Shown here: positions 1 to 64,000 of the stretch, piece after piece
Position numbering within the stretch: the first letter of the stretch is position 1
Layout: every line of letters starts with the position of its first letter
Made by a program: the position numbers and the translations under genes
NCBI GenBank assembly: GCA_031460175.1
Contig: JAVKGW010000010.1
Location: forward strand, 15,127 to 79,126
Direction of reading: 5' to 3'
Source of the DNA: Candidatus Sysuimicrobium tengchongense
GTDB lineage: Bacteria; Sysuimicrobiota; Sysuimicrobiia; Sysuimicrobiales; Sysuimicrobiaceae
Length of the DNA: 64,000 nt
The notes under the pieces: generated by a model
Database searches by the model: none
Told to the model about the DNA's origin: nothing
The model's input: only the letters and a program-made list of their open reading frames with translations

Positions 1-265
1 CCGCGAAGTAGGCCTTCTCCTGTCGCAGCCCCACCCGGTGGAACACCAGGATCCCCGCGGCTTGAGCCAGGGCTTCCACGATGAGCACGCCGGGCATCAC
101 GGGCGCGCCGGGCAGGTGTCCGGTGAAGTACTCCTCGTTGATGGTCACGTTCTTGAGGGCCACGATGCGCCCCGCCTCCGGGTCCATCTCCAGCACCCGG
201 TCCACCAGGAGGAAGGGGTAGCGGTGGGGAAGGGTGGCCAGGATCTCCTGGATGTCAAATCTCAT
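1..265 (-). CDS. fabZ: 3-hydroxyacyl-ACP dehydratase FabZ (3' part runs off the window)
   Basis: Minus-strand ATG at 265 with GGAGG RBS translates to [69 protein letters not shown]..., a typical FabZ hot-dog N-terminus. It lies directly downstream of lpxC. It is absent from the ORF table because there is no stop inside the window. Confidence 0.85.
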
Positions 266-328
266 CGTTTCCTCCGGCCTTCAGGCCATGCGGCCGCGAG
301 ATATGGTACACGGTACATCCCCCTCCGG

Positions 329-1123
329 CTAGCCCGAGCTCCGCTGGATGGCCCGGGCAAGGCGCAGGTGAAGCGCGTGCCCTCCGCCCACACACACCAC
401 ATGGGCGACCAGCCGCTCCCCGAGGAGCGCGAGATCCCCGAGCAGGTCCAGGATCTTGTGCCGGGCGGGCTCGTCCGGGAACCGCGGCAGGTTGAGGAAC
501 CGGCCGCCCTCGAGCACGAGGGTGTTGTCGAGGCTGGCTCCCCGCGCGAGACCCTTCTCGTAAAGGGCCTCCGCGTCCTCCAGGTATCCCCACGTGCGGG
601 CAGGGGCGATCTCCGACACGAAGCGCTCCGGGGTGACCACCAGCCCGTACGCGCAGGCCTCCCGGCCCCGGAGGGGCACCACGTAGGTCACCCGCAGATG
701 GGCGTCCGGAAACGCCGCGGCGAACGCCTCACCTTCCCGGACCCACACCGGTTCCGCCAACCGGCGCTCGGGCACCTCCTCCGGCAGCTCCCGGGTTCCA
801 GCCTCCCGGAGCAGCTCCACGAACGGCAGGGCGCTGCCGTCCCCCGCGGGGACCTCCGGCCCCTCCACCACCACCCGGAGGGCGGTAACGCCCAGGGTCC
901 ACACCGCGGCGAGGAGGTGCTCCACGGTCCGCACGCCGCCCACCGCCACGCCGCGGGCCGTGTGGGAAACCGCATCCAGCCGACAGGGAATCTCCCGATC
1001 CCCCACCAGGAGCCGGATGCCCGGCCTCTCCGAGGGGAGCAACCGCAGGTGGGCGGGTTCTCCCGTATGGATGCCGAGGCCGGAGTACACCACGGGCTTC
1101 GCGATGGTCCGGTGCCTCCTCAT
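329..1123 (-). CDS. lpxC: UDP-3-O-acyl-N-acetylglucosamine deacetylase LpxC
   Basis: The 264-aa product from the internal Met of ORF 329..2035 (MRRHRTIAKPVVYSGLGIHTGEP...HKILDLLGDLALLG...) is LpxC-like. ATG at 1123 (plus-strand 'cat' at 1121-1123) overlaps the upstream stop as ATGA. The upstream 300 codons of the long ORF are Gly/Pro/Arg-rich junk in another gene's shadow. Confidence 0.9.
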   Translation of the reverse strand: MRRHRTIAKPVVYSGLGIHTGEPAHLRLLPSERPGIRLLVGDREIPCRLDAVSHTARGVAVGGVRTVEHLLAAVWTLGVTALRVVVEGPEVPAGDGSALPFVELLREAGTRELPEEVPERRLAEPVWVREGEAFAAAFPDAHLRVTYVVPLRGREACAYGLVVTPERFVSEIAPARTWGYLEDAEALYEKGLARGASLDNTLVLEGGRFLNLPRFPDEPARHKILDLLGDLALLGERLVAHVVCVGGGHALHLRLARAIQRSSG

Positions 1124-2334
1124 GGCCTCAGGAAGAGGTGAAGGGGAAGATAGGAACCCGCAGAGGGCACGGTGAGGAGCGTCACCGTGCTGCTCCCCGC
1201 CGGGGGGAGCGGTACCGTGAGCAGGTCCCGCGCGCGGCCCGCGGCCAGGTACGAGAGGTCCAGGAGCTGTCCGTTCGCCACGAACGCGGCGTACGCGGGA
1301 CCGCCCGCGGCCCGCACCGCAACCCGTGCCTCCCTGGCCTCCGGGCCGGGGTTGGTGAGTTCCAGGAGGAGTCGATAGAGGACCCCGTAATCGCCCACCA
1401 GGACCGCCTCCGTGAAGAGGTCTCGGAGAGCCCGGCTCGCGCCCACCTCCACGGTCTCTGAAGCGCCCACGGCAAGCCGCCGACGTACCTCCAGCACGGG
1501 ATGCGCGAACACCCCGCGGGGATGGCCAGTGGGTTCGGGCTCCAGATCGGGCAGGGGGGCCGGGTCCAGCACGTACGAAGGCCGGAGGCCCACGCGGATC
1601 TCCAGCCCCTCTCCCTCCAGGAGCTGTGCCTGGAGGAGTCCCGAGACCACGAAGCCCACGGGGAGATGTTGGGTCCAGAAGGTGAAGGCGCTGTGGGGAG
1701 GGAGTTCCAGCACGTAGCCGCCTCCTGAGGCCACCAGCTGCAGAAACCTCCTGGCCGCCGCGTGCCCCGCGGCCATGGTGTCGTGCCACGGCCGAGGAGC
1801 GGCCACCTGGAGGTGGATCCGCGCAGGCTGGGGCCCGGGGTTTTTGAGGCGCACGAGGACCACCATCCCGCGACCCGTGGCGTTCTGGTGGTGGTAAAGC
1901 AGGCGCACCGCCTCCCCGGGGCCGAGCCGCTCGGCGAGCAATAGACCGGGAGACCGCAGCCGCTCCGGGTTGTTGCTCACCACCAGCCGCTTGGGATCGG
2001 AAAGCGGGAGGAGAAGGTTGAGGAGGCGCACCCAAACGGTCCGCGCGAGGGGAGCCCCGGAGGGGTGCCGCGCCTCCACCCGGACGGGAAGAACCACCTC
2101 CTCCCCGGGCTCCAGGAGGGGAACCCCGGGGAGCCGGATCTCCACCGTGGCTCCCGGGAGGCGCCGGACGGTCTGTTCCAACCGCCGTGCGATGGCTTCC
2201 CGGATCACCTCCGCATCCGCGGGATTCCCCGTCACCTGAACCTCGAGGGATTCGGGGAGTTCCGCGGCGGGCGGACGGCCTAAACCCGGGAGCGCGAGCA
2301 GGAAAACCCCCAGCAGCGCGACGGAGACCCGCAT
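1120..2334 (-). CDS. exported hypothetical protein (404 aa) embedded between lpxD and lpxC
   Basis: Internal Met of ORF 1120..2607 gives MRVSVALLGVFLLALPGLG, a signal-peptide-like N-terminus. It sits 8 nt after the lpxD stop, and its stop overlaps the lpxC ATG (ATGA at 1120-1123). No family recognised by eye. Confidence 0.5.
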   Translation of the reverse strand: MRVSVALLGVFLLALPGLGRPPAAELPESLEVQVTGNPADAEVIREAIARRLEQTVRRLPGATVEIRLPGVPLLEPGEEVVLPVRVEARHPSGAPLARTVWVRLLNLLLPLSDPKRLVVSNNPERLRSPGLLLAERLGPGEAVRLLYHHQNATGRGMVVLVRLKNPGPQPARIHLQVAAPRPWHDTMAAGHAAARRFLQLVASGGGYVLELPPHSAFTFWTQHLPVGFVVSGLLQAQLLEGEGLEIRVGLRPSYVLDPAPLPDLEPEPTGHPRGVFAHPVLEVRRRLAVGASETVEVGASRALRDLFTEAVLVGDYGVLYRLLLELTNPGPEAREARVAVRAAGGPAYAAFVANGQLLDLSYLAAGRARDLLTVPLPPAGSSTVTLLTVPSAGSYLPLHLFLRP

Positions 2335-2342
2335 GAGGGGGA

Positions 2343-3326
2343 TCAGGGGGTTTCCCGCTCGCGGCGCATCCGCCGCACCATCTCCCGCAGCAGGGCGCTC
2401 TCCCGCAGCACCTCCCGGTGGGGCCGGGCGGGGAACCCGGAGACCACCGCCCCCGGCGGCACGTCCTTCGTCACCCCGGAAAGTGCCAGGACCACCGCCC
2501 CCCGGCCGATCCGCACGTGGTCCCCCACCCCCACCTGCCCCGCGATCACCACGTCGTCCTCGACCACCGTGCTCCCCGCGATCCCCGTCTGCGCCGCGAT
2601 GAGGCACCGCCGGCCGATGCGCACGTTGTGGGCGATCTGGACCAGGTTGTCGATCTTGGTGCCCGCGCCTATCCGGGTCTCGCCCAGGGTGGCGCGGTCA
2701 ATGGTCGTGCCGGCTCCCACCTCCACGTCGTCCTCCAACACCACGATGCCCACCTGCGGGATCTTGCGGGGTCCTTGCGGCTCGCGGACGAAGCCGAAAC
2801 CGTCCGAGCCCAGCACCGCGCCGCTGTGCACGATGACCCGGTCTCCCACCACGCACCGCTCTCCCACCACCACGTGGGGATAGAGGATGCAACGGGAGCC
2901 CACGCGCGCGTGAGGGCCGATGTACACATGGGGGTAGAGGATGGAGTGCGCCCCGATGCGGGCGCCCTCCTCGATCACCGCGTAGGCGCCCACCGCTACC
3001 CCTTCTGCCAGCTCCGCGGTGGCCGCGATGGCCGCGGTGGGATGAACGCCCGAGGGGTGGATCCGCGTCGGGCCCAGGGCCTCCAGCAGGATGGCCAGGG
3101 CCTGGCGGGGCTCAGGGACCACCACGGCGGGGAGGTCTTGGGGAGCCGCTTGGGACACCACCGCGGAGGCCCCCCGGGCCCGCGCGGTCTCCAAGGCCCG
3201 GGGGGTATAGCACACCACCACCGCGCCCGGCCCGGCCTCCTCCGGGGCCGCCACCCGGTCGATCTCCACGGAGCCATCTCCTACCAGGACTCCGTCCACC
3301 AGCGCCGCGAGCTCCTCCAGCCGCAT
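2343..3326 (-). CDS. lpxD: UDP-3-O-acylglucosamine N-acyltransferase LpxD
   Basis: [34 protein letters not shown]... followed by left-handed beta-helix hexapeptide repeats ([20 protein letters not shown]...[20 protein letters not shown]). ATG at 3326. Confidence 0.9.
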
Positions 3327-3332
3327 GGCCGC

Positions 3333-3731
3333 TCACTTCAGTCGCTCGATGACCTGATCCGTAAGGTCACGCACGTTCCCGGAGTACACCCCGGACTTCA
3401 CCAGCACGATCCGCACCCGCTCCCGCCGAGCCACCTCCGCCACCACCTCCCGGACCCGCCGGTTGAGGCGGTCCTCCAGTTCCTGCTTGAGGCGCTGGAG
3501 CTCCAGCAGATAGGCCTGGCGCTGCTGCTCCAGGGCCTGAGGGCTCAGCCGAGCTGCGGCCGCCGCGAGTTCCGCGGCCATCAGCTTCTCCCGGTCGTTG
3601 AGCTCCTTCTGGTAGCTGAGGGCCAACACGCTCTCGTTGAGAATGCGCTGGGTGTCCACCACGCCGACCGCGGGTCCCCCGCAGCCCGAGAGGGCCAGAA
3701 CGAAGAGCGCGAGCACCACCGCCTTCCGCAT
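3333..3731 (-). CDS. skp: OmpH/Skp family periplasmic chaperone (132 aa)
   Basis: Signal/lipobox-like MRKAVVLALFVLALSGC, then OmpH-like VGVVDTQRILNES...ELNDREKLMAAEL...VRIVLVKSGVYSGNVRDLTDQVIERLK. GGAGG RBS. Confidence 0.8.
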   Translation of the reverse strand: MRKAVVLALFVLALSGCGGPAVGVVDTQRILNESVLALSYQKELNDREKLMAAELAAAAARLSPQALEQQRQAYLLELQRLKQELEDRLNRRVREVVAEVARRERVRIVLVKSGVYSGNVRDLTDQVIERLK

Positions 3732-3738
3732 TGTTTCC

Positions 3739-5025
3739 TTACCTCCGCCGAAGCCGCTGCAGCACCTCGTCCGTGATGTCGAGCCCTCCGGGGGCAGAGA
3801 GGTGCCGCACGAGCACCACGTCCAGCTTGCGCTCCAGGGCCACGGCCGCGACCTCCACCCGCACCTCCGCCAGGAGGGTCGCCTCCAGGTTCTGCTGCTG
3901 TGCCCGCAGCTCCTGAACCTGCCGCGCGAGCCGCTCCACCCGCAGCCGTTCTTCCTCCAGGTACCGTTCCTGGGCCCGGCGGCCGAGCTCCTCCAGGGCC
4001 CGCCGGGCCTCTTCCACCGCGGTCCGTTCAGCCTTGCGGGCCTCCTCCACCGCCTGCTGGATCTCCCGCCGGGCCCGCTCCCGGGCCTGTTGATTCAGGG
4101 TCTCCTGGTAGGCCTGCAAAAGCTCCCGGAAACGCCGCTCCCGCTCCCGGGCGGCCTCCGCCAGCTGCTCCTGGAGTTCCCGCTCCCGCGCGGCGATCCG
4201 CTGCCGGGCCTGAACCTCCAAGGCCTGGGCGTAGGCCTGGAGCTCCGCGTTGGCCTGCTGCCGGATCTCTTCCAGGTACGCTTCGAACTGCCTGCGCTGC
4301 TCCTTCTGGAACTCCTGGACCTTCTGGTCCCGCTCCCGCTGCAGGCGCTCGTACTCCGCCACGAGCCGATCCACCTCCTCGCGGCTACCGGGCTGCGCCA
4401 CCTCCAGCTTGAGACGGAGGTTTAGGAGGCGATCCCGGTAGACCCGGGCGGTCTCCTCCTCGTAGGCCCGGGTGGCGGCCTCCAACTCCTTGCGGCGCTC
4501 CTCCACCTTCGCCTCCAGCGCGGCCTGCATCTCCCGCTGGCGGGCCGTGAGCTGGGCCTGCTGTTCGGCCTTTACCTGCTCGGCGAACCGGTTCAGCTCC
4601 GCCCGGGCGTTGTCCTGGAGGACCCGCATCTCCGCTTGGAAGGCGGAGCGCAGCTGCGCGGCGTGGGCTTCCAGCTGCCGCTGCGTCTCCGTCCGGATGC
4701 GCTCCTGGATCTCCCGCACCCGCCGCTCCAGGGCCTGCTGGATCCGTGCGGTGGAGGAGGGGATCGTCGGAGGGCTGAGCCGCGGAGGCACGGGCGGCGT
4801 TCGCAGCTCGGCCTCCAGCTCCAGGATGCGCCGGCGCAGCTGTGCCAGCTCCTGCCCCCGCGGATGGGCCTGCAGGACCCGATCCAGGTCCACCGTGCCG
4901 ATCCGCACCGCCCGGAGCACCGGCAGAGCGGAGGGAGAGGGAGACGCCGCAGGGCGCGGGGATGCGGGCGCGCATCCCAGGAGCAGAAGGCTCAGCGCGC
5001 AAACCGGACCCAGGGCTTTCCCCAT
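3739..5025 (-). CDS. giant OmpH/Skp-like lipoprotein with about 300-aa coiled-coil insertion (428 aa)
   Basis: Starts at internal Met of ORF 3739..5610 (MGKALGPVCALSLLLLGCAPASP, lipobox; 'cat' at 5023-5025). The N-terminus resembles the start of OmpH (IGTVDLDRVLQAHPRGQEL) and the C-terminus resembles the end of OmpH (LDVVLVRHLSAPGGLDITDEVLQRLRRR). A long E/R/Q/A-rich heptad-like region lies between. Its start codon overlaps the stop of the upstream skp (TGATG at 5023-5027). Confidence 0.65.
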   Translation of the reverse strand: MGKALGPVCALSLLLLGCAPASPRPAASPSPSALPVLRAVRIGTVDLDRVLQAHPRGQELAQLRRRILELEAELRTPPVPPRLSPPTIPSSTARIQQALERRVREIQERIRTETQRQLEAHAAQLRSAFQAEMRVLQDNARAELNRFAEQVKAEQQAQLTARQREMQAALEAKVEERRKELEAATRAYEEETARVYRDRLLNLRLKLEVAQPGSREEVDRLVAEYERLQRERDQKVQEFQKEQRRQFEAYLEEIRQQANAELQAYAQALEVQARQRIAARERELQEQLAEAARERERRFRELLQAYQETLNQQARERARREIQQAVEEARKAERTAVEEARRALEELGRRAQERYLEEERLRVERLARQVQELRAQQQNLEATLLAEVRVEVAAVALERKLDVVLVRHLSAPGGLDITDEVLQRLRRR

Positions 5026-5480
5026 CACTTCGCTGCTTTGAGTTCCTTGATCACCGCGTCCGTCAGGTCCGTCCCGCCGTAGAGGACCACGGTCTTGTTG
5101 AGCACCACGGAGATCCCGTTCGCCCGGGCCACCTTCTCCACGGCCGCCCGAATGTCCCGGTCCAGGCTCGTCAGCAGCTCCGCCTGCTTGCGCAGGATCT
5201 GTTCCTGGACCTCCCGGAGGATGCGCTGCTGCTCCGCCGCGGGCTTCCCCTGGGCTTGCTTTCGGGCCTCCGTCATCTTCGCACGCGCGAACTGGTTCAG
5301 GGCCTCCTCCGCGGAGGCCTTGCGGGGGTGCGCGTCCAGGGCCCGCTGCATGTCCACATACCCGATGACCACGGACTGGCTGAACCCCACGGACCCGGAA
5401 GCGCCGACCCCCCAAGCCACTCCCGCCAGGGCCACCACCGCCGCCGCCGCGATCAGCAGGGCTTGCGTCCTGCGTTCCAT
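5025..5480 (-). CDS. skp: OmpH/Skp family periplasmic chaperone (151 aa)
   Basis: MERRTQALLIAAAAVVALAGVAWG signal, then ...VVIGYVDMQRALDAHPRKASAEEALNQF...ANGISVVLNKTVVLYGGTDLTDAVIKELKAAK. GGAGGGAG RBS upstream of ATG at 5480. Confidence 0.8.
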   Translation of the reverse strand: MERRTQALLIAAAAVVALAGVAWGVGASGSVGFSQSVVIGYVDMQRALDAHPRKASAEEALNQFARAKMTEARKQAQGKPAAEQQRILREVQEQILRKQAELLTSLDRDIRAAVEKVARANGISVVLNKTVVLYGGTDLTDAVIKELKAAK

Positions 5481-5545
5481 GGCTCCCTCCTGCGTTCGCC
5501 TTCGAGAAAAGCCCTCCGCATGGTATCACAGAGGGTCTGGCCCCC

Positions 5546-7315
5546 CTAGAAGGGGTTGCCGAACTGAAGCCACGTCTGCGTCTGCCCTCCCGGACCGATG
5601 GCGTAGTCAATCCGGATGGGCCCGAGGGGCGACTGCACCAGCACCCCCGCCCCGTACGAGAGCTGGGGCTGCTCCAAAAGCCCGAATCCGGAAGCGGCCA
5701 CGCCTCCCGCGTCCACGAAAACGGCCAGGGTCACGGACTCCAAGCCAGGCGCGAAGACCCGGAGAGGCAGCCGGTACTCCAAGCTGGCCAAGGTCATGCT
5801 CTGCCCCCGCAGGGCGCCGATGGGAAGACCCCGCACGCTCTGAGGACCGCCCACGAGGTACTGCTCCTGCAGCGGGAGGTTCCCCGCGGAAACCCCGGCG
5901 CGGACCCTTCCCACGAGGGTCCCCTGCCAGACGGGAACGTAGTGCACGTACTCCGCGAGGAGCTTCCCGAACTCGAAGTCCCCTCCCAGCAGCCGCGTCC
6001 CGTAGTCCAAAAAGGCGGAGGCATTCTGTCCGCGGGTCGCCGCGAAGGGACGGTCCCGGCTGTCATAGGTGGCCTCCACCCGGAAGGCGTGCACGAGCCC
6101 GCGGGAGAACTGGATCTTTGACCCGTCCCCTTCCAAAACGACGAAGTCCCCCCGGTCGGTTCTGAGTCCCAGGGAGAGGCTCAGGGCATCCGTGAGCCGG
6201 CGGCTGAGGGAGACGCTGCCTCCCTCCAGCAGCTGGAGGTACCGCACCCCTAGGACCCGGTCGTCGAACAGCTGCGCGGTGTCGTGCAGCTCCAGGGAGA
6301 GGGCCTGTCCTCGCATCCCGAACCAGGGATCCCGGTACTGGATGAGGAGGTTCTCCGTGGGCAGCCCGGAAAGGAGGCTCGCCTCTTGGCCGGTCAGGGA
6401 GGTGAGGTTGCGCTCGTAGCTGAGGGCCACGGAGCGCCCCATGCCGTGGAGGTTGCGCTCCGTGTACTGAACCCGGCCCAGGAAGCCCGCCTGCGGGCTG
6501 TAGCCGACCCCTCCCCCGACCTCCCGACTCGGACGCTCCTCCACCTCGATCACCAGAACCACCTTGTCCGGATCAGACCCCGGCTGGGGGTTGGCCCGGA
6601 CGTTCTCGAAAAGTCCCGTGGCGAACACCTCCTGCAGATCCCGCTGGACCCGGGGGAGGTGGAAGAGGTCATTCTCCCGCACCTGGAGGACCCGTTGGAC
6701 CACCACGGGCCGGGTGCGCCGGAGCCCTCGGACCTCGACGCGTTCCACCCGCCCTTCCCGGATCTCCACCCGCAGCACCCCTTCCCGGAACTCCACGTCC
6801 GCCACCCGCACCAGGGGATACCCCCGGTCCTGGTAGAGCTTCTCCACGTTGCGGGCCCCCGTCCGCAGATCCACGGTGTTGAGGACCCTCCCCTCCTGCA
6901 CCCCCAGGGCTTCCCGGATCTCCTCCGTGGAGACCGCGGTGTTCCCCGTAATCTCCACCCGCTGCACCACGGGGTTCTCCACCACCAAGAACACCACCAC
7001 TACCCCTTCCGGGACCGGCTGGATCCGGACCAGGACGTCCGCGAACCAGCCGCTTCCGAGGATCTGCTCCACGTCCTGCCGGATCCGGTCTCGGTCCAGC
7101 AGCTCCCCTGCACGGGATCCGATGCGGCCGAACACCACCTCCGGCGGGATCCTCTGGAGCCCCTGCACCTGGATGTCCACGATGCGCTGCGGCCCCTCGG
7201 GGGTGGGCCCTGGGCTCGGAGCAGGCTCGGGAGCCTGCGCGTCCAGCCGCGGGTTCAGGGCCAGCGTCGCCACGAGGGCCGTGAGGAGCGGGATGTTGCG
7301 TACGCGGAACCGCAA
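5546..7315 (-). CDS. bamA: outer membrane protein assembly factor BamA (Omp85), short form with reduced POTRA count
   Basis: A 589-aa product with signal peptide, POTRA-like segments (RIVDIQVQGLQRIPPEVV..., VVQRVEITGNTAVSTEEIREAL...) and a C-terminal beta-barrel ending ...TWLQFGNPF. TTG start at 7315, preceded by a GGAGGG RBS. Confidence 0.88.
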   Translation of the reverse strand: MRFRVRNIPLLTALVATLALNPRLDAQAPEPAPSPGPTPEGPQRIVDIQVQGLQRIPPEVVFGRIGSRAGELLDRDRIRQDVEQILGSGWFADVLVRIQPVPEGVVVVFLVVENPVVQRVEITGNTAVSTEEIREALGVQEGRVLNTVDLRTGARNVEKLYQDRGYPLVRVADVEFREGVLRVEIREGRVERVEVRGLRRTRPVVVQRVLQVRENDLFHLPRVQRDLQEVFATGLFENVRANPQPGSDPDKVVLVIEVEERPSREVGGGVGYSPQAGFLGRVQYTERNLHGMGRSVALSYERNLTSLTGQEASLLSGLPTENLLIQYRDPWFGMRGQALSLELHDTAQLFDDRVLGVRYLQLLEGGSVSLSRRLTDALSLSLGLRTDRGDFVVLEGDGSKIQFSRGLVHAFRVEATYDSRDRPFAATRGQNASAFLDYGTRLLGGDFEFGKLLAEYVHYVPVWQGTLVGRVRAGVSAGNLPLQEQYLVGGPQSVRGLPIGALRGQSMTLASLEYRLPLRVFAPGLESVTLAVFVDAGGVAASGFGLLEQPQLSYGAGVLVQSPLGPIRIDYAIGPGGQTQTWLQFGNPF

Positions 7316-7372
7316 GCGTGCCCTCCTGTCCGGGGATCTGATCCGCCTTTCCAGGTTCCCACCGTTCCGAAC

Positions 7373-10300
7373 CTACCACACGAATCGGCTCCGGAGGAAC
7401 ACGAGCCAGATGTTCCGGGTATCGTAAGTCAGGGTGAGGGCCAGATTGGGACTGAACCGGTACTCCAGGGACCAGATGAACTGCAGGGGATCCGTGAAGG
7501 TGGTGGTGAGGGCCAGGTAGAGGTTCTGCAGGAGAAGTCCCCCCACCCGCAACCGCAGGGGGCGCTCGGAGTCGTACTCGATGCGCAGCTCCTCCAATCC
7601 CAGAGCCCGTCGCACCCGGGCCGCGAACTCGCCCAGCACCAAGCGGCTCAACTGCTGCCGAAGCAGTTCCTCCACGTCCCCCCGAACCGCGGACGGAAGG
7701 CCAACTTCCCCGGCCAGGAGGGCCCCGAGCCGTTCAGGAGGAAGGGGGGGATCGCTGGTCAGCTGGACCTGCAGGTCTCCCGGCGGGCCCTCGAGGTTGG
7801 CGAACACCGTGACGCCTTGGACCTCCGTCCGGGCGCGGGCGGAGACAAAGGGCGTGGTCCCCCGGAAGCGCTGAAACTGGGCGGAGGCGGACTCCACTCG
7901 GAAGGTACGGCCCAGGGCGGTGAACTCCCCGTCCCTTCCCGTCACCGTACCCTCCAGCTCCGGCCGGGCGGGACTGCCCGCGAGGTGCAGCCGGCCCGAG
8001 ACCGCGAGGCGCACCGGTCCTGCCACCGCGAAGAGTCCCTCCCCGGCCACGAGCTCCAGATCCAACCGCAGGGGGACAAAACCGGTCCTCCCGGGGACAC
8101 CCCCGCCCTCCGCCATGGGGAGGATCACCTCTCCGGCCCGCAGGGTCACGCGGCCGCCGAGCCGGGGCTGTTGTACGGGGCCCTCCAGCAGCAGCCGCGC
8201 ATCCACAAGTCCCCGGTAGACCGGGGTCTGCATCCGTGCCTGAGAAGCCGTAAGGGAGAGATGGACCTGGTCGGGGCGGAGGGCCTGGAAGGCGAGCTCC
8301 CCGCTTGCCTCAACCACTCCCTCCCCTAGCCGGCCGTGCAGGTCCTCCAGCCGGGCGACCTGCCCATCGAACCGGATCCTCCCCGAGACCCCTTCCAGGG
8401 CAGGACGGAAGGCTCGGAACTGCACCCTGCCATCCGCAACCCCTGCCTCCCCCTCCCAACGGGGGGAATCCGGGGTTCCCGAGACTCGGAGGTGCGCGGT
8501 GAGGACTCCGGAGGCCGCCTCCACCAGGTGCGGGAACCAGAGATGCAAAATGCCCAGATCAACCCGGTCCGTGCTCGCCTCGAGGGAAAGGGGCCGGGAA
8601 GGGTCCACCCGGAGCGAGCCGGACCGCAGGGGAAGCCGTCCCGCGGCTCGGGCCCGGTATCCGCTTTTCTCCGCCAGCACCTGCTCCAGTACGAGCTCCC
8701 CCTCCCGGTAATAGGCCTGCCCCAGGACCCGATCCACCTGCACCCCCGCAATTCCCACCTCTCGGGCCTCCAGGGAGAGCCCGGCCACTGGTTCCTGCCG
8801 GGTCCCTGACAGCTGCAGGGTGAAGTCCAGGGTGCCGAGGAGTGGGGTACGGATTCCCGTAAGCGCTCGGAGGGCCTCCAGCTCGATCCCTTCCCCGCTG
8901 AGCTCGATGTCCGTCTCGCCCGTGAGGTTGAACGTCCCCTGAGCCCGGATGACACCCTGTCTGGCTTCGAGTTCCAGGGATCGGACGGTTACCGCGCGAC
9001 CCTGCAGTTGGAGTTCCCCCGCGGCCCTCCGGATGGGATATCCGCCAAGGTGGCCGTCCACGAGGGCGAGGGCCAAGGTCGCGGTGAGGTCCTCCATGGG
9101 GCCCCGGAGCGTGAGCCGGCCGGTGAGATCGCCGTCGGCGGAAAGAGGGCTACGGCTGAGGCGCAGGAGCGTCCCGAGCCGTCCGGACTCCGTCCGGAGC
9201 TGGAGGTCGAGCGTGGGGATCTCTTCGAGGCGAACCGTCCCCTCCAGGGTATACCGTTCGGAGCCCCGGGCCATCTCCAGGGGCCCCAGGGCGAGTACGC
9301 CCGGTCGCCACGAGACCACCCCCCCCGCGGTACCGAACCGCAAGCCGTTGAGGGCCAGATCCCGGGAGCGAACCTCCGCGGACACCACGGGCTGCCGCGG
9401 CGTCCCCCGGACGGTTCCCACGAGATCCACGCTTCCCTGCACCTGGATGGACGGCACGCGGAGCGCCCCCACTTCCTCCAGCCGGAGCCCGTGCAACGAG
9501 AAGTCCAGCTCCACCTGCTCCGGTCCCACCTGTCCGGCGAGGCGCAGATCTCCCCGATCCGTCTCCGCCTGTAGGTCCTCGATCGCCAGCCGGGCCGCCT
9601 CCCACCGGACATGCGCCCGGGCAGCCCGCACCCGCTCCCCGGCCACGGCAGCGTCTCGGAGGCGGAGGACGCCCTCTACCCTGGGATGCCGGGTGGTCCC
9701 CCAGACCCGCACCACACCCGAGACCTCACCCGTTACCGGAACCGGGAGCTCCAGGAACCGACCGAGCCGGCCTACCTCGGCCCCTTCCGTCCGCACGAGG
9801 AGATCGAGGCGCCCCTCTCCTCCCAAACCGACTTCCCCCTCCATGCGGTAAACGTCCTCCCCGTCCCGCACCGAGACCCCGCGCAGCTGGAGCGTCCGAC
9901 GCGTGAACACGAGCCCTGCCACGCCTTCCTGGAAGCGGATGGGTCCCATCTTCCCCCCCTCCACCCGCACCCGCCCCTCTCCCCGGGGATCCACCACCGT
10001 ACCCCCGATCCGGCCTGCGAAGTCCAACCTCCCCTCTACGGGGACCTTCAGGCCCAACAGGGTCCCCACGCGGGAGAGGGGGACGTTCCTGGTCACCGCG
10101 AAGAGGTCCAGGGTCCCCGCGGTGGACACGGTCCCCTGCACCCCAAGCCACGCCTCCCCGAGGTCAGCCGTGGCCGCTCCCAGCCTCAGCCTTCCCTCTC
10201 CGTAGGCGAAGGCCGCGTCAAGCCCGCGGAAGGGGACGCCGAACGCCTCCCCAGGTCCCGTGCGCAGCGCCCCCTGGACCCACACGCCCTCCGGCCCCCC

Positions 10301-11692
10301 CATGGCGAGGAGGATGCCCGTGGCGCGGAACCGGATGGGGGCCTCCAGGCCCAGGGTCCGGACCACCTCCGCGGGAACGTCCCGGAGGGAAGCCGCCAGC
10401 ACGAAGCGCGGACCCGAGGGGTCCAGGAGAAAATCTCCCCGCACGACCCCGCCGGAGAGGGAGACGCGGAGATCCGAGAGCGCCACGAGCCCGGAGTCGT
10501 AGGCGAAGCGGGATTCCACGGCTTGCAGGGACTGCTCCGCCACCACGAGGGAAGGGGACCGGAAATGCCCGGTGAGGCGCAGGGCCTCTGGGGGGCCTAC
10601 TAGGCGCACCCGACCACCGAGCCGGCCCCGGACGGGCAACGGGGTCGGCAATAGGCGCCGCAGGAGGCGGGTATCCAACTCCCTGGCGAGGACGTCCAAA
10701 TCCAGGAAGCCCCCGCCTGCCAACGACGCCTCGCCCCGCACGGTGGCCACCCCCCCACCGACCCCCACCCGGAGCCCCTGGAGCTCCAGCCTGGAGGTGG
10801 TGAGCCGGACGGGACCGTCCGCGACGATCCGGATGCCCTCGGGGAGGAAGGAAAGGCTCAGCGCCCGGAGCCGGAGGCTCCCACTCCAGTCCGTGCGGCC
10901 ACCTCCGCCCCTGTACAGCCGCACGGAACCGGAGACGTACCCTCCCTCCCACCGCACCCTGGGATGGGGCACGAGATAGGCTCCCCACGGGCGCGCGGGG
11001 ACCTCCTCCGCCCGCACTTCCAGGTCCAGGGCGCCCGCATCCCCGCGGATCCAACCCCTTGTCTCCACGGACGCGGGCTGCCGGGCAAGGGCCCGCCCGC
11101 GGAGGGAGAGCCGCACCAGGGGGAAGTCCTGCAGGAGGAATTCTCCGGACAGATCCTCCAGGGAGGCCCGGAAGGCAGGACGCCGGGAGGTGTCGAGGAG
11201 GTGCACCCGTCCCCCTCGGATGGCTACGGTTCCGGTGAAGGCCGGTTGCGCCGGGCCCGCGGGAGGCGCCCGGAGGAACAGGTCCTCGAGGTTCCACCGA
11301 CCCCTCTGATCCCGCTCCAGCAGGAGGAAAGGCCGTGTCAGGACGACCCGGCGCACCGCGGGCAGAACCCTCCGGGGACCCCACAGGAGGTCCTGGAGGA
11401 GGGCGTGCGGATCGAACTCCACGGTGACGCGGGGGATCTCCAGGAAGACGCCTTCCCGCAAGCTCCGACCGCGGGCCACCCGGACCTTCTCTGCCACCAC
11501 CCCGTGCCAGGGAATCCCCCGGAGGGAGCGGATCCTCACCTCCCGCCGGAGCGCTTGAGCCAGGGCACGCTCCGCGGCGTCCCGGACCGCTTCCTCCAAG
11601 GCGCCGCTGCGCACCAGGTAGACCCCGCTCCCGACCAGACCGAGGAACCCCGCACCGAGAAGGAACCCGATCCCGAGCAGGAGGCGTCGCAT
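7373..11692 (-). CDS. tamB: translocation and assembly module protein TamB (DUF490/AsmA-like), 1439 aa
   Basis: Single N-terminal TM (MRRLLLGIGFLLGAGFLGLVGSGVYLV), then more than 1300 aa of repetitive beta-rich sequence ending in the DUF490-like tail ...LQFIWSLEYRFSPNLALTLTYDTRNIWLVFLRSRFVW. It lies immediately upstream of bamA. Confidence 0.85.
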   Translation of the reverse strand: MRRLLLGIGFLLGAGFLGLVGSGVYLVRSGALEEAVRDAAERALAQALRREVRIRSLRGIPWHGVVAEKVRVARGRSLREGVFLEIPRVTVEFDPHALLQDLLWGPRRVLPAVRRVVLTRPFLLLERDQRGRWNLEDLFLRAPPAGPAQPAFTGTVAIRGGRVHLLDTSRRPAFRASLEDLSGEFLLQDFPLVRLSLRGRALARQPASVETRGWIRGDAGALDLEVRAEEVPARPWGAYLVPHPRVRWEGGYVSGSVRLYRGGGGRTDWSGSLRLRALSLSFLPEGIRIVADGPVRLTTSRLELQGLRVGVGGGVATVRGEASLAGGGFLDLDVLARELDTRLLRRLLPTPLPVRGRLGGRVRLVGPPEALRLTGHFRSPSLVVAEQSLQAVESRFAYDSGLVALSDLRVSLSGGVVRGDFLLDPSGPRFVLAASLRDVPAEVVRTLGLEAPIRFRATGILLAMGGPEGVWVQGALRTGPGEAFGVPFRGLDAAFAYGEGRLRLGAATADLGEAWLGVQGTVSTAGTLDLFAVTRNVPLSRVGTLLGLKVPVEGRLDFAGRIGGTVVDPRGEGRVRVEGGKMGPIRFQEGVAGLVFTRRTLQLRGVSVRDGEDVYRMEGEVGLGGEGRLDLLVRTEGAEVGRLGRFLELPVPVTGEVSGVVRVWGTTRHPRVEGVLRLRDAAVAGERVRAARAHVRWEAARLAIEDLQAETDRGDLRLAGQVGPEQVELDFSLHGLRLEEVGALRVPSIQVQGSVDLVGTVRGTPRQPVVSAEVRSRDLALNGLRFGTAGGVVSWRPGVLALGPLEMARGSERYTLEGTVRLEEIPTLDLQLRTESGRLGTLLRLSRSPLSADGDLTGRLTLRGPMEDLTATLALALVDGHLGGYPIRRAAGELQLQGRAVTVRSLELEARQGVIRAQGTFNLTGETDIELSGEGIELEALRALTGIRTPLLGTLDFTLQLSGTRQEPVAGLSLEAREVGIAGVQVDRVLGQAYYREGELVLEQVLAEKSGYRARAAGRLPLRSGSLRVDPSRPLSLEASTDRVDLGILHLWFPHLVEAASGVLTAHLRVSGTPDSPRWEGEAGVADGRVQFRAFRPALEGVSGRIRFDGQVARLEDLHGRLGEGVVEASGELAFQALRPDQVHLSLTASQARMQTPVYRGLVDARLLLEGPVQQPRLGGRVTLRAGEVILPMAEGGGVPGRTGFVPLRLDLELVAGEGLFAVAGPVRLAVSGRLHLAGSPARPELEGTVTGRDGEFTALGRTFRVESASAQFQRFRGTTPFVSARARTEVQGVTVFANLEGPPGDLQVQLTSDPPLPPERLGALLAGEVGLPSAVRGDVEELLRQQLSRLVLGEFAARVRRALGLEELRIEYDSERPLRLRVGGLLLQNLYLALTTTFTDPLQFIWSLEYRFSPNLALTLTYDTRNIWLVFLRSRFVW

Positions 11693-11714
11693 GAACGCCC
11701 GCGTGGGAGGTCCC

Positions 11715-13478
11715 TCACTCCACCACGATGGGGATCACCACCTCGCCCCGCACCACCCAGTCCGTGGGCAGGATCTCTCCCGCGAACGCATCGAAGTAGA
11801 TGAAGCGCTTGGCGGGATCGTCGGAGGGCGGGATCCCCGCGGGGATCAGCTGGAGGAGCACGTCCGTGTTGCGCCCGAAGCGCTCGAAGAACTCCAGTTC
11901 CTGATCTAGGCTGTCGAACCGCGTGGGCTGCGGTTCTCCCGCGGTCCTGCTCAGCAGAAGGCTTGTGGGATCCACGGTCTCCCGGGAGCTGCCGGCGCTG
12001 CCGGCCACCAGGAGGGCCGGGCCCTTTGGGAAGTTCTCGGGGACCTGGATCTCCACCACCCGGGTGCGCTCCTCCTCCTGGAAGGGCCGCAGGCGGATCC
12101 GCACCCGGAGCCTTCCGCCCTGCGGAACCGTCCGGCTCTCCGCCTGTACCTCCACCACGGAGGCGATGCGGGGCCGGCGGGTAAGCACCACCTCCACGGA
12201 GAGGTCTACGGGCTCCAGGGGAGCGAACTCGTTGTGGAACAGGATGCGGACCGCCTCCACCACGTCCAGCACCGCGGCGGCGGCCACATCCCGGGCGCTG
12301 TAGACCCGGTTCGTGCGCTCCAGAAGCCTCGGGAGCCCCTGCGCCCGGGCCGTGATCCGCACCTCTGCGGTCCCTCCTCCGGAGGCGTCCCACGCCCGCT
12401 CGATGCCGGAGAGCACCACCGTGGGGATGAAGGCCTGGGCGAGGTCCCGGCGGCGGACCATGTGGGTTCCCAGCCTGACGCTGCGACCTCCATCCTGATC
12501 CACCACCCGGACCACCACGTTGAACACCCGGGGGAGGCGTCCCAGCTCCCCACCGATGCCGGCCGCGCGATCCTGCGTCACCGTGCCGACCGCGCTCCCG
12601 AGATCCCCTTCCTTGAAGGACATCTCCAGGCCTCGCACCACCGTGTGGATGTAGGCGGTGGTGAGCAGGTACGCGCTCTCCCCCGAGCCCAGCATCTGGT
12701 GGCCGAAGGCGAGGAATTGCGGGCCGCGCCGGTACGTGAGGGTCCCAAAGGTGACGAAGTTCACGTCTCCCCGGGCCAAGGCCACGCCCACCGCGCTCCC
12801 GGGAACGAGGGGCGCTTCCGGGAACCGGCCGATCCCTCCGTAGCCCTGGACGGGGACCACGGGAAGGCTGCGGAGGGAGGCCCGCAGGAGGCGGAAGGCC
12901 CGCTCGCCGAGCCCGGAGGCCACGAGGGGGGTTGCCACGGGTGCGAAGGCGGGGATCCCCGTACGGGCGGAAGCCGCCCGGCCGGAGGCCACATCCCGGG
13001 CGATGAGGACCCGATCCACGATGCGGGCTTCTAGCTGCAGCGGCCGATCCAACCGTGCAAGGCCGGGACGGCCCTCGGAACGCCGCCCTGCCTCCAGGAT
13101 TTCCAGCATCCGCTCGATGGGCGTGAATAGCCCCAGGTTCTTGTCCGGTCCCGCGAACACGTAGCTGTAGGAAAGCGCGCCCGCGAGCCGGCCCCCGATG
13201 TACATGGGGCTTCCGCTCATCCCCGCCGCCACCCCGCCCGCCTGCTCGATCACGGGCCCGTAAGCCCGGAAGAGCACGAGGCGCCCCGAAGGTCCGTCCG
13301 TGGTCCCCAGGACCTCGAAGGGGAACTCCTCCACCCGCGTGCCCCGGATCACCGTCCGGCCCACCCCCCGCATCCCGGGCCGGATCTCCGCAAGCCGCAT
13401 GAACTCCTCCTGCCCCGCGGCAAGGGTGCCAGGGAGGGCGAGGATCACGGCCACCAGCACCCACCCGCATCTCTTCAT
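11715..13478 (-). CDS. secreted peptidase S55 (SpoIVB-like) family protein with long C-terminal extension
   Basis: Signal peptide MKRCGWVLVAVILALPGTLAAG. A GMSGSPMYIGGRLAGAL motif (SpoIVB catalytic-Ser signature) at about residue 88 and GTLTYRRGPQFLAFGHQM (SpoIVB His-region signature) at about residue 240. About 300 further residues of unknown function follow. Confidence 0.6.
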   Translation of the reverse strand: MKRCGWVLVAVILALPGTLAAGQEEFMRLAEIRPGMRGVGRTVIRGTRVEEFPFEVLGTTDGPSGRLVLFRAYGPVIEQAGGVAAGMSGSPMYIGGRLAGALSYSYVFAGPDKNLGLFTPIERMLEILEAGRRSEGRPGLARLDRPLQLEARIVDRVLIARDVASGRAASARTGIPAFAPVATPLVASGLGERAFRLLRASLRSLPVVPVQGYGGIGRFPEAPLVPGSAVGVALARGDVNFVTFGTLTYRRGPQFLAFGHQMLGSGESAYLLTTAYIHTVVRGLEMSFKEGDLGSAVGTVTQDRAAGIGGELGRLPRVFNVVVRVVDQDGGRSVRLGTHMVRRRDLAQAFIPTVVLSGIERAWDASGGGTAEVRITARAQGLPRLLERTNRVYSARDVAAAAVLDVVEAVRILFHNEFAPLEPVDLSVEVVLTRRPRIASVVEVQAESRTVPQGGRLRVRIRLRPFQEEERTRVVEIQVPENFPKGPALLVAGSAGSSRETVDPTSLLLSRTAGEPQPTRFDSLDQELEFFERFGRNTDVLLQLIPAGIPPSDDPAKRFIYFDAFAGEILPTDWVVRGEVVIPIVVE

Positions 13479-13565
13479 CCGATCGACCCTCCAGCTCCCT
13501 CAAGATGCCCCCGGAGCGCTCCTCCGCGGTGGCTCCATGCCATCACGGGCCTCTCGGTGCGGAGG

Positions 13566-13874
13566 TCACCGCGGCGCGAGGCGCACCACGGGATCGCCGA
13601 TCTGGATCCGCTGTCCTGCGCGTACCAGGACCTCTGCCACCACCCCGTCCCGGGGAGCGCGCGCCGCCACCTCCCGGGGCTTGGTGCTGGTGCGGACGTA
13701 GACCAGCGGATCCCCCTCCCTCACCCGCTCTCCCGCGGAGACGACTTCCACCACCACGCCGCCGATGGTGGCCCGTACGAGGTCCGGATCCGGGGAGGGG
13801 AGGGAAGCCGCGTCCGTCAGCCGGGCCCAGCCCGGGATCCCCAAAATCAACGCCAAAACCGCCGCGCGCCGCAT
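13566..13874 (-). CDS. small exported biotin/lipoyl-attachment-like (hybrid barrel) domain protein
   Basis: ATG at 13874 ('cat' at 13872-13874). MRRAAVLALILGIPGWA signal, then ATIGGVVVEVVSAGERVREGDPLVYV...GVVAEVLVRAGQRIQIGDPVVRL, resembling a biotinyl/lipoyl-type barrel. The ORF-table start at 13892 is a TTG. Confidence 0.45.
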   Translation of the reverse strand: MRRAAVLALILGIPGWARLTDAASLPSPDPDLVRATIGGVVVEVVSAGERVREGDPLVYVRTSTKPREVAARAPRDGVVAEVLVRAGQRIQIGDPVVRLAPR

Positions 13875-13888
13875 GGCCCTCTCCTCCG

Positions 13889-15073
13889 TCAACGGACCTC
13901 CCGGGTCGCCGGTTCCCCCGCGAGCGGGGAGGCGGGGTCGAAGGGCTCCGGAAGGCGGTCCGAAAGCCCGAAGTGCACCCGCAGGATCTGGCGGATGCGC
14001 ACCGCGGCCCGGCCGTCCCCGTAGGGATTGGTGGCATTCGCCATCCGGGCGTGAGCCTCGGGGTCCCGAAGCAGCCGGCTCGCCTCCTCCACGATGCGGT
14101 CCGGATCCGTTCCCACCAACTTCGCAACTCCCGCCTCGATCCCCTCCGGCCGCTCCGTGGTCTCCCGGAGCACGAGGACGGGGGTGCCGAAGGTGGGAGC
14201 CTCCTCCTGCACCCCTCCCGAGTCCGTGAGGATGAGGTAGGCCCGGCGCTCCAGGGCCACGAAGGGGCCGTAGTCCGGAGGATCCAGGAGGTGCACCCGA
14301 GCCAGATCCCGGAGCTCGCGGAACGCCACCTCCCGGACCACGGGATTCCGGTGCACGGGGAAGACCACCTCCACGTCCTCAAACCGCTCCACGAGGACGC
14401 GTACCGCCGCACAGATGCGCCGGAGGGGCTCCCCCCAGTTCTCCCGGCGGTGGGCGGTGACCAGGATCATGCGGGCATCCGGGCGCACGGGCAGCCCGGG
14501 ATCGGGGGAGGGGTCCCGCGTGGTGATCCACCGGAGGGCATCGATCACCGTGTTGCCCGTCACGTGGATGCGATGGGCCTCCACCCCCTCCCGGAGCAGG
14601 TTCTGGCGGGCGATGGGCGTGGGGGCGAAGTGGAGGTCCGCCAGAACCCCGGCCATGCGACGGTACATCTCCTCGGGGAAGGGGTGGTACTTGTTGCGGG
14701 TGCGCAACCCCGCCTCCACGTGGGCGACGGGCACCCGGTGGTAGAAGGCCGCGAGGGCCCCGCAGAAGCTGGGGGCCGCATCCCCCTGCACCAGCACCAT
14801 CTCGGGCCGCACCCGGCGGATGCACGCGTCCAGACCCTCCAGGGTACGGGCGGTGACCTCCGTGAGGGTCTGACGGGGCCGCATCACGTTGAGGTCCACG
14901 TCCGGGGTGAGGTGAAAGAGTCGCAGAACCTGGTCCAGCATCTCCCGGTGCTGGGCGGTGGCCACCAGGACGGGGGCGAAGGCGGGATCTGCCCGCAGCT
15001 CGAGGACCACGGGCGCCATCTTCACCGCATCCGGTCGGGTGCCCACCACCACGAGGAGAGGAATCGGCCGCAT
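13889..15073 (-). CDS. wecB: UDP-N-acetylglucosamine 2-epimerase (non-hydrolysing)
   Basis: MRPIPLLVVVGTRPDAVKMAPVV...DSGGVQEEAPTFGTPVLVLRETTERPEGIEAGVAKLVGTD is a WecB/MnaA signature across the full length. ATG at 15073. Confidence 0.9.
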   Translation of the reverse strand: MRPIPLLVVVGTRPDAVKMAPVVLELRADPAFAPVLVATAQHREMLDQVLRLFHLTPDVDLNVMRPRQTLTEVTARTLEGLDACIRRVRPEMVLVQGDAAPSFCGALAAFYHRVPVAHVEAGLRTRNKYHPFPEEMYRRMAGVLADLHFAPTPIARQNLLREGVEAHRIHVTGNTVIDALRWITTRDPSPDPGLPVRPDARMILVTAHRRENWGEPLRRICAAVRVLVERFEDVEVVFPVHRNPVVREVAFRELRDLARVHLLDPPDYGPFVALERRAYLILTDSGGVQEEAPTFGTPVLVLRETTERPEGIEAGVAKLVGTDPDRIVEEASRLLRDPEAHARMANATNPYGDGRAAVRIRQILRVHFGLSDRLPEPFDPASPLAGEPATREVR

Positions 15074-15076
15074 CCG

Positions 15077-16198
15077 CTAGGTTCGGGAGACCTCGGATCC
15101 GCGGGTCGGCGTGCGGTGCAGGAGTCCCAGCCGCCAGGCAGAGACCCAGAGGCTACCCCCCAAAACGAGGGCCAGCAGGACGGAGATCTCGGGCCGCACG
15201 CTCCCCGCGATCCACAAGGCGAGGACGGCGAGGAGCGCGGAAAGCCCGTACAGCAGGAACACCGTCTGGCGCTGCGAGAGTCCCCGGTCCAGAAGCCGGT
15301 GATGGAGGTGTTCCCGATCTGGCTGGAACACCGGTACCCCCTTGCGCACCCGTCGCACTATGGCCAAGGCGGTGTCGAGAATGGGAATCCCCATGGCCAC
15401 GAGCGGGACCGCCAGGCTGATCACGGTGAGAGTCTTGAACATCCCCACCACGGAGATGGCGCCCAGGAGGTAGCCCAGCAGCAGGGCTCCCCCGTCGCCC
15501 ATGATCACCCGGGCGGGGTTGAAGTTGTAGCGCAGAAAGCCCACGCAGCTTCCGACCACCGCGGCGCACAGCACCGGGATCCCCGGCCCGCTCCGCAGGG
15601 CCGTGGCCGCGGCGAAGAAGGTGGCCGCCACGATGGCCGCGATCCCTGCCGCGAGCCCATCCACCCCGTCGATGGAGTTCATGGCGATGGCCGCGGACCC
15701 CACCCAGGCCACGGTGAACAGCTGGCCCAGCACCCCGAGGGGCACCAGCTTCCCGGTGAGCGGGTTGGTGAGGAAGGGGGTGGTGACGCCGAAGAGCACA
15801 GGGATGGCGGCCGCGAGATAGATCAGGGGGAACTTGGTGCGGCCCGGAAGCTGCCGGAGGTCGTCCACCACCCCCAGGGCGGTGATCGCCACGGCCCCCA
15901 GGACCACGCCCAACAGCCGCCCGTCCACGGGGCCATAGGGGATCGCCAGCACGAAATGCTTCGGCTCCCGCACCAGGGCGATGGGGCCCGGAAGGGGCAG
16001 GGTGAGGAGCGCGGAGAGGAAGATCCCGCAGAAGAGGGCGACCCCGCCCAGGCGCGGGAGGGGCCTGCGGTTGATGCGCCGGCCGCCCGGGTAATCCACG
16101 GCTCCCGTGCGGCGGGCGATCCAGCGGGCGGTGGGCGTGGTCCAGTAGGTGACGAACCAAGCGACCACGGCGCTCACCACGTACGGCGGGATGAACAT
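15077..16198 (-). CDS. wecA: UDP-GlcNAc:undecaprenyl-phosphate GlcNAc-1-phosphate transferase (WecA/TagO, MraY family)
   Basis: Polytopic membrane protein with MraY/WecA motifs (NSIDGVDGLAAG, DDLRQL, VIMGDGGALLLGYLLG). ATG at 16198 with AGGAGG RBS. Confidence 0.85.
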   Translation of the reverse strand: MFIPPYVVSAVVAWFVTYWTTPTARWIARRTGAVDYPGGRRINRRPLPRLGGVALFCGIFLSALLTLPLPGPIALVREPKHFVLAIPYGPVDGRLLGVVLGAVAITALGVVDDLRQLPGRTKFPLIYLAAAIPVLFGVTTPFLTNPLTGKLVPLGVLGQLFTVAWVGSAAIAMNSIDGVDGLAAGIAAIVAATFFAAATALRSGPGIPVLCAAVVGSCVGFLRYNFNPARVIMGDGGALLLGYLLGAISVVGMFKTLTVISLAVPLVAMGIPILDTALAIVRRVRKGVPVFQPDREHLHHRLLDRGLSQRQTVFLLYGLSALLAVLALWIAGSVRPEISVLLALVLGGSLWVSAWRLGLLHRTPTRGSEVSRT

Positions 16199-16206
16199 GC
16201 TCCCTC

Positions 16207-17178
16207 CTAAAGGATCACCTCCGCGGGCTGCGGCTCCTCCAACAGCTCGCTCACGGAGGTGTTCTCGTGGATGCTCAGGATGGCTTCCGCCACCAGGCGG
16301 GCGATGGAGATCACCCGGATCTTCTCGATGCGCTTGTGGGGCGGGATGGGGATGGAGTCCGTGACCACCAGCTCCCGGATGGGACTCGCCTGGATGCGAT
16401 CCACCGCGGGATCCGAGAGCACGGGGTGGGTGCAGCAGGCATAGATCTCCGCCACCCCGCGACGGACCAACGCCTCCGCGGCGGCCACGAGGGTTCCCGC
16501 GGTGTCCACGATGTCGTCGACCAGGATGGCGGTGCGCCGGTACACCTTCCCGATCACGTGTACGATCTCGCTCACCTGGTTGGGCTGTTCCCGGCGCTTA
16601 TCGCAGACCGCCACGGGAGCCCCGATGGCCCGGGCGAAGTCCCGGGCCCGCTTGAGGCCCCCGATGTCGGGGGAGACCACCACCACGTTGGCTAGGCCCT
16701 TGCGGAGGAAGTAGTCCGCGAAGAGGTTGCGGGCGGTGAGGTGGTCGAGGGGGATGTCGAAAAAGCCCCCCACCTGCCCCGCGTGAAGATCCACGCAGAG
16801 GATGTGGTCCGCGCCCGCCCGCACAAGGAGGTTCGCCACCAGCTTCGCGGAGATGGGTTCCCGGGGGCCCAGCTTCCGGTCCTGGCGGGCGTACCCGAAG
16901 TAAGGGATCACCGCCGTGATGCGACGGGCGGAGGCCCGCCGCAGGGCGTCCAGAATTACCAGGGCCTCCACCAGGTTCTCGTTCACGGGTGGGCAGGTGG
17001 GCTGGAGGAGGAAGCAGTCCCGCCCCCGCACGCTCTCGTCGATCCGCACCCGGACCTCCCCGTCCGGAAAGCGGGAGACCACCATCTCCGCGAGCGGCAC
17101 GTCGAGGTGCGCGGCCACCCTGCGGGCCAGGGCCACGTTCGCGGTACCGGCGAAGAGCTTGGGGGGGTCCTGCCTCAT
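16207..17178 (-). CDS. prs: ribose-phosphate pyrophosphokinase
   Basis: A 323-aa product from the internal Met of ORF 16207..17676 (MRQDPPKLFAGTANVALARRVAAHL...DLHAGQVGGFFDIPLDHL...VDDIVDTAGTL). ATG at 17178 overlaps the glmU stop. Confidence 0.92.
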   Translation of the reverse strand: MRQDPPKLFAGTANVALARRVAAHLDVPLAEMVVSRFPDGEVRVRIDESVRGRDCFLLQPTCPPVNENLVEALVILDALRRASARRITAVIPYFGYARQDRKLGPREPISAKLVANLLVRAGADHILCVDLHAGQVGGFFDIPLDHLTARNLFADYFLRKGLANVVVVSPDIGGLKRARDFARAIGAPVAVCDKRREQPNQVSEIVHVIGKVYRRTAILVDDIVDTAGTLVAAAEALVRRGVAEIYACCTHPVLSDPAVDRIQASPIRELVVTDSIPIPPHKRIEKIRVISIARLVAEAILSIHENTSVSELLEEPQPAEVIL

Positions 17179-18542
17179 CTTTCCGACTTCGGTTTCACGG
17201 TACGGATCACCCGCGCGGGAACACCCACCGCCACCGCGCCCGGCGGGAGGTCGTGGGTCACCACCGTCCCGGCTCCCGTCACCGCCCCCGCACCCACCCG
17301 CACCGGGGCCTGGAGCATGGTATCGCTTCCGATGAAGGCGCCGTCCTCGATCACCGTCTGCTGCTTTCCAGCTACACCATACCGCAGATTGCAGGTCACC
17401 GTCCCTGCCCCGATGTTCACCTCCCGCCCGACCTGGGCATCCCCCAGATAGGAGACATGGTGGACCTTCGTGCGATCCCCGATCCGCGCGTTCTTCAGCT
17501 CCGCGAAGTTCCCCACTTCCACGCCCCGGCCCAGCACACACCCGGGCCGCAGGTGCGCGTACGGACCGACCCGGGAGCCCTCCCCGATCTCGCTGTGCTC
17601 CACCACGGACCACCACACCCGGACCCCGTCTCCCAGGCGGGCGGAGATGAGGTGCGCTCCCGGACCGAGGGTGCACCCCTGTCCTATCACGGTCTCCCCC
17701 TCGATCACGGTGAACGGGTGGATCACGGTGTCCGGGCCGATCCGGGCCCGGGGGTCCACGTAGGTGGTGGCGGGGTCTATGACCGTGACCCCGGACGCCA
17801 TCAGTTCCTCAAGGACCCTCCGGCGCAGCGCCGCCTCCGCCTGGGCGAGCTCCTTCCTCGTATTGATGCCCATAACCTCCTCCCCCCCTTCCACCCGCAG
17901 GATCCCCACCCGGCTTCCTCCCTCCCGAAGAAGCCGGAAGGCGTCGGTGAGATAATACTCCCCCTGGGCGTTGTCCGCACGGAGGTGGGGCAAGACCTCC
18001 CGTAACCCCCTCGCCTCGAAGCACCCGACCCCCGTATTCACCTCCTGGACGGCCCGCTCCTCCGGTGCCGCATCCGCCTCCTCCACGATCCGGTCAAAGG
18101 CACCATCCGAACTCCGGATCACCCGGCCGTAGCCCCTGGGGTCCGGAAGCAGGGTGCTCACCAGGGTGGCCGCGTTGCCCTCCGCCCGGTGTCGTTCCAG
18201 GAGCAGCCGGAAGACCTCCGTGCGTACGAGGGGGGTGTCCCCGTAGACCACGATCACGGGGCCCTCGAACCCCTCCAGGTGGGGCAGGGCGCAGGCCACC
18301 GCATGTCCCGTGCCGAGGGGATGGGCCTGAACCGCCACGGACACTTCCTCCGGGAGCGCCGCCCGCACAAGCTCCGCGCCCTCGCCCACCACCACCACGA
18401 GGGGGCCTTGCACCACGGGCCGCAGGGCTTCGAGGACATAGAGGACCATGGGGCGGCCGCAGAGCGGGTGGAGGACCTTGGGGAGCCGGGAGCGCATGCG
18501 CTTGCCCTTCCCCGCGGCCAGGACCACCGCCGCCACACTCAT
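17175..18542 (-). CDS. glmU: bifunctional GlcNAc-1-P uridyltransferase / GlcN-1-P acetyltransferase GlmU
   Basis: MSVAAVVLAAGKGKRM... nucleotidyltransferase N-domain plus a C-terminal hexapeptide-repeat acetyltransferase domain. ATG at 18542 (the ORF-table start at 18548 is TTG). It has the classic Firmicute glmU-prs order. Confidence 0.9.
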   Translation of the reverse strand: MSVAAVVLAAGKGKRMRSRLPKVLHPLCGRPMVLYVLEALRPVVQGPLVVVVGEGAELVRAALPEEVSVAVQAHPLGTGHAVACALPHLEGFEGPVIVVYGDTPLVRTEVFRLLLERHRAEGNAATLVSTLLPDPRGYGRVIRSSDGAFDRIVEEADAAPEERAVQEVNTGVGCFEARGLREVLPHLRADNAQGEYYLTDAFRLLREGGSRVGILRVEGGEEVMGINTRKELAQAEAALRRRVLEELMASGVTVIDPATTYVDPRARIGPDTVIHPFTVIEGETVIGQGCTLGPGAHLISARLGDGVRVWWSVVEHSEIGEGSRVGPYAHLRPGCVLGRGVEVGNFAELKNARIGDRTKVHHVSYLGDAQVGREVNIGAGTVTCNLRYGVAGKQQTVIEDGAFIGSDTMLQAPVRVGAGAVTGAGTVVTHDLPPGAVAVGVPARVIRTVKPKSER

Positions 18543-18589
18543 GTCCAACCTTCCGTATTGACCGCCGGAGATCCGGCCGGTAAGGTTTT

Positions 18590-18765
18590 GGTGGCCTCGC
18601 CGGGCGCGGGGCTGAGGGGAGTAACCGGCGGCGGCTTACGGCGTGGTGCCGAAGCCGGCGTGGTCCGATCGTCAGGACGGCGGCCGAGGTGGTCGCCCGG
18701 TCGGGCCTGTGGTGCGGCTGCACGGTGAGACCTCCGGCGTTGCTGCCGGAGGTCTTTTGTTTTGC
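18590..18765 (+). ncRNA. candidate yybP-ykoY (Mn2+) riboswitch with terminator-type expression platform, leader of the TerC gene
   Basis: A 200-nt untranslated plus-strand leader contains GGGGAGUA (18616-18623), ...UCGUCAGGAC..., GGUGAGACC (18724-18732) and GGUCUUUUGUUUUG. These match the conserved strands of the yybP-ykoY motif, which typically precedes TerC/MntP genes. The 3' end forms a GC hairpin (gacctccggc/gccggaggtc, 18729-18754) followed by UUUUGUUUUG. Confidence 0.5.
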
Positions 18766-18794
18766 GCCCTCTATCCGGCAGGCGGAGCGGGGAG

Positions 18795-19742
18795 ATGAAC
18801 ATCGAGACGATCCTGTGGGTCGTGTTCCACGTGGTGGTGGCGGGAATGCTGGCCGTGGACCTGGGGGTGTTCCAGCGCACCCCCCACAAGCTCTCCCTGC
18901 GGGAGGCGGTGGCATGGAGCGTGGTGTGGATCGTGGCCGCCCTCTTCTTCAACGCGGGCGTTTGGGTTCTGGAAGGACCCCAGCGGGGGATGGAATGGCT
19001 CACCGCCTACCTCGTGGAGAAAGCCCTGAGCGTGGACAACCTCTTCGTCTTCCTCGTTATCTTCACATATTTCGGGGTGCCCGGCCACCTCCAGCCCCGG
19101 GTGCTTCTGTGGGGGGTGCTGGGCGCGGTGGTGATGCGGGCCACCCTCATCGTCGCGGGCGTGACCCTGGTGCACCTCTTCCACTGGATCCTGTACTTCT
19201 TCGGGGCCCTGCTGGTCTACACCGGCTGGAAGCTCCTCCGACACCGGGACGACGAGCCCGTGGACCCCTCCCGGAACCGGGTCCTGCACCTGGTGCGGCG
19301 GTACTTCCCCGTGACGGAGGACTACGGCCGGGGCCGGTTCTTCGAACGGCGGGACGGGAGGGTGTGGGCCACCCCCCTCTTCCTCGTGGTGGCGGTGGTG
19401 GAGAGTACCGATCTGATGTTCGCCATCGACTCCATTCCCGCGGTGCTGGCCATCACCCACGACCTGTTCATCGCCTACACCTCCAACATCTTCGCCATCC
19501 TGGGCCTGCGGGCGCTCTTCTTCGCCCTGGCCGGGATCATGGAGATGTTCCGGTACCTGAAGTACGGGCTCTCCGTGGTCCTCATGTTCATCGGCGTGAA
19601 GATGCTCATCGCGGATCTCTACAAGATCCCCATCGGGGTCTCCCTGGGCGTGGTGGCCACCATCCTGGCCGGCAGCGTGCTCGCCTCCCGTCTGATCCCG
19701 GCGCCGGAAGCGCCGGAGCCCCCGGCCTCCTCTCCGGAGTAG
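18795..19742 (+). CDS. TerC family integral membrane protein (Alx/YkoY-like, putative Mn exporter)
   Basis: ATG at 18795 (MNIETILWVVFHVVVAGMLAVDLGVF...) with GGAGCGGGGAG RBS. Multi-TM protein with TerC signatures (EKALSVDNLFVFLVIF, ESTDLMFAIDSIPAVLAIT). Confidence 0.85.
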   Translation: MNIETILWVVFHVVVAGMLAVDLGVFQRTPHKLSLREAVAWSVVWIVAALFFNAGVWVLEGPQRGMEWLTAYLVEKALSVDNLFVFLVIFTYFGVPGHLQPRVLLWGVLGAVVMRATLIVAGVTLVHLFHWILYFFGALLVYTGWKLLRHRDDEPVDPSRNRVLHLVRRYFPVTEDYGRGRFFERRDGRVWATPLFLVVAVVESTDLMFAIDSIPAVLAITHDLFIAYTSNIFAILGLRALFFALAGIMEMFRYLKYGLSVVLMFIGVKMLIADLYKIPIGVSLGVVATILAGSVLASRLIPAPEAPEPPASSPE

Positions 19743-19790
19743 TCGAAGCCCATGGTTCCGCGGGGTTGTGAGGCGCGGTAAGATGGGAAT

Positions 19791-20408
19791 GTGAGCCGGA
19801 TCGCCATCACCCTGGAGATCGTGGACACGGGAGAGGACCTAGGGGCCCTACCCTGCCTTTTCTCCCTGGAGATCGGGGGGCAGCCCGTCCTGCTGCTCGG
19901 GGAGTGCGCGCGGTCCCAGGGGATCCCCTCCCACGACGCCTCCTACGGGACCTACTCCCTCTTCGAGGCCACTCAGGGTCTCCTCCTCACCCTCCTGGCG
20001 GACCATCATCCCGTCCTGGACCCCGAAGACCCCTACGCGGCCCCCCTCTTCGTGGCGGAGTGCGGCATGGACTGCTGCGGATACCACGACCTCGGCATCT
20101 ACCACCGGGGTGGGGCCATCGTGGTGGAGGTTCCAGAACGGGGCCAGCGCTACACCGTGGAGGCCGCGGAGTACGCGGCGGCGGTGATGTCCGCGGTCCG
20201 GGGATTCCTGCAGCTGGCATTGGGGGAGAAGCGGCTGCGGGACGATGAGGCCTGGCACCTGTACGATCACCTCGCGTGGCTGGTGCGGCGCGTGGCCCAC
20301 GACGGGCCTGTGTCCATCCGCCAAGTGTGTCGCAAGTTCCTCGACGAGGCAGAAGAACAGATCCAGCAGGCCACTCAGCCCGTACAGGCCGTGCAGGGGA
20401 CTCACTGA
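19791..20408 (+). CDS. hypothetical protein (205 aa)
   Basis: GTG start, with genome-typical codon bias and GC3. No recognisable family. Convergent with the next gene, with stops 4 nt apart. Confidence 0.45.
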   Translation: MSRIAITLEIVDTGEDLGALPCLFSLEIGGQPVLLLGECARSQGIPSHDASYGTYSLFEATQGLLLTLLADHHPVLDPEDPYAAPLFVAECGMDCCGYHDLGIYHRGGAIVVEVPERGQRYTVEAAEYAAAVMSAVRGFLQLALGEKRLRDDEAWHLYDHLAWLVRRVAHDGPVSIRQVCRKFLDEAEEQIQQATQPVQAVQGTH

Positions 20409-20412
20409 ACGC

Positions 20413-20847
20413 TTACCGCTCGTACCAGATGGCCTGCGGCCGGAGGTTGCGCTGGATTCCCAGCTGCGTGGCCATGCGGTTGGTCCATGCCACGAACCCG
20501 TCGATGATCTCCAGGCACTCCTCCTCCACCTCTTCCGGGCTCAGGGGACCGTATTGCAGGCGGGCCAGCATGTCGCCGATGGCGCTGCAGAAGGCGCTGA
20601 TGTCGTCCAGCAGCTCCCGTCCGATCCGAAGGCCCTGCAGGCTCATCCCCGTAGGACGGCGGGCCCCGTCCCCGGAAAGCCGCCGGCGCTGCTGCGTGGC
20701 CCACTCGTTCAGTTCGTCCAGTACGAAGTACGCGTCCTCCGGCCCCCGTTCCATCACCAGGGTCACGAACCCCTGGCAGGCCCGCCAGGTCTGATGGATG
20801 ATCCCCGCGAGATACCGCTTGTCCTGAGCCTCCAGCTTCGGCGGCAT
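20413..20847 (-). CDS. hypothetical protein (144 aa)
   Basis: ATG at 20847 (MPPKLEAQDKRYLAGIIHQTWRACQGFVTLVMERGPEDAYFVLDELNEW...) with coding-like composition. No family recognised. Confidence 0.45.
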   Translation of the reverse strand: MPPKLEAQDKRYLAGIIHQTWRACQGFVTLVMERGPEDAYFVLDELNEWATQQRRRLSGDGARRPTGMSLQGLRIGRELLDDISAFCSAIGDMLARLQYGPLSPEEVEEECLEIIDGFVAWTNRMATQLGIQRNLRPQAIWYER

Positions 20848-21093
20848 GCTCCCTCTCCCTCATGGAGGACTTCGACCCGCCCGGCCGGCCTCCTCCCAAC
20901 CGCGCGGACAGCGAGACCAGGGTACAACGGCCAGCGAGGTCCGTCCAGGCGGCCTCCGCCACCGCACGCGGTAGATGCCTCCCCGGTCCTGCTCCGGATC
21001 CCGAACGAGGAACGGATCATCCAGGCGGTGAAAGAGGTCCTTGCGAAACGCCTGGTGGCCTAGATCCCACTCCCCAAAGCCGGGGCAGTCGGC

Positions 21094-21546
21094 CTAGGTC
21101 GAGTTCCGCAGGAACTCCAGGAGCCCTCGACAGCACGCCTCGATGAGGCGATACGTTCCCTCGAAGTCCCCGGTGACCCGGGGGTCCGGAATGTCCTCCG
21201 GAGTGCCCGGAGGCCCGAACGCCGACAGCAGTCGCAGCCTCCCCTCCGTGCCCGGGGGCGCCATGGCCCGCAGGACCTCCAGATTCGCGCGGTCCACGGC
21301 CACCACGAGGTCGTGCGCGCGGAGGTCCTCCGGCGTGACCAGGCGTGCCCGGTGATCCGTCCGCAGCCCGTGCCGCTCCAGGACCGCCAGGGTTGGAGGA
21401 GGAGGTGGATCCCCCACCCGGTAGTCCATGGTCCCCGCGGAGTCCACCTCGCACGGGATCTCCGCCTCCCTGCAGAGGGCCCGGAAGATGGCCTCCGCCA
21501 TGGGAGACCGAGCCATGTTCGCGGTGCAGACGAACAGGATCCTCAT
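21094..21546 (-). CDS. low-molecular-weight protein tyrosine phosphatase (LMW-PTP / ArsC-like fold)
   Basis: A 150-aa product from the internal Met of ORF 21094..22053 (MRILFVCTANMARSPMAEAIFRAL..., a CX5R P-loop plus the later DSAGT motif). ATG at 21546 overlaps the ctaA stop (ATGA). Confidence 0.8.
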   Translation of the reverse strand: MRILFVCTANMARSPMAEAIFRALCREAEIPCEVDSAGTMDYRVGDPPPPPTLAVLERHGLRTDHRARLVTPEDLRAHDLVVAVDRANLEVLRAMAPPGTEGRLRLLSAFGPPGTPEDIPDPRVTGDFEGTYRLIEACCRGLLEFLRNST

Positions 21547-22406
21547 CTCCGTGCCCCCTCCAGGCAGAAGACCGTCACCACCGCACCCCAGATGAGGGCT
21601 GCCAATGCCAGGTGCACGGAGACCACCGCGGGATGCAGCAGGAACCACTTGTTGAGGGCGCCCACCAGGATCTGGAGCCCGTAGAGGGCGGCGGCAAGGT
21701 GTGCGGCCCTCCGGGGTCCGGGAGTGAGGGATCGGGTGCGCCTCACGAGCCCCGCCAAGAGCACAAGTCCCACGAGGGCGAGCACCCGGTGGGTGAAGTG
21801 CACGTGCACCCCTGGAAGCGGGGGCGGGAGGATCCGTCCCCGGCACAGGGGCCAGTCCGGGCAGGCGAGTCCCGCGGCACTCGCCCCCACGTACCCACCC
21901 AGGAGGATGAGGAGATAGAGCGTTCCGAGCACCAGGAGGATGTACGGCCGGAGACCTCCGCCCCGCGCCACAACCCCGGAGGCCCGGAAGGCGAGAGCCA
22001 GCAGGACGGCGAGCACCAGAAGCGCCAGTCCCAAGTGCACCACCACGGTCCAATCCTCAAGCCCGCTCAGGACCACGACGCCTCCCACGAGCCCCTGCAC
22101 CGCCACAAGCGCCAGGGCCGTCCACGCAAGCGGACGAAGACCGGGTGGCTCCGGAAGGCGGTGGGCCCAGACGACGGCTCCCGCGGTCAGCAGGCCCACG
22201 CCGCTCGCCACGAGCCGGTGGGCGTACTCCAGGAGCACCCTGGGCTGTGGCGGCGGGATGATCCGACCGTGGCAGAGGGGCCAGTCCGGACACGCGTCCC
22301 CGGAGCCCGTGGTCCGCACGACGCCGCCCAGGACGATGAGGGCATACGTGAGGCCCACCAGGACCGCCGCGTACCGGGCGAACGCCCTCGCGCGTGGGAT
22401 GGGCAT
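21543..22406 (-). CDS. ctaA: heme A synthase (CtaA/COX15 family)
   Basis: Eight-TM protein with two CPDWPLC motifs (GSGDACPDWPLCHGRIIPP and AAGLACPDWPLCRGRILPP) plus conserved His residues, characteristic of type-1 heme A synthases. Confidence 0.8.
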   Translation of the reverse strand: MPIPRARAFARYAAVLVGLTYALIVLGGVVRTTGSGDACPDWPLCHGRIIPPPQPRVLLEYAHRLVASGVGLLTAGAVVWAHRLPEPPGLRPLAWTALALVAVQGLVGGVVVLSGLEDWTVVVHLGLALLVLAVLLALAFRASGVVARGGGLRPYILLVLGTLYLLILLGGYVGASAAGLACPDWPLCRGRILPPPLPGVHVHFTHRVLALVGLVLLAGLVRRTRSLTPGPRRAAHLAAALYGLQILVGALNKWFLLHPAVVSVHLALAALIWGAVVTVFCLEGARR

Positions 22407-22475
22407 CGGTCTTGCGCTCTGTGCGCCTCTCGGACAAACTGGACACGAACCGCCCTCATTCTACCGGAGGAGAGC

Positions 22476-22985
22476 GTGATCGCACACGGGGAATTGCCGA
22501 GAAGCGGCCGCCACATCTTCGGAGTGGGATTCGCTGCGACCGCCACCACCCTGCTCGTCTCCCTCTTCACGGTCCTGTGGGGATTGGGGCGCGCCGTCAT
22601 GCATCCGGAGGCCACGGATTTCCTCACCCGGTGGTTCCTGGGTCTGTGGGACAACCTGGTGCTGGACCGCACACGGGCGGCCTTCAGCTGGTCCCTGGTG
22701 GCGTTTGCCCTCACGGGGATCCTCTACGCGTACCTCTACGCCCTCGCCTTCGGCCCCGTGTTCTACCGGGCGGAGGCCCTGGCCGCGCGGCCTTGGCTGT
22801 GCGGATTGCTCTTCGCGCCCGTCCCGTGGCTCCTGACCCTGTTCGTGACCTTGCCGCTTGTGGGTGCAGGGTTTCTGGGAAGTGCCCTCGCCTCCGGCGG
22901 GTTTGTCTGGCTAGCGCTCCTGGCCCATCTCCTGCACGGTCTATTGCTGGGCATCTGGTTTGACGCCACGGCCCGGCCGGGCTAG
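22476..22985 (+). CDS. hypothetical membrane protein (169 aa)
   Basis: Only the C-terminal part of the 546-aa table ORF 21345..22985 looks coding. GTG at 22476 preceded by GGAGGAG. Four predicted TM helices ([23 protein letters not shown]...). Divergent from ctaA, and convergent with tkt with a 4-nt overlap. Confidence 0.5.
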
Positions 22986-25033
22986 GTCTCCTCTAAGAGC
23001 TCCAGGCTCAACCGCTCAAGGCGATCCGGGGTGAACCCGAGCCGCTCCGCGATCACCGGGTAGGGCGCGGAGGCCCCGAACCGGTCCAGGGCCACGATCC
23101 GACCCCGGCAGCCCACGTATCGCTCCCACCCGAGGGGACTTGCCGCCTCTACCGCGATGCGGCGCGCCACGTGCGGAGGCAGCACGGCCTCCCGATACTC
23201 CCGGGGTTGGGTATCGAACAGCTCCCAGCACGGGAGGCTGACCACCCGGGCCCGGATGCCCCGGCGTACCAACCGCTCGTACACTTCCACGCACAGCGCA
23301 ACCTCGGATCCGCTGGCGAGGAGGATGAGTTCCGGAGGGCCCTCCCCGGAGTCCGCCAACACGTATCCTCCCCGGCGCAGGCCGCTTGCGGGCGCGTACC
23401 GGGCGCGGTCGAGGGTCGGGACCGGTTGCCGGGTGAGCACCAGAGCCACGGGGCCCGCGGTGTGCTCCATGGCCACCCGCCAGGCCTCCACGGTTTCGCC
23501 CGCGTCCGCGGGCCGGATCACGAGGAGGTTGGGGATGGCCCGGAGGGAAGGGAGGTGCTCCACGGGCTGATGGGTGGGGCCATCCTCGCCCACGAAGACC
23601 GAGTCGTGCGTGAAGACGTAGATGACGGGAAGCTCGCTCAGGGCTGCGAGCCGGATCGGGGGACGCATGTAGTCGCTGAACACGAGGAAGGTGGCCGCGA
23701 AGGGGCGCACCCCGCCGTGGGCCGCAAGCCCGTTCGCGATCGCACCCATGGCGTGCTCCCGGACTCCGAAGTGCAGGTTGCGGCCGCGGTAGTCCACGGG
23801 GCCGCCGCTACGGCCCTGAGGATCCCCGATGCGGCGCGCGGGGCTCTGGAAATCCCCAAGCCCCCTCATGGCGGTGTTGGTGGAGGGGTTGAGATCCGCG
23901 GAGCCGCCCACCAACCACGGCACGCGCGGCGCGATGGCATTGAGGATCCGCCCGCTGGCCGCACGGGTGGCGAGGTGCTCTCCCGCCGGGAAAGCGGGCA
24001 ACTCCCGGTCCCATCCTTCGGGAAGCTCGTGACGGTGCGCGCGGTGCCAGAGGGCGGCGAGATCCGGGTAGGCCTGGGCCCATGCCTCGAAGGTCCGTCG
24101 CCACTCCGCCTCCCACCGCTCTCCCCGCTCCACCGCCTTCCGGAAATGCCGCAGTGCCTCTTCCGGGACCGTGAAGGGCTCCTCATAGGGCCAGCCCAGG
24201 TTCCGCTTGGTGATCCGGACCCCTTCCTCTCCCAGGGGTGTTCCGTGGACCTCATAGGACCCCTCTTTGGGGCTCCCGTAGCCAATCCGGGTGTGGATCA
24301 GGATCAGGGAGGGCCGATCCAGCTCCTCCCGGGCCGCGCGGATGGACGCCTCGATGGCTTCGAGATCGTTGCCGTCCGGGACGTCCTGCACGTGCCATCC
24401 GTACGCCTCGAACCGCTTCGCCACCTCCTCCGTGAAGGAAAGGTCCGTGCTCTCGCTCAGGGTCACCCGGTTGCAATCGTACAGGTAGACGAGCTTGCCG
24501 AGCCGTAGGTGCCCCGCGAGGCTGGCGGCCTCCGCGGCCACCCCTTCCATGAGGTCGCCGTCCGAGACCATGGCGTACACGTAGTGATCCACGATCTCGT
24601 ACCCGGGACGGTTGAACACCGCGGCGAGGTGGCGCTCCGCGATGGCCATGCCCACCCCGTTCCCGAAGCCCTGCCCGAGCGGCCCTGTGGTCACCTCCAC
24701 GCCCGGGGTGAGGCGACGCTCCGGGTGTCCCGGGGTGCGGCTTCCCCACTGCCGGAAATTCCGGAGATCCTCCAGGGAGAGATCGTAGCCCGTGAGGTAT
24801 AAGAGGGCGTAGAGGAGCATGGAGGCGTGGCCCGCGGAGAGCACGAACCGATCGCGGTCGGGCCAGTCCGGGTTCTTCGGGTTGTGCTTCAGGAATTTCG
24901 TCCACAGGACATAGGCAGCGGGCGCGAACCCCAGCACCGCCCCCGGGTGTCCGGAGTTGGCCCGCTGGATGGCGTCGAGGGCCAACGTTCGGATGGTGTT
25001 GATGCACAGCTCGTCCAGCGCCCGGTCCTCCAT
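22982..25033 (-). CDS. tkt: transketolase
   Basis: A 683-aa product from the internal Met of ORF 22982..25234 ([44 protein letters not shown]...[13 protein letters not shown]...). ATG at 25033 with AGGAGG RBS. Confidence 0.92.
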
Positions 25034-25107
25034 CCCCGCCTCCTGGACCGTACTCACCCCTCCACGATAGCAGGAGCTCTCCGGATCCGGAACGAAAGCC
25101 GCAAACC

Positions 25108-27918
25108 ATGGCCGGTTTTTCGGAACCCGACCTGAACTGGGAAGCGGCCACGGAATCGGAACTGCGGGCACGGTTTGGCCCACCCACCCCGGAGCGGGTG
25201 GAGACCTTGAAGGACCTCCTGGACCGCCTCGCACACCGTGCCCCCGGAATGGCCCTGCGCGGCGCCCGCATCCTGGTGGCGTACGCGGCGTCCGGGGATG
25301 CCGCCTGCCGGGCGCTGGCCCAACTCGCCCTCGCCAATGCCCTCCTGTGGACGGACCGGATCCGGGAAGCCGTATCGGCCTACGACAAGGCGCGGATGTA
25401 CGCGGAGGAGGCCGCGGATCCGGTGCTCGGAGCCCGGTGCGGGATCGGGAAGATGGGAGCCCTCTTCCTCCAGGGACGCACGGAGGAGGCCCTCGCCCTG
25501 GCGGACGCCATCGAGCCGGTGCTGGCCGCGGCGGATCAACCGCTCCTCCTGGCCCGCGTCCTCAGCCAGCGGGCCACCGTTCTCAAGCACCGGGGAGACC
25601 TGGAAGGGGCCGCGGGCGCCTACGCCCGGGCCATCGCCCTCCTGCGGGGCGTGGAGGGGGGTGCTCTGGACCTGACCATCGCCCTCCACAACCTCGCCCT
25701 CGGCCTCCTGCGCCTCGGCCGGGGAGAAGAGGCTCTCCAGCGGCTGGAGGAGGCCCGAGAGGCTGCCCGGGAGGCCCGCAGCACCCTCTGGGAGGCCCGG
25801 GTTGCGGCCGCGGTCGGAGAGCTGGACACCCATCTGGGCCGGTATGCCCGGGCCATCGCCGCCTTCGAGCAGGCCGCGGAGCTGTACGAGCGGGTCGGGG
25901 TAGCCGCCACCGCGGCCATGTACCGGTTGCGGGCGGTAGAAAGCTGGCTGTACCTGGGCCGGTGGGAACGGGTGGAGCAGGAGGCCGGCGCGCTGGCGAA
26001 GGATCTCCATGCTCGGGGGTTTGCGGCGGAGGCCGCGCGGGCCCGCTATCTCCTGGCCCTGGCTTACCGGCAGGCCGGGCGATGGACGGAGGCGGAGGCG
26101 CTGCTGCGCCAAGCGACTTCCTCCTTTGCAAGCTCCCAGCGCACCCTGTGGTGGGCCGCCGGGCTCGCGGAACTGGCCGCCCTCCTCCTCCGCAGGGGAG
26201 CGGTGGAAGAGGCGGCGTCTCTCCTGCAGGAGGTGCGCGCCGAGGGTGCCCCGCAGGACACCATCGGGTTCCTGCGCGTCCTCCTGGTGGAGGCGGACCT
26301 GTACGCGGCACGGGGAGACCTGTCCGCGGCGGAGCGGGCCGCCCGAACAGCCCTGCGCGTCGGCCGGCGGCTTCGCCTGCCGTGGGCCTGTGCCCTCGCC
26401 CACCGCCGGCTCGCCCGGCTGAGCCCCTCGCCGGCGCGGCGGAGGGCTCATCTCCTAAGCGGGATCCTCCATGCCCACCGCCTTCTCGCGGCGGTTCCCG
26501 CGGACCTGCGGTGGAGCACCTACCGAGAGTTCCAGCAGCTGTACGGGGAAGGCCTGCGGGCCCTGGTGGAGGCGGGACAGCCGGAGCGAGCCTGGGCGGT
26601 GGCGCAGGGCATGAAGGCCCAGGGCATGGCCCAACTCCTCACCCGAGACCCCACGGCCCATCTGCGCGCCCGCTCCGCGTCCGAGGAGTCCCTCGTCGAG
26701 GAGCTGCGGCGCGTGCATACCCAGTACCGCGTCCTCGCCTCCAGACCCCTTGACCCATCCGTGGACCCCGCAGCCCTCAGGGCCCTGGAGCGTCGGGTCC
26801 ACGAGCTCGCGGAACGGCTCGCGGTCCACGGCACGGCCCTGGACGAGGCGGTCCTCCTGGGCTTCCCGCGTCCCCCGGAGCGGCCGTCCCTCGATCCCGA
26901 AACGGCCCTGGTGGAGTACGTGGCAACCCACGACGAGCTCCTCGCGTTCTGCCTGCGGGACCGGCGTGTTCGGAGCTTCCGGGACCTGGCGCCTTTGCCG
27001 GAAGTTCACCGACTCGCCCGCTGGCTCGGGCTTGGCCTGCACGCGTACGCCTCCGGCCACCTGAAACCGCAGGAGGCGCTTGCACAGATCACCCGGGTCC
27101 TCCGGGACCTCTACGCCCTCCTCCTACGGCCTATGGAGCCCGATCTGACGGGGTGCCGGCGGCTCATCCTCGCCCCGAGCGGTCCCCTGTTCGGGCTCCC
27201 CTTCCATGCCTTCCCCCGGGGGGACCGGTGTGTGTGGGAGGATTGGGAGGTGAGTTACATCCCCGCGGGCTCCCTCCTTCCCCTCCTGGACCGCCGGATC
27301 CCCGGCCGGGGACGTGCGGTGCTCTTCGCGAGCACCCACGGTGGTCGGCTCCCGCAGACCGTGGAGGAGGTGGCGCGGGTCGCCCGCTGGATCCCCGCCC
27401 GGGTGATCCGGGAGCCCACGCGCGAGGTTTTCCTGGCGGAGCTCCGCACTTGCGCGCTCATTCACTTCGCGGGCCACTGCGTGTTCCGGCACGAGGCACC
27501 GCTGCTGTCCGCCCTCCACCTCGCGGACGGTCCCCTCACCCTGCTGGACCTCCTGGAGGTGCCCGCACGGGCAGATCTCGTGGTGCTCAGCGGCTGCAGC
27601 ACCGGAGTCCACGCGGTGCTCCCGGGGGACGAGTTCTTCGGGTTCGCGCGGGCCTGGCTCCGAGCCGGGGCCCGGGGGCTGGTGCTTTCTCTATGGCCAG
27701 CGGAGGACCAGTCCACGTGCCAGCTCATGGAGGTCTTCTACCGGGAACTCCTGCGCGGCGCACCTCCCCCCGCGGCCCTGCGGACCGCGGCGCTCCAGGT
27801 GCGGGAGGGGTTCCCCCATCCCCTGCACTGGGCCGGATTCCTCTTCATGGGCTCTCCGAAACTCCGGCTGCAATCCGTTGAATTTCCGGAGACTCCAGGG
27901 AGGAGGGGAGGAGAATGA
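25108..27918 (+). CDS. TPR-repeat / CHAT-domain (caspase-like) protease, 936 aa
   Basis: ATG at 25108. The N-terminal about 600 aa is Ala/Leu/Arg-rich TPR-like helical repeat sequence. The C-terminal domain carries CHAT hallmarks: ...[17 protein letters not shown]..., catalytic His context IHFAGHCVF and catalytic Cys context [11 protein letters not shown]. Confidence 0.85.
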
Positions 27919-29321
27919 ACGGCCGCTGGCGGTATCTCGACGCGCACGTCCTCTTCGCGGGTCCCGCGGAGATCCTCTCCGCGCTGGAACGGGATCACCC
28001 GGTTCGATGCATCGCGTGCAAGACCACCCCTCGGCACGCTCTCGTCCCGCTCCGGGAGGGCCGCACCACCCGATGGGCCCGGGTCCCGATCCCCTCCTTT
28101 TCCATCTCCCCCTCCGGCTGGACCCTCCAGAGTTACGTGGTCGAACCGGACGACCTTCCCCCGCGCGACCTCCTGCGCCGGTTGCTCCGCGCCCGCGGCC
28201 CCCTGGACGCCCCCCTCCTTGGTTCCCTGGACTTCGAGGCGCGCGGCCAGGTGGACGGGGTGCACGGGAGTCCTACCCCGGATCAGGCCATCCGGATGCC
28301 GGAGGCCACGGAGGCGGAGTTCCGCACGCAGGTGGCCTTCGAGCGCATCGGGTTGCTGCGCATGGAGCGGGCATCGCACCGACCGCGGGGAGCCGGGGTG
28401 ACCGTGGTCATCCTGGACAGCGCCCCGGACCTGTACCGGGACGAGCCGGCCTTCGACGCGGGGCTCGTGGACGTGTACGTGGAGTGGCCCCACCGCCTCC
28501 CCGAAGACCTGCCCGCGCTGCGCACCGTAGAGGAGGTCGAGGAGGAGGGGTGCGGGCTCACCGAGCGCCGGCGGTACCGGGCCTCCTCCCCCCTCGTGGC
28601 CGGTGCGGACGAGATGGTCCGGTACCGGGCGCACCACGGGGTGATGATCGCCTCCCTCGTGCGCCGCATCGCACCGGAAGCGAACATCGTGCTCGTGCGG
28701 TTGCTGAACGGGGCGCTCGGGACCCTGACGGGGGACCTCATCGAGGCCATGCGCTGGGTGCGCCACCTGCGCCGGGTGCCCCATCCCTCCGGCCCGCGCC
28801 CCCTGGTGTACGGAAGCCTGGTGTACAACCTGAGCCTGGGCGTGGATCGGTCACAGCCGGAAAGCGTGCAGTCCTGTGTCCTGCTGTGGGCCACGGACGA
28901 GGCCGCCCGGGCAGGCGCGGTCCTCGTGTGTGCCGCGGGCAACCTCTCCGAAGGACGCCCGGAGAACTGCCTTGAGCCCGCGGCCTACGGGCACTTCGGG
29001 GATACCCTGATCGCCCGTACCCAGGTGATCCCCGTGGCCGCCAGCAGCTACGCATCCCCGGAGCGCTACGCGTGGTTCAGCAACGAGGCCCACTTCGCGG
29101 CGCCCGGCGAGGACCTCATCCTGGATTGCGGCGCGGAGGTGGCGGGAGCCCGGTATGTACGGTGGTCGGGGACTTCCTTCTCCTCTGCCCTGGTTACAGG
29201 AATCGTGGCCCTGCACCTCAGCGCGGGCCTTCCCCCGTACGAGGTCAAGCAGCGTCTGTGGGAGGATGCCCGTCATCCCCGATCCTGGGACGGCGTGCAC
29301 CTGGTGCAGACGGGTGTGTAG
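27915..29321 (+). CDS. intracellular subtilisin-like serine protease (peptidase S8) with about 165-aa N-terminal domain of unknown function
   Basis: ATG at 27915 overlaps the CHAT gene stop (ATGA), with a strong GGGAGGAGGGGAGGAG RBS. S8 catalytic triad motifs are present: VVILDSAPD (Asp), HGVMIASLV (His), AAGNLS (oxyanion Asn) and SGTSFSSALVTGIVAL (Ser). No signal peptide. Confidence 0.85.
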   Translation: MNGRWRYLDAHVLFAGPAEILSALERDHPVRCIACKTTPRHALVPLREGRTTRWARVPIPSFSISPSGWTLQSYVVEPDDLPPRDLLRRLLRARGPLDAPLLGSLDFEARGQVDGVHGSPTPDQAIRMPEATEAEFRTQVAFERIGLLRMERASHRPRGAGVTVVILDSAPDLYRDEPAFDAGLVDVYVEWPHRLPEDLPALRTVEEVEEEGCGLTERRRYRASSPLVAGADEMVRYRAHHGVMIASLVRRIAPEANIVLVRLLNGALGTLTGDLIEAMRWVRHLRRVPHPSGPRPLVYGSLVYNLSLGVDRSQPESVQSCVLLWATDEAARAGAVLVCAAGNLSEGRPENCLEPAAYGHFGDTLIARTQVIPVAASSYASPERYAWFSNEAHFAAPGEDLILDCGAEVAGARYVRWSGTSFSSALVTGIVALHLSAGLPPYEVKQRLWEDARHPRSWDGVHLVQTGV

Positions 29322-29403
29322 GACCGCCGTCAGCAGCCGGCCTTCACTCCCGTGTGAACGATCCGGGCATCCTTGATCGTAGAGGAAAAACGGAGGTGAG
29401 ACG

Positions 29404-29805
29404 GTGCGCAAGATGGGCGTACTCCTCCTGGTGTTGGTCCTGATGGCAGGGGCTTGGGCATGGAGGCCGGCCCGGGCGGCCCCTGCCCCCGCGGATCGAT
29501 TCGTCTGCCGGGATCCCGCGATCCGTTCCCAGATCGAGGCGGTCTACGACCGACACCGTACCAACCTGCGCAATGCCCGGCTGCGGGTGGAGGACGAGCG
29601 ATATGCCCTGCGGCGGCTGCTGCTCTCCCCACAGGCCACCCGGCAGCAGGTGGAGGCCCAGGCTGCGCGTCTGGCGGAGGCCCAGACGGCCCTGCAGCGG
29701 GCCCGGCTTAGCTTCCTCCTCGACCTCCGGGAGGGCATCCCCGCGGATCGCCGGGAACAGGTTCTGCGCTGCGTGCTGGGGCCTGGGCGGGGATTCCGAC
29801 GGTAG
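29404..29805 (+). CDS. exported Spy/CpxP/ZraP-like (LTXXQ-motif) periplasmic protein, 133 aa
   Basis: GTG at 29404, 7 nt after GGAGGT. Signal peptide VRKMGVLLLVLVLMAGAWAWRPARAAPA. Helical repeats with LSPQATRQQVEAQAARLAEAQTALQRARLSFLLDLREGIPADRREQV resemble CpxP/Spy. Confidence 0.5.
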   Translation: MRKMGVLLLVLVLMAGAWAWRPARAAPAPADRFVCRDPAIRSQIEAVYDRHRTNLRNARLRVEDERYALRRLLLSPQATRQQVEAQAARLAEAQTALQRARLSFLLDLREGIPADRREQVLRCVLGPGRGFRR

Positions 29806-29920
29806 TCGCCCCCCAGGCGGGCAGCCGTGATCTCCACCGGGCCATGCCGGGGCCCGATCGGATGAGGCCATCCGCCCCTTGACAGGAAAGGGGTCATCGC
29901 TCTAGCCTGCTTTTAGGGCC

Positions 29921-29958
29921 GCGACGCCCACCACAGGGTGGGCGTCGCTTTGCTTTTT
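29921..29958 (+). terminator. rho-independent terminator after the CHAT-S8-spy-like operon
   Basis: Perfect 12-bp GC stem gcgacgcccacc/ggtgggcgtcgc with loop acag, followed by tttgcttttt. Confidence 0.55.
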
Positions 29959-30083
29959 GGGGGGTATAAAACCCTGGTGGCCACGTTCTTCGTCCCCCTA
30001 CGGATTCTGGGCGGGTGCCTCGATCTATACCGCGTACAACCGCTGGATATGGCAGGCCGTGAAAGACGTGGGAGGTGAGGGCG

Positions 30084-31286
30084 GTGACGTGGGAAGCGTG
30101 GTTGGGGGTGGCGGCCTTCCTGGTGCTGTTCACCCTCTGGTCGTTTCTGCCCAGCAGGTTCCTGAGGCGCACGAGGGGAACCGCAGCGGAGACCCAAGCC
30201 AACGTTCCACCTGCCCCGCCGCCCGCACCGCCGGCCCGGGCGAGCTGGAACTGGGCTGGAGCGGGGGTGGAACTGCGACTGCTGCGCAATCCCGCCTTCG
30301 GTCACGGCGCCGATCCGAGGACGGTTCCCCGGTACTTCTACACGGTGCGCCTCGGCGGAGACGGGGAGGCACGCCTGCCCGTGTACTGGGACCCGCGGCC
30401 AGTGGCCTCCGACCCCCTCGTGCGGGAGGTGTACCGGGTGCGGGTGGCAGGGCGCTCCCTGGAGGCCGGTAACCTCCACCTGCTCGGCGAGGAGGTCCGC
30501 GCCGCCGTGGGGCGTCTTGTGGCCGCCGGGGGCCTGCCGCGGTTCTGGCTGGTGAACGGTACTTCCGCCGTCCCCGTGTACCGCGCCGGCGAGGTCTACG
30601 TGGCCCCCACGGACGGCCCGAGGCTTTGGGGGACCGACCTCGCACAGCTTCGGGCTCGGTATGCGCACTACGTGGCCTCCTGCAACGGGGGGGAGTGCGG
30701 GCCGGTGACCGTGGCTCTGCTGTCGCCGCAGGACCTGGACGTACATCTCCCGGAGGCGATCCTGGTGGGCCCTGCGCTCTGGATCCCGGTGTTTGCCACC
30801 GAGGGGCAGATGGTCGCCTTCGGCCCCGGAACAACCACCTGGTCGGCGCCGCAGGAGCCCGCGGGCATCCTGCCCCTGTGGGAGCTCGTGGCTTGCGAGC
30901 TCACCGCCTCGGGTCGCTTGACCATGCCCGCGGCCCTGTGGGCGATGGAGCTGTCGGAGACCTGCTGCCGCGGGCTTCTGAAGGCCGGCGAACCCACGGG
31001 GTTGATGCTGCGCTTTACCCGGTTCACCGGGCAAGGGGTAAGCCGCACGGCGCTACCGGTGCATCGCTGGCGCCACCTGTACTTCGCCAGCTGCCAGGAG
31101 GGCGCTTGCCTGCACATCGCCCCGGACTCGGAGACCCTGCGGGAGTCCCTCTCCGCGCACCTGACGGAGACGGGACTGGTTCGGGGAGTACAGGACGTGG
31201 CGCTGGAGGAAGGGAACGGGCCTGAACTCGGAGACGGCGTCCGAACGGGAGTGCCCAGGTTGAGTCTCGTCGCGTCGAACGCATAG
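30084..31286 (+). CDS. hypothetical membrane-anchored protein (about 400 aa), upstream partner of flotillin
   Basis: GTG at 30084 after GGGAGGTGAGG. N-terminal TM helix (WLGVAAFLVLFTLWSF), then a Pro/Ala-rich linker and a soluble domain with several Cys (SCNGGECG, ETCCRG, ASCQEGAC). Stop is 3 nt before the flotillin start. Confidence 0.5.
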   Translation: MTWEAWLGVAAFLVLFTLWSFLPSRFLRRTRGTAAETQANVPPAPPPAPPARASWNWAGAGVELRLLRNPAFGHGADPRTVPRYFYTVRLGGDGEARLPVYWDPRPVASDPLVREVYRVRVAGRSLEAGNLHLLGEEVRAAVGRLVAAGGLPRFWLVNGTSAVPVYRAGEVYVAPTDGPRLWGTDLAQLRARYAHYVASCNGGECGPVTVALLSPQDLDVHLPEAILVGPALWIPVFATEGQMVAFGPGTTTWSAPQEPAGILPLWELVACELTASGRLTMPAALWAMELSETCCRGLLKAGEPTGLMLRFTRFTGQGVSRTALPVHRWRHLYFASCQEGACLHIAPDSETLRESLSAHLTETGLVRGVQDVALEEGNGPELGDGVRTGVPRLSLVASNA

Positions 31287-31289
31287 GGG

Positions 31290-32693
31290 GTGAGGGAGGT
31301 GTCCTGGGTGTGGTGGGTGGTCGTCGCGGCGGCGATCGTGGCTGCCGCGGTGGTGTGGGCGGTGCGCTACACCAAGGTGGGCCCCAACGAGGTCCTGATC
31401 ATCTCCGGCCGACGGCGAACCGTCACCGGCCCGGACGGCCGGCGCAGGGTCGTGGGCTACCGGCTCGTGCACGGGGGCGGCACCTTCGTCTGGCCCATCA
31501 AGGAGAAGGTGCAGCGCATGTCGCTGGAGCTCATGACCCTGGAGGTCCGCACCCCGGAGGTGTACACGGTGAACGCCATCCCCGTGACCGTGGACGGGGT
31601 TGCCCAGGTGAAGATCCGCGGCGACGAGGACAGCATCGCCATCGCCGCGGAGCAGTTCCTCTCCCGCTCCCGGGAGGACGTGATGCGGACCGTCCTACAG
31701 ACCCTGGAGGGCCACATGCGGGCGGTGCTGGGGACCATGACCGTGGAGGACATCTACCGGGGCCGCCAGGAGCTGGCCCGGCGGGTCCGGGAGGCGGCCA
31801 GCGAGGACCTGCACAAGATGGGCATGGAGATCGTGTCCCTCACGATCCGCAACGTGACGGATACCCAGGGCTACCTGGAGGCCCTGGCCCGGCCCCGCAT
31901 CGCCCAGGTGAAGCGGGACGCGGTCAAGGGCGAGGCGGAGGCAGAGAAAGAGGCCCAGCAGGCCCGCTTCCAGGCGGAGACCGCCATCGCCCAGGCCCAG
32001 CGGGACATGGAGTTGAAGAAGGCGGAGTACGAGGCGGAGGTCAAGGCCAAGCGCGCGGAGGCGGACCTGAGCTACGACCTCCACCGCTACCGGATCGCCC
32101 AGCAGGTGAAGGCGGAGGAGATCCAGGTGGGGATCGTGGAGCGGGAGAAGCTTGTGGAGCTAGAGGAGCGGGAGGTGGCGCGCAAGGAGAAGGAACTGCT
32201 GGCCACGGTCCTCAAGCCCGCCCAGGTGGAGCGCCAGCGGACCGAGGTGCTGGCGGAGGCGGAACGCTACCGGCTGGAGGCGGAGGGCCTGGGCCGGGCG
32301 GAGGAGATCAAGGCCCGCGGCGCCGCGGAGGCGGAGGTGATCCGTCTCAAGGGTCTCGCGGAGGCGGAGGCCATGCGCAGGAAGGCGGAGTCCTGGAGCC
32401 AGTACAACGAGGCTGCGGTCATCGAGCTCATCGTGCGGGTGCTGCCCGAGCTGGCCCGGGCGGTCTCCGAGCCCCTCGCCAAGACCGAACGCATCGTGGT
32501 GGTGAACGCGGACGCGGCGGGGTCGGGGGTGTCCCGCGTCCCCGCGGACGTGGCCCGGGTGGTGGCGCAGCTGCCCACCCTCGTGGAGTCCCTCACCGGG
32601 GTGAAGCTGGAGCAGCTGCTGGAGCGCATCCCGAACCTCCGGGACCGGCCGGACCGGTCCCCGGAGTCCGCGCCCACCGCACCGCAGCCGTAG
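31290..32693 (+). CDS. flotillin-like SPFH/band-7 protein (FloT/YuaG-like)
   Basis: N-terminal TM (WVWWVVVAAAIVAAAVVWAV), an SPFH domain (EVLIISGRRR...TLEVRTPEVYTVNAIPVTVDGVAQVKIRGDEDS...) and a long EA-rich flotillin coiled coil (AEAEKEAQQARFQAETAIAQAQRDMELKKAEYEAEVKAKRAEADL...). Confidence 0.85.
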   Translation: MREVSWVWWVVVAAAIVAAAVVWAVRYTKVGPNEVLIISGRRRTVTGPDGRRRVVGYRLVHGGGTFVWPIKEKVQRMSLELMTLEVRTPEVYTVNAIPVTVDGVAQVKIRGDEDSIAIAAEQFLSRSREDVMRTVLQTLEGHMRAVLGTMTVEDIYRGRQELARRVREAASEDLHKMGMEIVSLTIRNVTDTQGYLEALARPRIAQVKRDAVKGEAEAEKEAQQARFQAETAIAQAQRDMELKKAEYEAEVKAKRAEADLSYDLHRYRIAQQVKAEEIQVGIVEREKLVELEEREVARKEKELLATVLKPAQVERQRTEVLAEAERYRLEAEGLGRAEEIKARGAAEAEVIRLKGLAEAEAMRRKAESWSQYNEAAVIELIVRVLPELARAVSEPLAKTERIVVVNADAAGSGVSRVPADVARVVAQLPTLVESLTGVKLEQLLERIPNLRDRPDRSPESAPTAPQP

Positions 32694-32699
32694 GGAGGG

Positions 32700-34160
32700 A
32701 TGGCCGTGGCAACGGTCCGTCAGAGGGTCCGCGAGCAACCCCTTACCACCCCCGAGGACGTCCTGGACCTGTGCGAACGCCGCGGGATCCAGATGGTGGA
32801 CCTGCGGTTCACGGACCTGGTGGGCGCCTGGCAGCACTTCTCCCTGCCCGTGGAGGAGCTGTCGGAGGACCTGTTCACCGACGGCGTGGGCTTCGATGGG
32901 AGCAGCATCCGCGGGTTCCAGGAAATCCACGAGAGCGACATGATCCTGATCCCGGACCCGCGCACCGCCCGGGTGGATCCCATGTGCAAGACGCCCACCC
33001 TGATCCTGGTGTGCGACGTGTACGACCCGGTGACCCGGGAGCGATACAGCCGGGACCCCCGCGGGGTCGCGCAGCGGGCGGAGGAGTACCTGGTCCGCAC
33101 CGGGATCGCCACCACCAGCTACTGGGGGCCGGAGCTGGAATTCTTCGTATTTGACGACGTGCGGTTTGATCAGAATGTGCACTGCGGCTACTACTTCGTG
33201 GACTCCGCGGAGGGCGCGTGGAACACGGGGCGCGACGAGCGGCCCAATCTGGGCTACAAGCCGCGTTACAAGGAGGGCTACTTCCCCGTCCCCCCCACGG
33301 ACAGCCTCCAGGAGTTCCGGTCACAGCTCGTGCGGAAGATGCGGGAGGCCGGGGTGGAGGTAGAGGTCCACCACCACGAGGTGGCCACCGCGGGCCAGTG
33401 CGAGATCGACATGCGGTTTTCCACCCTCACGGACATGGCCGACCGCGTCCAGGTGTACAAGTACCTGGTGAAGACCTTCGCCCGGGAACACCTGAAGACC
33501 GCCACCTTCATGCCCAAGCCCCTCTTCGGGGACAACGGCAGCGGCATGCACACCCACCAGAGCCTGTGGCACGAGGGCCGCAACCTGTTCTACGACCCGC
33601 GCGGCTACGCGCAGCTCAGCGAGCTCGCCCTGTACTACATCGGGGGGCTGCTCAAGCACTCCCCCGCTCTGCTGGCCTTCTGCGCGCCCACCACCAACTC
33701 GTACCGCCGCCTGGTGCCGGGCTACGAGGCACCCGTGAACCTCGTGTACTCCCAGCGGAACCGCAGCGCCGCCATCCGCATCCCCCTGTACTCCACCAAC
33801 CCGAAGTCCAAGCGGATCGAGTACCGGCCGCCCGACCCGAGCTGCAACCCCTACCTGGCCTTCGCGGCCATGCTGATGGCGGGCCTGGACGGCATCCTGA
33901 ACCGCATCGACCCGGGACCGCCCATGGACGTGGACCTGTACGAGCTGCCGCCCGAGGAGGCCAGGCACGTGCGCCAGGTCCCCGGCTCCCTGGAGGAATC
34001 CCTGCGGGCCCTGGAGGAGGACCACGCGTTCCTGCTCCGGGGCGGGGTGTTCACCGAGGACCTGATCGAGACGTGGATCGCGTACAAGCGCAAGCGGGAG
34101 GTGGACTACATCCGCCTGCGGCCGCACCCGTCGGAGTTCTACCTGTACTACGACGTGTGA
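32700..34160 (+). CDS. glnA: glutamine synthetase type I
   Basis: Full-length GS-I hallmarks ([59 protein letters not shown]). ATG at 32700 after GGGAGGG. Confidence 0.92.
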
Positions 34161-34166
34161 ACGTCT

Positions 34167-34853
34167 TCAGGGCCGCGGTACGGGGGTGAGGGCGCCGAGG
34201 GCGAACTGGGAGTACACGAGGTATCCCCCCGCGGCCACCATGCCCAGAGCCCCCACGGTCCGCAGGTGCGGGATCCACCCGCGTGCCCACCGAAGGACCG
34301 CGCCCTTCCCCGCGACCACGGCCATGGAGACCCCGATCAAGACCGCACCCATGCCGAGTCCGTACGCGGTAAAGACCACGAGCCCCTCCACCGGGCCGCC
34401 CGCCGCGAGGGCCTGGGCCACCACCACGAGGAAGAGGGGGAGGGTGCATCCCAGGGAAGCGATCCCGTAGGCTGCCCCGAACAGGACAAACCCTGACTCG
34501 GAGCGGCCCCGGTGGAGCACCTCCTCCACCGGTAGCCGCACCGAGAACGAGGGGCGCACCAACATGGCCACGCCCGCGGCCGCTACCGCAGCACCGATGC
34601 CGACTGCGGCCAGGGGCACGAACCGCAGGAGCGCGTGTCCTGCCGCGGAGAGAAGCCCTCCGAGCGCCGCGAACACCCCGAGCACGCCCACCGTCATCCC
34701 TCCCCCGGCCCGGATGCCCGCGCGCACGTTGCCCGTCGAGCCGTCCTCCCGGCCCACGAAGTACGCGAGGTACGCGGGAAGCAAGGCGAACCCGCAGGGG
34801 TTGAGACAAGCGGCCGCACCGGCCAGGAACGCGAATCCGATGAGCGCATCCAT
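34167..34853 (-). CDS. ccdA: cytochrome c-type biogenesis protein CcdA (DsbD-like thiol-disulfide transporter)
   Basis: Six-TM protein with a CLNPCG motif in TM1 (MDALIGFAFLAGAAACLNPCGFALLPAYLAYF) and a second Cys in TM4 (GIASLGCTLPLFLVVV). ATG at 34853. Confidence 0.85.
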   Translation of the reverse strand: MDALIGFAFLAGAAACLNPCGFALLPAYLAYFVGREDGSTGNVRAGIRAGGGMTVGVLGVFAALGGLLSAAGHALLRFVPLAAVGIGAAVAAAGVAMLVRPSFSVRLPVEEVLHRGRSESGFVLFGAAYGIASLGCTLPLFLVVVAQALAAGGPVEGLVVFTAYGLGMGAVLIGVSMAVVAGKGAVLRWARGWIPHLRTVGALGMVAAGGYLVYSQFALGALTPVPRP

Positions 34854-34862
34854 CGGCGGATC

Positions 34863-35444
34863 TCAGCGTCGGATGCCCACCGCCCCGAGGGCCCGGCGCC
34901 AGGTCTCGTCGGTGGCCGGGTAGACGTCTGTCCACCGGATCACCCCCTGGGGGTCGAGGAGGAATTTCGTGTCGAGGAACCGCACCCGGTACTTCAGGAC
35001 CATCCGATCCCGATCCGGGGCGTAGAACCAGCTTCGGGGGAACCCGTAGCGATCGCGGTAGGCCCGCAGGTCCGCTTCCGTCTCTCTGGGGTCCACGAAC
35101 ACCACCAGCACCCGGAACAGGTCTTCACCCACCTCCTGCTGAAATCGGCGCAGCTGCCGAAGCCCCTCCACGCACGGCAGGCACCAGGTGGCGGTGAAGA
35201 AGAGCAAACCGGGTTTTCCGCCCGCGAGCAGGGCGGCCCGTGTCACCACCCGGCCCGTGATGTCCACCACTCGGAAATCCGGGGCCGTATCGCCGGGGCG
35301 CGTGCCCTCCACGCCGGTGGGGACGATCGCTGTGGCCGTCCGCACCCGCGCCGAATTCCACACCGCCGCCGCGATGAGGACCGCGGCGGCAGCGAGGAGG
35401 GCCGGGAGGGCTCTCGAGTGCCAACGGATTTTTCCTCCGTCCAT
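34863..35444 (-). CDS. membrane-anchored thioredoxin-like thiol:disulfide oxidoreductase (TlpA/ResA family)
   Basis: ATG at 35444 ('cat' at 35442-35444) with [39 protein letters not shown] anchor, then a thioredoxin fold with WCLPC ([14 protein letters not shown]). Its stop is 10 nt before ccdA. Confidence 0.8.
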
Positions 35445-35889
35445 CCCGTTTCTCCTCCGTGGGACGGTTTCACCGCGGAAGCCGGCAGACACCCACGCAC
35501 CCCCATTGCGGAAGGGTCAGGAGGAGCAGAACCCCCCACACGACGACGATCAGCACCGCCACGAGCTCCCCCGCGCCGACAGGCATCGGGTCAACCGCCC
35601 GCCCCGGCCCCAGGACCCAGCTCCGCCAAGCGTGCCACAGGGCTCTCACCGGCTCACCCGCCACAGCCAGAACCGGTCGGGCAAAGCCGACTGTGGGTCC
35701 AACGAACCCAGGACGGCCAGGGTCCCGCCGGCCAGCGCCCTTGGAACGCGCACGAGATACATTCGGAATATCGTATTCTACGTTACTTGCGTATCCCCGG
35801 TGCTGTCAAGCAATCCCAATATTGCCGTCCATGTGGCCCGCTCGCGTGCTACGATACGGAAAGCCGTAACTCGACTGGGGAGGTACCTC

Positions 35890-36960
35890 ATGGCGGACGC
35901 GTTCGATCTCGTCATCCTGGGATCCGGGTCCACCGCATTCGCCGCCGCCCTGCGCGCCCAGGAGCTGGGCAGGACCGTGGCCATGACGGAGTCGCGGACG
36001 CTCGGGGGCACGTGCGTCAACCGCGGATGTCTGCCGAGCAAGAACCTCATCGAGGCCGCGAGGGTTTACCGGGAAGCGGCGCACCCACGTTTTCCCGGTC
36101 TGCGTTCCAGAGGGGTGGACCTGGACTTCGCAACCCTGGTGGCCCAGAAGGACGAGCTCACCGCGGACTACCGGGAGAAGAGGTACCGGGCCATCGTGCG
36201 GGAGTCGGATCGAATCCGGGTGTACGAGGGGCACGCGCGGTTTGCCCCGGATGGAGCCGTGGAGGTGGACGGCCGGAAGTTGCGCGGCCAGCACTACCTG
36301 ATCGCCACCGGCTCCAGGCCGGCTGTCCCACCCGTGGAGGGGCTCGACCGTGTTCCCTTCCTCACCTCGGACCTTTTGACCTCCGGCGAAGCGGAAGAAC
36401 TGCGGGAACTCCCGGGCTCCCTGGTGATTCTGGGGGGCGGCTACATCGCCCTCGAGCTCGGGCAGATGTTCGCCCGGTTCGGCGTGGAGGTCACCCTGCT
36501 CGAACGCAGCCGCCGGGTGTTGCCGGCCTACGAGCCCGAGGTCTCCCTCGCGGTCACGAAGTTCCTTACGGAGGAAGGGGTTCGGGTGGTCACCGAGGTC
36601 ACCCCTCGGACCGTTCGCCAGGTGGGCGATCAGGTGGAGGTCCTGGCAGACCGGGGAGGCCACCCCTTCGCAGTCCGGGCCGAGCGCCTCCTCGTGGCCG
36701 CGGGCCGCCTGCCCAACACGGACGGGCTGGGGCTGGAGCATGTGGGCGTGCGCACGGACGACCGAGGATTCGTGGCCGTGGACGAGTACTTGCGGACCAC
36801 AGCGCCTAACGTGTGGGCGGCGGGCGACGTGATCGGCCGGTACACGGGCGCCCAGATGGCCACCCCGGTAGGCGCCCACGACGGGGTCCTGGTGGCGATG
36901 AACGCGTTCTCGGGCGAGCTTCGCAAGGTGGACCACACCGTCGCACGAACCCTCGCTTGA
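35890..36960 (+). pseudogene. truncated mercuric reductase-like pyridine nucleotide-disulfide oxidoreductase (merA paralogue lacking the C-terminal dimerisation domain and the N-terminal HMA domain)
   Basis: ATG at 35890 after [79 protein letters not shown]... is near-colinear with the full merA at 39779..41440. It ends at TGA 36958-36960 after about 356 aa (...[47 protein letters not shown]), roughly 100 residues short and without the C-terminal Cys-Cys pair. Downstream sequence does not continue the homology. Confidence 0.6.
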
Positions 36961-37123
36961 GGAGGTACAGCACGGGCTCGAACCGTGTGGGGTCCAGAAG
37001 GAGGGTTCCCCTGGGGACGGCGTACGGCACCGCGAGGCGATCTACAGCATTCAGTTCCTCCACGGACAGATGCCGGAAGAGGTTGATCTGGCTTAAGTAC
37101 GTGGCCTTGTCCACCACCGCCAT
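36938..37123 (-). pseudogene. N-terminal fragment of a Crp/Fnr-family regulator (cNMP-binding domain start only)
   Basis: ATG at 37123. [62 protein letters not shown] matches the beginning of a cNMP-binding beta-roll (L.LF..LS.EEL....PRG..L...P..LY.L..G.VR). The ORF then runs into the antisense of the merA-like gene and loses all resemblance. At least 150 residues of a normal Crp are missing. Confidence 0.45.
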
Positions 37124-37144
37124 GATACCGCCTACCTGACCCTT

Positions 37145-38215
37145 TCAGGCGCCCCGCCACGTGGGTGGCGCGGTCACCGGCGCCGGGCAGTTCACCACGA
37201 ACACCTCCCCCTTGGTATCCGGAGTGCCCGGCCACCTCTTGAGGCGCCCAGCGGCCTCCTCCGCCAGGATCTCCCGCTCGGTGCGGAGCACCTTGGGCCG
37301 TGCGCCCTCGTTCCACGTGAACGTGTAGTGGTCCCAGAACGGGCTCCAGATGGCGTCTCCCGGATTCGAGTCGAATACGGAAGGCTGAAAGCCCATGGGT
37401 CCGGGCCCCTGGATGCCGTTCCCGAACACCAGGATCTTGGCCGTGGCCCCCGCCTGGGTCAGCAGCCCCGCCTTCGGGGAGGCGGCCACGCGCATCATGG
37501 GGGCCATGGGGGCCGCGGAGGTGTCCGTGACGATGTACCAGTGGTTGGGGAAGCATTGGTGCAGCTTGAACGTGACCTCCCGCCGGTTCACGTCTGGATC
37601 CTCCAGGAGCTGGCCCTGGCCCAGGTACTGCCTGCGCTGCCGGTCCACCGGGAGCTGCCCGTCCGGCCACCGCACCACGGGGTAGTTCACCACCACCTGG
37701 GTGGCCTCGACTTCCACCTGTCCTGCGCTCTGTGCATCCCGCACCTGCTCCACGGACCGTAGGAGCCGCGGCGAAGTCTTCCACGTCACCCGGTGGATCC
37801 GGTAGGCGGGCGTGAAGTCGTCCCGCCCCGGCACCGTGCTCACCACCGGCAGCTGTCCCGGCGCTCCCTGCGCGAACAGGTAGTAGTCTCCCGTGGCCTC
37901 CCGCCGCAGGGCCAGGGCGAGTTTGGGCACGAACACCAGACCCCGCGCCTGGGCAAAGGCCTGGTCCGACGCGTCGGTCCGGATGTGGTACGCGAGCTTG
38001 CCGTCGAAGAACACCGGGTGAAGCCGGAAGGTCACGAACCCGAACAGGCCCTTCCAGCCCTGGGGCCGCGTGGAGAACCGCAGCACGTCGCCCACGTTCT
38101 TTCGGGTTGCGGGCGCGGCCAGGACTGCAGGCACGATGCGCTCGCCGGCCACAAGTCCGGCCCCCGCCAGTGCGGACCACCGGAGAAACTGCCTTCGGGT
38201 CAACCGCTCTTCCAT
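37145..38215 (-). CDS. Tat-exported hypothetical protein (356 aa)
   Basis: ATG at 38215 ('cat' at 38213-38215) with GGAGGGGGGAGG RBS. Twin-arginine signal MEERLTRRQFLRWSALAGAGLVAGERIVPAVLAAPA. Soluble domain of unknown family (...QCFPNHWYIVTDTSAAPMAPMMRVAASPKAG...). Upstream table residues are GC-rich junk. Confidence 0.6.
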   Translation of the reverse strand: MEERLTRRQFLRWSALAGAGLVAGERIVPAVLAAPATRKNVGDVLRFSTRPQGWKGLFGFVTFRLHPVFFDGKLAYHIRTDASDQAFAQARGLVFVPKLALALRREATGDYYLFAQGAPGQLPVVSTVPGRDDFTPAYRIHRVTWKTSPRLLRSVEQVRDAQSAGQVEVEATQVVVNYPVVRWPDGQLPVDRQRRQYLGQGQLLEDPDVNRREVTFKLHQCFPNHWYIVTDTSAAPMAPMMRVAASPKAGLLTQAGATAKILVFGNGIQGPGPMGFQPSVFDSNPGDAIWSPFWDHYTFTWNEGARPKVLRTEREILAEEAAGRLKRWPGTPDTKGEVFVVNCPAPVTAPPTWRGA

Positions 38216-38253
38216 GCTCCTCCCCCCTCCTCGGTTTGTTCTTCTACCCGCGG

Positions 38254-38439
38254 TCACCGGGAGTCGGCCTCGGGAACACTCCGCCCGTGGGCCGTCCTGA
38301 GGATGCCCATGGCAAAGTGCACCACAGCCCCCAGAGTGCTCGCGGTCAGGCCCTCGGGGAGGAACATAGTCCCGAGCACCGCCATCATGTTCATGCGCGG
38401 CATTCCCATCGCCGGCGCCATGGCCATCAGGACGGTCAT
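38254..38439 (-). CDS. possible small Met-rich membrane protein (about 61 aa)
   Basis: Internal Met of ORF 38254..38559 gives MTVLMAMAPAMGMPRMNMMAVLGTMFLPEGLTASTLGAVVHFAMGILRTAHG, hydrophobic and Met-rich. No clear RBS. It lies 38 nt upstream of the Tat-protein gene. Confidence 0.25.
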   Translation of the reverse strand: MTVLMAMAPAMGMPRMNMMAVLGTMFLPEGLTASTLGAVVHFAMGILRTAHGRSVPEADSR

Positions 38440-38618
38440 CGCCGCCGTGCCCGCCAACCCGCTCCACGCCGCCGGCCCCCACTGCACCGGAGCACCTCCT
38501 CGTTCGGCCTCACCGGCATCGTGGCGCGCCCGCCGCAGTGGGTCTGTAAGCTGCCTCACAGAACCCTGCTGCGGGCGAGGTACCGTGGTTCCAGAATCTG
38601 GTCAGGAGGTGGCTTGCT

Positions 38619-38981
38619 GTGGCAGAGAGCCAGAGGTACGTGGTGTTCGTCCACGCGGGCCCCCAGGAGCTGGCACGGGCCCTGCACGCACTCCTGTACG
38701 CCCGGGAGCTCACCCGCGCCGGGATCCCGGCCAAGATCGTGTTCGACGGGGCCGGCACCGTCTGGCTGCAGCAGTTCAGCGATCCCCAGCACAAATACCA
38801 CGGCTTGTTCCGGGAGGTGCTGGAAGCGGGCCTCGTGGACGCCGCCTGTGCATACTGCGCCCGAGCGTTCAACGTGGTGGACGCGGTGCGGGCCACAGGC
38901 GTCCCTCTGGTAGACACCGCGGACGGCCACCCCAGCCTCGCCAGCTACGTCCAACAGGGCTGGATCCCGCTCACGCTATAA
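38619..38981 (+). CDS. DsrE/DsrF-like family protein (sulfur-relay fold)
   Basis: GTG at 38619, 9 nt after AGGAGG. MAESQRYVVFVHAGPQELARALHALLYARELTRAGIPAKIVFDGAGTVWL... follows the DsrE/DsrF/TusD-like pattern. A Cys pair is present (AACAYCARAF). Confidence 0.7.
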   Translation: MAESQRYVVFVHAGPQELARALHALLYARELTRAGIPAKIVFDGAGTVWLQQFSDPQHKYHGLFREVLEAGLVDAACAYCARAFNVVDAVRATGVPLVDTADGHPSLASYVQQGWIPLTL

Positions 38982-38991
38982 TGACGGGCGG

Positions 38992-39513
38992 GTGTCCGAA
39001 CCGGCAGAGGAGGATGACGTGCAAGGTCCAGGCGCGTACGAGGTGACCTTCGAGGCAGAAGCCCGGGCTCTGGAAGGGATGCGCAAGGTGGCCGTCACGC
39101 GGGTGACCCGCCCAGGGGGGCCCGCGGAGGCCTACACCCTGGTGAGTGACGAAGGACCGCACCTGGACGGGGAGGGAAGTGCCCCCACCCCGCTCACGTA
39201 CTTCGTCGCCGGGGTTGCCTTCTGAATCCTCACCCAGCTCTCGCGGTCCGCGAGAGACCTGAAGGTGCCGGTGGAGGACGCCCGGGCCACGGTCACCGCT
39301 CGTTTCCGCCGGACCGGATCCGTGCTGCAGGAGACGGCCCGGGGAGAGTGCGTGGGCTTCACCATCCACTTGAGCGTCCGCTCTGGCGCCGACCCGGAGG
39401 TGGTGCGGCGCGTGCTCCAGACCGCACACGCCACCTGTTACACAGAGGCCTGCCTGCGCGCGGAGGTCCCCGTCGAGATCCACCACGAGGTGAACGGCGT
39501 GCCCGTTCCTTAG
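38992..39513 (+). CDS. Ohr/OsmC-family peroxiredoxin-like protein interrupted by one in-frame TGA (candidate selenocysteine codon, or nonsense pseudogene)
   Basis: Table ORFs 38992..39225 and 39265..39513 are in the same frame, separated only by TGA at 39223-39225. The joined product is ...VSDEGPHLDGEGSAPTPLTYFVAGVAF[TGA]ILTQLSRSARDLKVPVEDARATVT...CVGFTIHLSVRSGADPEVVRRVLQTAHATCYTEACLRAEVPVEIHHEV. The first half matches the OsmC/Ohr N-terminal motif (G..P.ELL.A.AGYAAC), with TGA at the catalytic-Cys position. The second half carries the AH..C(P)Y resolving-Cys region. Alternative start GTG 39019 after GAGGAGG. Confidence 0.6.
39238..39256 (+). other. bSECIS-like stem-loop 13 nt downstream of the in-frame UGA
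   Basis: CUCUCGCG-GUCC-CGCGAGAG hairpin (39238-39256), 7-8 bp GC-rich stem with apical loop beginning with G. The loop lies about 22 nt after the UGA, within the usual bacterial SECIS spacing window of 16-37 nt. Confidence 0.4.
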
Positions 39514-39778
39514 GAGCCCATCCGGGGACCCTGCCAGCCCGACTCGAGCACCCGCAGTACCTCTTCCATGGCTTCCTCAGCACCACGGGCAAGCGCGTCC
39601 GCGCTCCTCCGCTGCAGTCACCCCGGAGTGCTCCGGGTACTGCGCCGAGTTGGCCGCCGCCTCCACCGCCCGGCCCCGGAGGGCCAGGAGCAGCAACGCC
39701 ACCAGCTTCGCCCCGCAGCACGCTGCGAGAAGCCCGAAAGCTCCCAGTCCCGCAACCCACTCCACGGTCCACCCCTCG

Positions 39779-41440
39779 CTAGCCCGCGCAGCAGCTCAGC
39801 CGGGCCGGATCCTTCTCGAAGGCCTGCGCCGTCAGCTTGAGCCCCTCCACGAGGGTCAGGTACGGGAACACGAGCCGGCTCAAGCGCTGCACCGTGTAGC
39901 CTTCCCGGATGGCCAGCACCGCGGTCTGGATCACCTCCCCGGCTTCCGCGGCCAGCACGGAGGCACCCAGCAGCCGGTCGGTGCTGCGGTCCGCCACCAG
40001 CTTGATCAGCCCGCGCAGGTCGCGGGCCACCCGGGCCCGCGCCAGGTGCTCCAGGCCGAGGACCGCGGTCTTCACCTCGAACCCGCGTTCACGGGCCTGC
40101 GCTTCCGTCCACCCGGCACTGGCGACTTGAGGATCGGTGAAAGTGACCCTCGGGAGGGCTTCCAGGTCCAACGGGCGGTGGTTGCCGTTCAACGCGTTCT
40201 CCGCGGCCACGGTGCCCATGTGGGCCGCCACGTACACGAACATGGGGTCACCCGTGCAGTCCCCCGCGGCGTAGACGGAAGGGTTCGTGGTCTGGGCGTA
40301 CTCGTTGACCCGAACCTCGCCCTTTGGGCCCAGTTCGACACCGGCCTCCTCCAGCCCCAGGCCCGCGGTGTTGGGACGACGTCCGGTGGCCACCAGCAAC
40401 TGCTCGGCTTCCACCACCTCCTCACGCTCGCCTTCCGTGAAGGTCACCCGGTAGCGGCCGCCGACCCGCTCCACCCGGGAGATCCGCACACCCGGCCGGA
40501 CGACCATCCCTTCATCCTCCAGGTAACGCCGCAAGGCTTCCCCGACCTCCGGTTCCTCAAGGGGTACGACCCGTGGGAGGGCCTCCAGCACCGTGACGTG
40601 AGTCCCCGCCCGCAGGTACGTCTGCGCGAGCTCCAGGCCCACCGCGCTCGCGCCGATCACCACCAGGGACCGCGGGAGTTCCTTCAGGTTCACGGCCTCG
40701 TTGCTGGTGAGGTACCCGCTTTCCTCCAGGCCGGGAATCGGGGGTGCCCAGGGTCGGGCTCCCGTGGCCAGCACGATCCGGTGCGGACGGAAGAGGGTCC
40801 CGTCCACCTGCACCGTGCCATCCGCGCGCAACCGAGCCTGCCCCGAGATGTACCGGATCCCCGGGTACGCCTCGAGCACGTCCGTGTACTTCTCGCGGCG
40901 CAGCTCGGTCACCAGCTCGTCCTTGTGGCGCACCACCTGGTGCCAGCGGAGGTTCCCCGCCGTGGTAGAGATCCCCTGGAAGCGGTGCAGGCTCGCCTGG
41001 TGATAGGCCTCCACCGCGCGGATGAGGGCCTTGCTGGGGATGCAGCCGACGTTCACGCAGGTGCCGCCCACCGTCCCGCGCTCCACCAGGACCACCCGGG
41101 CCCCCAGCTCCGCCCCGCGGATGGCAGCCGCAAACCCTGCAGACCCGCCACCCACCACCAGCAGGTCCACCGCCTCCGCCGGCCCGGCGCCACGCTCCTC
41201 CAGGTCCAGGACCCTGCGCTCCCGCACCGCGGCGCGGTAGCCGGCCTCCTGCACCGCCCGCACCAGCACCTCCGGCTGCACGGGGCCCGAGGCGACGACC
41301 CGCGCCCGCCGGGACTCCCACCCCGGTACCTGTACTGCCACCACCCCCGGGACGTGTTCCAGGGCCTCCCGGACGTGCTCCGCACACGCGTCACACGTCA
41401 TGCCTTCTACGTCCAACACGAACTCCGCTCTCGCCTCCAT
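39779..41440 (-). CDS. merA: mercuric reductase MerA with N-terminal HMA (GMTCxxC) domain
   Basis: MEARAEFVLDVEGMTCDACAEHVREALEHVPGVVAVQV (HMA domain), then DLLVVGGGSAGFAAAIRGAELGARVVLVERGTVGGTCVNVGCIPSKALIRAVEAYHQASLHRFQGI... and a C-terminal ...KDPARLSCCAG (vicinal Cys pair). Preferred ATG at 41440 has a GGGAGGG RBS; the table start at 41458 has none. Confidence 0.9.
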   Translation of the reverse strand: MEARAEFVLDVEGMTCDACAEHVREALEHVPGVVAVQVPGWESRRARVVASGPVQPEVLVRAVQEAGYRAAVRERRVLDLEERGAGPAEAVDLLVVGGGSAGFAAAIRGAELGARVVLVERGTVGGTCVNVGCIPSKALIRAVEAYHQASLHRFQGISTTAGNLRWHQVVRHKDELVTELRREKYTDVLEAYPGIRYISGQARLRADGTVQVDGTLFRPHRIVLATGARPWAPPIPGLEESGYLTSNEAVNLKELPRSLVVIGASAVGLELAQTYLRAGTHVTVLEALPRVVPLEEPEVGEALRRYLEDEGMVVRPGVRISRVERVGGRYRVTFTEGEREEVVEAEQLLVATGRRPNTAGLGLEEAGVELGPKGEVRVNEYAQTTNPSVYAAGDCTGDPMFVYVAAHMGTVAAENALNGNHRPLDLEALPRVTFTDPQVASAGWTEAQARERGFEVKTAVLGLEHLARARVARDLRGLIKLVADRSTDRLLGASVLAAEAGEVIQTAVLAIREGYTVQRLSRLVFPYLTLVEGLKLTAQAFEKDPARLSCCAG

Positions 41441-41455
41441 AGAAACCCTCCCGTT

Positions 41456-41490
41456 CATTATATACTAAAATTCGTATAGTTATCTTACCT
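41456..41490 (-). promoter_or_regulatory. AT-rich merA promoter/operator island: -10 TATAAT plus inverted repeat TATAC-N8-GTATA
   Basis: A 35-nt AT-rich patch in an otherwise 70% GC context. The minus strand reads ...AGATAACTATACGAATTTTAGTATATAATGAACGGGAGGGTTTCTATG. A TATAAT sits 16 nt before the merA ATG, with a 5-bp inverted repeat (41461-41465/41474-41478) in the spacer. This layout is MerR-operator-like. Confidence 0.4.
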
Positions 41491-41516
41491 CGTTCGTCGG
41501 ACCCGTCAAGCGAACT

Positions 41517-42443
41517 TCAGTCCTCCACGGGACAGGCCAGGGCCTGCTCCACGAGGTCCGCGAGGCGCGCTCGTGCCAGGGCCACGCACGAATCCGCCGC
41601 CCCGTAGTACAGCCACACCATTCCCTCGCGGGCCAGGGCACCGCACGTGAACACGATGTTGAACCCGTTCCCGACGCGCTCGTACGGAGCCTCCGGGCTG
41701 AGCACCGGGTGCGCACACCGGCTGGTCACACGAGCCGGGTTTTCCAAGTCCAGCAAGGCCACGCCCAGCCGGTAGTTGGGAACACCTGCCACCACCTTCA
41801 CGCCGTGGTAGATCACCAGCCACCCCTCCGGGGTCTCCACGGGCACGGCCCCGGCCCCTACACGGGCCCCGTCCCACCAGGTGCCACCCCGTTCGGGGAG
41901 CACCAGTTGTGGCCTTCCCCAGAAGGCGAGGTCGGGAGACTCCGCGACCCATATGTGCTCCGCACCCCCGGACGAAGGCCGGTGCAGCAGCCACCACCGC
42001 CCACGGATGCGGCGGGGGAAGAGGGCCGCGTCCTTGTTGGGGGGTGGGAGGACGAGCCCCAGACGCCGGACGGAACGGAAGTCCCGGGTGGTGGCCAGCG
42101 CCACCGCGGGTCCGCTGGGACCCACGGCCACGTACGCGATCACCCACTCTCCCAGCTCCTCGACGAAGGTCACCCGGGGGTCCTCACAGCCCAGGGCTTC
42201 GTAGCGCTCGTCGCCCCCGTCCGGGGACAGGAGGGGCTCCGGGTCCACCCTCCAGCTGCCGATCCCGTCCGGGCTTCGGGCCACGTGGAGGCTGGACCGC
42301 CCGTCCGTCCCCTCCACCCGCAGGAGGAGCACCACCTCGCCCTCGACCTCCGCCACCCCGGGGTTGTAGACCCCGAGGGCCGGCACGGGCAGATCTGACG
42401 CACGCAGGATCGGGTTGCCCTCGTACCTCCGGAAGATGTCCAT
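41517..42443 (-). CDS. glycoside hydrolase family 130 (beta-mannoside phosphorylase-like, DUF377)
   Basis: MDIFRRYEGNPILRASDLPVPALGVYNPGVAEVEGEVVLLLRVEG...WGRPQLVLPERGGTWWDGARVGAGAVPVETPEGWLVIYHGV... is the GH130 five-bladed propeller signature. ATG at 42443 with GAGGAGG RBS. Confidence 0.8.
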   Translation of the reverse strand: MDIFRRYEGNPILRASDLPVPALGVYNPGVAEVEGEVVLLLRVEGTDGRSSLHVARSPDGIGSWRVDPEPLLSPDGGDERYEALGCEDPRVTFVEELGEWVIAYVAVGPSGPAVALATTRDFRSVRRLGLVLPPPNKDAALFPRRIRGRWWLLHRPSSGGAEHIWVAESPDLAFWGRPQLVLPERGGTWWDGARVGAGAVPVETPEGWLVIYHGVKVVAGVPNYRLGVALLDLENPARVTSRCAHPVLSPEAPYERVGNGFNIVFTCGALAREGMVWLYYGAADSCVALARARLADLVEQALACPVED

Positions 42444-42655
42444 GTGCCTCCTCTACACGCACGCGTCGTGTTCGGGCCTGACCCTCAGCCGAGGCGCAGC
42501 CACGCCGCAGCCGCCACAGCAGGTCCCTGCGCACCTCCCGCTCCGTACGGACCCGAAGGCGGACGCCGGTGATGGTATCTAGCTTCCATCCCACCGGCGC
42601 TTCCCCCTGGACCGGCGCGCTCTGCCGCCCGCCTTTTGCCCGGAGCGTCCGCGGT

Positions 42656-42805
42656 CTACCCGCGCTCGGTCGCCTCCTCCTTCACCCCGGCCTCGACTTC
42701 CGGGGTGTCCGACTTCTCCCGCTCCCGCCGCTTCTTGAGCGCCTCCTGTTGCCGCTCCCACTCCTCCGCCACGGCCCAGTCAACTCCACCGCAGCACCCG
42801 CACAT
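42656..42805 (-). CDS. unlisted 49-aa Cys-rich micro-ORF: MCGCCGGVDWAVAEEWERQQEALKKRREREKSDTPEVEAGVKEEATERG
   Basis: ATG at 42805 ('cat' at 42803-42805) preceded by AAAGGAGGGAG. Ends at TAG 42656-42658. It is below the 60-aa cutoff of the ORF table. N-terminal CxCC cluster, then a highly charged helix. It lies directly upstream of the BMC-domain gene on the same strand. Confidence 0.35.
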   Translation of the reverse strand: MCGCCGGVDWAVAEEWERQQEALKKRREREKSDTPEVEAGVKEEATERG

Positions 42806-42833
42806 GCTCTCCCTCCTTTCTGTGTCTTCTCAC

Positions 42834-43118
42834 CTACGGATTCCACCACCGTCCACCCGGCAGATCGAACAGGCCGAGGACGCGGTTGTCCACGTTGGGG
42901 ATCAGGGTCGTCGTCAGGCCCTCTGGAGCTCCCGTCTTTGCCGCCTGCAGCGCCCGCTCCACCTCGTCCGTGTCCCCCTCCACCACCAAGGACACCCGGC
43001 CCTCGCCCAGGTACTCCCGCCGCACGAGACGCACGGACGCGGCCTTGACCATGCGGTCGGCCGCCCCCACCACGTCCGCCAGGCAGTCGCACTCCACGAT
43101 TCCCACCGAACGTGCCAT
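42834..43118 (-). CDS. BMC (bacterial microcompartment shell, PduA/EutM/CcmK-type) domain protein, 94 aa
   Basis: ATG at 43118 ('cat' at 43116-43118) with AAAGGAGGAGAG RBS. MARSVGIVECDCLADVVGAADRMVKAASVRLVRREYLGEGRVSLVVEGDTDEVERALQAAKTGAPEGLTTTLIPNVD aligns along its length with the BMC-H consensus (ALGMVETKGL.AAIEAADAMVKAANV.LVGYEKIGSG.VTVIVRGDVGAVKAA.DAG...IPRPH). Confidence 0.6.
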   Translation of the reverse strand: MARSVGIVECDCLADVVGAADRMVKAASVRLVRREYLGEGRVSLVVEGDTDEVERALQAAKTGAPEGLTTTLIPNVDNRVLGLFDLPGGRWWNP

Positions 43119-43146
43119 GGCACTCTCCTCCTTTCCTTTTTGTCCT

Positions 43147-43746
43147 TCAGTGCCGTCCACCCATCATCCCCGACATCATCCCCTGGACCATCTGCCGCAC
43201 GTGCGCGGGAAGCTGCGGCAGGACCGCCTCCGTCAGCTCCATCTCCTTACGCATCATCTCCTCGCCCCGCTCCATGAGGATGCTCATGTGGGTTCCCATC
43301 AGCTTCTTGCGGTCCGTCTCCGACAGCTCTGCCAGCACCTCGAACCGCGTCTTGAACAGCTTCTTCTTGTCCTCGTCGGGAAGCGCCGCCACCGCATCCA
43401 TCATGGCCGCCATCGCCCGCTTGCGCTCCGCCTCGCCCATCTCCGCGAACATCCGCAGGCGCTCGCCCAACATGACCTTTCGCTGCGCGTCGGGCATCCG
43501 GGCCAACCCGGCCGCCATGTCCCGCATGGCGGCCGCGCTCATCATCTCCTGTCCCGGTGCCTGCCGGGCCGACACCGGTGCCTCGGCCTGCGCCGGGCTC
43601 GCCAGGAGGATGAGGGAGACCACCACCACCGCCAGACCCAGCACGACGTCGTTGGTCAGCGCAGGCCCTCCGCCGTAGCCCAAAATCCACGGGGCGACGA
43701 CGAGCCAAGCTCCCAGAACCAGGTTCACCCACGCCCACCCTTTCAT
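43147..43746 (-). CDS. membrane protein with SPW-repeat-like TM pair and Met-rich helical domain (199 aa)
   Basis: ATG at 43746 with GGGAGGTGA RBS. MKGWAWVNLVLGAWLVVAPWILGYGGGPALTNDVVLGLAVVVVSLILLASPA, then a Met/Glu/Lys/Arg-rich region (AAMRDMAAGLARMPDAQRKVMLGERLRMFAEMGEAERKRAMAAMMDAVAALPDEDKKKLFKTRFEVLAELSETDRKKLMGTHM...). It shares an LP-x-E/D...R...E.LA.LS.D.R motif with the two upstream membrane proteins. Confidence 0.5.
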   Translation of the reverse strand: MKGWAWVNLVLGAWLVVAPWILGYGGGPALTNDVVLGLAVVVVSLILLASPAQAEAPVSARQAPGQEMMSAAAMRDMAAGLARMPDAQRKVMLGERLRMFAEMGEAERKRAMAAMMDAVAALPDEDKKKLFKTRFEVLAELSETDRKKLMGTHMSILMERGEEMMRKEMELTEAVLPQLPAHVRQMVQGMMSGMMGGRH

Positions 43747-43767
43747 GCTGCTCACCTCCCTCATCCC

Positions 43768-45174
43768 TCACGGGGTCTCGAACAATACCCGGTCCATGGA
43801 CGACATCACCACCCGCCGCCGGTCCGGTGGCAGCTCCGCGAGCGCCTCCAGTCGCTCGCGGGCCATCAGGTCGCGAACCTCCTCGGGCGCCTGCGCGAGG
43901 GCCTCCTGCATGGCCCGCAGGTAGAGCAGCCGCTGCCGCTCCGGCATCTCTGCGAGGGCAGCCACCACCTTGCCCAGGACCTTCCGACGCACCCCCGGCA
44001 GCTGGGCGGGAAGGACCACCGCCACCATCTGCTGCACCAGGGCCTGGCGCTGGTTCACCTGCGCGATCACCCGGAAGCCCGTCAAGCACGCAAGGCCCCA
44101 CAGGAAGAAGGGGATCCCGACCGCCAGCATGGGGCCCTTGTTCAGCTGACCGAAGTGCCCCTCGATCAGGAGCATCAGCCCGATCACCAGGGGCACGACG
44201 CCCAGGACGTACAGAACTTCCTTGACCCAGGTCTGTGTCACGGTTTCCCGGATGAAGGGCTCGCCGATCGCCTTCTTGTACCCGCCCCGCACCCCCACCA
44301 GCCACACGTAGCCGAAAGCCAGAAAGACCAGTCCGGGCCACGGCCCCCTGTGCTCCATCGCCTCCCGCGCTTCCTCCCAAAATCCCGCGTCGAAGGGCGC
44401 AATGCCCTTAAAGACGTGGTGGAAGCCCAGAGCGATGGCCAGCACGGTTACGGCCAGGAACGTCTCCTTGAGGAAGATGCCCCACCACCCGTACCACTCG
44501 TCCCGCACCAGACGTGCCATCCGCATGAAGAGCTTGGCCATGCCCCGGAGGGGAATCAGGGGGATGAAGCCGAACGCCATGGCGAAGGCGATCCCCCACC
44601 AGTTCCACCGGGGGATCGCCACGGGCACACCTTCGGGCGGGTGGGGCCCGATCAGGTAGCGGATGCCGAACAGTAGCGCCACGGTCCCGCAGCACAGCAC
44701 CCGGCCGTCCCCGAACAGGAGGTCGGGACGGAAGAACATCCGGATGGGGCGACCGATGGCCTGCCGCAGGCTCGGCAGGATGGCAAACAGCGTGAGGTCC
44801 ACCGGGAGTAACACCCACAAGACCACCTTCGCCCAGTACGGCAGACCGGACTGCAGGACGAACCCCATCGCGGGGATGTACGCCATGCTGAGCACGCCGA
44901 GGATGAACAGCGGGGCGCGGTAGGAAAGGTACCGGCGGCCCAGCTTCCGTCCCACGGGCCAAAGCATGATGGTGGTCACCGTAGCCCAGATGGCCACCGC
45001 CACCCCATGCTCCCGGCCACCGACCAACCAGGTTCCCACCAGCACGGCCCACAGGGCCACCAGGGCGGGCAGGAGCTCTTCCCGGAATCCCTCGAGGACC
45101 GGCAGCCCGGGCGGGATCAGGGGAAGACGCGATACTGCAGGGATCCTGGTGGCCACGGCTCCTCGCCTCCACAT
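43768..45174 (-). CDS. large polytopic membrane protein, hypothetical (paralogue B)
   Basis: Preferred ATG at 45174 (MWRRGAVATRIP...); the table start at 45225 is TTG. At least 10 TM helices plus a C-terminal soluble helical module (LAEMPERQRLLYLRAMQEALAQAPEEVRDLMARERLEALAELPPDRRRVVMSSMDRV). A CTTGACA -35 element at 45220-45226 (minus sense) lies just upstream. Confidence 0.5.
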   Translation of the reverse strand: MWRRGAVATRIPAVSRLPLIPPGLPVLEGFREELLPALVALWAVLVGTWLVGGREHGVAVAIWATVTTIMLWPVGRKLGRRYLSYRAPLFILGVLSMAYIPAMGFVLQSGLPYWAKVVLWVLLPVDLTLFAILPSLRQAIGRPIRMFFRPDLLFGDGRVLCCGTVALLFGIRYLIGPHPPEGVPVAIPRWNWWGIAFAMAFGFIPLIPLRGMAKLFMRMARLVRDEWYGWWGIFLKETFLAVTVLAIALGFHHVFKGIAPFDAGFWEEAREAMEHRGPWPGLVFLAFGYVWLVGVRGGYKKAIGEPFIRETVTQTWVKEVLYVLGVVPLVIGLMLLIEGHFGQLNKGPMLAVGIPFFLWGLACLTGFRVIAQVNQRQALVQQMVAVVLPAQLPGVRRKVLGKVVAALAEMPERQRLLYLRAMQEALAQAPEEVRDLMARERLEALAELPPDRRRVVMSSMDRVLFETP

Positions 45175-45249
45175 ATATTCGTTTTGCCGTATTGGTTTCC
45201 TACCATACCGTCCTGCGCGTGTCAAGGGAATCCATGAACCAAACGCCTC

Positions 45250-46293
45250 CTACCGGCCCGGAGGCAGGAGCGCTCCGAGCAGGCTCGCGGCGTGTGCTAG
45301 GTCCGACGCCTTCAGGGCGAAGAAGCCAATGGGCCCGGCCATGACCACGTGGGCCACGAACGGCACGAGCAGGAACCGGGGCATGGGGAACCGGATGGCC
45401 GGCATCATGACGGGCATGGCCACCATCATGCCGGCCCAGATGAACAGGCCCCATGCCACGGCAAGCCACCAGCTACCCCGGCCGAACAGGAGGGTGTAGG
45501 TGATCCCGAACCCGAGACCATTGAGCAGATGCCACCCGTACCCCGCCAGGAGGACCGTACTCCAGGCAACCCCGGCTTCCGCAGCCGTCTTCGGCACCGC
45601 CACAGAGAGGAACTGCCGCACCAGCTCCATGGGAACCCTAGGGAGGCCCCGCGGCTGGGCGTACACGGAGTCCGCGGGGCTGGCCACCGCTCGGTCCATG
45701 GCGCGGAACACAACTCGGCGAATGTCTGCGGACAGGCTGGCCAGGACCTCCAGTTGCACCTGCACCAGCTGCTCGCGGGCGTCGGCGGGCAGCTCTTCCA
45801 GGCCCTTGCGCATCCCCCGCACCACGGCCACGCGCACCGGTTCGGGCAAGCCCGCCAGGGCCGCGAGCCGTTCCTCCAGCATCCGACGGCGCGCCTCCCC
45901 ATCGGTCCTCGCGAGGTGCTTCACCATCTCCGCCACGGTGTTCTCCTGCAGCCTTGGCCCGAGGCCCAGGGCCAGAAGCCCGAACACCCGCGGCATGTCC
46001 ACGGGAAACGCCCGCAGCACGTGGTGCCCGAACAGCCGAACCACGTCCAGGGCCGCGGTGGCCACCGCACCGCCCAAAGCACCCCAGCCCACCAGCTCCA
46101 GCACGCCCGGATCCGCCGCCCGCGCCGCCAGCAAGGCTGCCGCCAGGGCTACCCCGCCGGGCGGCCACCACCACCGGATCGCCCGAGGGGCCGGGAGGTC
46201 CAGGATGCGATCCGCCAGGAGGGTGAGGATCGGGAGGTTCACCGCGACAACCGCCACGAACCAGAGCAGCCAGTGCACCGGGCCCTCCCGCAT
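45250..46293 (-). CDS. polytopic membrane protein, hypothetical (paralogue A)
   Basis: ATG at 46293. TM helices flank an internal soluble module (EERLAALAGLPEPVRVAVVRGMRKGLEELPADAREQLVQVQLEVLASLSADIRRVVFRAMDRAV) homologous to the modules in the two downstream genes. Confidence 0.55.
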   Translation of the reverse strand: MREGPVHWLLWFVAVVAVNLPILTLLADRILDLPAPRAIRWWWPPGGVALAAALLAARAADPGVLELVGWGALGGAVATAALDVVRLFGHHVLRAFPVDMPRVFGLLALGLGPRLQENTVAEMVKHLARTDGEARRRMLEERLAALAGLPEPVRVAVVRGMRKGLEELPADAREQLVQVQLEVLASLSADIRRVVFRAMDRAVASPADSVYAQPRGLPRVPMELVRQFLSVAVPKTAAEAGVAWSTVLLAGYGWHLLNGLGFGITYTLLFGRGSWWLAVAWGLFIWAGMMVAMPVMMPAIRFPMPRFLLVPFVAHVVMAGPIGFFALKASDLAHAASLLGALLPPGR

Positions 46294-46310
46294 GTAATAC
46301 GGTAAGCCGT

Positions 46311-46340
46311 ATATTATGCTCCTGGGGTCACCCTGTCAAG
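46311..46340 (-). promoter_or_regulatory. sigma-70-type promoter for membrane-protein paralogue A (CTTGACA - 17 nt - TAATAT), very short leader
   Basis: Minus strand reads gcaCTTGACAgggtgaccccaggagcaTAATATacggcttaccgtattacATG. The -35 maps to 46334-46340, the -10 to 46311-46316, and the ATG to 46293, so the leader is only 10-12 nt with no SD. Confidence 0.45.
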
Positions 46341-46354
46341 TGCCCAGCGTGGTG

Positions 46355-47089
46355 CTACTCTCTCTGCGTCTGCGGGATTCCCCCGGCCGCCGCCCGGTCC
46401 ACCCACCAGACCAATAGACCGCCCTCCGGGTGTACGCCGCCCGCGGGACAGCTCCACGGGTCCGGCGGTTCCACGAGCGCCCGGCGCACGGCCTCCCGCT
46501 TCTCTGCGCCGGTGACCAACACGTCCACGCGCCGCGCCCGGTTGATCACGGGCAGCGTCAGGGTGAGGCGGACCGGTGGGTCGGCCGTGACGCGCACGGC
46601 TACCACCCACCGCTCGGTCTCCAAAAGTGCGGGAGAACCCGGGAACAGCGAGGCCACGTGTCCGTCCGCACCCATCCCGAGGAGTACGAGGTCGAACCGG
46701 GGAGGGTCACAGAACGCCGCCCGCAGCACCGACTCGTACGCCCGCGCGGCCTCGTCCGGTTGCTCGAAGCGGGTCGGCATGGGGTATACGTTTTCGGGCG
46801 GGATCGGCACGCGCCCGAGGAGCGCCTCGTAGGCCATCCGCGCGTTACTCCGGGGGTCGTCCGGTGGCACGTACCGTTCGTCCCCCCAGAACACCACAAC
46901 CTGCGGCCACGGAATCCTGGGGTCTGCGGCGAGCCGCTCGTACACAGGCCGGGGCGTGCGGCCGCCCGCGAGGGCCACGATGCATCGGCCGCGTTCGGAC
47001 GCGGTCGTCTCGAGGAAGGCGCCAAGCTCCTCCGCCGCCGCCGCGCTGAGGGTTTGCGGGTCCGGGTACATCCGGAGCTCACGCTTCAC
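46355..47089 (-). CDS. pgl: 6-phosphogluconolactonase
   Basis: GTG at 47089 overlaps the zwf stop (GTGA). VKRELRMYPDPQTLSAAAAEELGAFLE...IVALAGGRTPRPVYERLA...VVFWGDERYVPPDDPRSN...VLLGMGADGHVASLFPG is the 6PGL/DevB signature. Upstream table residues are junk. Confidence 0.85.
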   Translation of the reverse strand: MKRELRMYPDPQTLSAAAAEELGAFLETTASERGRCIVALAGGRTPRPVYERLAADPRIPWPQVVVFWGDERYVPPDDPRSNARMAYEALLGRVPIPPENVYPMPTRFEQPDEAARAYESVLRAAFCDPPRFDLVLLGMGADGHVASLFPGSPALLETERWVVAVRVTADPPVRLTLTLPVINRARRVDVLVTGAEKREAVRRALVEPPDPWSCPAGGVHPEGGLLVWWVDRAAAGGIPQTQRE

Positions 47090-48522
47090 GGGTTCCACCA
47101 GCTCCGGCCCTCGCGGGCCAACAGGGCATCCGCCTGCTCCGGTCCCCAGCTCCCGGCCGGGTACGGGCGGGCTCCCGGCGGATCGGCCAGGACCGGGTCG
47201 TACAGGCGCCATGCGGCCTCGACCTCGTCGGACCGGACGAAGAGGGTCTGGTCTCCGAGGAGGATGTCGTAGAGGAGTGTCTCGTAGGCGTCGGGCAGGG
47301 TGCCGAACGCCTCCGCGTACCGAAACCGCAGCCGTTGGGTGCGGAGCGTGATGGGCTGTCCGGGAGCTTTCACCTCGAAGAGGAGGTCAAACCCCTCGTC
47401 CGGCTGCAGGGTCATCACGAGGGCGTTCGGGTTCGCGGGACAGTCCGGGCCGAGGGGACAGATGGGAGCCGGCCGGAAGTGCACCACCACATGGCTGATC
47501 TGGCGCTTCAACCGTTTCCCGGTCCGCAGGTAGAAGGGGACGCCGCGCCACCGCCAGTTCACGATCTCCACCCGCAGGGCGGCGAACGTCTCCGTAGCGG
47601 ATGCAGCCCCCACCTCTTCCCGGTAACCGGGGACCTCCAGGCCGTCCACCCACCCCGGCCCGTACTGGCCAAAGACCACGTGTTCCCGCGCGATGGGTGC
47701 CATGGACTGCAGGACTTTCACCTTCTCGTTGCGAATGGCGTCGGCCTCGAAGGAGGCGGGCGGCTCCATGGCCACGAGGGTCAGGATCTGGGTCAGGTGG
47801 TTCTGGACCATGTCCCGGAGGGCGCCCACCCGGTCGTAGTAGCCGAGGCGTCCTTCCACGCCCGTCGTCTCCGCCACCGTGATCTGCACGTGGTCCACCC
47901 GGTCCCGGTTCCACACGGACTCGAAGACGGGGTTCGCGAACCGGAAGGTGAGCAGGTTCTGCACCGTCTCCTTCCCCAGGTAGTGGTCGATCCGGAAGAT
48001 CTGGGACTCCTCGAAGTACGCGTGGATGGATCGGTTCAGGGCGCGGGCAGACGTGAGGTCGGTGCCGAAGGGCTTTTCCACCACGAGCCGCGTCCACCCG
48101 CGGCTGCGGTGCAGCCCACGTTGGCCGATCCGCTCGACGAGATCGGGAACGGCCTGCGGGGGGACCGCGAGGTACAGGACACGGTTTCCGGGAAGGCCAT
48201 GTGCACGCTCGAGGGAGTCCATGCGCTCGCGTAGCGTCCCCGCCCCCTCCGGATCACCGCCCAGGGCGTGGTAGAAGAGCCGAGTCTCGCACCACCGGCC
48301 GACCTCCTCCTCGGGATGCCCCTGTGCGAGGAGGGCTTCCCTCGCCCACGCCCGGAACCCATCGTCCGTCCACCCGGATCGGGCCACCCCCAGCACCACC
48401 ACGGGCCCACCCGCATCGCGGCGACTCAGCCGGAACAGGACGGAGAGGAGCTTGCGGCGCATGAGGTCCCCGGTGGCGCCGAACACCACGAAGAGGGCCG
48501 GGGGCAGGGAACGGGCGATCAC
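47086..48522 (-). CDS. zwf: glucose-6-phosphate 1-dehydrogenase
   Basis: GTG at 48522 overlaps the gnd stop (GTGA). ...LFVVFGATGDLMRRKL... (NADP-binding), RIDHYLGKE (active site) and EKPFGTDLTSA motifs are present. Confidence 0.92.
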   Translation of the reverse strand: MIARSLPPALFVVFGATGDLMRRKLLSVLFRLSRRDAGGPVVVLGVARSGWTDDGFRAWAREALLAQGHPEEEVGRWCETRLFYHALGGDPEGAGTLRERMDSLERAHGLPGNRVLYLAVPPQAVPDLVERIGQRGLHRSRGWTRLVVEKPFGTDLTSARALNRSIHAYFEESQIFRIDHYLGKETVQNLLTFRFANPVFESVWNRDRVDHVQITVAETTGVEGRLGYYDRVGALRDMVQNHLTQILTLVAMEPPASFEADAIRNEKVKVLQSMAPIAREHVVFGQYGPGWVDGLEVPGYREEVGAASATETFAALRVEIVNWRWRGVPFYLRTGKRLKRQISHVVVHFRPAPICPLGPDCPANPNALVMTLQPDEGFDLLFEVKAPGQPITLRTQRLRFRYAEAFGTLPDAYETLLYDILLGDQTLFVRSDEVEAAWRLYDPVLADPPGARPYPAGSWGPEQADALLAREGRSWWNP

Positions 48523-49427
48523 GGCTCCCGCCGCACGGGGTGCCCGCCGAACTGGTGGCGCAGCGCCGCAAGCAGCCGGTCCGCGTAGGACTCGGTGTCC
48601 CGCGACCGGAGCCGCTGGATCAGGGAGAGGGTGATGACCGGGGCCGGGACGTCCAGGTCCACGGCCTCGAACACCGTCCACCGGCCCTCCCCCGTGTCCT
48701 CCACGTACGGGGCGATCCCGGAGAGGTCCGGATCCTCCGCCAGCGCCCGTGCCACCAGGTCCAGCAGCCAAGACCGGATCACGCTGCCGTACCGCCACAC
48801 CTCCGCCACCTGGCGCACGTCCAACCCGAACTCCCGCTTGTGCCGCAGGATACTGAATCCCTCCGCGTACGCCTGCATGAGGCCGTACTCGATCCCGTTG
48901 TGGACCATCTTCACGAAGTGACCGGCCCCCACGGGGCCCACATGCCCCCACCCCCGATCCGGAGCCGGCGCGAGTGCCTCAAAGACCGGCCGCAGGCGCT
49001 CCACCACATCCTTTTCTCCGCCCACCATGAGGCAGTACCCCTCCTCCTCGCCCCACACTCCCCCGCTCGTGCCGACGTCCACGAAGTGCACGCCGTGTGC
49101 GCCCAGTCGTTGCGCCCGCCGCAGGGTGTCGCGGTAGTGGGAGTTGCCTCCGTCCACCACCACGTCACCCGCCACAAGGTGCGGGAGCAGCTGATCCAGT
49201 GTATCGTCCACGGGTTTCCCCGCGGGGACCATCAGCCACACGATCCGCGGAGACGCCAGGGCGTCCGCCAGCTCGTGGAGGGAACCGGCCGGCCGGGCGC
49301 CCAACCGGGCAGCCCGCTCGACCCGGTCGGGGTCCCGGTCGTATCCGGTAACCCGCAGGCCGGCCCGCAACAGCCGCCGTGCCATTCCCAGGCCCATCCG
49401 TCCCAATCCTACGAGTCCGATCTCCAT
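48519..49427 (-). CDS. gnd: 6-phosphogluconate dehydrogenase (decarboxylating), short 300-aa type
   Basis: ATG at 49427 ('cat' at 49425-49427) with AGGAGG RBS. MEIGLVGLGRMGLGMARRLLRAGLRVTGYDR... (Rossmann fold), ...HFVKMVHNGIEYGLMQAYAEG... catalytic region. Confidence 0.85.
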   Translation of the reverse strand: MEIGLVGLGRMGLGMARRLLRAGLRVTGYDRDPDRVERAARLGARPAGSLHELADALASPRIVWLMVPAGKPVDDTLDQLLPHLVAGDVVVDGGNSHYRDTLRRAQRLGAHGVHFVDVGTSGGVWGEEEGYCLMVGGEKDVVERLRPVFEALAPAPDRGWGHVGPVGAGHFVKMVHNGIEYGLMQAYAEGFSILRHKREFGLDVRQVAEVWRYGSVIRSWLLDLVARALAEDPDLSGIAPYVEDTGEGRWTVFEAVDLDVPAPVITLSLIQRLRSRDTESYADRLLAALRHQFGGHPVRREP

Positions 49428-49576
49428 CTCCTTCCTCCTTACACCAGCATACACGTAAATTCGGTAACCTTATTCTCCACCCACGGGATTCTCCCGGCAC
49501 TTGCACCGCGGACCGGACTCCGGATACGCTTCCATTAGAATCCGATCGACGTAGAATCTTTTAGGGAGACGTGGGA

Positions 49577-49969
49577 ATGCGTCACGACCTCATGCCGGCT
49601 CCGTTCGTGCTGCCGAATCTTTCGGACGAGGTCCTCACCGCGAAGTTCTTCCGGGCCCTCGGGGACCCCACGCGGCTTCGGATCCTGCAGCTCGTGCTGG
49701 ACGAGGAGAAGAACGTCACGGAGCTCGTGCAGCTCACGGGGTCCCCTCAGGGTCGCGTCTCCAGCCACCTGAGCTGTCTGCGGTGGTGCGGGTACGTGAC
49801 CGCCCGCCGGGAGGGCCGCCGGGTGTACTATCGGGTCACGGATCCCCGGGTTCGGGAGCTCCTCCTTCTCGCTTCCTCCCTGGTGCGGGACCACACGGAT
49901 CGGATCCGCAGCTGCACCCTCATCGACGGCCGCAGGACCCGGAACCGGCGGGTCCGGGCGCGGCGGTAG
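49577..49969 (+). CDS. ArsR/SmtB-family metalloregulator
   Basis: ATG at 49577 after GGGAGA. FRALGDPTRLRILQLVLDEEKNVTELVQLTGSPQGRVSSHLSCLRWCGYVTARREGRRVYYRV is a winged HTH with ArsR consensus and a CxxxC pair in the alpha-5 region. Confidence 0.8.
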   Translation: MRHDLMPAPFVLPNLSDEVLTAKFFRALGDPTRLRILQLVLDEEKNVTELVQLTGSPQGRVSSHLSCLRWCGYVTARREGRRVYYRVTDPRVRELLLLASSLVRDHTDRIRSCTLIDGRRTRNRRVRARR

Positions 49970-50054
49970 CGCCCTGCGCCATTTGACGTTCTCCGGAGAA
50001 CCTGCTAAGATGAGGCAGGAACCCCCTCCCCATGGGGGAGGGGAGGAGGGCGTC

Positions 50055-50375
50055 ATGGCCACCAGAGCACAGCCTCGCAGGATCTTCCAGGGCACAGATC
50101 CCCGGGCCAAGCAGGAGATCCTCGCTCGCCTGCGGAGCATCGAGGGGCACGTGCGGGGTGTCCTGCGCATGGTCGAGGAGGACGCATACTGCATCGACGT
50201 CCTCAAGCAGACCAAGGCGATCCAGGCGGCGTTGGACCGGGTGAACGCTCTGCTGCTGGAGCGGCACCTCAACCACTGCGTGACCACGGCCATCCGCTCC
50301 CAGGATCCAAAGGAGCGGGAACGGGTGATCACGGAGCTACTGGAGGTCTTCGAGGCGGGAGGTGAGCGGCGATGA
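50055..50375 (+). CDS. csoR: CsoR/RcnR-family copper-sensing repressor
   Basis: ATG at 50055 after [20 protein letters not shown]...[54 protein letters not shown] is a DUF156/CsoR four-helix pattern with Cys-His-Cys metal ligands. The stop overlaps the copA ATG (ATGA). Confidence 0.8.
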
Positions 50376-52930
50376 AGCGGCTCGTGCTCCCCATCGAAGG
50401 GATGAGCTGCGCCTCGTGCGTGGCGAACGTGGAGGGGGCACTCAAGCGGCTGGCCGGCGTACGGGAGGTCCGGGTGAACCTGGCCACGGAGCAGGCCACG
50501 GTGGAGTACGACCCTTCTGCCGTGGACGTGCGGGCCATGCAACGGGCTGTAGAGGAGATCGGCTATGGGCTCCGCACCGCCACCGCGTACCTGCACATCA
50601 CCGGCATGAGCTGCGCGTCCTGCGTGGAAAACGTGCGTCGCGCCCTGGTGCAGCTTCCCGGCGTCCTGGACGCCTCCGTGAACCTGAGCACGGAGACCGC
50701 CCGGGTGGACTACCTGCCGGGCGCCGTGACGGTGCGGGAGATGCTGGCTGCGGTCCGGGAGGTGGGCTACGGGGCGGAGGAGAAGGTGGAGGGCGCTGCG
50801 GCCGCAGACCGCGAGCAGGAGGCCCGCCGCCGGGAGATCGCCCGCCAGCGCCGGAACCTCCTGGTGGCCACCCCCCTCGCGCTTCTGGTCATGCTGGGCA
50901 CCTTCCAGCCCTACGGGTTCTTCTCCCGCGTGGTCCCCGAGTTCCTGCACAACAAGCTCGTCCTGTTCCTCCTGACCACGCCCCTCGTGGTCGGCCCCGG
51001 CTCCCAGTTCTTCGTGCACTCCTTCGCGGGGCTGCGCCGGGGGGTCACGGACATGAACCTCCTGTACGCCACCGGGATCGGGGCCGCGTACCTCATCGCG
51101 GTGGTGAACACCTTCTGGCCGCAGGCGGGCTTCGGCGGCCCGCAGGCCACCTTCTACGAGGCCGCGGCCCTGCTCACGTGGTTCATCCTCCTGGGCCGGT
51201 ACCTGGAGGCCATCACCCGCGGCAGGGCCTCCGAAGCCATCCGGCGGCTCATGCGGCTGCAGCCGCGCCGGGCGCGGGTCCTGCGGGACGGCCGGGAGGT
51301 GGAGGTGTCCGTGGACGAGGTGGAGGTGGGGGACGTCCTCGTGGTGCGGCCCGGGGAACAGGTCCCCGTGGACGGGGTCGTTCTGGAAGGCTACTCCGCC
51401 GTGGACCAGTCCATGATCACGGGGGAGAGCATCCCCGTGGAGAAGAAGGCCGGGGACGAGGTCATCGGCGGCACCCTGAACAAGACCGGCTCGTTCACCT
51501 TCCGCGCCACCCGGGTCGGACGGGAGACGGCCCTGGCCCAGATCATCCGGCTGGTGGAGGAGGCCCAGACCTCGAAGGCGCCCATCCAGAAGCTGGCGGA
51601 CTTCGTGGCGGGCCGGTTCATCTTCTGGGTGCACGTGCTGGCCTTGGCCACCTTCCTCTTCTGGTACTTCGTGGGCTACGACCGGTGGTTCAGCCCGCAG
51701 ACCCGGCTCATGCTGACGCCGTACGCCCTCTCGGGCGCCACCGCGGTGGGGTTCGCGGTGCTCGTGTCCATCGCGGTGCTCGTGATCTCCTGCCCGTGCG
51801 CGGTGGGGCTCGCGACTCCCGCGGCCATGATGGCGGGCACGGGGAAGGCCGCGGAGTTCGGGATCCTGTTCAAGGGGGCGGACGCGGTCGAGGCTCTCTC
51901 GAAGGTGCAGGTGGTGGTGTTCGACAAGACGGGCACCCTCACCAAGGGGCTCCCCTCCGTCACGGACGTGGTGGCCGCAGAGGAGCCTGAGGAGGAGGTC
52001 CTGCGCTGGGCCGCGGCGGCCGAGAAGCGCTCCGAGCACCCGCTGGGGGAGGCGGTGGTGCGGGCCGCGCAGGAACGCGGCATGCAGCTGCCCGACCCGG
52101 AAGAGTTCCAAGCGCTGCCCGGCCGCGGAGTGGTGGCCCGTGTGGACGGGAGGAGGGTCCTGCTCGGGAACCGGCTGCTGATGGCGGAACACGGCGTGTC
52201 CCTCGGGGACCTGGAAGTCCGGGCGGGCGAGCTGGAGGGCCAGGGCAAGACCGCCATGTTCGTAGCCGTGGACGGGCGTGCAGTCGGCGTCGTGGCGGTG
52301 GCGGACACCCTGCGCGAGACCACGCCGGTGGCGGTGCAGGAGCTGAGGAGGATGGGGATCCGGGTGGCCATGCTCACCGGGGACAACCGCCGAACCGCGG
52401 AGGCCATCGCCCAGCAGCTGGGGATGGACACGGTGCTGGCGGAGGTGTTGCCCGGGGACAAGGCCGCGGAGGTCAAGCGCCTCCAGGGCCAGGGCTACCG
52501 GGTGGCCATGGTGGGCGACGGCATCAACGACGCCCCGGCCCTGGCCCAGGCGGACGTGGGGATCGCCATGGGCGCGGGCACCGACGTGGCGAAGGAGACC
52601 GGCCACGTGGTCTTGGTGAAGGACGACCTCCTGGACGTGGTGACCGCCTTCCAGATCGCCCGGGCCACCATGGGGCTCGTGAAGCAGAACCTGTTCTGGG
52701 CCTTCGCGTACAACACCGCGGCCATCCCCCTGGCCATGGGCATCCTGTACCCGTTCCTGCGCCAGATCGTGAGCCCGGAGCTCGCGGCGGTGCTCATGGC
52801 CACGAGCTCCCTCTCCGTCACGCTGAACACCCAGCGCATGCGGGGGTACACGCCACCCGTGCGCCGGCGGCACCGGGCCGCCGAGCCCGCGCGGCTGCGG
52901 GCGGCTGAGCCGGCCCCCGCGGGGAGGTGA
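50372..52930 (+). CDS. copA: copper-translocating P1B-type ATPase with two N-terminal HMA domains
   Basis: Two GMSCASC heavy-metal-associated domains, the TM CPC motif ([12 protein letters not shown]), DKTGTLT phosphorylation site, [16 protein letters not shown] hinge. 852 aa. Confidence 0.93.
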
Positions 52931-52933
52931 ACC

Positions 52934-53155
52934 ATGACGCGCACCACGTCCCGAAACCCTTCCGCGGTGGCGGCGGCTCTGTACCTGGGACTTTCCCTGC
53001 TGGCGGCCCTCGGGTTCGTCGGCCTCGCCACCCTCAAGGGGGAAGCGTCCTGGGCCAGCCGGTTCATCGGCGCGGTGTGGGTCTTCCTCCTCTCCGCCAT
53101 CATCCTCATGCCCGTCGTGATCCCGTGGGTCCGCAAGCGCTTCGAAGGGAGGTGA
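52934..53155 (+). CDS. small two-TM membrane protein downstream of copA
   Basis: ATG at 52934, 4 nt after the copA stop, with GGGGAGGTGA RBS. MTRTTSRNPSAVAAALYLGLSLLAALGFVGLATLKGEASWASRFIGAVWVFLLSAIILMPVVIPWVRKRFEGR has two hydrophobic helices. Confidence 0.5.
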   Translation: MTRTTSRNPSAVAAALYLGLSLLAALGFVGLATLKGEASWASRFIGAVWVFLLSAIILMPVVIPWVRKRFEGR

Positions 53156-53160
53156 CCACC

Positions 53161-53367
53161 GTGGAGAAGGTCTACAAGGTGCCCAAGATGCACTGCAACG
53201 GGTGCGCGGCCACCGTGGAGCGGGCGGCCCGGAGCGTCCCGGGCGTGCGGTCCGTGCACGTGGACCTGACCACCAAGGAGGTCCGGGTGGTCTTCGAGGA
53301 GGGGGCCGTCAACGAGGAAGCGTTGAAGCAGGCTCTGGAGCAGGCCGGGTACCCCGTGGCTGCGTAA
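53161..53367 (+). CDS. copZ: copper chaperone CopZ (single HMA domain)
   Basis: GTG at 53161, 8 nt after GGGAGG (alternative GTG 53152). VEKVYKVPKMHCNGCAATVERAARSVPGVRSVHVDLTTKEVRVVFEEGAVNEEALKQALEQAGYPV has the MxCxxC ferredoxin-like fold. It is the real part of table ORF 52927..53367. Confidence 0.8.
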   Translation: MEKVYKVPKMHCNGCAATVERAARSVPGVRSVHVDLTTKEVRVVFEEGAVNEEALKQALEQAGYPVAA

Positions 53368-53496
53368 CGCCGACCCGAAGAACTGGCGCGCAACGATCCC
53401 GCGCCGGGCCGCGCACATCTCTGTCCCCGGGGGCCTCCTCATGAGCCTATCCACGGTGGCCGTGGCGGCGACCGCGCTGTTGCGGAAGGTGCGTCT

Positions 53497-54219
53497 TTGG
53501 TGACGCGCGCGGGACCCAAGCGCCTTCGGAACGCTGTCGGGCTCGGAGCCGCCGTCCTGAGCATCACCGTGCTGGTGGTGGCGGCTACCCACTCCCTGGT
53601 CCTTTTGCGCCGGCCCCTCCACGAGGAGCTGCTGTCCATCTCGCGGGGCCAGTGGGGGCTTGCGGCCGCCTCCGCCGCCCTGTTCCTGGCCTTCCTCGTC
53701 CTCCTCCCGGTCCGCGTGCAGCGGAACTGGCGCGCGCACGGCCTCTATGCAGCCTTCGTGGTCTCCCTGTTCGCGGAGATGTTCGGCTTTCCGCTGACCG
53801 TGTACCTGCTGTCCTCTGTCCTCGGGTGGACGCTCTTCGAACGCGAGTTCATGACGTACATGTACCGGTTCGGGATGCCCGCAGGCTCCGCGGTCACCCT
53901 CGTGGGCGTCCTCCTCGTGGTCCTCGGGTGGTGGGAACTGCACCGCAACCGTGAGGGGCTGGTGACCACGGGGATCTACCGGTACCTGCGCCACCCCCAG
54001 TACCTGGGTCTCATCCTGGTGACGGGCGGCTGGCTCGTGCACTGGCCCACCCTTCCGGGCCTCCTGATGTGGCCGGTCCTCGCCTGGGCCTACGCGCGCC
54101 AGGCGCGCCGGGAGGAGGCAGAACTCGCCCGGCAATCCGGGGCGGCGTACGAAGCCTACGCGCACCGGACGCCTGCTTGGATCCCGCGGCGGCCACCCGC
54201 CGGATCCGGCCCTTCGTAG
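53497..54219 (+). CDS. isoprenylcysteine carboxyl methyltransferase (ICMT/PEMT) family membrane protein
   Basis: TTG/GTG start at 53497/53500. Polytopic membrane protein with the C-terminal ICMT signature TTGIYRYLRHPQYLGLILVTGGWLVHWPTLPGLL...AYARQARREEAELARQSGAAYEAYAHRTPAWIP. Confidence 0.75.
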   Translation: MVTRAGPKRLRNAVGLGAAVLSITVLVVAATHSLVLLRRPLHEELLSISRGQWGLAAASAALFLAFLVLLPVRVQRNWRAHGLYAAFVVSLFAEMFGFPLTVYLLSSVLGWTLFEREFMTYMYRFGMPAGSAVTLVGVLLVVLGWWELHRNREGLVTTGIYRYLRHPQYLGLILVTGGWLVHWPTLPGLLMWPVLAWAYARQARREEAELARQSGAAYEAYAHRTPAWIPRRPPAGSGPS

Positions 54220-54307
54220 ACCACCCCAAAGATCGCTACGCGATGGGGCCCCGCTTCACACGTTCCGGATTTCGTGGACACGCTCCTTGAGGAGCGTTGA
54301 TCCCTCC

Positions 54308-54790
54308 CTACCGGACCACCCAGCTGCCCTTCATCCCCGCCTCGTAGTGGCCCGGGATGTGGCAGCCCATCTCGAAGGTTCCCCGCTTGCGGGGCGTAAA
54401 CCGCAAGGTCACCCGTTCGCCCGGAGCCAGGGTAACCATCGCCAGGTCCTTGCCCCTGCGCTCCACCATCTTGGCCTTGCCCTCCACCTGGACCGGCAGC
54501 CCGCGGAAGTACGACCGGGCTTCCAGTTCCCGGTGCATCTTCTCCGGGTCCATGCCCGTCAGGTGCAGGTGCCCCAGGTCGTACACCATGAACTCGTGCT
54601 CCACCACACTGCGGTTCACGAGCCGCACCTCCGCGGGCACGCCGGCCCTCAAGGTCACCGTGGAGGGCACGAAGGCGAACTCCTTCATCTGGATCTCGAC
54701 GACCTGCCGCGTCGTGCCCGCGCCCGCCGCGGCAGCCGTCAGCACACCGAGCAGCACCACCCCACCTGCCACGAACAGTCCACGCCTCAT
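54308..54790 (-). CDS. secreted cupredoxin-like (type-1 copper) protein
   Basis: ATG at 54790 with GGAGGAAG RBS. Signal MRRGLFVAGGVVLLGVLTAAAAGAG. Cupredoxin beta-sandwich ending in the blue-copper ligand motif GTFEMGCHIPGHYEAGMKGSWVV (Cys-x2-PGH-x4-Met). Confidence 0.75.
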   Translation of the reverse strand: MRRGLFVAGGVVLLGVLTAAAAGAGTTRQVVEIQMKEFAFVPSTVTLRAGVPAEVRLVNRSVVEHEFMVYDLGHLHLTGMDPEKMHRELEARSYFRGLPVQVEGKAKMVERRGKDLAMVTLAPGERVTLRFTPRKRGTFEMGCHIPGHYEAGMKGSWVVR

Positions 54791-54835
54791 GCCGACTCTT
54801 CCTCCCGTTGCACTCACATACTTGCGTTGCCGCTG

Positions 54836-54865
54836 TCTTTAACTCTTCCGGCAACCCCTGTCAAG
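54836..54865 (-). promoter_or_regulatory. candidate sigma-70 promoter for the cupredoxin gene (CTTGACA - 17 nt - TAAAGA)
   Basis: Minus strand reads cccgCTTGACAggggttgccggaagagtTAAAGAcagcggcaac.... The -35 maps to 54859-54865 and is a perfect match; the -10 is weak. The same CTTGACA -35 recurs upstream of several minus-strand genes in this window. Confidence 0.35.
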
Positions 54866-54979
54866 CGGGCAGCACTGAATTGAACAGGTCGAAGCCGCTT
54901 CGGACGTCGGTCCTCACCTGAACGCGGTTACCGGCCCGGGCGATGCAAAAACCGGTCCGGACCCAGAACCGCAGTCCAC

Positions 54980-55624
54980 TTACGGCTCCACCACGAGGGT
55001 TCCCCGCATGCCGGCCTCCCGGTGCCCCGGGAGGCTGCAGTAGAACTCGTACGTCCCGGGCTGCAGGGCGGGAAGTCCCGCCACGACTTCCTCTCCCGGC
55101 TCCACCGTCACCCGGAACCCGAGGGCCGGGACGTACAGATCATGCGTCACACGGCCCGCGTTCACCAGCCGGAGGTTTACCGGCTCTCCCGCCCTCACCC
55201 GGATCGAGGCGGGACGGAAGGCGAAGTCCGCGAGGGTCACCGGGACGAGCCGCGCTCCGGGCCGGACCGAAGGAGCACTTGTGGGGGGCGTCCAGCCCCT
55301 CATGTGGGGCATTCCGCTCATTCCCGGCATTCCGGGCATCCAACCCGGCATGCCCATCCCCCCAAACCCCGCAACGAGCAGGAGGATCACCAGGGCCAGG
55401 AGCAGGAGGACCACCACCGGCGCGAACCCCGTGGAGCGCTTCTCGGAGGCGTTCAAAGCCCTCATGGCCTCCCGGTACTCCGACTCCGTGATCTCCCCGC
55501 GGACGAGGCGCTCCCGCAAGGTTCTCCGGGCCGTGTGGTCTTGCGCCTTCGGGAACAGGCGGGACACCACGGCCAGGGCGAGGAGGATCACGAGGATCCA
55601 GAACAGGACCATCCACCCCATCAT
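54980..55624 (-). CDS. fusion of SHOCT-like domain, TM helix, Met-rich Cu(I)-binding repeats and C-terminal cupredoxin
   Basis: ATG at 55624 (MMGWMVLFWILVILLALAVV) with GGAGGG RBS. RERLVRGEITESEYREAMRAL (SHOCT-like), a second TM, MGMPGWMPGMPGMSGMPHM (MxxM-type Cu-binding repeats), then a cupredoxin with GTYEFYCSLPGHREAGMRGTLVV. The upstream 110 residues of the table ORF are junk. Confidence 0.7.
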   Translation of the reverse strand: MMGWMVLFWILVILLALAVVSRLFPKAQDHTARRTLRERLVRGEITESEYREAMRALNASEKRSTGFAPVVVLLLLALVILLLVAGFGGMGMPGWMPGMPGMSGMPHMRGWTPPTSAPSVRPGARLVPVTLADFAFRPASIRVRAGEPVNLRLVNAGRVTHDLYVPALGFRVTVEPGEEVVAGLPALQPGTYEFYCSLPGHREAGMRGTLVVEP

Positions 55625-55701
55625 GGCTCTCCCTCCGCCGGCAACGGTAGCCGGCATCGGTGAGGCGTGCCGGAACTCCAGGTGAAGATTGGGTGAAGGT
55701 G

Positions 55702-56799
55702 CTACCTCGCCGCGGGAAGCGTGAAGGTGAAGGTGCTCCCCTGGCCCGGGCCCTGGCTTTCCGCCCAGATCTGGCCTCCGTGCAATTCCACGAGTCCTTT
55801 GGCAATGGTGAGCCCGATCCCCGTCCCGCCCCCGCGGCGGGACCTCGAGCGATCCACCCGGTAGAACCGGTCGAAGACGTGCGGCAGGTGCTCCGGAGGG
55901 ATCCCGATCCCAGTGTCGGACACGGCCAAGGCCACCTCCCCACCCGTCCGCCATGCCCGCACCATTACCCTTCCCCCGCTCGGCGTGTACCGCAGGGCGT
56001 TGCCGAGGAGGTTGGTGAGGATCTGGGCCACGCGGTCCGGGTCCGCCCGGACCCGCGGAAGGTCCCCAGGAAGCTCCACGGAGAGCTCGATCCCTTTGTC
56101 GTCGAACTGCGGCCGCAGCCGGGCCAACACCCCCTCCAGCACCTCCGCGAGGGATGTCGACCGCAGGTGCAGCGTCACCTGCCCCGCCTCCACCCGGGAC
56201 ACCTCCTGCAGGTCCTCCACCAGGCGCTCCAGCCGCCGGACCTCCCGCTGCATGCGAGCCAGGACCTCCTCGGAGGGCTCCACCACTCCGTCCAGCATTC
56301 CCTCCAGGTACCCCGCTAGGCCCGCGAGCGGTGTGCGCAGCTCGTGGGCCACGTCCGCCACCAGGTCCCGGCGCAGGCCCTCCAGCCGCTGGAGGGCCGC
56401 GGCCATGCGGTTGAACTGCTCTGCGAGGTCCCCGAGCTCATCCTGAGAGATCACGGGGACGCGCTCCTCGTAATGGCCTGCCGCCACGCGCTCCGCCGCC
56501 GCCCGCACCGCCTCCACGGGGCCTACGATCCGCCGCGCACAGAAGGCGGCCACCGTGAACGCCACGAACACGGAAGCGGCCACGGCCACCAGCACCGCAG
56601 TGCCCACCGCCCGTCGGAACCCCGCGAACAGTTCCTGCACGAGCTCCTCGTCGTGTCCGAGCCGATCCGCCATGGTGGCCAGGTGCTCTCGGAAGGCGGC
56701 CGGCGCGAGCCCCCACGCGGTCCCCCAGGCCACCACCGCCCCGGCCAGGATCACCACCAGAAAGGCCAGAAGGAGCTTCGGGAACAGGCGCCTGAGCAT
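55702..56799 (-). CDS. two-component sensor histidine kinase (CusS/CopS-like)
   Basis: Two TM helices, a HAMP domain, an H-box (VADVAHELRTPLAGLAGYLEGM) and HATPase G-boxes (GGTGIGLTIAKGLVELHGGQIWAES). ATG at 56799, directly after the response-regulator stop. Confidence 0.9.
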   Translation of the reverse strand: MLRRLFPKLLLAFLVVILAGAVVAWGTAWGLAPAAFREHLATMADRLGHDEELVQELFAGFRRAVGTAVLVAVAASVFVAFTVAAFCARRIVGPVEAVRAAAERVAAGHYEERVPVISQDELGDLAEQFNRMAAALQRLEGLRRDLVADVAHELRTPLAGLAGYLEGMLDGVVEPSEEVLARMQREVRRLERLVEDLQEVSRVEAGQVTLHLRSTSLAEVLEGVLARLRPQFDDKGIELSVELPGDLPRVRADPDRVAQILTNLLGNALRYTPSGGRVMVRAWRTGGEVALAVSDTGIGIPPEHLPHVFDRFYRVDRSRSRRGGGTGIGLTIAKGLVELHGGQIWAESQGPGQGSTFTFTLPAAR

Positions 56800-57489
56800 T
56801 CACACGGGCTCGTCCACGAACTTGTAGCCCACGCCCCGCACGGTCTGGACGAAGGCTGGATGCGCGGGATCGTCCCCGAGCTTCCGCCGCAGCTCCTTGA
56901 TGTGGACGTCCACCACCCGTTCGTCCCCGAAGTAGTCGTGGCCCCACACCCGCTCGATGAGCTGCTCCCGGGTCCACACCCGACCGGGGAAAGAGGCCAG
57001 GGTCCACAAGAGCTCGAACTCCAGGGTCGTGAGCGCTACGGGCTCTCCGCCCCGGTAGACCTCCCGGCGGACGGGGTCGATGCGCAGCCGCCGGAACACG
57101 AGGGGAGCCTTCGAGGGCTCGACCCGAGCCCGGCCCCGACGGAGGACCGCCCGGATCCGCGCCACCAGTTCCCGCGGGCTAAAGGGCTTGGTGACGTAGT
57201 CGTCGGCCCCCAGCTCCAGTCCCACCACGCGGTCGGCTTCTTCCGTCTTCGCGGTGAGCAGGATCACGTACGGACCGGCCTCCCTTCGCAACCTCCGCAG
57301 GACCTCTAGCCCATCTAGGCCGGGGAGAAGCACATCCAACACCACGACGTCGGGGCCGGAGGCGCGGGCGATCCGGAGTGCTTCCTCTCCATCCCGAGCC
57401 ACTTGGACCTCAAACCCCTCCCGGCTCAGGTATGAACGCAGGAGATCGAGGATGGTCTCGTCGTCGTCTACCACGAGGACCCGGACCAT
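56800..57489 (-). CDS. OmpR-family response regulator (CusR/CopR-like)
   Basis: MVRVLVVDDDETILDLLRSYLSREGFEVQVARDGEEAL...DVLLPGLDGLEVLRRLR... receiver domain, plus a winged-helix C-domain (...VWGHDYFGDERVVDVHIKELRRKLG...VRGVGYKF). Confidence 0.92.
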   Translation of the reverse strand: MVRVLVVDDDETILDLLRSYLSREGFEVQVARDGEEALRIARASGPDVVVLDVLLPGLDGLEVLRRLRREAGPYVILLTAKTEEADRVVGLELGADDYVTKPFSPRELVARIRAVLRRGRARVEPSKAPLVFRRLRIDPVRREVYRGGEPVALTTLEFELLWTLASFPGRVWTREQLIERVWGHDYFGDERVVDVHIKELRRKLGDDPAHPAFVQTVRGVGYKFVDEPV

Positions 57490-57517
57490 GCCACCTTCAT
57501 GGTAGACGTTGGGCGGT

Positions 57518-57850
57518 CTATTGGAGGAGCTTGCGCAGCTCCTCGTACTGCTCCGGGGTGATCTCCCCCTTCGCCAGGCGCTGCCGCAGGATCTGCAGGG
57601 CGGTATCCTGCGTCTCCCGGCGGGTCAGTCCGAGCACCACCAGCACGATTCCCGCCACCAGGACCAACACCACCAACAGGCCTACCACGTTGCCCCAGCC
57701 CCAACTGCCCCACCGGCCCATCATCCCGGGCCCCATCATCCCAGGCCCCATCATCCATCCCCAGCTTCCCATGCCCATCCAGAGGGCCGGAAGGAGCAGC
57801 AGGACTCCGATCACCACCACGGCCACCACGAGCGCCTCTCGCCAGCCCAT
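57518..57850 (-). CDS. SHOCT-domain membrane protein with Met/Gly/Trp-rich loop
   Basis: ATG at 57850 with GAGGAGG RBS. TM - GSWGWMMGPGMMGPGMMGRWGSWGWG - TM, then a C-terminal SHOCT (ALQILRQRLAKGEITPEQYEELRKLLQ). Confidence 0.6.
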   Translation of the reverse strand: MGWREALVVAVVVIGVLLLLPALWMGMGSWGWMMGPGMMGPGMMGRWGSWGWGNVVGLLVVLVLVAGIVLVVLGLTRRETQDTALQILRQRLAKGEITPEQYEELRKLLQ

Positions 57851-57860
57851 CCCGACCTCC

Positions 57861-58466
57861 TCACAGCTCCGTTTCCCGCACGAACGCCCCGTGCCAGCTG
57901 TGGTACCACACCTGGCCCGTGTACGCGTTCACGCTCAGCATCCCAAAGAGCCTGCCCCCCTGCTCCACGTCGAAGGTGAAGTAGCCGTAGAACTCCGTGC
58001 CCTCATCCGGCTCCGCACCGGGGAGCGTGCTCCGGAGGAACTCCTGCGCGAGCTGCCGGGCGCGGTCCCTGGAGAGGGGCGGCGTTTCGGGCCACGCTCC
58101 GGAACCCGGGCCCATCATGCCGCCCATGTGTCCGTACTTGGTGTTCCACATCATGTTGGGCCCGGGTTCCGGGTGCACGAACCCGTCCCGCTCGACGATG
58201 AGTTCCATGGCTCCCTTCCCCGTGTCGCGCTCCACCACGAGCACGTAGAAGTGGTTGGTGAACTCCATGACCTCCTTGGGGGCAAGGTCCGTGTACCCCC
58301 AGCGGGCGAGCTCTTGTCGGACGAGATCCGCCGCAGCTTCCAAGGTCGCCGGTCCGGGCCCCGTTCCCGGCCAGGGACCTCCCGCCTCCGTGAACCACAT
58401 CCCCACGGCCAGCGCGAGGCCGGAGAGGATCAGACCCACCCCGGCCCACACGTACCCTCGATGCAT
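57861..58466 (-). CDS. exported hypothetical protein (PepSY-like beta-rich fold)
   Basis: ATG at 58466 with GGAGGGG RBS. MHRGYVWAGVGLILSGLALAVGMW anchor/signal, with ...MELIVERDGFVHPEPGPNMMWNTKYGHMGGMMGPG... and a ...YFTFDVEQGGRLFGMLSVNAYTGQVWYHSWHG tail. Confidence 0.5.
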   Translation of the reverse strand: MHRGYVWAGVGLILSGLALAVGMWFTEAGGPWPGTGPGPATLEAAADLVRQELARWGYTDLAPKEVMEFTNHFYVLVVERDTGKGAMELIVERDGFVHPEPGPNMMWNTKYGHMGGMMGPGSGAWPETPPLSRDRARQLAQEFLRSTLPGAEPDEGTEFYGYFTFDVEQGGRLFGMLSVNAYTGQVWYHSWHGAFVRETEL

Positions 58467-58534
58467 CCTTCCCCTCCGACTTCATTCTACGGCGGACTGC
58501 GGCGGGCCGGGTTTTCGCCCCCGGGTCGCCTCGT

Positions 58535-58696
58535 TCACCCCTCCTTGCTCGCGTACTTCTCCGGCTCCCGGTCGAACGTGGCCTTGCAGTGCGCGGAACA
58601 GAAGTAGTACGTCTGGCCCTGGTATTCGGATTTCCCCGCCGCCCGCACGGGGTCCACCTCCATCCCGCACACCGGGTCCTTCACGCGCTCCGCCAT
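58535..58696 (-). CDS. YHS/TRASH-domain small metal-binding protein (53 aa)
   Basis: ATG at 58696 with GGGAGGAGGGAGG RBS. MAERVKDPVCGMEVDPVRAAGKSEYQGQTYYFCSAHCKATFDREPEKY is the YHS motif (DPVCGM...YYFCS..C). It is the real C-terminal part of table ORF 58535..58810. Confidence 0.7.
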   Translation of the reverse strand: MAERVKDPVCGMEVDPVRAAGKSEYQGQTYYFCSAHCKATFDREPEKYASKEG

Positions 58697-58888
58697 GGAT
58701 CCTCCCTCCTCCCGTGTCGTGCTTGGGCCCGTCCGGGCCTTACAAACCTGCCAGACGCTCACGCCCACTCCAACGAAGTTCACAGCAATCCCCAGGGTTA
58801 TGAGCGGCACCCGCTAGGCCGCCAGGGCTCCCGCCACCCTGCCACCGCGGGCAGGCCTGCGCAGGTTGCGCTCTTCGTGGGCACATCG

Positions 58889-59335
58889 CTAGTTCCCGAA
58901 CTCGAATGCCAGGACCCGCTCGGCGACTCCCGCAAGGTCACGGACCACCAGCGCCAGGCGGTCCGGCAGTGGGTTGGGGACGGGAAAGTACAGCACGCCC
59001 GTCCGGTGGTGGGAGCTCGAGCGCTCCTCCTCCCAGCGCAGGGGCCGCAGCTCCGCACCCGCACCGGCCCTCAGCCCCACGTGGGCCAGCACGTCGAACC
59101 CCGACAGGTCCACGGAGTGCGTGTCCAGGGAGAGGCGAAAGGCGACCGCGCCATCCCGGAAGCCCTGCCAGGTGGCGGTCACCGTGACCCCGCCCGCCCC
59201 ACGGTCGCGGATCGTCGCCTGGACCGGGCGAACCGGCTCCGCCGAAGAGGCCGCCGGGACCAATCGCCACCCCTCCGAGCCGAGGAGTGTAAACACGAAG
59301 GCGGACACAGCCAAGATGTGAAGCGGTCTGCGCAT
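58889..59335 (-). CDS. exported hypothetical protein (148 aa)
   Basis: ATG at 59335 with GGAGGTGA RBS. MRRPLHILAVSAFVFTLLG signal, then a beta-rich domain (VTVTATWQGFRDGAVAFRLSLDTHSVDLSGFDV...). No family recognised. Confidence 0.5.
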   Translation of the reverse strand: MRRPLHILAVSAFVFTLLGSEGWRLVPAASSAEPVRPVQATIRDRGAGGVTVTATWQGFRDGAVAFRLSLDTHSVDLSGFDVLAHVGLRAGAGAELRPLRWEEERSSSHHRTGVLYFPVPNPLPDRLALVVRDLAGVAERVLAFEFGN

Positions 59336-59443
59336 CCCTCTCTCACCTCCGGTTGACAGGGTCCACGGCCCCTGTGAAGGCTCCTTAATCGGCGTGTGAA
59401 GAGTCGGTGAACCCCGCCGTGCCGCCCGCTCACAGTCTGCCGC

Positions 59444-60667
59444 TCAGTCGCCGCGGACCGAAAACCCCGCAGCCTCTACCGCAGAGAGGAGCACCCGGGC
59501 GTGCTCCGCGTCGCGCGTCTCCACGAGCAGCGTGACCTCTGCTTCCCCGATGGGGACCTCGGGTGCGAGGCGGTCATGTTCCACGGTGACCACGTTGGCG
59601 CCCTGATGGGCCACCACGTCCAGCAACCGACGGAGGCTCCCGGGTCGGTCCACCAGGCGCGTGCGCAGCCGCAGCAGGCGTCCGGTCTTCACGAGTCCCC
59701 GATCCACCACGCGCACGAGGGTGTTCAGGTCCACGTTGCCCCCGCTCACCACGGCCACGGTGCGCACGTCCCGCAGCTCCGTCTTTCCGTACACCAGAGC
59801 CGCCACCGCGGCCGCTCCGGCACCCTCCGCCACCAGCTTCGCCCGTTCCAGCAACAGCACCATAGCCCCCGCGAGCTCGTCCTCCTCCACCGTGACCATG
59901 TCGTCCACCCACCGCCGCAGCAGCCGCAGGACCCCTTCCCGCGTCGACCTCACCGCCAGCCCGTCCGCCAGGGTGCGGCGGGCGGGGACTTCCACCACCC
60001 GGCCCTCGTGCCACGCCCGCCAGACCGCGGGAGCCGCCGCCGCCTGCACGCCCACGACCCGCACGTCCGGCCTGAGGGACTTCACGGCCACCGCGACACC
60101 CGCGGCGAGACCTCCGCCCCCCACCGGCACCACCACCGCCTCCACCTCCGGGAGCTGGTCCACGATCTCCAGGCCCACGGTCCCCTGGCCCGCGATCACC
60201 GCGGGGTCGTCGAAGGCGTGTACCAACACCGCGCCGTGCTGCTCCTGCAAGGTCCGGGCGTGCGCGAAAGCCTCCTCGAAGTCCTGGCCGTAGAGCACCA
60301 CCTCCGCGCCGTACCCCCGGGTGGACTCCACCTTGACGAGAGGCGCGCCTTCCGGCATCACCACCGTGGCGCGCACGCCCAGCTCCCGTGCCGCCAGGGC
60401 CACCCCCTGGGCGTGGTTCCCCGCGGAGGCGGCCACGACCCCGCGCCGCCGTTCTTCCACGCTCAGCAACCGGATTCGGTTAAAGGCGCCGCGCACCTTG
60501 AAGGAGCCCGTGCGCTGCAGGTTCTCCGCCTTGAGCCAGAGCTCCACCCCTGCCAGCCGGCCCAGGGCTCCCGCACGCAACAGCGGGGTCTGGTGCACGT
60601 GGGGCCGTAGGGCGGCCGCGGCCTCTCGGATGTCCTCCAACCGGATGTGGAAATCCGCGTCCCGCAA
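59444..60667 (-). CDS. ilvA: threonine ammonia-lyase (biosynthetic threonine dehydratase) with single C-terminal ACT-like domain
   Basis: PLP-fold motifs LKAENLQRTGSFKVRGAFNRI (Lys of SFK) and GNHAQGVALAA, plus a C-terminal regulatory domain. TTG start at 60667. Confidence 0.9.
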   Translation of the reverse strand: MRDADFHIRLEDIREAAAALRPHVHQTPLLRAGALGRLAGVELWLKAENLQRTGSFKVRGAFNRIRLLSVEERRRGVVAASAGNHAQGVALAARELGVRATVVMPEGAPLVKVESTRGYGAEVVLYGQDFEEAFAHARTLQEQHGAVLVHAFDDPAVIAGQGTVGLEIVDQLPEVEAVVVPVGGGGLAAGVAVAVKSLRPDVRVVGVQAAAAPAVWRAWHEGRVVEVPARRTLADGLAVRSTREGVLRLLRRWVDDMVTVEEDELAGAMVLLLERAKLVAEGAGAAAVAALVYGKTELRDVRTVAVVSGGNVDLNTLVRVVDRGLVKTGRLLRLRTRLVDRPGSLRRLLDVVAHQGANVVTVEHDRLAPEVPIGEAEVTLLVETRDAEHARVLLSAVEAAGFSVRGD

Positions 60668-60691
60668 CGGGGTGCTCCGTCTCGGCCACGT

Positions 60692-62776
60692 TTAAAACGG
60701 CCACCGGCCCAGGAGGGCCCACAGGGCCGCGTCCCCGATCCCCCGGGCGAGCAAAGGCCCCCAAAGGCTTCCGGTAAGCCGGCGCACCAGGAAGAAGGCG
60801 GCGCCGCTCAGGAGGTGCCAGGCGATGACCTCTCCCCTCGCGCCCACATACAGGAGGAGAGTACCTGCCTGGGAGAGGATGAAGGCGGCGAGGGGGGAGA
60901 AGGAAAGGGAGGCAGGGAGCACGCCCCGCAGCCAGATCTCCTCCGCGGCTCCGAACGCAAGGTTCGCCGCAACGCTCCCGGAGCCGGGCAATTGGAAGAA
61001 CAGAGGAATCCCCTGGGCCGCGAACCCCGCTTGCACGAGCCACACCGCCATTCCCGAAAACCCCGCGGAACTGAGCAGGCTCGCGGGGTGGCGGGCGCGC
61101 ACAAGTCCGACCCTCCGGGGATCCGGGCAGACCGCGAGGGCCACCGCGCAGAGGAGAAGACCGGTGGCAAACGGGCCGAGTTCGAGGATCCGTCCTAACG
61201 TCGCGGCGGCTGCCGGAAGGAGGAACGGGAGCATGACCTCCCGACGCATCCACGGGAGCACGGCGGGTAGGACCATCCCCCCCAGCACCCCCGCAGCCCC
61301 CCACACCCACAGATCTCCCCACCGGGCGTAGGGCGTGAGGTCCTCTCTAGGCTCGATGCGGCCGGAGATCCAGCCCTGCGTCACCTGCGGAAGCTGCGCC
61401 TGGAGGCGACCTGTACGTTCGATGATCCCGGAGACCCCGATGCTGGCCGCCCGCACCACGTCCCGTCCCAGTTCCACCGCCCGCACCACCGCGAAGCCCA
61501 GGTGCTGCACGGGCCCCGCGGACTGTCCGAACCACCCCTCCTCCGAGGAGTGGACGAGGTAACGGGCTCCACCGACCACGAGGGCCCGGGCAGAGGCGGG
61601 ATACACGATCTCGTAGCACAACAGGATTCCCGCGGGCCCCTCCGGGGCAGGAACCGGCCGGTACCCCGGACCCGGATCCGCCCACCACTCTCCGAGGGGC
61701 ACCAGGCGCGCCTTATCGTGCCGCCCCACCACCTCCCCCCGCTCCACCACCACCGCGGAGTTCCGGCGGCCGTCGATCTCCCCGGTGGCCACGAGGGCCA
61801 CATCCTCGGGGACCGCGGTCCGGATGAGGGGATCGAGGAGCTCGTCCCGGAGGAGGGGAGCTGGCCAGTAATGCTCGGGCCACACCACGAGCCGTGCCCC
61901 CGAGCGCACCGCCTCCCGGGTGAGCCGGAGGAGGGTTTCCTGAGTCGTTGGGGCATAATCGGGATCGAGCTTGCGCTGCTGCACCAGGTTGGGCTGGATG
62001 GCGGCCACGGGGATGCGCGGCTTCTTCTCCACCTCTAGGCGCTCAAGCCTCGCATTTCCCCACCCCCACGCCAGAGCCACCAGGATCAGGGGCAGGAGTC
62101 CTAAAGGCTTGCGGAGCAGGAGGAGCGCAAATCCCGCATTCGCCCCCACCACCGCGGCGGAGACCAGATACACCCCGCCCACGGACGCGAGCTGCAGGAT
62201 CGGCAGGTTCGTCCACTGGGAGTAGCCCACGAGTCCCCAGGGAAAGGAGGCGGTCCCCAGACTGCGCAGCCACTCCACCACTACCCAGGCGAGAAGGGTT
62301 CCCACCACCCACCGGCCTTCTCCTCCGCGGGAGGTCGCAGCGCTCGCGAGGGCTCCGAAGAGGGCGGAGTACCCCGCGCTGAACACCGCCACCGCGGCGT
62401 AGGCGGCAAACCCCAGGCTCACGAGCCAGGTGAGCAGTACCCCGTAGAAGGCGAGCCCGAACAGAAAGCCAACCCCCGCAGCAGGAGCCGGGCGCACTCC
62501 CCGCAGGGCCAGGAGCAACGGCACGAGCGCTCCCCACGCGAGCGGCCACCACCCGGGGTGGGGGAAGCTCAAAGCCAGTAGGACGCCCGAGAGGACGGCG
62601 GCCCCGTACCTGGACCGGGCAGGACCTGCAGCCGGCCAGGGTCGGCCAACCCCTGCGGCCTTCCGCGCGCCGGCAGGCAGGGGAGGAGTCAGGATGCCCC
62701 GCACGAGGCAACTATAACACGGCGGGACGTGACCACCGCACGGGCGGTCTTCCTTGACCTCTAGGCAACCGGCCAA
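60692..62776 (-). CDS. lnt: apolipoprotein N-acyltransferase (Lnt) fused to a C-terminal CPBP-family (CAAX/Abi) intramembrane protease domain, 694 aa
   Basis: The N-terminal about 500 aa has Lnt membrane helices plus a CN-hydrolase domain (EHYWPAP, KARLVPLGEW, ILLCYEIVYPA). The C-terminal about 190 aa has 5-6 further TM helices with CPBP motifs EExxxR (GAAEEIWLRGVL) and FxxxH-type (VIAWHLLSG). One uninterrupted reading frame. TTG start at 62776; the true start may be internal. Confidence 0.75.
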   Translation of the reverse strand: MAGCLEVKEDRPCGGHVPPCYSCLVRGILTPPLPAGARKAAGVGRPWPAAGPARSRYGAAVLSGVLLALSFPHPGWWPLAWGALVPLLLALRGVRPAPAAGVGFLFGLAFYGVLLTWLVSLGFAAYAAVAVFSAGYSALFGALASAATSRGGEGRWVVGTLLAWVVVEWLRSLGTASFPWGLVGYSQWTNLPILQLASVGGVYLVSAAVVGANAGFALLLLRKPLGLLPLILVALAWGWGNARLERLEVEKKPRIPVAAIQPNLVQQRKLDPDYAPTTQETLLRLTREAVRSGARLVVWPEHYWPAPLLRDELLDPLIRTAVPEDVALVATGEIDGRRNSAVVVERGEVVGRHDKARLVPLGEWWADPGPGYRPVPAPEGPAGILLCYEIVYPASARALVVGGARYLVHSSEEGWFGQSAGPVQHLGFAVVRAVELGRDVVRAASIGVSGIIERTGRLQAQLPQVTQGWISGRIEPREDLTPYARWGDLWVWGAAGVLGGMVLPAVLPWMRREVMLPFLLPAAAATLGRILELGPFATGLLLCAVALAVCPDPRRVGLVRARHPASLLSSAGFSGMAVWLVQAGFAAQGIPLFFQLPGSGSVAANLAFGAAEEIWLRGVLPASLSFSPLAAFILSQAGTLLLYVGARGEVIAWHLLSGAAFFLVRRLTGSLWGPLLARGIGDAALWALLGRWPF

Positions 62777-62820
62777 TAGAATTATTACGTGATATAACTC
62801 GATACATCTTGGAGGTTGTC

Positions 62821-63312
62821 ATGTTCGCCCGACCCTGGGGGCCCTGGCCCCGCGGACGGGTGGTCGGTCGCGGGGATCTCAAGTACCTGATTCTGGACGT
62901 TCTCAAGGACCGCCCGATGCACGGCTACGACGTCCTGCGGGCCCTCCAGGAACGGTTCGGCGGCTTCTACGCCCCCAGTCCGGGAGCGGTGTACCCCACC
63001 CTGCAGATGCTGGAGGACATGGGCTACCTGTCCTCGACCCTGCAGGATGGCAAACGCGTGTACGCCCTTACCGAGGAGGGGCGCAGGCTCCTTGAAGAGG
63101 GCAAGGCGATGGTCAAGGGGGTCGAGGAGCGGTTCGGGGACTGGCGGTGCCGGTGGGCATCCGTGTACCGGGAGTTGTGGGAGTTGGGGATGATCCTGCG
63201 CCGCGTGGGGCCGTGGAGGCACCCGAAGCCTGAGCAGCTGGAGCGCGTGCGCGAGATCCTCGTGCGGGCCCGGACGGAGGTGGAGGCCGTGCTGCGGGAG
63301 GACCTGACGTGA
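62821..63312 (+). CDS. PadR-family transcriptional regulator
   Basis: ATG at 62821, 5 nt after GGAGG. ...YLILDVLKDRPMHGYDVLRALQERFGGFYAPSPGAVYPTLQMLEDMGYLSSTLQDGKRVYALTEEGRRLL is the PadR wHTH signature. It is preceded by an AT-rich stretch (aattattacgtgatataactcgatacatc). Confidence 0.8.
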   Translation: MFARPWGPWPRGRVVGRGDLKYLILDVLKDRPMHGYDVLRALQERFGGFYAPSPGAVYPTLQMLEDMGYLSSTLQDGKRVYALTEEGRRLLEEGKAMVKGVEERFGDWRCRWASVYRELWELGMILRRVGPWRHPKPEQLERVREILVRARTEVEAVLREDLT

Positions 63313-63617
63313 TCCGGCTGGAGTTCTTTCACCGGATCAACGCGGACCTGATGGCGACCCGGCCCTTCGACTACCCCTACTCCATGCCGGGTCTGAAGGC
63401 GTGTAAGGCCGCCGAGTTCCAGGGCGGGCACGCCGCCCACTGGGACATGTTCGATCGCGTCCAGCGGGCCCACCTGACGGAGTGCCTGAACATCGCCGAT
63501 TTCGAGGTACTACGGCAGTGCGCGGCGGACGTGGGGCTGGATGAGGAGGTGACGAAGGAGTGTCCGAGCGCGCATCCCCGCGTCCCGTGTTACCCATCTG
63601 GCAAGGGTGGGTTCTAG
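63309..63617 (+). CDS. DsbA-like thioredoxin-fold protein, apparently lacking the N-terminal CxxC half
   Basis: GTG at 63309 overlaps the PadR stop (GTGA). ...HAAHWDMFDRVQRAHLTECLNIADFEVLRQCAADVGLDEE resembles the C-terminal part of FrnE/DsbA-like proteins, but no N-terminal CxxC is present. Confidence 0.35.
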   Translation: MIRLEFFHRINADLMATRPFDYPYSMPGLKACKAAEFQGGHAAHWDMFDRVQRAHLTECLNIADFEVLRQCAADVGLDEEVTKECPSAHPRVPCYPSGKGGF

Positions 63618-64000
63618 CCCTCGTCAGCGCCGCAGTGGCCAACGAGCTGTTGCGGCTCGCGGCCACCGCCCTGTTTCCGGTACCCCCCGCCTTCCAGCCG
63701 CTCACCCGCCCGGCGGTGTTCTTCTGGACGGCGGTCGGCACCACGGGGGCGGCGCTAGTGTACGCGGCGCTACGGCGGTACGCCGCAGACCCGGCGCGCA
63801 CCTTCCGCCGCGTGGCCCTGGCGGTGCTCGTCCTGTCCTGGATCCCGGACGTCTTGCTGCTCGTAAGCCCGCCTGCTCAGCTTCCGCCGGCACTCCCCGA
63901 GGCCGTGGTCACCCTGATGGTGCTCCACCTGCCGCCGTGGCTGGCCTCCGTGGGGTTCCTGACGGGAGGCGTGCTGCCCCGCCGGCAGGGCGGTGGAGTT
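63560..64000 (+). CDS. hypothetical membrane protein, runs off window
   Basis: Frame-2 translation from GTG 63560/63587 gives VLPIWQGWVLALVSAAVANELLRLAATALFPVPPAFQPLTRPAVFFWTAVGTTGAALVYAAL...LAVLVLSWIPDVLLLVSPP...VVTLMVLHLPPWLASVGFLTGGVL with four hydrophobic helices. It is not in the ORF table because there is no stop within the window. Confidence 0.4.
   Translation, partial: MSERASPRPVLPIWQGWVLALVSAAVANELLRLAATALFPVPPAFQPLTRPAVFFWTAVGTTGAALVYAALRRYAADPARTFRRVALAVLVLSWIPDVLLLVSPPAQLPPALPEAVVTLMVLHLPPWLASVGFLTGGVLPRRQGGGV

Follow-up and report, generated by a model that had tools for sequence, protein, structure and literature searches.

A conserved TPR-CHAT and subtilase gene pair of Candidatus Sysuimicrobiota may form a regulatory protease module not described before

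What might a bacterium do with two predicted cytoplasmic proteases of different classes that are encoded by overlapping genes? This question was raised by a 64-kb stretch of DNA (hereafter the window, meaning the whole stretch analyzed) from a hot-spring bacterium of the lineage Candidatus Sysuimicrobiota (CSP1-3). The flanking genes given in the original prediction, tkt upstream and flotillin FloT downstream, were both confirmed, and the probable true start of tkt lies at ~25035 on the minus strand (MEDRALDEL...). The short region between tkt and the first protease gene is the presumed promoter region of the pair; a sigma-70 consensus was not found within it. A 403-aa gene, absent from the original prediction, sits between the terminator described below and the flotillin gene, and the window also encodes TamB, which indicates an outer membrane. 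The first protease gene and its upstream region have the following features.

25036..25107, no strand: intergenic region between the divergent tkt and TPR-CHAT genes (sequence and ORF table)
25108..27918, plus strand: gene for a predicted TPR-CHAT caspase-like cysteine protease, 936 aa (ORF, Pfam, AF2, Foldseek)
25189-26637, plus strand: TPR superhelix, aa ~28-510
26902-27852, plus strand: CHAT domain, aa 599-915
27475-27477, plus strand: catalytic His790 (IHFAGHC)
27595-27597, plus strand: catalytic Cys830 (LSGCST)

Pfam CHAT (PF12770) matched residues 663-916 of this protein at 1.9e-51 (175.7 bits versus a cut-off of 24), and several TPR families matched as well. His790 and Cys830 were invariant in alignments of 21 and 22 sequences with identity down to 26%, so that the intact His/Cys dyad claimed for the 936-aa protein was borne out on alignment. 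The AF2 model (pLDDT 85.5, pTM 0.80) combined TPRs with a caspase fold as in Csx29 and separase, and Foldseek returned Csx29 as the best structural match (8eey_B, 1.9e-16), along with separase (2e-15) and DdvA (4.7e-13). Neither a TM segment nor a signal peptide was found in the protein (maximum 19-residue hydropathy 1.37), which is therefore predicted to be cytoplasmic. Sequence and model thus predict a protease of the separase/Craspase type. In the type III-E CRISPR system Craspase, where Csx29 works with Cas7-11 and Csx30 is the substrate, Csx29 has the same TPR-plus-CHAT architecture and stays inactive until rearranged by a partner or signal; however, Cas7-11, a CRISPR array and Csx30/31 are missing here, and the partner is instead a likely subtilase zymogen. 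Identity with Csx29 was rejected (NCBIfam NF041237, 18.6 bits versus a cut-off of 300, with no arrays and no cas genes in the Pfam scan of window genes). Separase shares the helical repeats and CHAT-like caspase fold and is regulated by a bound pseudosubstrate, to which the linker of the subtilase may be compared by analogy, but it is eukaryotic, much larger and active in the cell cycle, and the window has no securin-like gene. DdvA of M. xanthus is a transmembrane anti-sigma protein with a periplasmic TPR-CHAT part (PMC11506125), and the likeness lies in the tie of TPR-CHAT to ECF sigma control, since distant relatives of the window's pair adjoin ECF sigma genes. DdvA, however, combines a zinc anti-sigma domain at its N-terminus with a TM helix and a CHAT site that is incomplete. 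The protein of the window is soluble with an intact dyad, showed neither a zf-HC2/anti-sigma match in Pfam nor a TM segment, and comes with a subtilase.

The second gene begins within the stop codon region of the first.

27915..27918, plus strand: ATGA start/stop overlap of the TPR-CHAT and S8 genes, with GGAGG just upstream
27915..29321, plus strand: pro-subtilase S8 gene, 468 aa
27930-28247, plus strand: putative S8 prodomain, aa 6-111
28248-28319, plus strand: S8 linker, aa 112-135, containing HGSPTP
28263-28280, plus strand: invariant HGSPTP, aa 117-122
S8 catalytic domain, aa 136-468
28416-28418, plus strand: S8 Asp168
28635-28637, plus strand: S8 His241
28941-28943, plus strand: S8 Asn343
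29175-29177, plus strand: S8 Ser421

The ATGA overlap, proposed as translational coupling, is real, and it is preceded by a Shine-Dalgarno sequence (GGAGG). Membership of the second protein in family S8 was evident from its profile match (Pfam Peptidase_S8, 2.1e-17, spanning only residues 249-452), its Asp/His/Ser triad and oxyanion Asn, and its subtilisin fold. Asp168, His241, Asn343 and Ser421 were invariant both in 24 orthologs and in a 9-sequence cross-clade alignment, and the best sequence-level PDB match was 7y6m, an intracellular subtilisin (1.3e-10). A signal peptide or TM anchor was not found (maximum 19-residue hydropathy 1.49), in agreement with the earlier description of a 468-aa subtilase with four S8 motifs and no signal peptide. 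An in-frame TGA at 27879-27881 excludes an upstream extension of the gene, the orthologs in the 24-sequence alignment all begin at the same place, and in the structure model residues 6-17 are one of the strands of the N-domain. An ordinary secreted subtilase was ruled out, with the start fixed by the in-frame stop and no signal peptide or TM segment present.

The N-terminal region, originally given as 165 unassigned residues, was resolved into a folded domain (6-111) and a linker (~112-135), with the catalytic part starting at ~136. The predicted fold and placement of the domain match those of subtilase pro-forms, and in the model it looks like a prodomain that lies over the active site where prodomains block. 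Since the domain is predicted to fold and sit as a subtilase prodomain does, the protein looks like a cytoplasmic zymogen. Pfam I9 and Fervidolysin_NPro gave no match in this domain, and its profile, searched against 1.84 billion representatives, recovered only its own cluster. The domain had been called novel; this holds for its sequence, which has no relatives outside its own lineage, but not for its predicted fold, which is of a known kind. Similarly, a routine propeptide behind a missed signal peptide had been named as the finding that would undo the proposal, and the predicted fold is indeed prodomain-like, but the signal peptide is absent. Linker residues 113-122 are predicted to be disordered, yet HGSPTP is invariant, and Gly118 and Pro122 are retained even in a clade with 30% identity. 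Bacillus ISPs resemble this protein in being cytoplasmic S8 enzymes with an N-terminal inhibitory segment, but their extension is short (~18 residues) rather than a folded prodomain of ~110 residues, and we know of no CHAT partner for them.

Further comparison indicated that the two protease genes belong together as a conserved unit with tight coupling. Each of the 45 loci that carried a relative of either gene had the partner gene next to it, in a set gathered by similarity to the TPR-CHAT or S8 gene rather than an unbiased census, which spans at least 10 lineages and S8 identities down to 26%. The pairing, whose lack of conservation would have spoken against the proposal, therefore extends across genomes. 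Besides the Sysuimicrobiota loci, the set included L009-11, L040-41, L012 (Blastocatellia), L013, L014, L015 (Amycolatopsis), L042, L043, L045 and L046. Gene order and orientation of the pair varied among loci, and junctions in orthologous loci ranged from a 4-nt overlap to a ~30 nt gap. The one exception to the pairing was a TIR-S8 fusion; two remote S8 relatives were fused to TIR domains (P0141 and P0157). The S8 partners of L012-L014 have a signal peptide or TM segment, so that they cannot play the part of a cytoplasmic zymogen as the window's S8 would. A published description of the CHAT-S8 pair was not found in the literature searched. Within Sysuimicrobiota, the pair is fixed beside tkt among housekeeping neighbors, with synteny kept at 45-58% protein identity and a divergence resembling that of tkt itself.

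Seven distant loci (L012, L013, L015, L042, L043, L045 and L046) had an ECF sigma gene adjoining the pair. A small soluble protein family with an 'LVFDS' motif was found in L012, L013, L015, L043 and L045, with a weak match in L042; L046 has a 151-aa ORF at the corresponding position. The family has a CarboxypepD_reg-like region at its C-terminus, and its member in L012 matched zf-HC2 at 8.6e-4, short of the cut-off set by Pfam. From these seven loci we defined a four-gene module of ECF sigma, soluble LVFDS anti-sigma-like protein, TPR-CHAT and S8, in which the TPR-CHAT and S8 proteins are homologous to those of the window at 26-31% identity. HMM searches for the ECF sigma and the LVFDS-type protein found neither of them, whether across all 64 kb of the window or in the 7-10 kb around the pair in any of the Sysuimicrobiota loci. 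The suggested sigma link of the window's pair runs through homology of the pair only.

These observations are consistent with a two-gene cytoplasmic protease module in which CHAT probably activates the subtilase, and whose linked sigma pair has disappeared from the Sysuimicrobiota lineage, a reading that we favor tentatively. TPR-CHAT and S8 would be co-expressed stoichiometrically and form a complex, with the TPR superhelix binding a partner or signal that TPR-CHAT reads. On the signal, a cleavage would remove or release the S8 prodomain; most likely CHAT would cut the S8 linker or prodomain, and the reverse direction is conceivable. A second protease would not be strictly needed, since subtilase prodomains normally autoprocess. 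The freed subtilase may then destroy a regulatory target. Because the pair of distant relatives sits with an ECF sigma and an anti-sigma-like protein, the ancestral output was most likely sigma-factor release via proteolysis of the anti-sigma inhibitor; in Sysuimicrobiota the target would be encoded elsewhere and the pair would stand alone beside tkt. A SAVED domain reportedly binds cyclic oligoadenylate in SAVED-CHAT, whose second protease is said to be caspase-like and which is said to act in CRISPR-linked defense. The SAVED sensor, the caspase-like second protease and the CRISPR context were not found here. The type III-B system, in which SAVED-CHAT is reported to activate PCaspase as a second protease, is nevertheless the nearest mechanistic precedent for a two-protease cascade (bioRxiv 10.1101/2023.06.23.546230). 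A broader version, that an undescribed cascade exists across several phyla in which CHAT licenses the zymogen by a cut in its conserved linker or prodomain, the subtilase destroys a soluble anti-sigma-type inhibitor and Sysuimicrobiota keep a stand-alone pair, seems possible but rather doubtful; ECF sigma factors would then be activated in a new way.

PopC and PopD of M. xanthus suggest another arrangement, in which TPR-CHAT would serve mainly as a stoichiometric inhibitor or anchor in the cytoplasm that is degraded on stress (e.g. the stringent response), after which the subtilase is exported. We consider this unlikely, and the same holds for its sequel, in which non-classical export would let the enzyme cut a surface or periplasmic protein. 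PopD may have a CHAT domain. PopC is a 50.8-kDa subtilisin-like protein that lacks a signal peptide and whose N-terminal part has no recognizable domains, and PopD, encoded in the same operon, binds PopC and keeps it from being secreted as long as PopD has not been degraded (PMC6434023, PMC4320627). The window S8 fits this description in size and layout, and both systems have a signal-peptide-less subtilisin of ~50 kDa with a co-operonic controlling partner (PMC6434023), although the order is reversed (popC then popD). In some relatives of the pair the S8 partner is indeed a secreted protein, and TamB points to an outer membrane. However, a pure inhibitor would have no need of the His/Cys dyad that CHAT retains unchanged across phyla, and homology to PopC was not demonstrated, as no Myxococcus-named match appeared in the search for S8 relatives.

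It had also been proposed that the unit belongs with programmed cell death or anti-phage systems. In such a cascade, infection would trigger TPR-CHAT, TPR-CHAT would switch on the subtilase, and the subtilase would break down essential proteins, killing or arresting the cell. CHAT proteases do act in the Craspase and SAVED-CHAT cascades, and in bacterial and fungal gasdermin-protease operons and in Borvo, CHAT or S8 proteases activate cell-death defense. Besides the two remote TIR-S8 relatives, a partial, weak PADLOC 'subtilase' match (3.7e-5) fits such a role. However, gasdermin operons consist of one protease plus a gasdermin, whereas here neither a gasdermin nor a significant match to any system of PADLOC-DB 2.0 (Borvo, gasdermin, Iet etc.) was found (BovA 0.023, TPR 0.055), and the two downstream proteins had no PADLOC match. 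Effector genes, CRISPR arrays, tRNAs and flanking repeats were not found at the locus, nor were cas genes in the Pfam scan of window genes, defense genes around the pair in Sysuimicrobiota, or viral contigs carrying the pair. The fixed tkt-side position, conserved synteny and housekeeping neighbors also speak against this proposal, as does the linkage of distant relatives to sigma/anti-sigma rather than defense genes. The anti-phage framing thus gained little support, and we regard it as quite improbable; the pair looks more like a regulatory protease module not described so far than like a phage-defense island.

Downstream of the pair are two further features on the same strand.

29404..29805, plus strand: gene for a small exported Metal_resist (CpxP/Spy-like) protein, 133 aa (Pfam PF13801, 3.8e-8)
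29921..29958, plus strand: intrinsic terminator, 12-bp GC-rich stem, 4-nt loop, U-tract (hairpin 29921-29948)

The 133-aa protein has a hydrophobic N-terminus, and we take Metal_resist to be a CpxP/Spy-like family. The gap between the S8 gene and the small gene is 82 nt and has no terminator-like site, and the terminator (-30.5 kcal/mol, z = -4.96), which is kept in L016 and L025, would end a transcript extending through the small gene. The small gene directly follows S8 only in L016, L024 and L025 (87-92% S8 identity). Elsewhere it lies 2.6-9 kb off behind ABC transporter or glutamate dehydrogenase blocks (L001/L002, L029 and L039) or is absent, both from the remaining Sysuimicrobiota flanks examined and from beside every distant CHAT-S8 pair; in loci of the L003 type, EF-P follows S8. 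Because it stands directly behind S8 only in the closest relatives, the gene lies outside the unit; it is possibly co-transcribed here, but its membership of the module is not conserved. Both the Spy-like gene and the strong terminator predicted originally are therefore present, but neither belongs to the conserved unit, and of the undescribed protease-cascade or stress module it was the coupled pair that stood. A three-gene envelope-stress operon, in which TPR-CHAT, S8 and a Spy-like chaperone form a protease-activated module, agrees with the shared strand, the terminator-free gap, the single strong terminator and the arrangement kept in the three closest loci, but this comparison largely refutes it and makes it very improbable.

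If the coupling of CHAT and subtilase is functional, it would be a second bacterial example of the caspase-like CHAT class controlling another protease class, and cytoplasmic prodomain-bearing subtilases would gain a defined activator. With regard to annotation, the pair argues against taking every CHAT or S8 gene pair for phage defense. Finally, the four-gene version occurs in Acidobacteriota and Actinomycetota, as far as its taxa are known, and also on unassigned metagenome contigs. It offers a genetically tractable entry point, e.g. in Amycolatopsis, and suggests a route of ECF sigma activation that may operate without the usual membrane site-1/site-2 proteases.

All three open reading frames of the original prediction, a TPR-CHAT protease, an S8 subtilase and a small Spy/CpxP-like protein, were present in the window, and their codon-position G+C pattern was that of real genes. 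The features were as follows.

25108–27918 (+), 936-aa TPR-CHAT protein; Pfam CHAT 1.9e-51 at residues 663–916, plus several TPR families
27915–29321 (+), 468-aa S8 subtilase; Pfam Peptidase_S8 2.1e-17, match limited to residues 249–452
29404–29805 (+), 133-aa Spy/CpxP-like protein; Pfam Metal_resist PF13801, 3.8e-8
29921–29948, strong terminator-like hairpin; −30.5 kcal/mol, z = −4.96

The S8 start codon was well defined. Reading in frame, a TGA blocks any extension 11 codons before it, a GGAGG sits just ahead of the ATG, and ATGA serves as both the S8 start and the CHAT stop. Hydropathy profiles revealed no hydrophobic N-terminus or TM-like segment in either protease; such a segment was present in the 133-aa protein and in the next downstream 403-aa protein. 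G+C content was 68–72% throughout the window with no compositional break where the pair sits, and a scan detected no sigma-70 promoter upstream of the pair. The longest tkt ORF (22982–25234, minus strand, 750 aa) overran the TPR-CHAT start. Judged against 683–697-aa orthologues, translation of tkt probably begins at the MEDRALDEL Met, near 25035, which would leave a divergent intergenic region of ~70 nt before TPR-CHAT.

The CHAT gene adjoined the S8 gene in all of the first 43 loci fetched, whose ORFs were searched with HMMs built from our own alignments; since loci were picked by similarity to either gene, this count reflects co-inheritance of these two families and no general CHAT-S8 rule. 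S8 relatives of 26–31% identity (L009–11, L040–41, L042 and L043) all had a TPR-CHAT neighbour, as did two further remote S8 relatives (L045 and L046). Similarly, TPR-CHAT relatives of 27–31% identity had an S8 neighbour in 4 of 4 loci looked up: L012 (Blastocatellia), L013, L014 and L015 (Amycolatopsis). The sole sampled exception to this adjacency was a TIR-S8 fusion in locus L044. Gene order and orientation differed among loci (CHAT then S8, S8 then CHAT, or divergent), and the adjacency therefore does not stem from one inherited arrangement; at the CHAT-S8 junction the two genes overlapped by 4 nt at one extreme and stood ~30 nt apart at the other. Within Sysuimicrobiota, the layout consisted of TerC, two conserved hypothetical genes, CtaA and tkt (minus strand), then CHAT and S8 (plus strand), and it held while protein identities dropped to 45–58%, similar to tkt. 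The proposal of a real, conserved two-protease unit was thus borne out by adjacency in all sampled pair loci. The module is not uniform: the S8 partners in L012–L014 have either a signal peptide or a TM segment.

With regard to the TPR-CHAT protein, the catalytic dyad had been read as intact, and His790 (IHFAGHC) and Cys830 (LSGCST) were invariant in 21–22 aligned sequences with identity down to 26%, which argues that CHAT catalysis matters beyond binding. The AF2 model was confident (pLDDT 85.5, pTM 0.80) and contained paired TPR-like helices between residue 28 and ~510, two more long helices, a disordered connector (574–598) and an alpha/beta CHAT domain (599–915) with a disordered loop directly after the catalytic Cys. 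Csx29 of Craspase was the best structural match (1.9e-16), followed by human separase at 2e-15 and DdvA, an anti-sigma factor, at 4.7e-13. Membership in the Csx29 family was rejected, since the protein scored 18.6 bits where the family cut-off is 300. In GCA_938028835.1 (L001, 7209–9999) the TPR-CHAT gene was broken into two ORFs of 632 and 306 aa, and in a near-identical Logan contig (L002, 7210–9999) it was intact (929 aa); the split is probably an assembly frameshift and not a pseudogene. TPR and CHAT likewise lay on separate ORFs in L045.

In the subtilase, Asp168, His241, Asn343 and Ser421 were invariant in 24 orthologues and remained so when the 26–31%-identity clades were added. Its AF2 model (pLDDT 75, pTM 0.84) had three parts: an N-terminal domain (residues 6–111, beta-alpha-beta-beta-beta-beta-alpha-beta), a linker of low confidence (113–122) and the catalytic domain. 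The N-terminal domain had been considered novel. It matched no Pfam propeptide family, and its profile, searched against 1.84 billion representatives, recovered its own 50%-identity cluster only, so that sequence gives no family assignment; by predicted fold and placement, it looks like a prodomain rather than a new kind of domain. The disordered linker bears the invariant motif HGSPTP, and Gly118 and Pro122 were kept in the 30%-identical clade, there as KGVGSPD. As modelled, the protein looks like a cytoplasmic zymogen whose N-domain resembles a prodomain and whose flexible linker is conserved. Its nearest solved sequence relative was the intracellular serine protease 7y6m (1.3e-10), and an ordinary secreted protease, which had been raised as a competing possibility, does not apply to a protein that lacks a hydrophobic N-terminus. 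A separase-like ExxR site in the N-domain, LDxE[AV]RGQ, was dropped as a CHAT cut site because some orthologues have Leu, Ala or Thr in place of its Arg. A G-x-P-T-P-[DE] motif was common to both proteins, as FGPPTPE near the CHAT N-terminus (25174–25194) and HGSPTPD in the S8 linker (28263–28283); it was invariant in S8 but not retained by more distant CHAT orthologues, and may be due to chance or be a shared docking or cleavage motif.

Distant relatives of the pair had additional neighbours. An ECF sigma factor adjoined the pair in L012, L013, L015, L042, L043, L045 and L046, usually with a small protein beside it that lacks a TM segment. These small proteins have an LVFDS motif in common, and their C-terminal regions match CarboxypepD_reg weakly; the one in L012 also contained an HxxxCxxC segment and matched zf-HC2 at 8.6e-4, below the Pfam cut-off. 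Our own HMM found this LVFDS family in L012, L013, L015, L043 and L045, with a weak signal in L042; in L046, a 151-aa ORF in the same position is a candidate by position. These sequences suggest that the LVFDS-type protein is a soluble anti-sigma factor, and its presence with the ECF sigma factor beside the pair points to a four-gene sigma/anti-sigma/CHAT/S8 unit in those lineages. The ECF sigma factors of these loci shared a C-terminal GSIGPTRxRCLE-type signature. Our HMMs detected neither the sigma factor nor the LVFDS-type protein in the window itself or at any of the Sysuimicrobiota loci, and the bare pair also occurred in L009–11 and L040–41. Full-text literature searches found no description of the ECF/CHAT/S8 unit or the CHAT-S8 pair, and the main text of the ECF reclassification paper made no mention of CHAT or subtilases. 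The component domains are already known, as is the concept of protease partners under regulation; the TPR-CHAT/pro-subtilase module and its four-gene ECF version were not found described.

At the sequence level, these comparisons showed two intact proteases, both predicted to be cytoplasmic, that are co-inherited across phyla, and the overlapping genes showed that they would be co-expressed. The likelihood that they form a general two-protease regulatory module falls just short of even, and a specific cascade from CHAT to subtilase to anti-sigma factor is a tentative and somewhat doubtful proposal. In such a module, the TPR-CHAT protein and the subtilase would form a complex, and cleavage would free the subtilase, most simply by CHAT cutting its linker or prodomain. 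The freed subtilase would remove a regulatory protein, which in the four-gene relatives might plausibly be the soluble anti-sigma-like protein. In the reverse option, the subtilase would cut the disordered 574–598 connector and free the CHAT domain. A different arrangement is retention and release as in PopC/PopD, where PopD may carry a CHAT domain. PopC is described as a 50.8-kDa subtilisin with no signal peptide and an unassigned N-terminal part, retained by PopD, which its operon also encodes (PMC6434023), an attractive parallel to the subtilase of our pair; a third homologue search with S8 returned no named Myxococcus protein, and we consider this arrangement unlikely.

S8 orthologues of 52–92% identity were derived only from hot-spring and sediment MAGs, classified as Armatimonadota in older records and as Candidatus Sysuimicrobiota (formerly CSP1-3, a phylum described in PMC11604079) among GTDB species representatives, with names such as Candidatus Sysuimicrobium calidum and Candidatus Tepidifontimicrobium. 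The pair was surrounded by housekeeping genes, including TamB, a GlmU-like transferase, UDP-GlcNAc 2-epimerase, TerC, CtaA, transketolase, flotillin FloT, glutamine synthetase and thioredoxin-like proteins. No tRNAs, CRISPR-like arrays, flanking direct or inverted repeats or tandem-repeat signs of a mobile element were found, and an Rfam scan of the whole window gave no matches. These surroundings bear on the suggested defence role. For an anti-phage protease cascade, the literature offers precedents in Craspase, SAVED-CHAT to PCaspase and gasdermin proteases, and a hint came from two remote S8 relatives, P0141 and P0157 (L044, 2765–4546), which are fused to TIR domains (PF01582/PF13676); L044 had small ORFs without annotation and no CHAT gene. 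However, fixed synteny, ordinary divergence and housekeeping neighbours were observed at our locus, no effector was present, PADLOC gave nothing significant for four proteins, and none of the viral contigs scanned with the S8 profile carried a relative. A defence role is therefore unsupported and the cascade quite unlikely.

Two adjacent genes beside TerC, 19791–20408 (+, 205 aa) and 20413–20847 (−, 144 aa), had no Pfam match and were 64–99% conserved across the lineage, above tkt or the protease pair. On the other side of the protease pair, the 403-aa gene (30075–31286, +) encodes a protein with an N-terminal membrane anchor and ends 4 nt ahead of the FloT gene (31290–32693). Its product had no match in Pfam, NCBIfam or PADLOC and may be an uncharacterised flotillin partner; the arrangement was kept in L025, and the protein was also found in L016.

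The Spy-like gene stood immediately after S8 in three loci alone, L016, L024 and L025 (87–92% S8 identity). It lay 2.6–9 kb off, behind unrelated genes, in L001/L002, L029 and L039, and the flanks of all other Sysuimicrobiota loci and of every distant locus yielded no copy. Its proposed membership in the unit is contradicted by this distribution, by which the gene is a bystander, and a three-gene stress operon that includes it is highly improbable. In the 3' UTR of the Spy-like gene, ~85 nt (29878–29958) were near-invariant in L016 and L025, and the surrounding intergenic DNA was unalignable with both. Within this element, a perfect TTGACA is separated from TAGCCT by an 18-nt spacer, and a 12-bp terminator hairpin that varies in the loop only comes next; the element had no Rfam match and was absent downstream of more distant homologues (L001, L029). 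CpxQ is a small RNA derived from the cpxP 3' UTR. The element could be a 3' UTR-derived small RNA, its own tiny transcript, or a leader for the 403-aa and flotillin genes. Further upstream in the window, a 1439-aa TamB/DUF748 protein (7373–11692, minus strand) indicates an outer membrane, and hence a diderm envelope, for this uncultivated lineage, which is relevant to the presumed site of action of the exported Spy-like protein.

Follow-up and report, generated by a model that had tools for sequence, protein, structure and literature searches.

A family of OsmC-like selenoproteins (COG1765), recognised by selenocysteine (Sec) in a UxxT motif, was defined from the Sargasso Sea metagenome (Zhang, Fomenko and Gladyshev, 2005; PMC1088965) and is still listed in reviews of 2022 and 2026 (PMC9312934; PMC13188914). 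Its members, which are of the YhfA type and are represented by the NCBIfam model NF041052, have the common OsmC fold with Sec of the UxxT motif at the first active-site cysteine, and a SECIS-like hairpin with a G in its small apical loop lies just 3' of the Sec codon; homologues with cysteine at this position also exist. The same arrangement is predicted for the gene described here, which we find to have no essential difference from this family, the present copy being from a thermophilic metagenome-assembled genome (MAG) of 70% GC. The original prediction for this DNA regarded OsmC-like selenoproteins as only sporadically reported, but the name of the family goes back to 2005 (PMC1088965), and Sec is the majority form among the loci compared below.

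Two further groups of proteins provide structural references. The Ohr/OsmC thiol peroxidases (PDB 3eer and 6mjn) share the fold, and their two cysteine columns match Sec69 and Cys140 of the predicted product, whereas the family considered here has its own invariant motifs (DEG, GEGxAPTPL and CxxE) and would use Sec rather than cysteine as the peroxidatic residue. The best PDB match by sequence, nearly full length and with an E-value of 1.6e-18, is an "OsmC-like protein" (3cje) that has cysteine in the Sec column ("GLTGCVMTQI") and a second cysteine in "KKGCFLE", and which thus represents a Cys form, without the "GEC" segment. We know of no function assigned to 3cje.

In the stretch of DNA analysed here (64,000 nucleotides, referred to as the window), a single reading frame on the forward strand extends from position 38992 or 39019 to 39513, and its only interruption is a TGA codon at 39223-39225. 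The two open reading frames found there (38992..39225 and 39265..39513) are the two halves of that frame, as had been proposed for this locus and as translation bears out. On an identical contig (L088) gene callers have divided the same region into a "hypothetical" piece of 68 aa and another of 82-95 aa. The start had been placed at GTG 38992, which we retain as an alternative, but GTG 39019 is probably the true one: a GGAGG at 39009-39013 ends 5 nt before it, and the gene-caller start of the N-terminal piece on contig L088 corresponds to window position 39019. Counted from there, the gene has 164 sense codons, including the UGA as Sec69, followed by a TAG stop, and the tetrapeptide U-I-L-T spans 39223-39234. 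On sequence evidence, 39019..39513 is very probably one intact gene for an OsmC-related selenoprotein in which UGA specifies Sec at the catalytic position (Table 1). This reading draws on the conservation of the TGA among relatives, the covariation of the hairpin and its loss in distant Cys forms, selection on the segment downstream of the TGA, and the match to NF041052.

Table 1. Positions of the predicted selenoprotein gene, its putative recoding elements and two neighbouring genes in the window.
Feature	Position	Strand	Evidence
Predicted OsmC-related selenoprotein gene	39019..39513	+	One frame; Pfam OsmC across the TGA; NF041052 match
In-frame UGA, predicted Sec69; U-I-L-T = UxxT motif	39223..39225	+	TGA in 77/86 loci; alignment with Cys of Ohr and 3cje
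TGT, Cys140, putative second (resolving-type) active-site Cys; motif C-Y-T-E	39436..39438	+	Invariant in 80/80; alignment with Ohr "VCPYS"
Putative bacterial SECIS hairpin	39238..39256	+	Stem 39238-39244 / 39250-39256; apical loop GGUCC 39245-39249
DsrE-like gene, CAYC motif	38619..38981	+	Pfam DsrE; immediately upstream of the OsmC gene
MerA-like gene	39779..41458	-	Pfam

The joined product matches the Pfam OsmC model (PF02566) over residues 60-163, right across the TGA, with an E-value of 2.2e-13 and 50.9 bits against a gathering score of 27.5 (profile positions 1-99 of 100). The match to NF041052, "OsmC-related (seleno)protein", covers the whole profile (1-144 of 144) with 154 bits against a cutoff of 95 (E 2.4e-45). 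Along with the PDB match to 3cje, these two matches settle the fold of the protein. Ohr models, in comparison, reach only 21-25 bits against cutoffs of 89-240 (TIGR03561: 21.4 against 88.85), and when the protein is aligned with 3eer and 6mjn by HMMER, the glutamate of the Ohr motif "NPEQLF" falls on Leu59 of "PTPLTYF", which is invariant in the family. On the HMM score and the missing catalytic glutamate we therefore reject an identity as Ohr and assign the protein by its sequence to the COG1765/NF041052 OsmC-related subfamily. The earlier designation "Ohr/OsmC-like" is accordingly right with respect to the complete OsmC fold and wrong with respect to Ohr. The active-site assignments made at the same time stand: the Sec column aligns with the "GYAAC" cysteine of the Ohr structures as well as with the cysteine of 3cje, so that the TGA does occupy the Ohr peroxidatic position, and the region of the resolving cysteine is intact. 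Among 80 distinct family sequences Cys140 and Glu143 are invariant, and the set formed by Sec/Cys69, Cys140, Glu143, DEG and APTPL is invariant or nearly so.

Relatives were collected by a family-alignment scan of one genome per GTDB species, which confirmed 194 of them; the best 80 loci were kept, and these are part of the 86 loci on which codons were tallied. The aligned codon is TGA in 77 of the 86, TGC in seven and TGT in two, which answers the question, raised with the original prediction, of what orthologues carry at this site. Within the best 80 of the 194 species-representative loci TGA is found in 72, i.e., about 90% of the species representatives in the subfamily would use Sec. The TGA-bearing loci belong to Anaerolineae and other Chloroflexota, Ca. 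Thermoflexus, Armatimonadota, Actinomycetota and a Sysuimicrobiota-like clade. Among 5.8 billion predicted proteins only seven relatives were found, several of which are half-genes. The two closest of these (P0001 and P0002) have cysteine at the position of Sec69, and the third (P0003) starts exactly one codon past it; on its contig that codon is TGA, the rest of the frame is intact, and there is a hairpin resembling that of the window.

The cysteine of P0001 and P0002 would also be expected if the gene were a nonsense pseudogene, i.e., a decaying OsmC-like gene in which a Cys codon has mutated to TGA and which is followed by a hairpin through coincidence, and both the frequency with which a similar hairpin follows window TGAs by chance (about 1.3%) and a neighbouring gene pair that looks truncated could be cited in its favour. 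Yet the TGA occupies the same codon in several phyla, in loci whose proteins share 35-80% amino-acid identity and which can thus not be copies of one mis-assembled sequence. Wherever a locus is complete downstream (76 loci), the TGA is followed by 94-102 open codons, and over this segment dN/dS lies between 0.16 and 0.34 (window against six relatives; 95 codons, gap-free), compared with 0.07-0.14 for the half 5' of the TGA (five pairs; dS is saturated for L012). The segment past the TGA is hence under purifying selection and must be translated, which rules out a nonsense pseudogene. Moreover, the hairpin co-varies and accompanies the TGA, and the copies that do look damaged are not TGA copies but close relatives with a Cys codon. 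We therefore consider decay of the gene highly improbable and effectively refuted by the comparative data.

These close relatives with a Cys codon (TGC) are three loci, L003 (5605-6075), L004 (10001-10470) and L005 (1609-2056), from the metagenomes GCA_900175155.1 and GCA_900175145.1. They keep the SECIS-like hairpin (4-5 of five core pairs) but are shortened downstream of it, L005 by an in-frame TAG after "GFEI" and L003 and L004 by the loss of 8 nt at this same point. Either recent conversion of Sec to Cys with ongoing decay or errors of assembly could account for them.

Another reading would take the gene-caller annotation of two ORFs at face value, with UGA acting as a terminator and the 68-aa and 82-95-aa halves being made separately, the second perhaps from GTG 39265, and assembling into an OsmC fold. 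Such a split would, however, remove the catalytic residue, and the break falls exactly on the Cys column every time. No conserved start codon or ribosome-binding site follows the TGA, the next codon being CTG, ATC or GTG, and the 13 codons between the TGA and GTG 39265, in which the hairpin lies, are conserved at the protein level. With the catalytic residue lost and conserved restart signals lacking, we reject separate halves as barely credible. A reassignment of TGA throughout the genome was rejected as well, since it serves as an ordinary stop in 20 of the 31 long coding ORFs of the window.

As the source is a MAG, the TGA might in principle be a sequencing or assembly error for a true TGC or TGT, a check on which had been advised for this gene. 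But the same codon is present in four other assemblies: window positions 28619..48981 are 100% identical over 20,363 nt to another GenBank MAG contig (JAVKKC010000019.1, GCA_031458615.1), and the same 522-nt gene including the TGA was recovered from Logan assemblies of three other sequencing runs (SRR21619488, SRR27730045 and SRR27730029), none with TGC or TGT. It occurs, furthermore, in 76 other loci. The identical sequence in these assemblies rules out an error, to which we give a negligible probability. The neighbouring DsrE-like protein is on record in 11 contigs, and the nearest species-level relatives, at 78-80% amino-acid identity, include Ca. Tepidifontimicrobium thermophilum (Ca. Sysuimicrobiota, formerly CSP1-3).

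The putative SECIS of the window (CUCUCGC-GGUCC-GCGAGAG) sits within the coding sequence and begins at the 13th nucleotide past the TGA, with 12 nt in between. It would form 7 bp with a 5-nt loop or, alternatively, 8 bp with a GUC triloop; counted from the U of UGA, the two arms of the stem are at nt 16-22 and 28-34 and the loop is at nt 23-27. A hairpin downstream of the TGA had been predicted correctly, although the sequence then given for it contained a superfluous G and a superfluous C. Taken as a single sequence this structure stands out only slightly: of 1000 TGA trinucleotides in the 70% GC window, 13 precede a hairpin of similar kind (at least 7 bp, with a G in the loop), the fold of 71 nt is not significant against shuffled sequences (z = -0.55), and a search of the site against Rfam gave neither a SECIS nor any other family, even with E <= 10. 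The weight of the hairpin therefore comes from the comparison with relatives.

The 45 nt that begin with the TGA can be aligned gap-free among 70 distinct TGA sequences, and RNAalifold predicts a 5-bp helix (nt 18-22 / 28-32) corresponding to the inner pairs of the stem in the window. None of the TGA loci departs from this register, and all five core pairs are present in 72 of the 77 and four in the other five. Pair 18-32 is realised as GC in 51 of the distinct sequences, as UA in nine, CG in six and AU in three, and is broken in one, while pair 19-31 is UA in 42, UG in 26 and AU in one. The three inner pairs are invariant, and this includes the third positions of a Ser (TCG) and an Ala (GCG) codon; such invariance at synonymous positions among proteins of 35-80% identity is a sign that the RNA itself is constrained. 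The covariation score of 0.204 (shuffled mean 0.090) is not reached by any of 500 shuffles and exceeds all slid-partner controls, and is to be read for a region that is also coding and for sequences that are related. The co-variation that was to be looked for in orthologues is thus found, pair 18-32 taking four Watson-Crick types.

Six distant loci with Cys codons form only 0-2 of the five core pairs. The hairpin thus tracks the UGA, as a SECIS should, and its persistence in the three close Cys loci described above fits a recent conversion. In 50 loci the loop reads AGGUU and in ten GGUGC, while GGUCC occurs in the window only; the G at nt 24 is invariant in the 70 distinct TGA sequences, and a GGU triplet is found in the loop of 74 of the 77 TGA loci. 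The clade to which the window belongs is distinguished by a stem of 7-8 bp with a GGUSC loop, compared with the 5-bp core and AGGUU loop of the Anaerolineae majority. All ten other TGA loci of this clade have GGUGC; the GGUCC of the window results from the change of a Cys to a Ser codon (TGC to TCC, "SRCARD" to "SRSARD"), by which a possible closing pair G23-C27 is kept.

The SECIS of Escherichia coli fdhF, to which SelB binds in the mRNA for formate dehydrogenase H, likewise follows the UGA directly within the ORF. Its loop GGUC, as read from the genome, is at nt 22-25 from the U, and the GGUCC loop of the window thus begins 1 nt later. Compared with fdhF, the putative SECIS of the window has a short and perfect stem that lacks the bulged U as well as the long lower helix, and sequence homology between the two is confined to the loop motif. 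The compact and conserved bacterial SECIS of the present family (5-bp core, GGU loop, fixed 19-nt spacing) may be of use in search models.

Taken together, the TGA in 77 of 86 loci, the covarying hairpin, the low dN/dS downstream and the NF041052 score above cutoff support the Sec-encoding UGA and SECIS originally proposed. By analogy with other bacteria, the hairpin in the mRNA would act as a bacterial SECIS when the ribosome reaches the UGA: its GGU-containing apical loop, about 20 nt 3' of the UGA, would recruit SelB-GTP-Sec-tRNA(Sec), and Sec would be inserted instead of termination. We infer that decoding in the Ca. Sysuimicrobium organism is SelB-dependent in this manner. The 164-aa product would then have Sec69 at the position of the OsmC/Ohr peroxidatic cysteine and the invariant Cys140 at the resolving position. 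As in OsmC/Ohr, the selenolate of Sec69 may attack a hydroperoxide or another oxidised substrate; Cys140 would then resolve the selenenic acid so formed into a selenenylsulfide, which a thiol partner would reduce. Both the peroxidase chemistry and the identity of the reductant are proposed here by analogy. The binding of SelB-GTP-Sec-tRNA(Sec) to such hairpins and the catalysis by OsmC/Ohr belong to established knowledge of bacterial Sec decoding and of these enzymes; to our knowledge, peroxidase activity has not been demonstrated for the OsmC-related (NF041052) subfamily.

The genes for Sec synthesis and insertion were searched for in the vicinity. Searches with tblastn and the E. coli proteins (E <= 1e-3) gave no selA, selB or selD in the 64-kb window and about 1.2 Mb of related loci, and ARAGORN gave no tRNA-Sec in the window or in 60 loci; the Sec machinery is hence not linked to the OsmC gene. 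The 64 kb contain no tRNA gene of any kind, and Rfam gave no match at gathering score. A second selenoprotein gene was not found in the 64 kb either, the other TGA-interrupted frames being gene boundaries or antisense frames. The paper describing Sysuimicrobiota makes no mention of selenium, glycine reductase or sel genes (PMC11604079).

Given that Sec machinery is absent from the window and the related loci, one could envisage that the UGA is recoded to a residue other than Sec, either to Cys through a tRNA-Sec-like tRNA and a SelB-type factor, or to Trp or Cys at a low level by near-cognate read-through after the loss of Sec synthesis. Recoding of UGA to residues other than Sec is rare. Unusual tRNA-Sec-like species have indeed been documented in Chloroflexi and Actinobacteria (PMC5389517), and SelB-dependent insertion of Cys would keep the hairpin too. 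On the other hand, a curated selenoprotein model (NF041052) and published Sec assignments (PMC1088965) exist for this family, and Chloroflexi are recorded with selenoproteins (PMC1794560). For Cys, moreover, a TGC codon would be simpler, and TGC or TGT is found in only nine of the 86 loci. We thus regard a non-Sec residue as quite improbable and retain Sec as the residue encoded. This would imply that a hot-spring lineage, probably Ca. Sysuimicrobiota, keeps a Sec machinery and needs selenium.

The redox and thiol genes that had been noted around the locus are largely those found here: the DsrE-like and MerA-like genes are confirmed by Pfam, and a Redoxin/AhpC-TSA gene lies upstream of the OsmC gene. 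In L003-L007 and L013 the DsrE-like gene keeps its place next to the OsmC gene, whereas the Thermoflexus and Anaerolineae loci do not have this arrangement, i.e., its CxxC-bearing product is a constant direct upstream neighbour in the Sysuimicrobiota-like clade only. DsrE-like proteins are themselves a published selenoprotein family (UxxC); Cys takes the place of Sec in the window copy as well as in the orthologues from L003, L005 and L006. The Sec reading does not require the DsrE-like gene, which is context only, but it is tempting to speculate that its product is a candidate thiol partner of the OsmC selenoprotein.

The family, the position of Sec and the SECIS have been known since 2005 and a curated model exists, and the gene in the window is an additional, mis-annotated member; neither a new mechanism nor a new family is revealed by it. 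We found no earlier report of selenoproteins in Ca. Sysuimicrobiota, and on its sequence the gene is likely the first indication of Sec use in this group. A possible but rather doubtful extension would be that, along with this first sign of Sec decoding in the uncultured Ca. Sysuimicrobiota (CSP1-3), the OsmC and DsrE-like genes form a fixed two-gene module in the clade, in which the DsrE-like protein might serve as dedicated reductant or as a sulfur/selenium relay, within a metal/thiol-stress island (MerA, MerR, heavy-metal ATPase, redoxins).

What can be corrected directly is the annotation, in which the two "hypothetical" pieces should be replaced by one selenoprotein gene. The same applies well beyond this locus: with seven matches in 5.8 billion proteins as against 194 genomic loci, the OsmC-related subfamily is nearly invisible in protein databases, and a widespread redox enzyme family is largely missing from them because gene callers split the gene here and in most related TGA loci.

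Some further features of the window were noted. A lone gene for a BMC shell domain (42834-43118, reverse strand), with no other microcompartment genes noted nearby, adjoins a GH130 glycosidase and an SPW-repeat protein (Pfam labels, identical contig L088). A Pyr_redox_2 gene (35890..36960, forward strand) is without its dimerisation domain, and a Crp-like ORF convergent with it (36851..37123, reverse strand) matches only residues 1-92 of the 232 of the Crp in L003. To judge from the sequence, the truncation of both genes seems to go back to a deletion near 36850-36960, and their arrangement is the same on the identical public contig.
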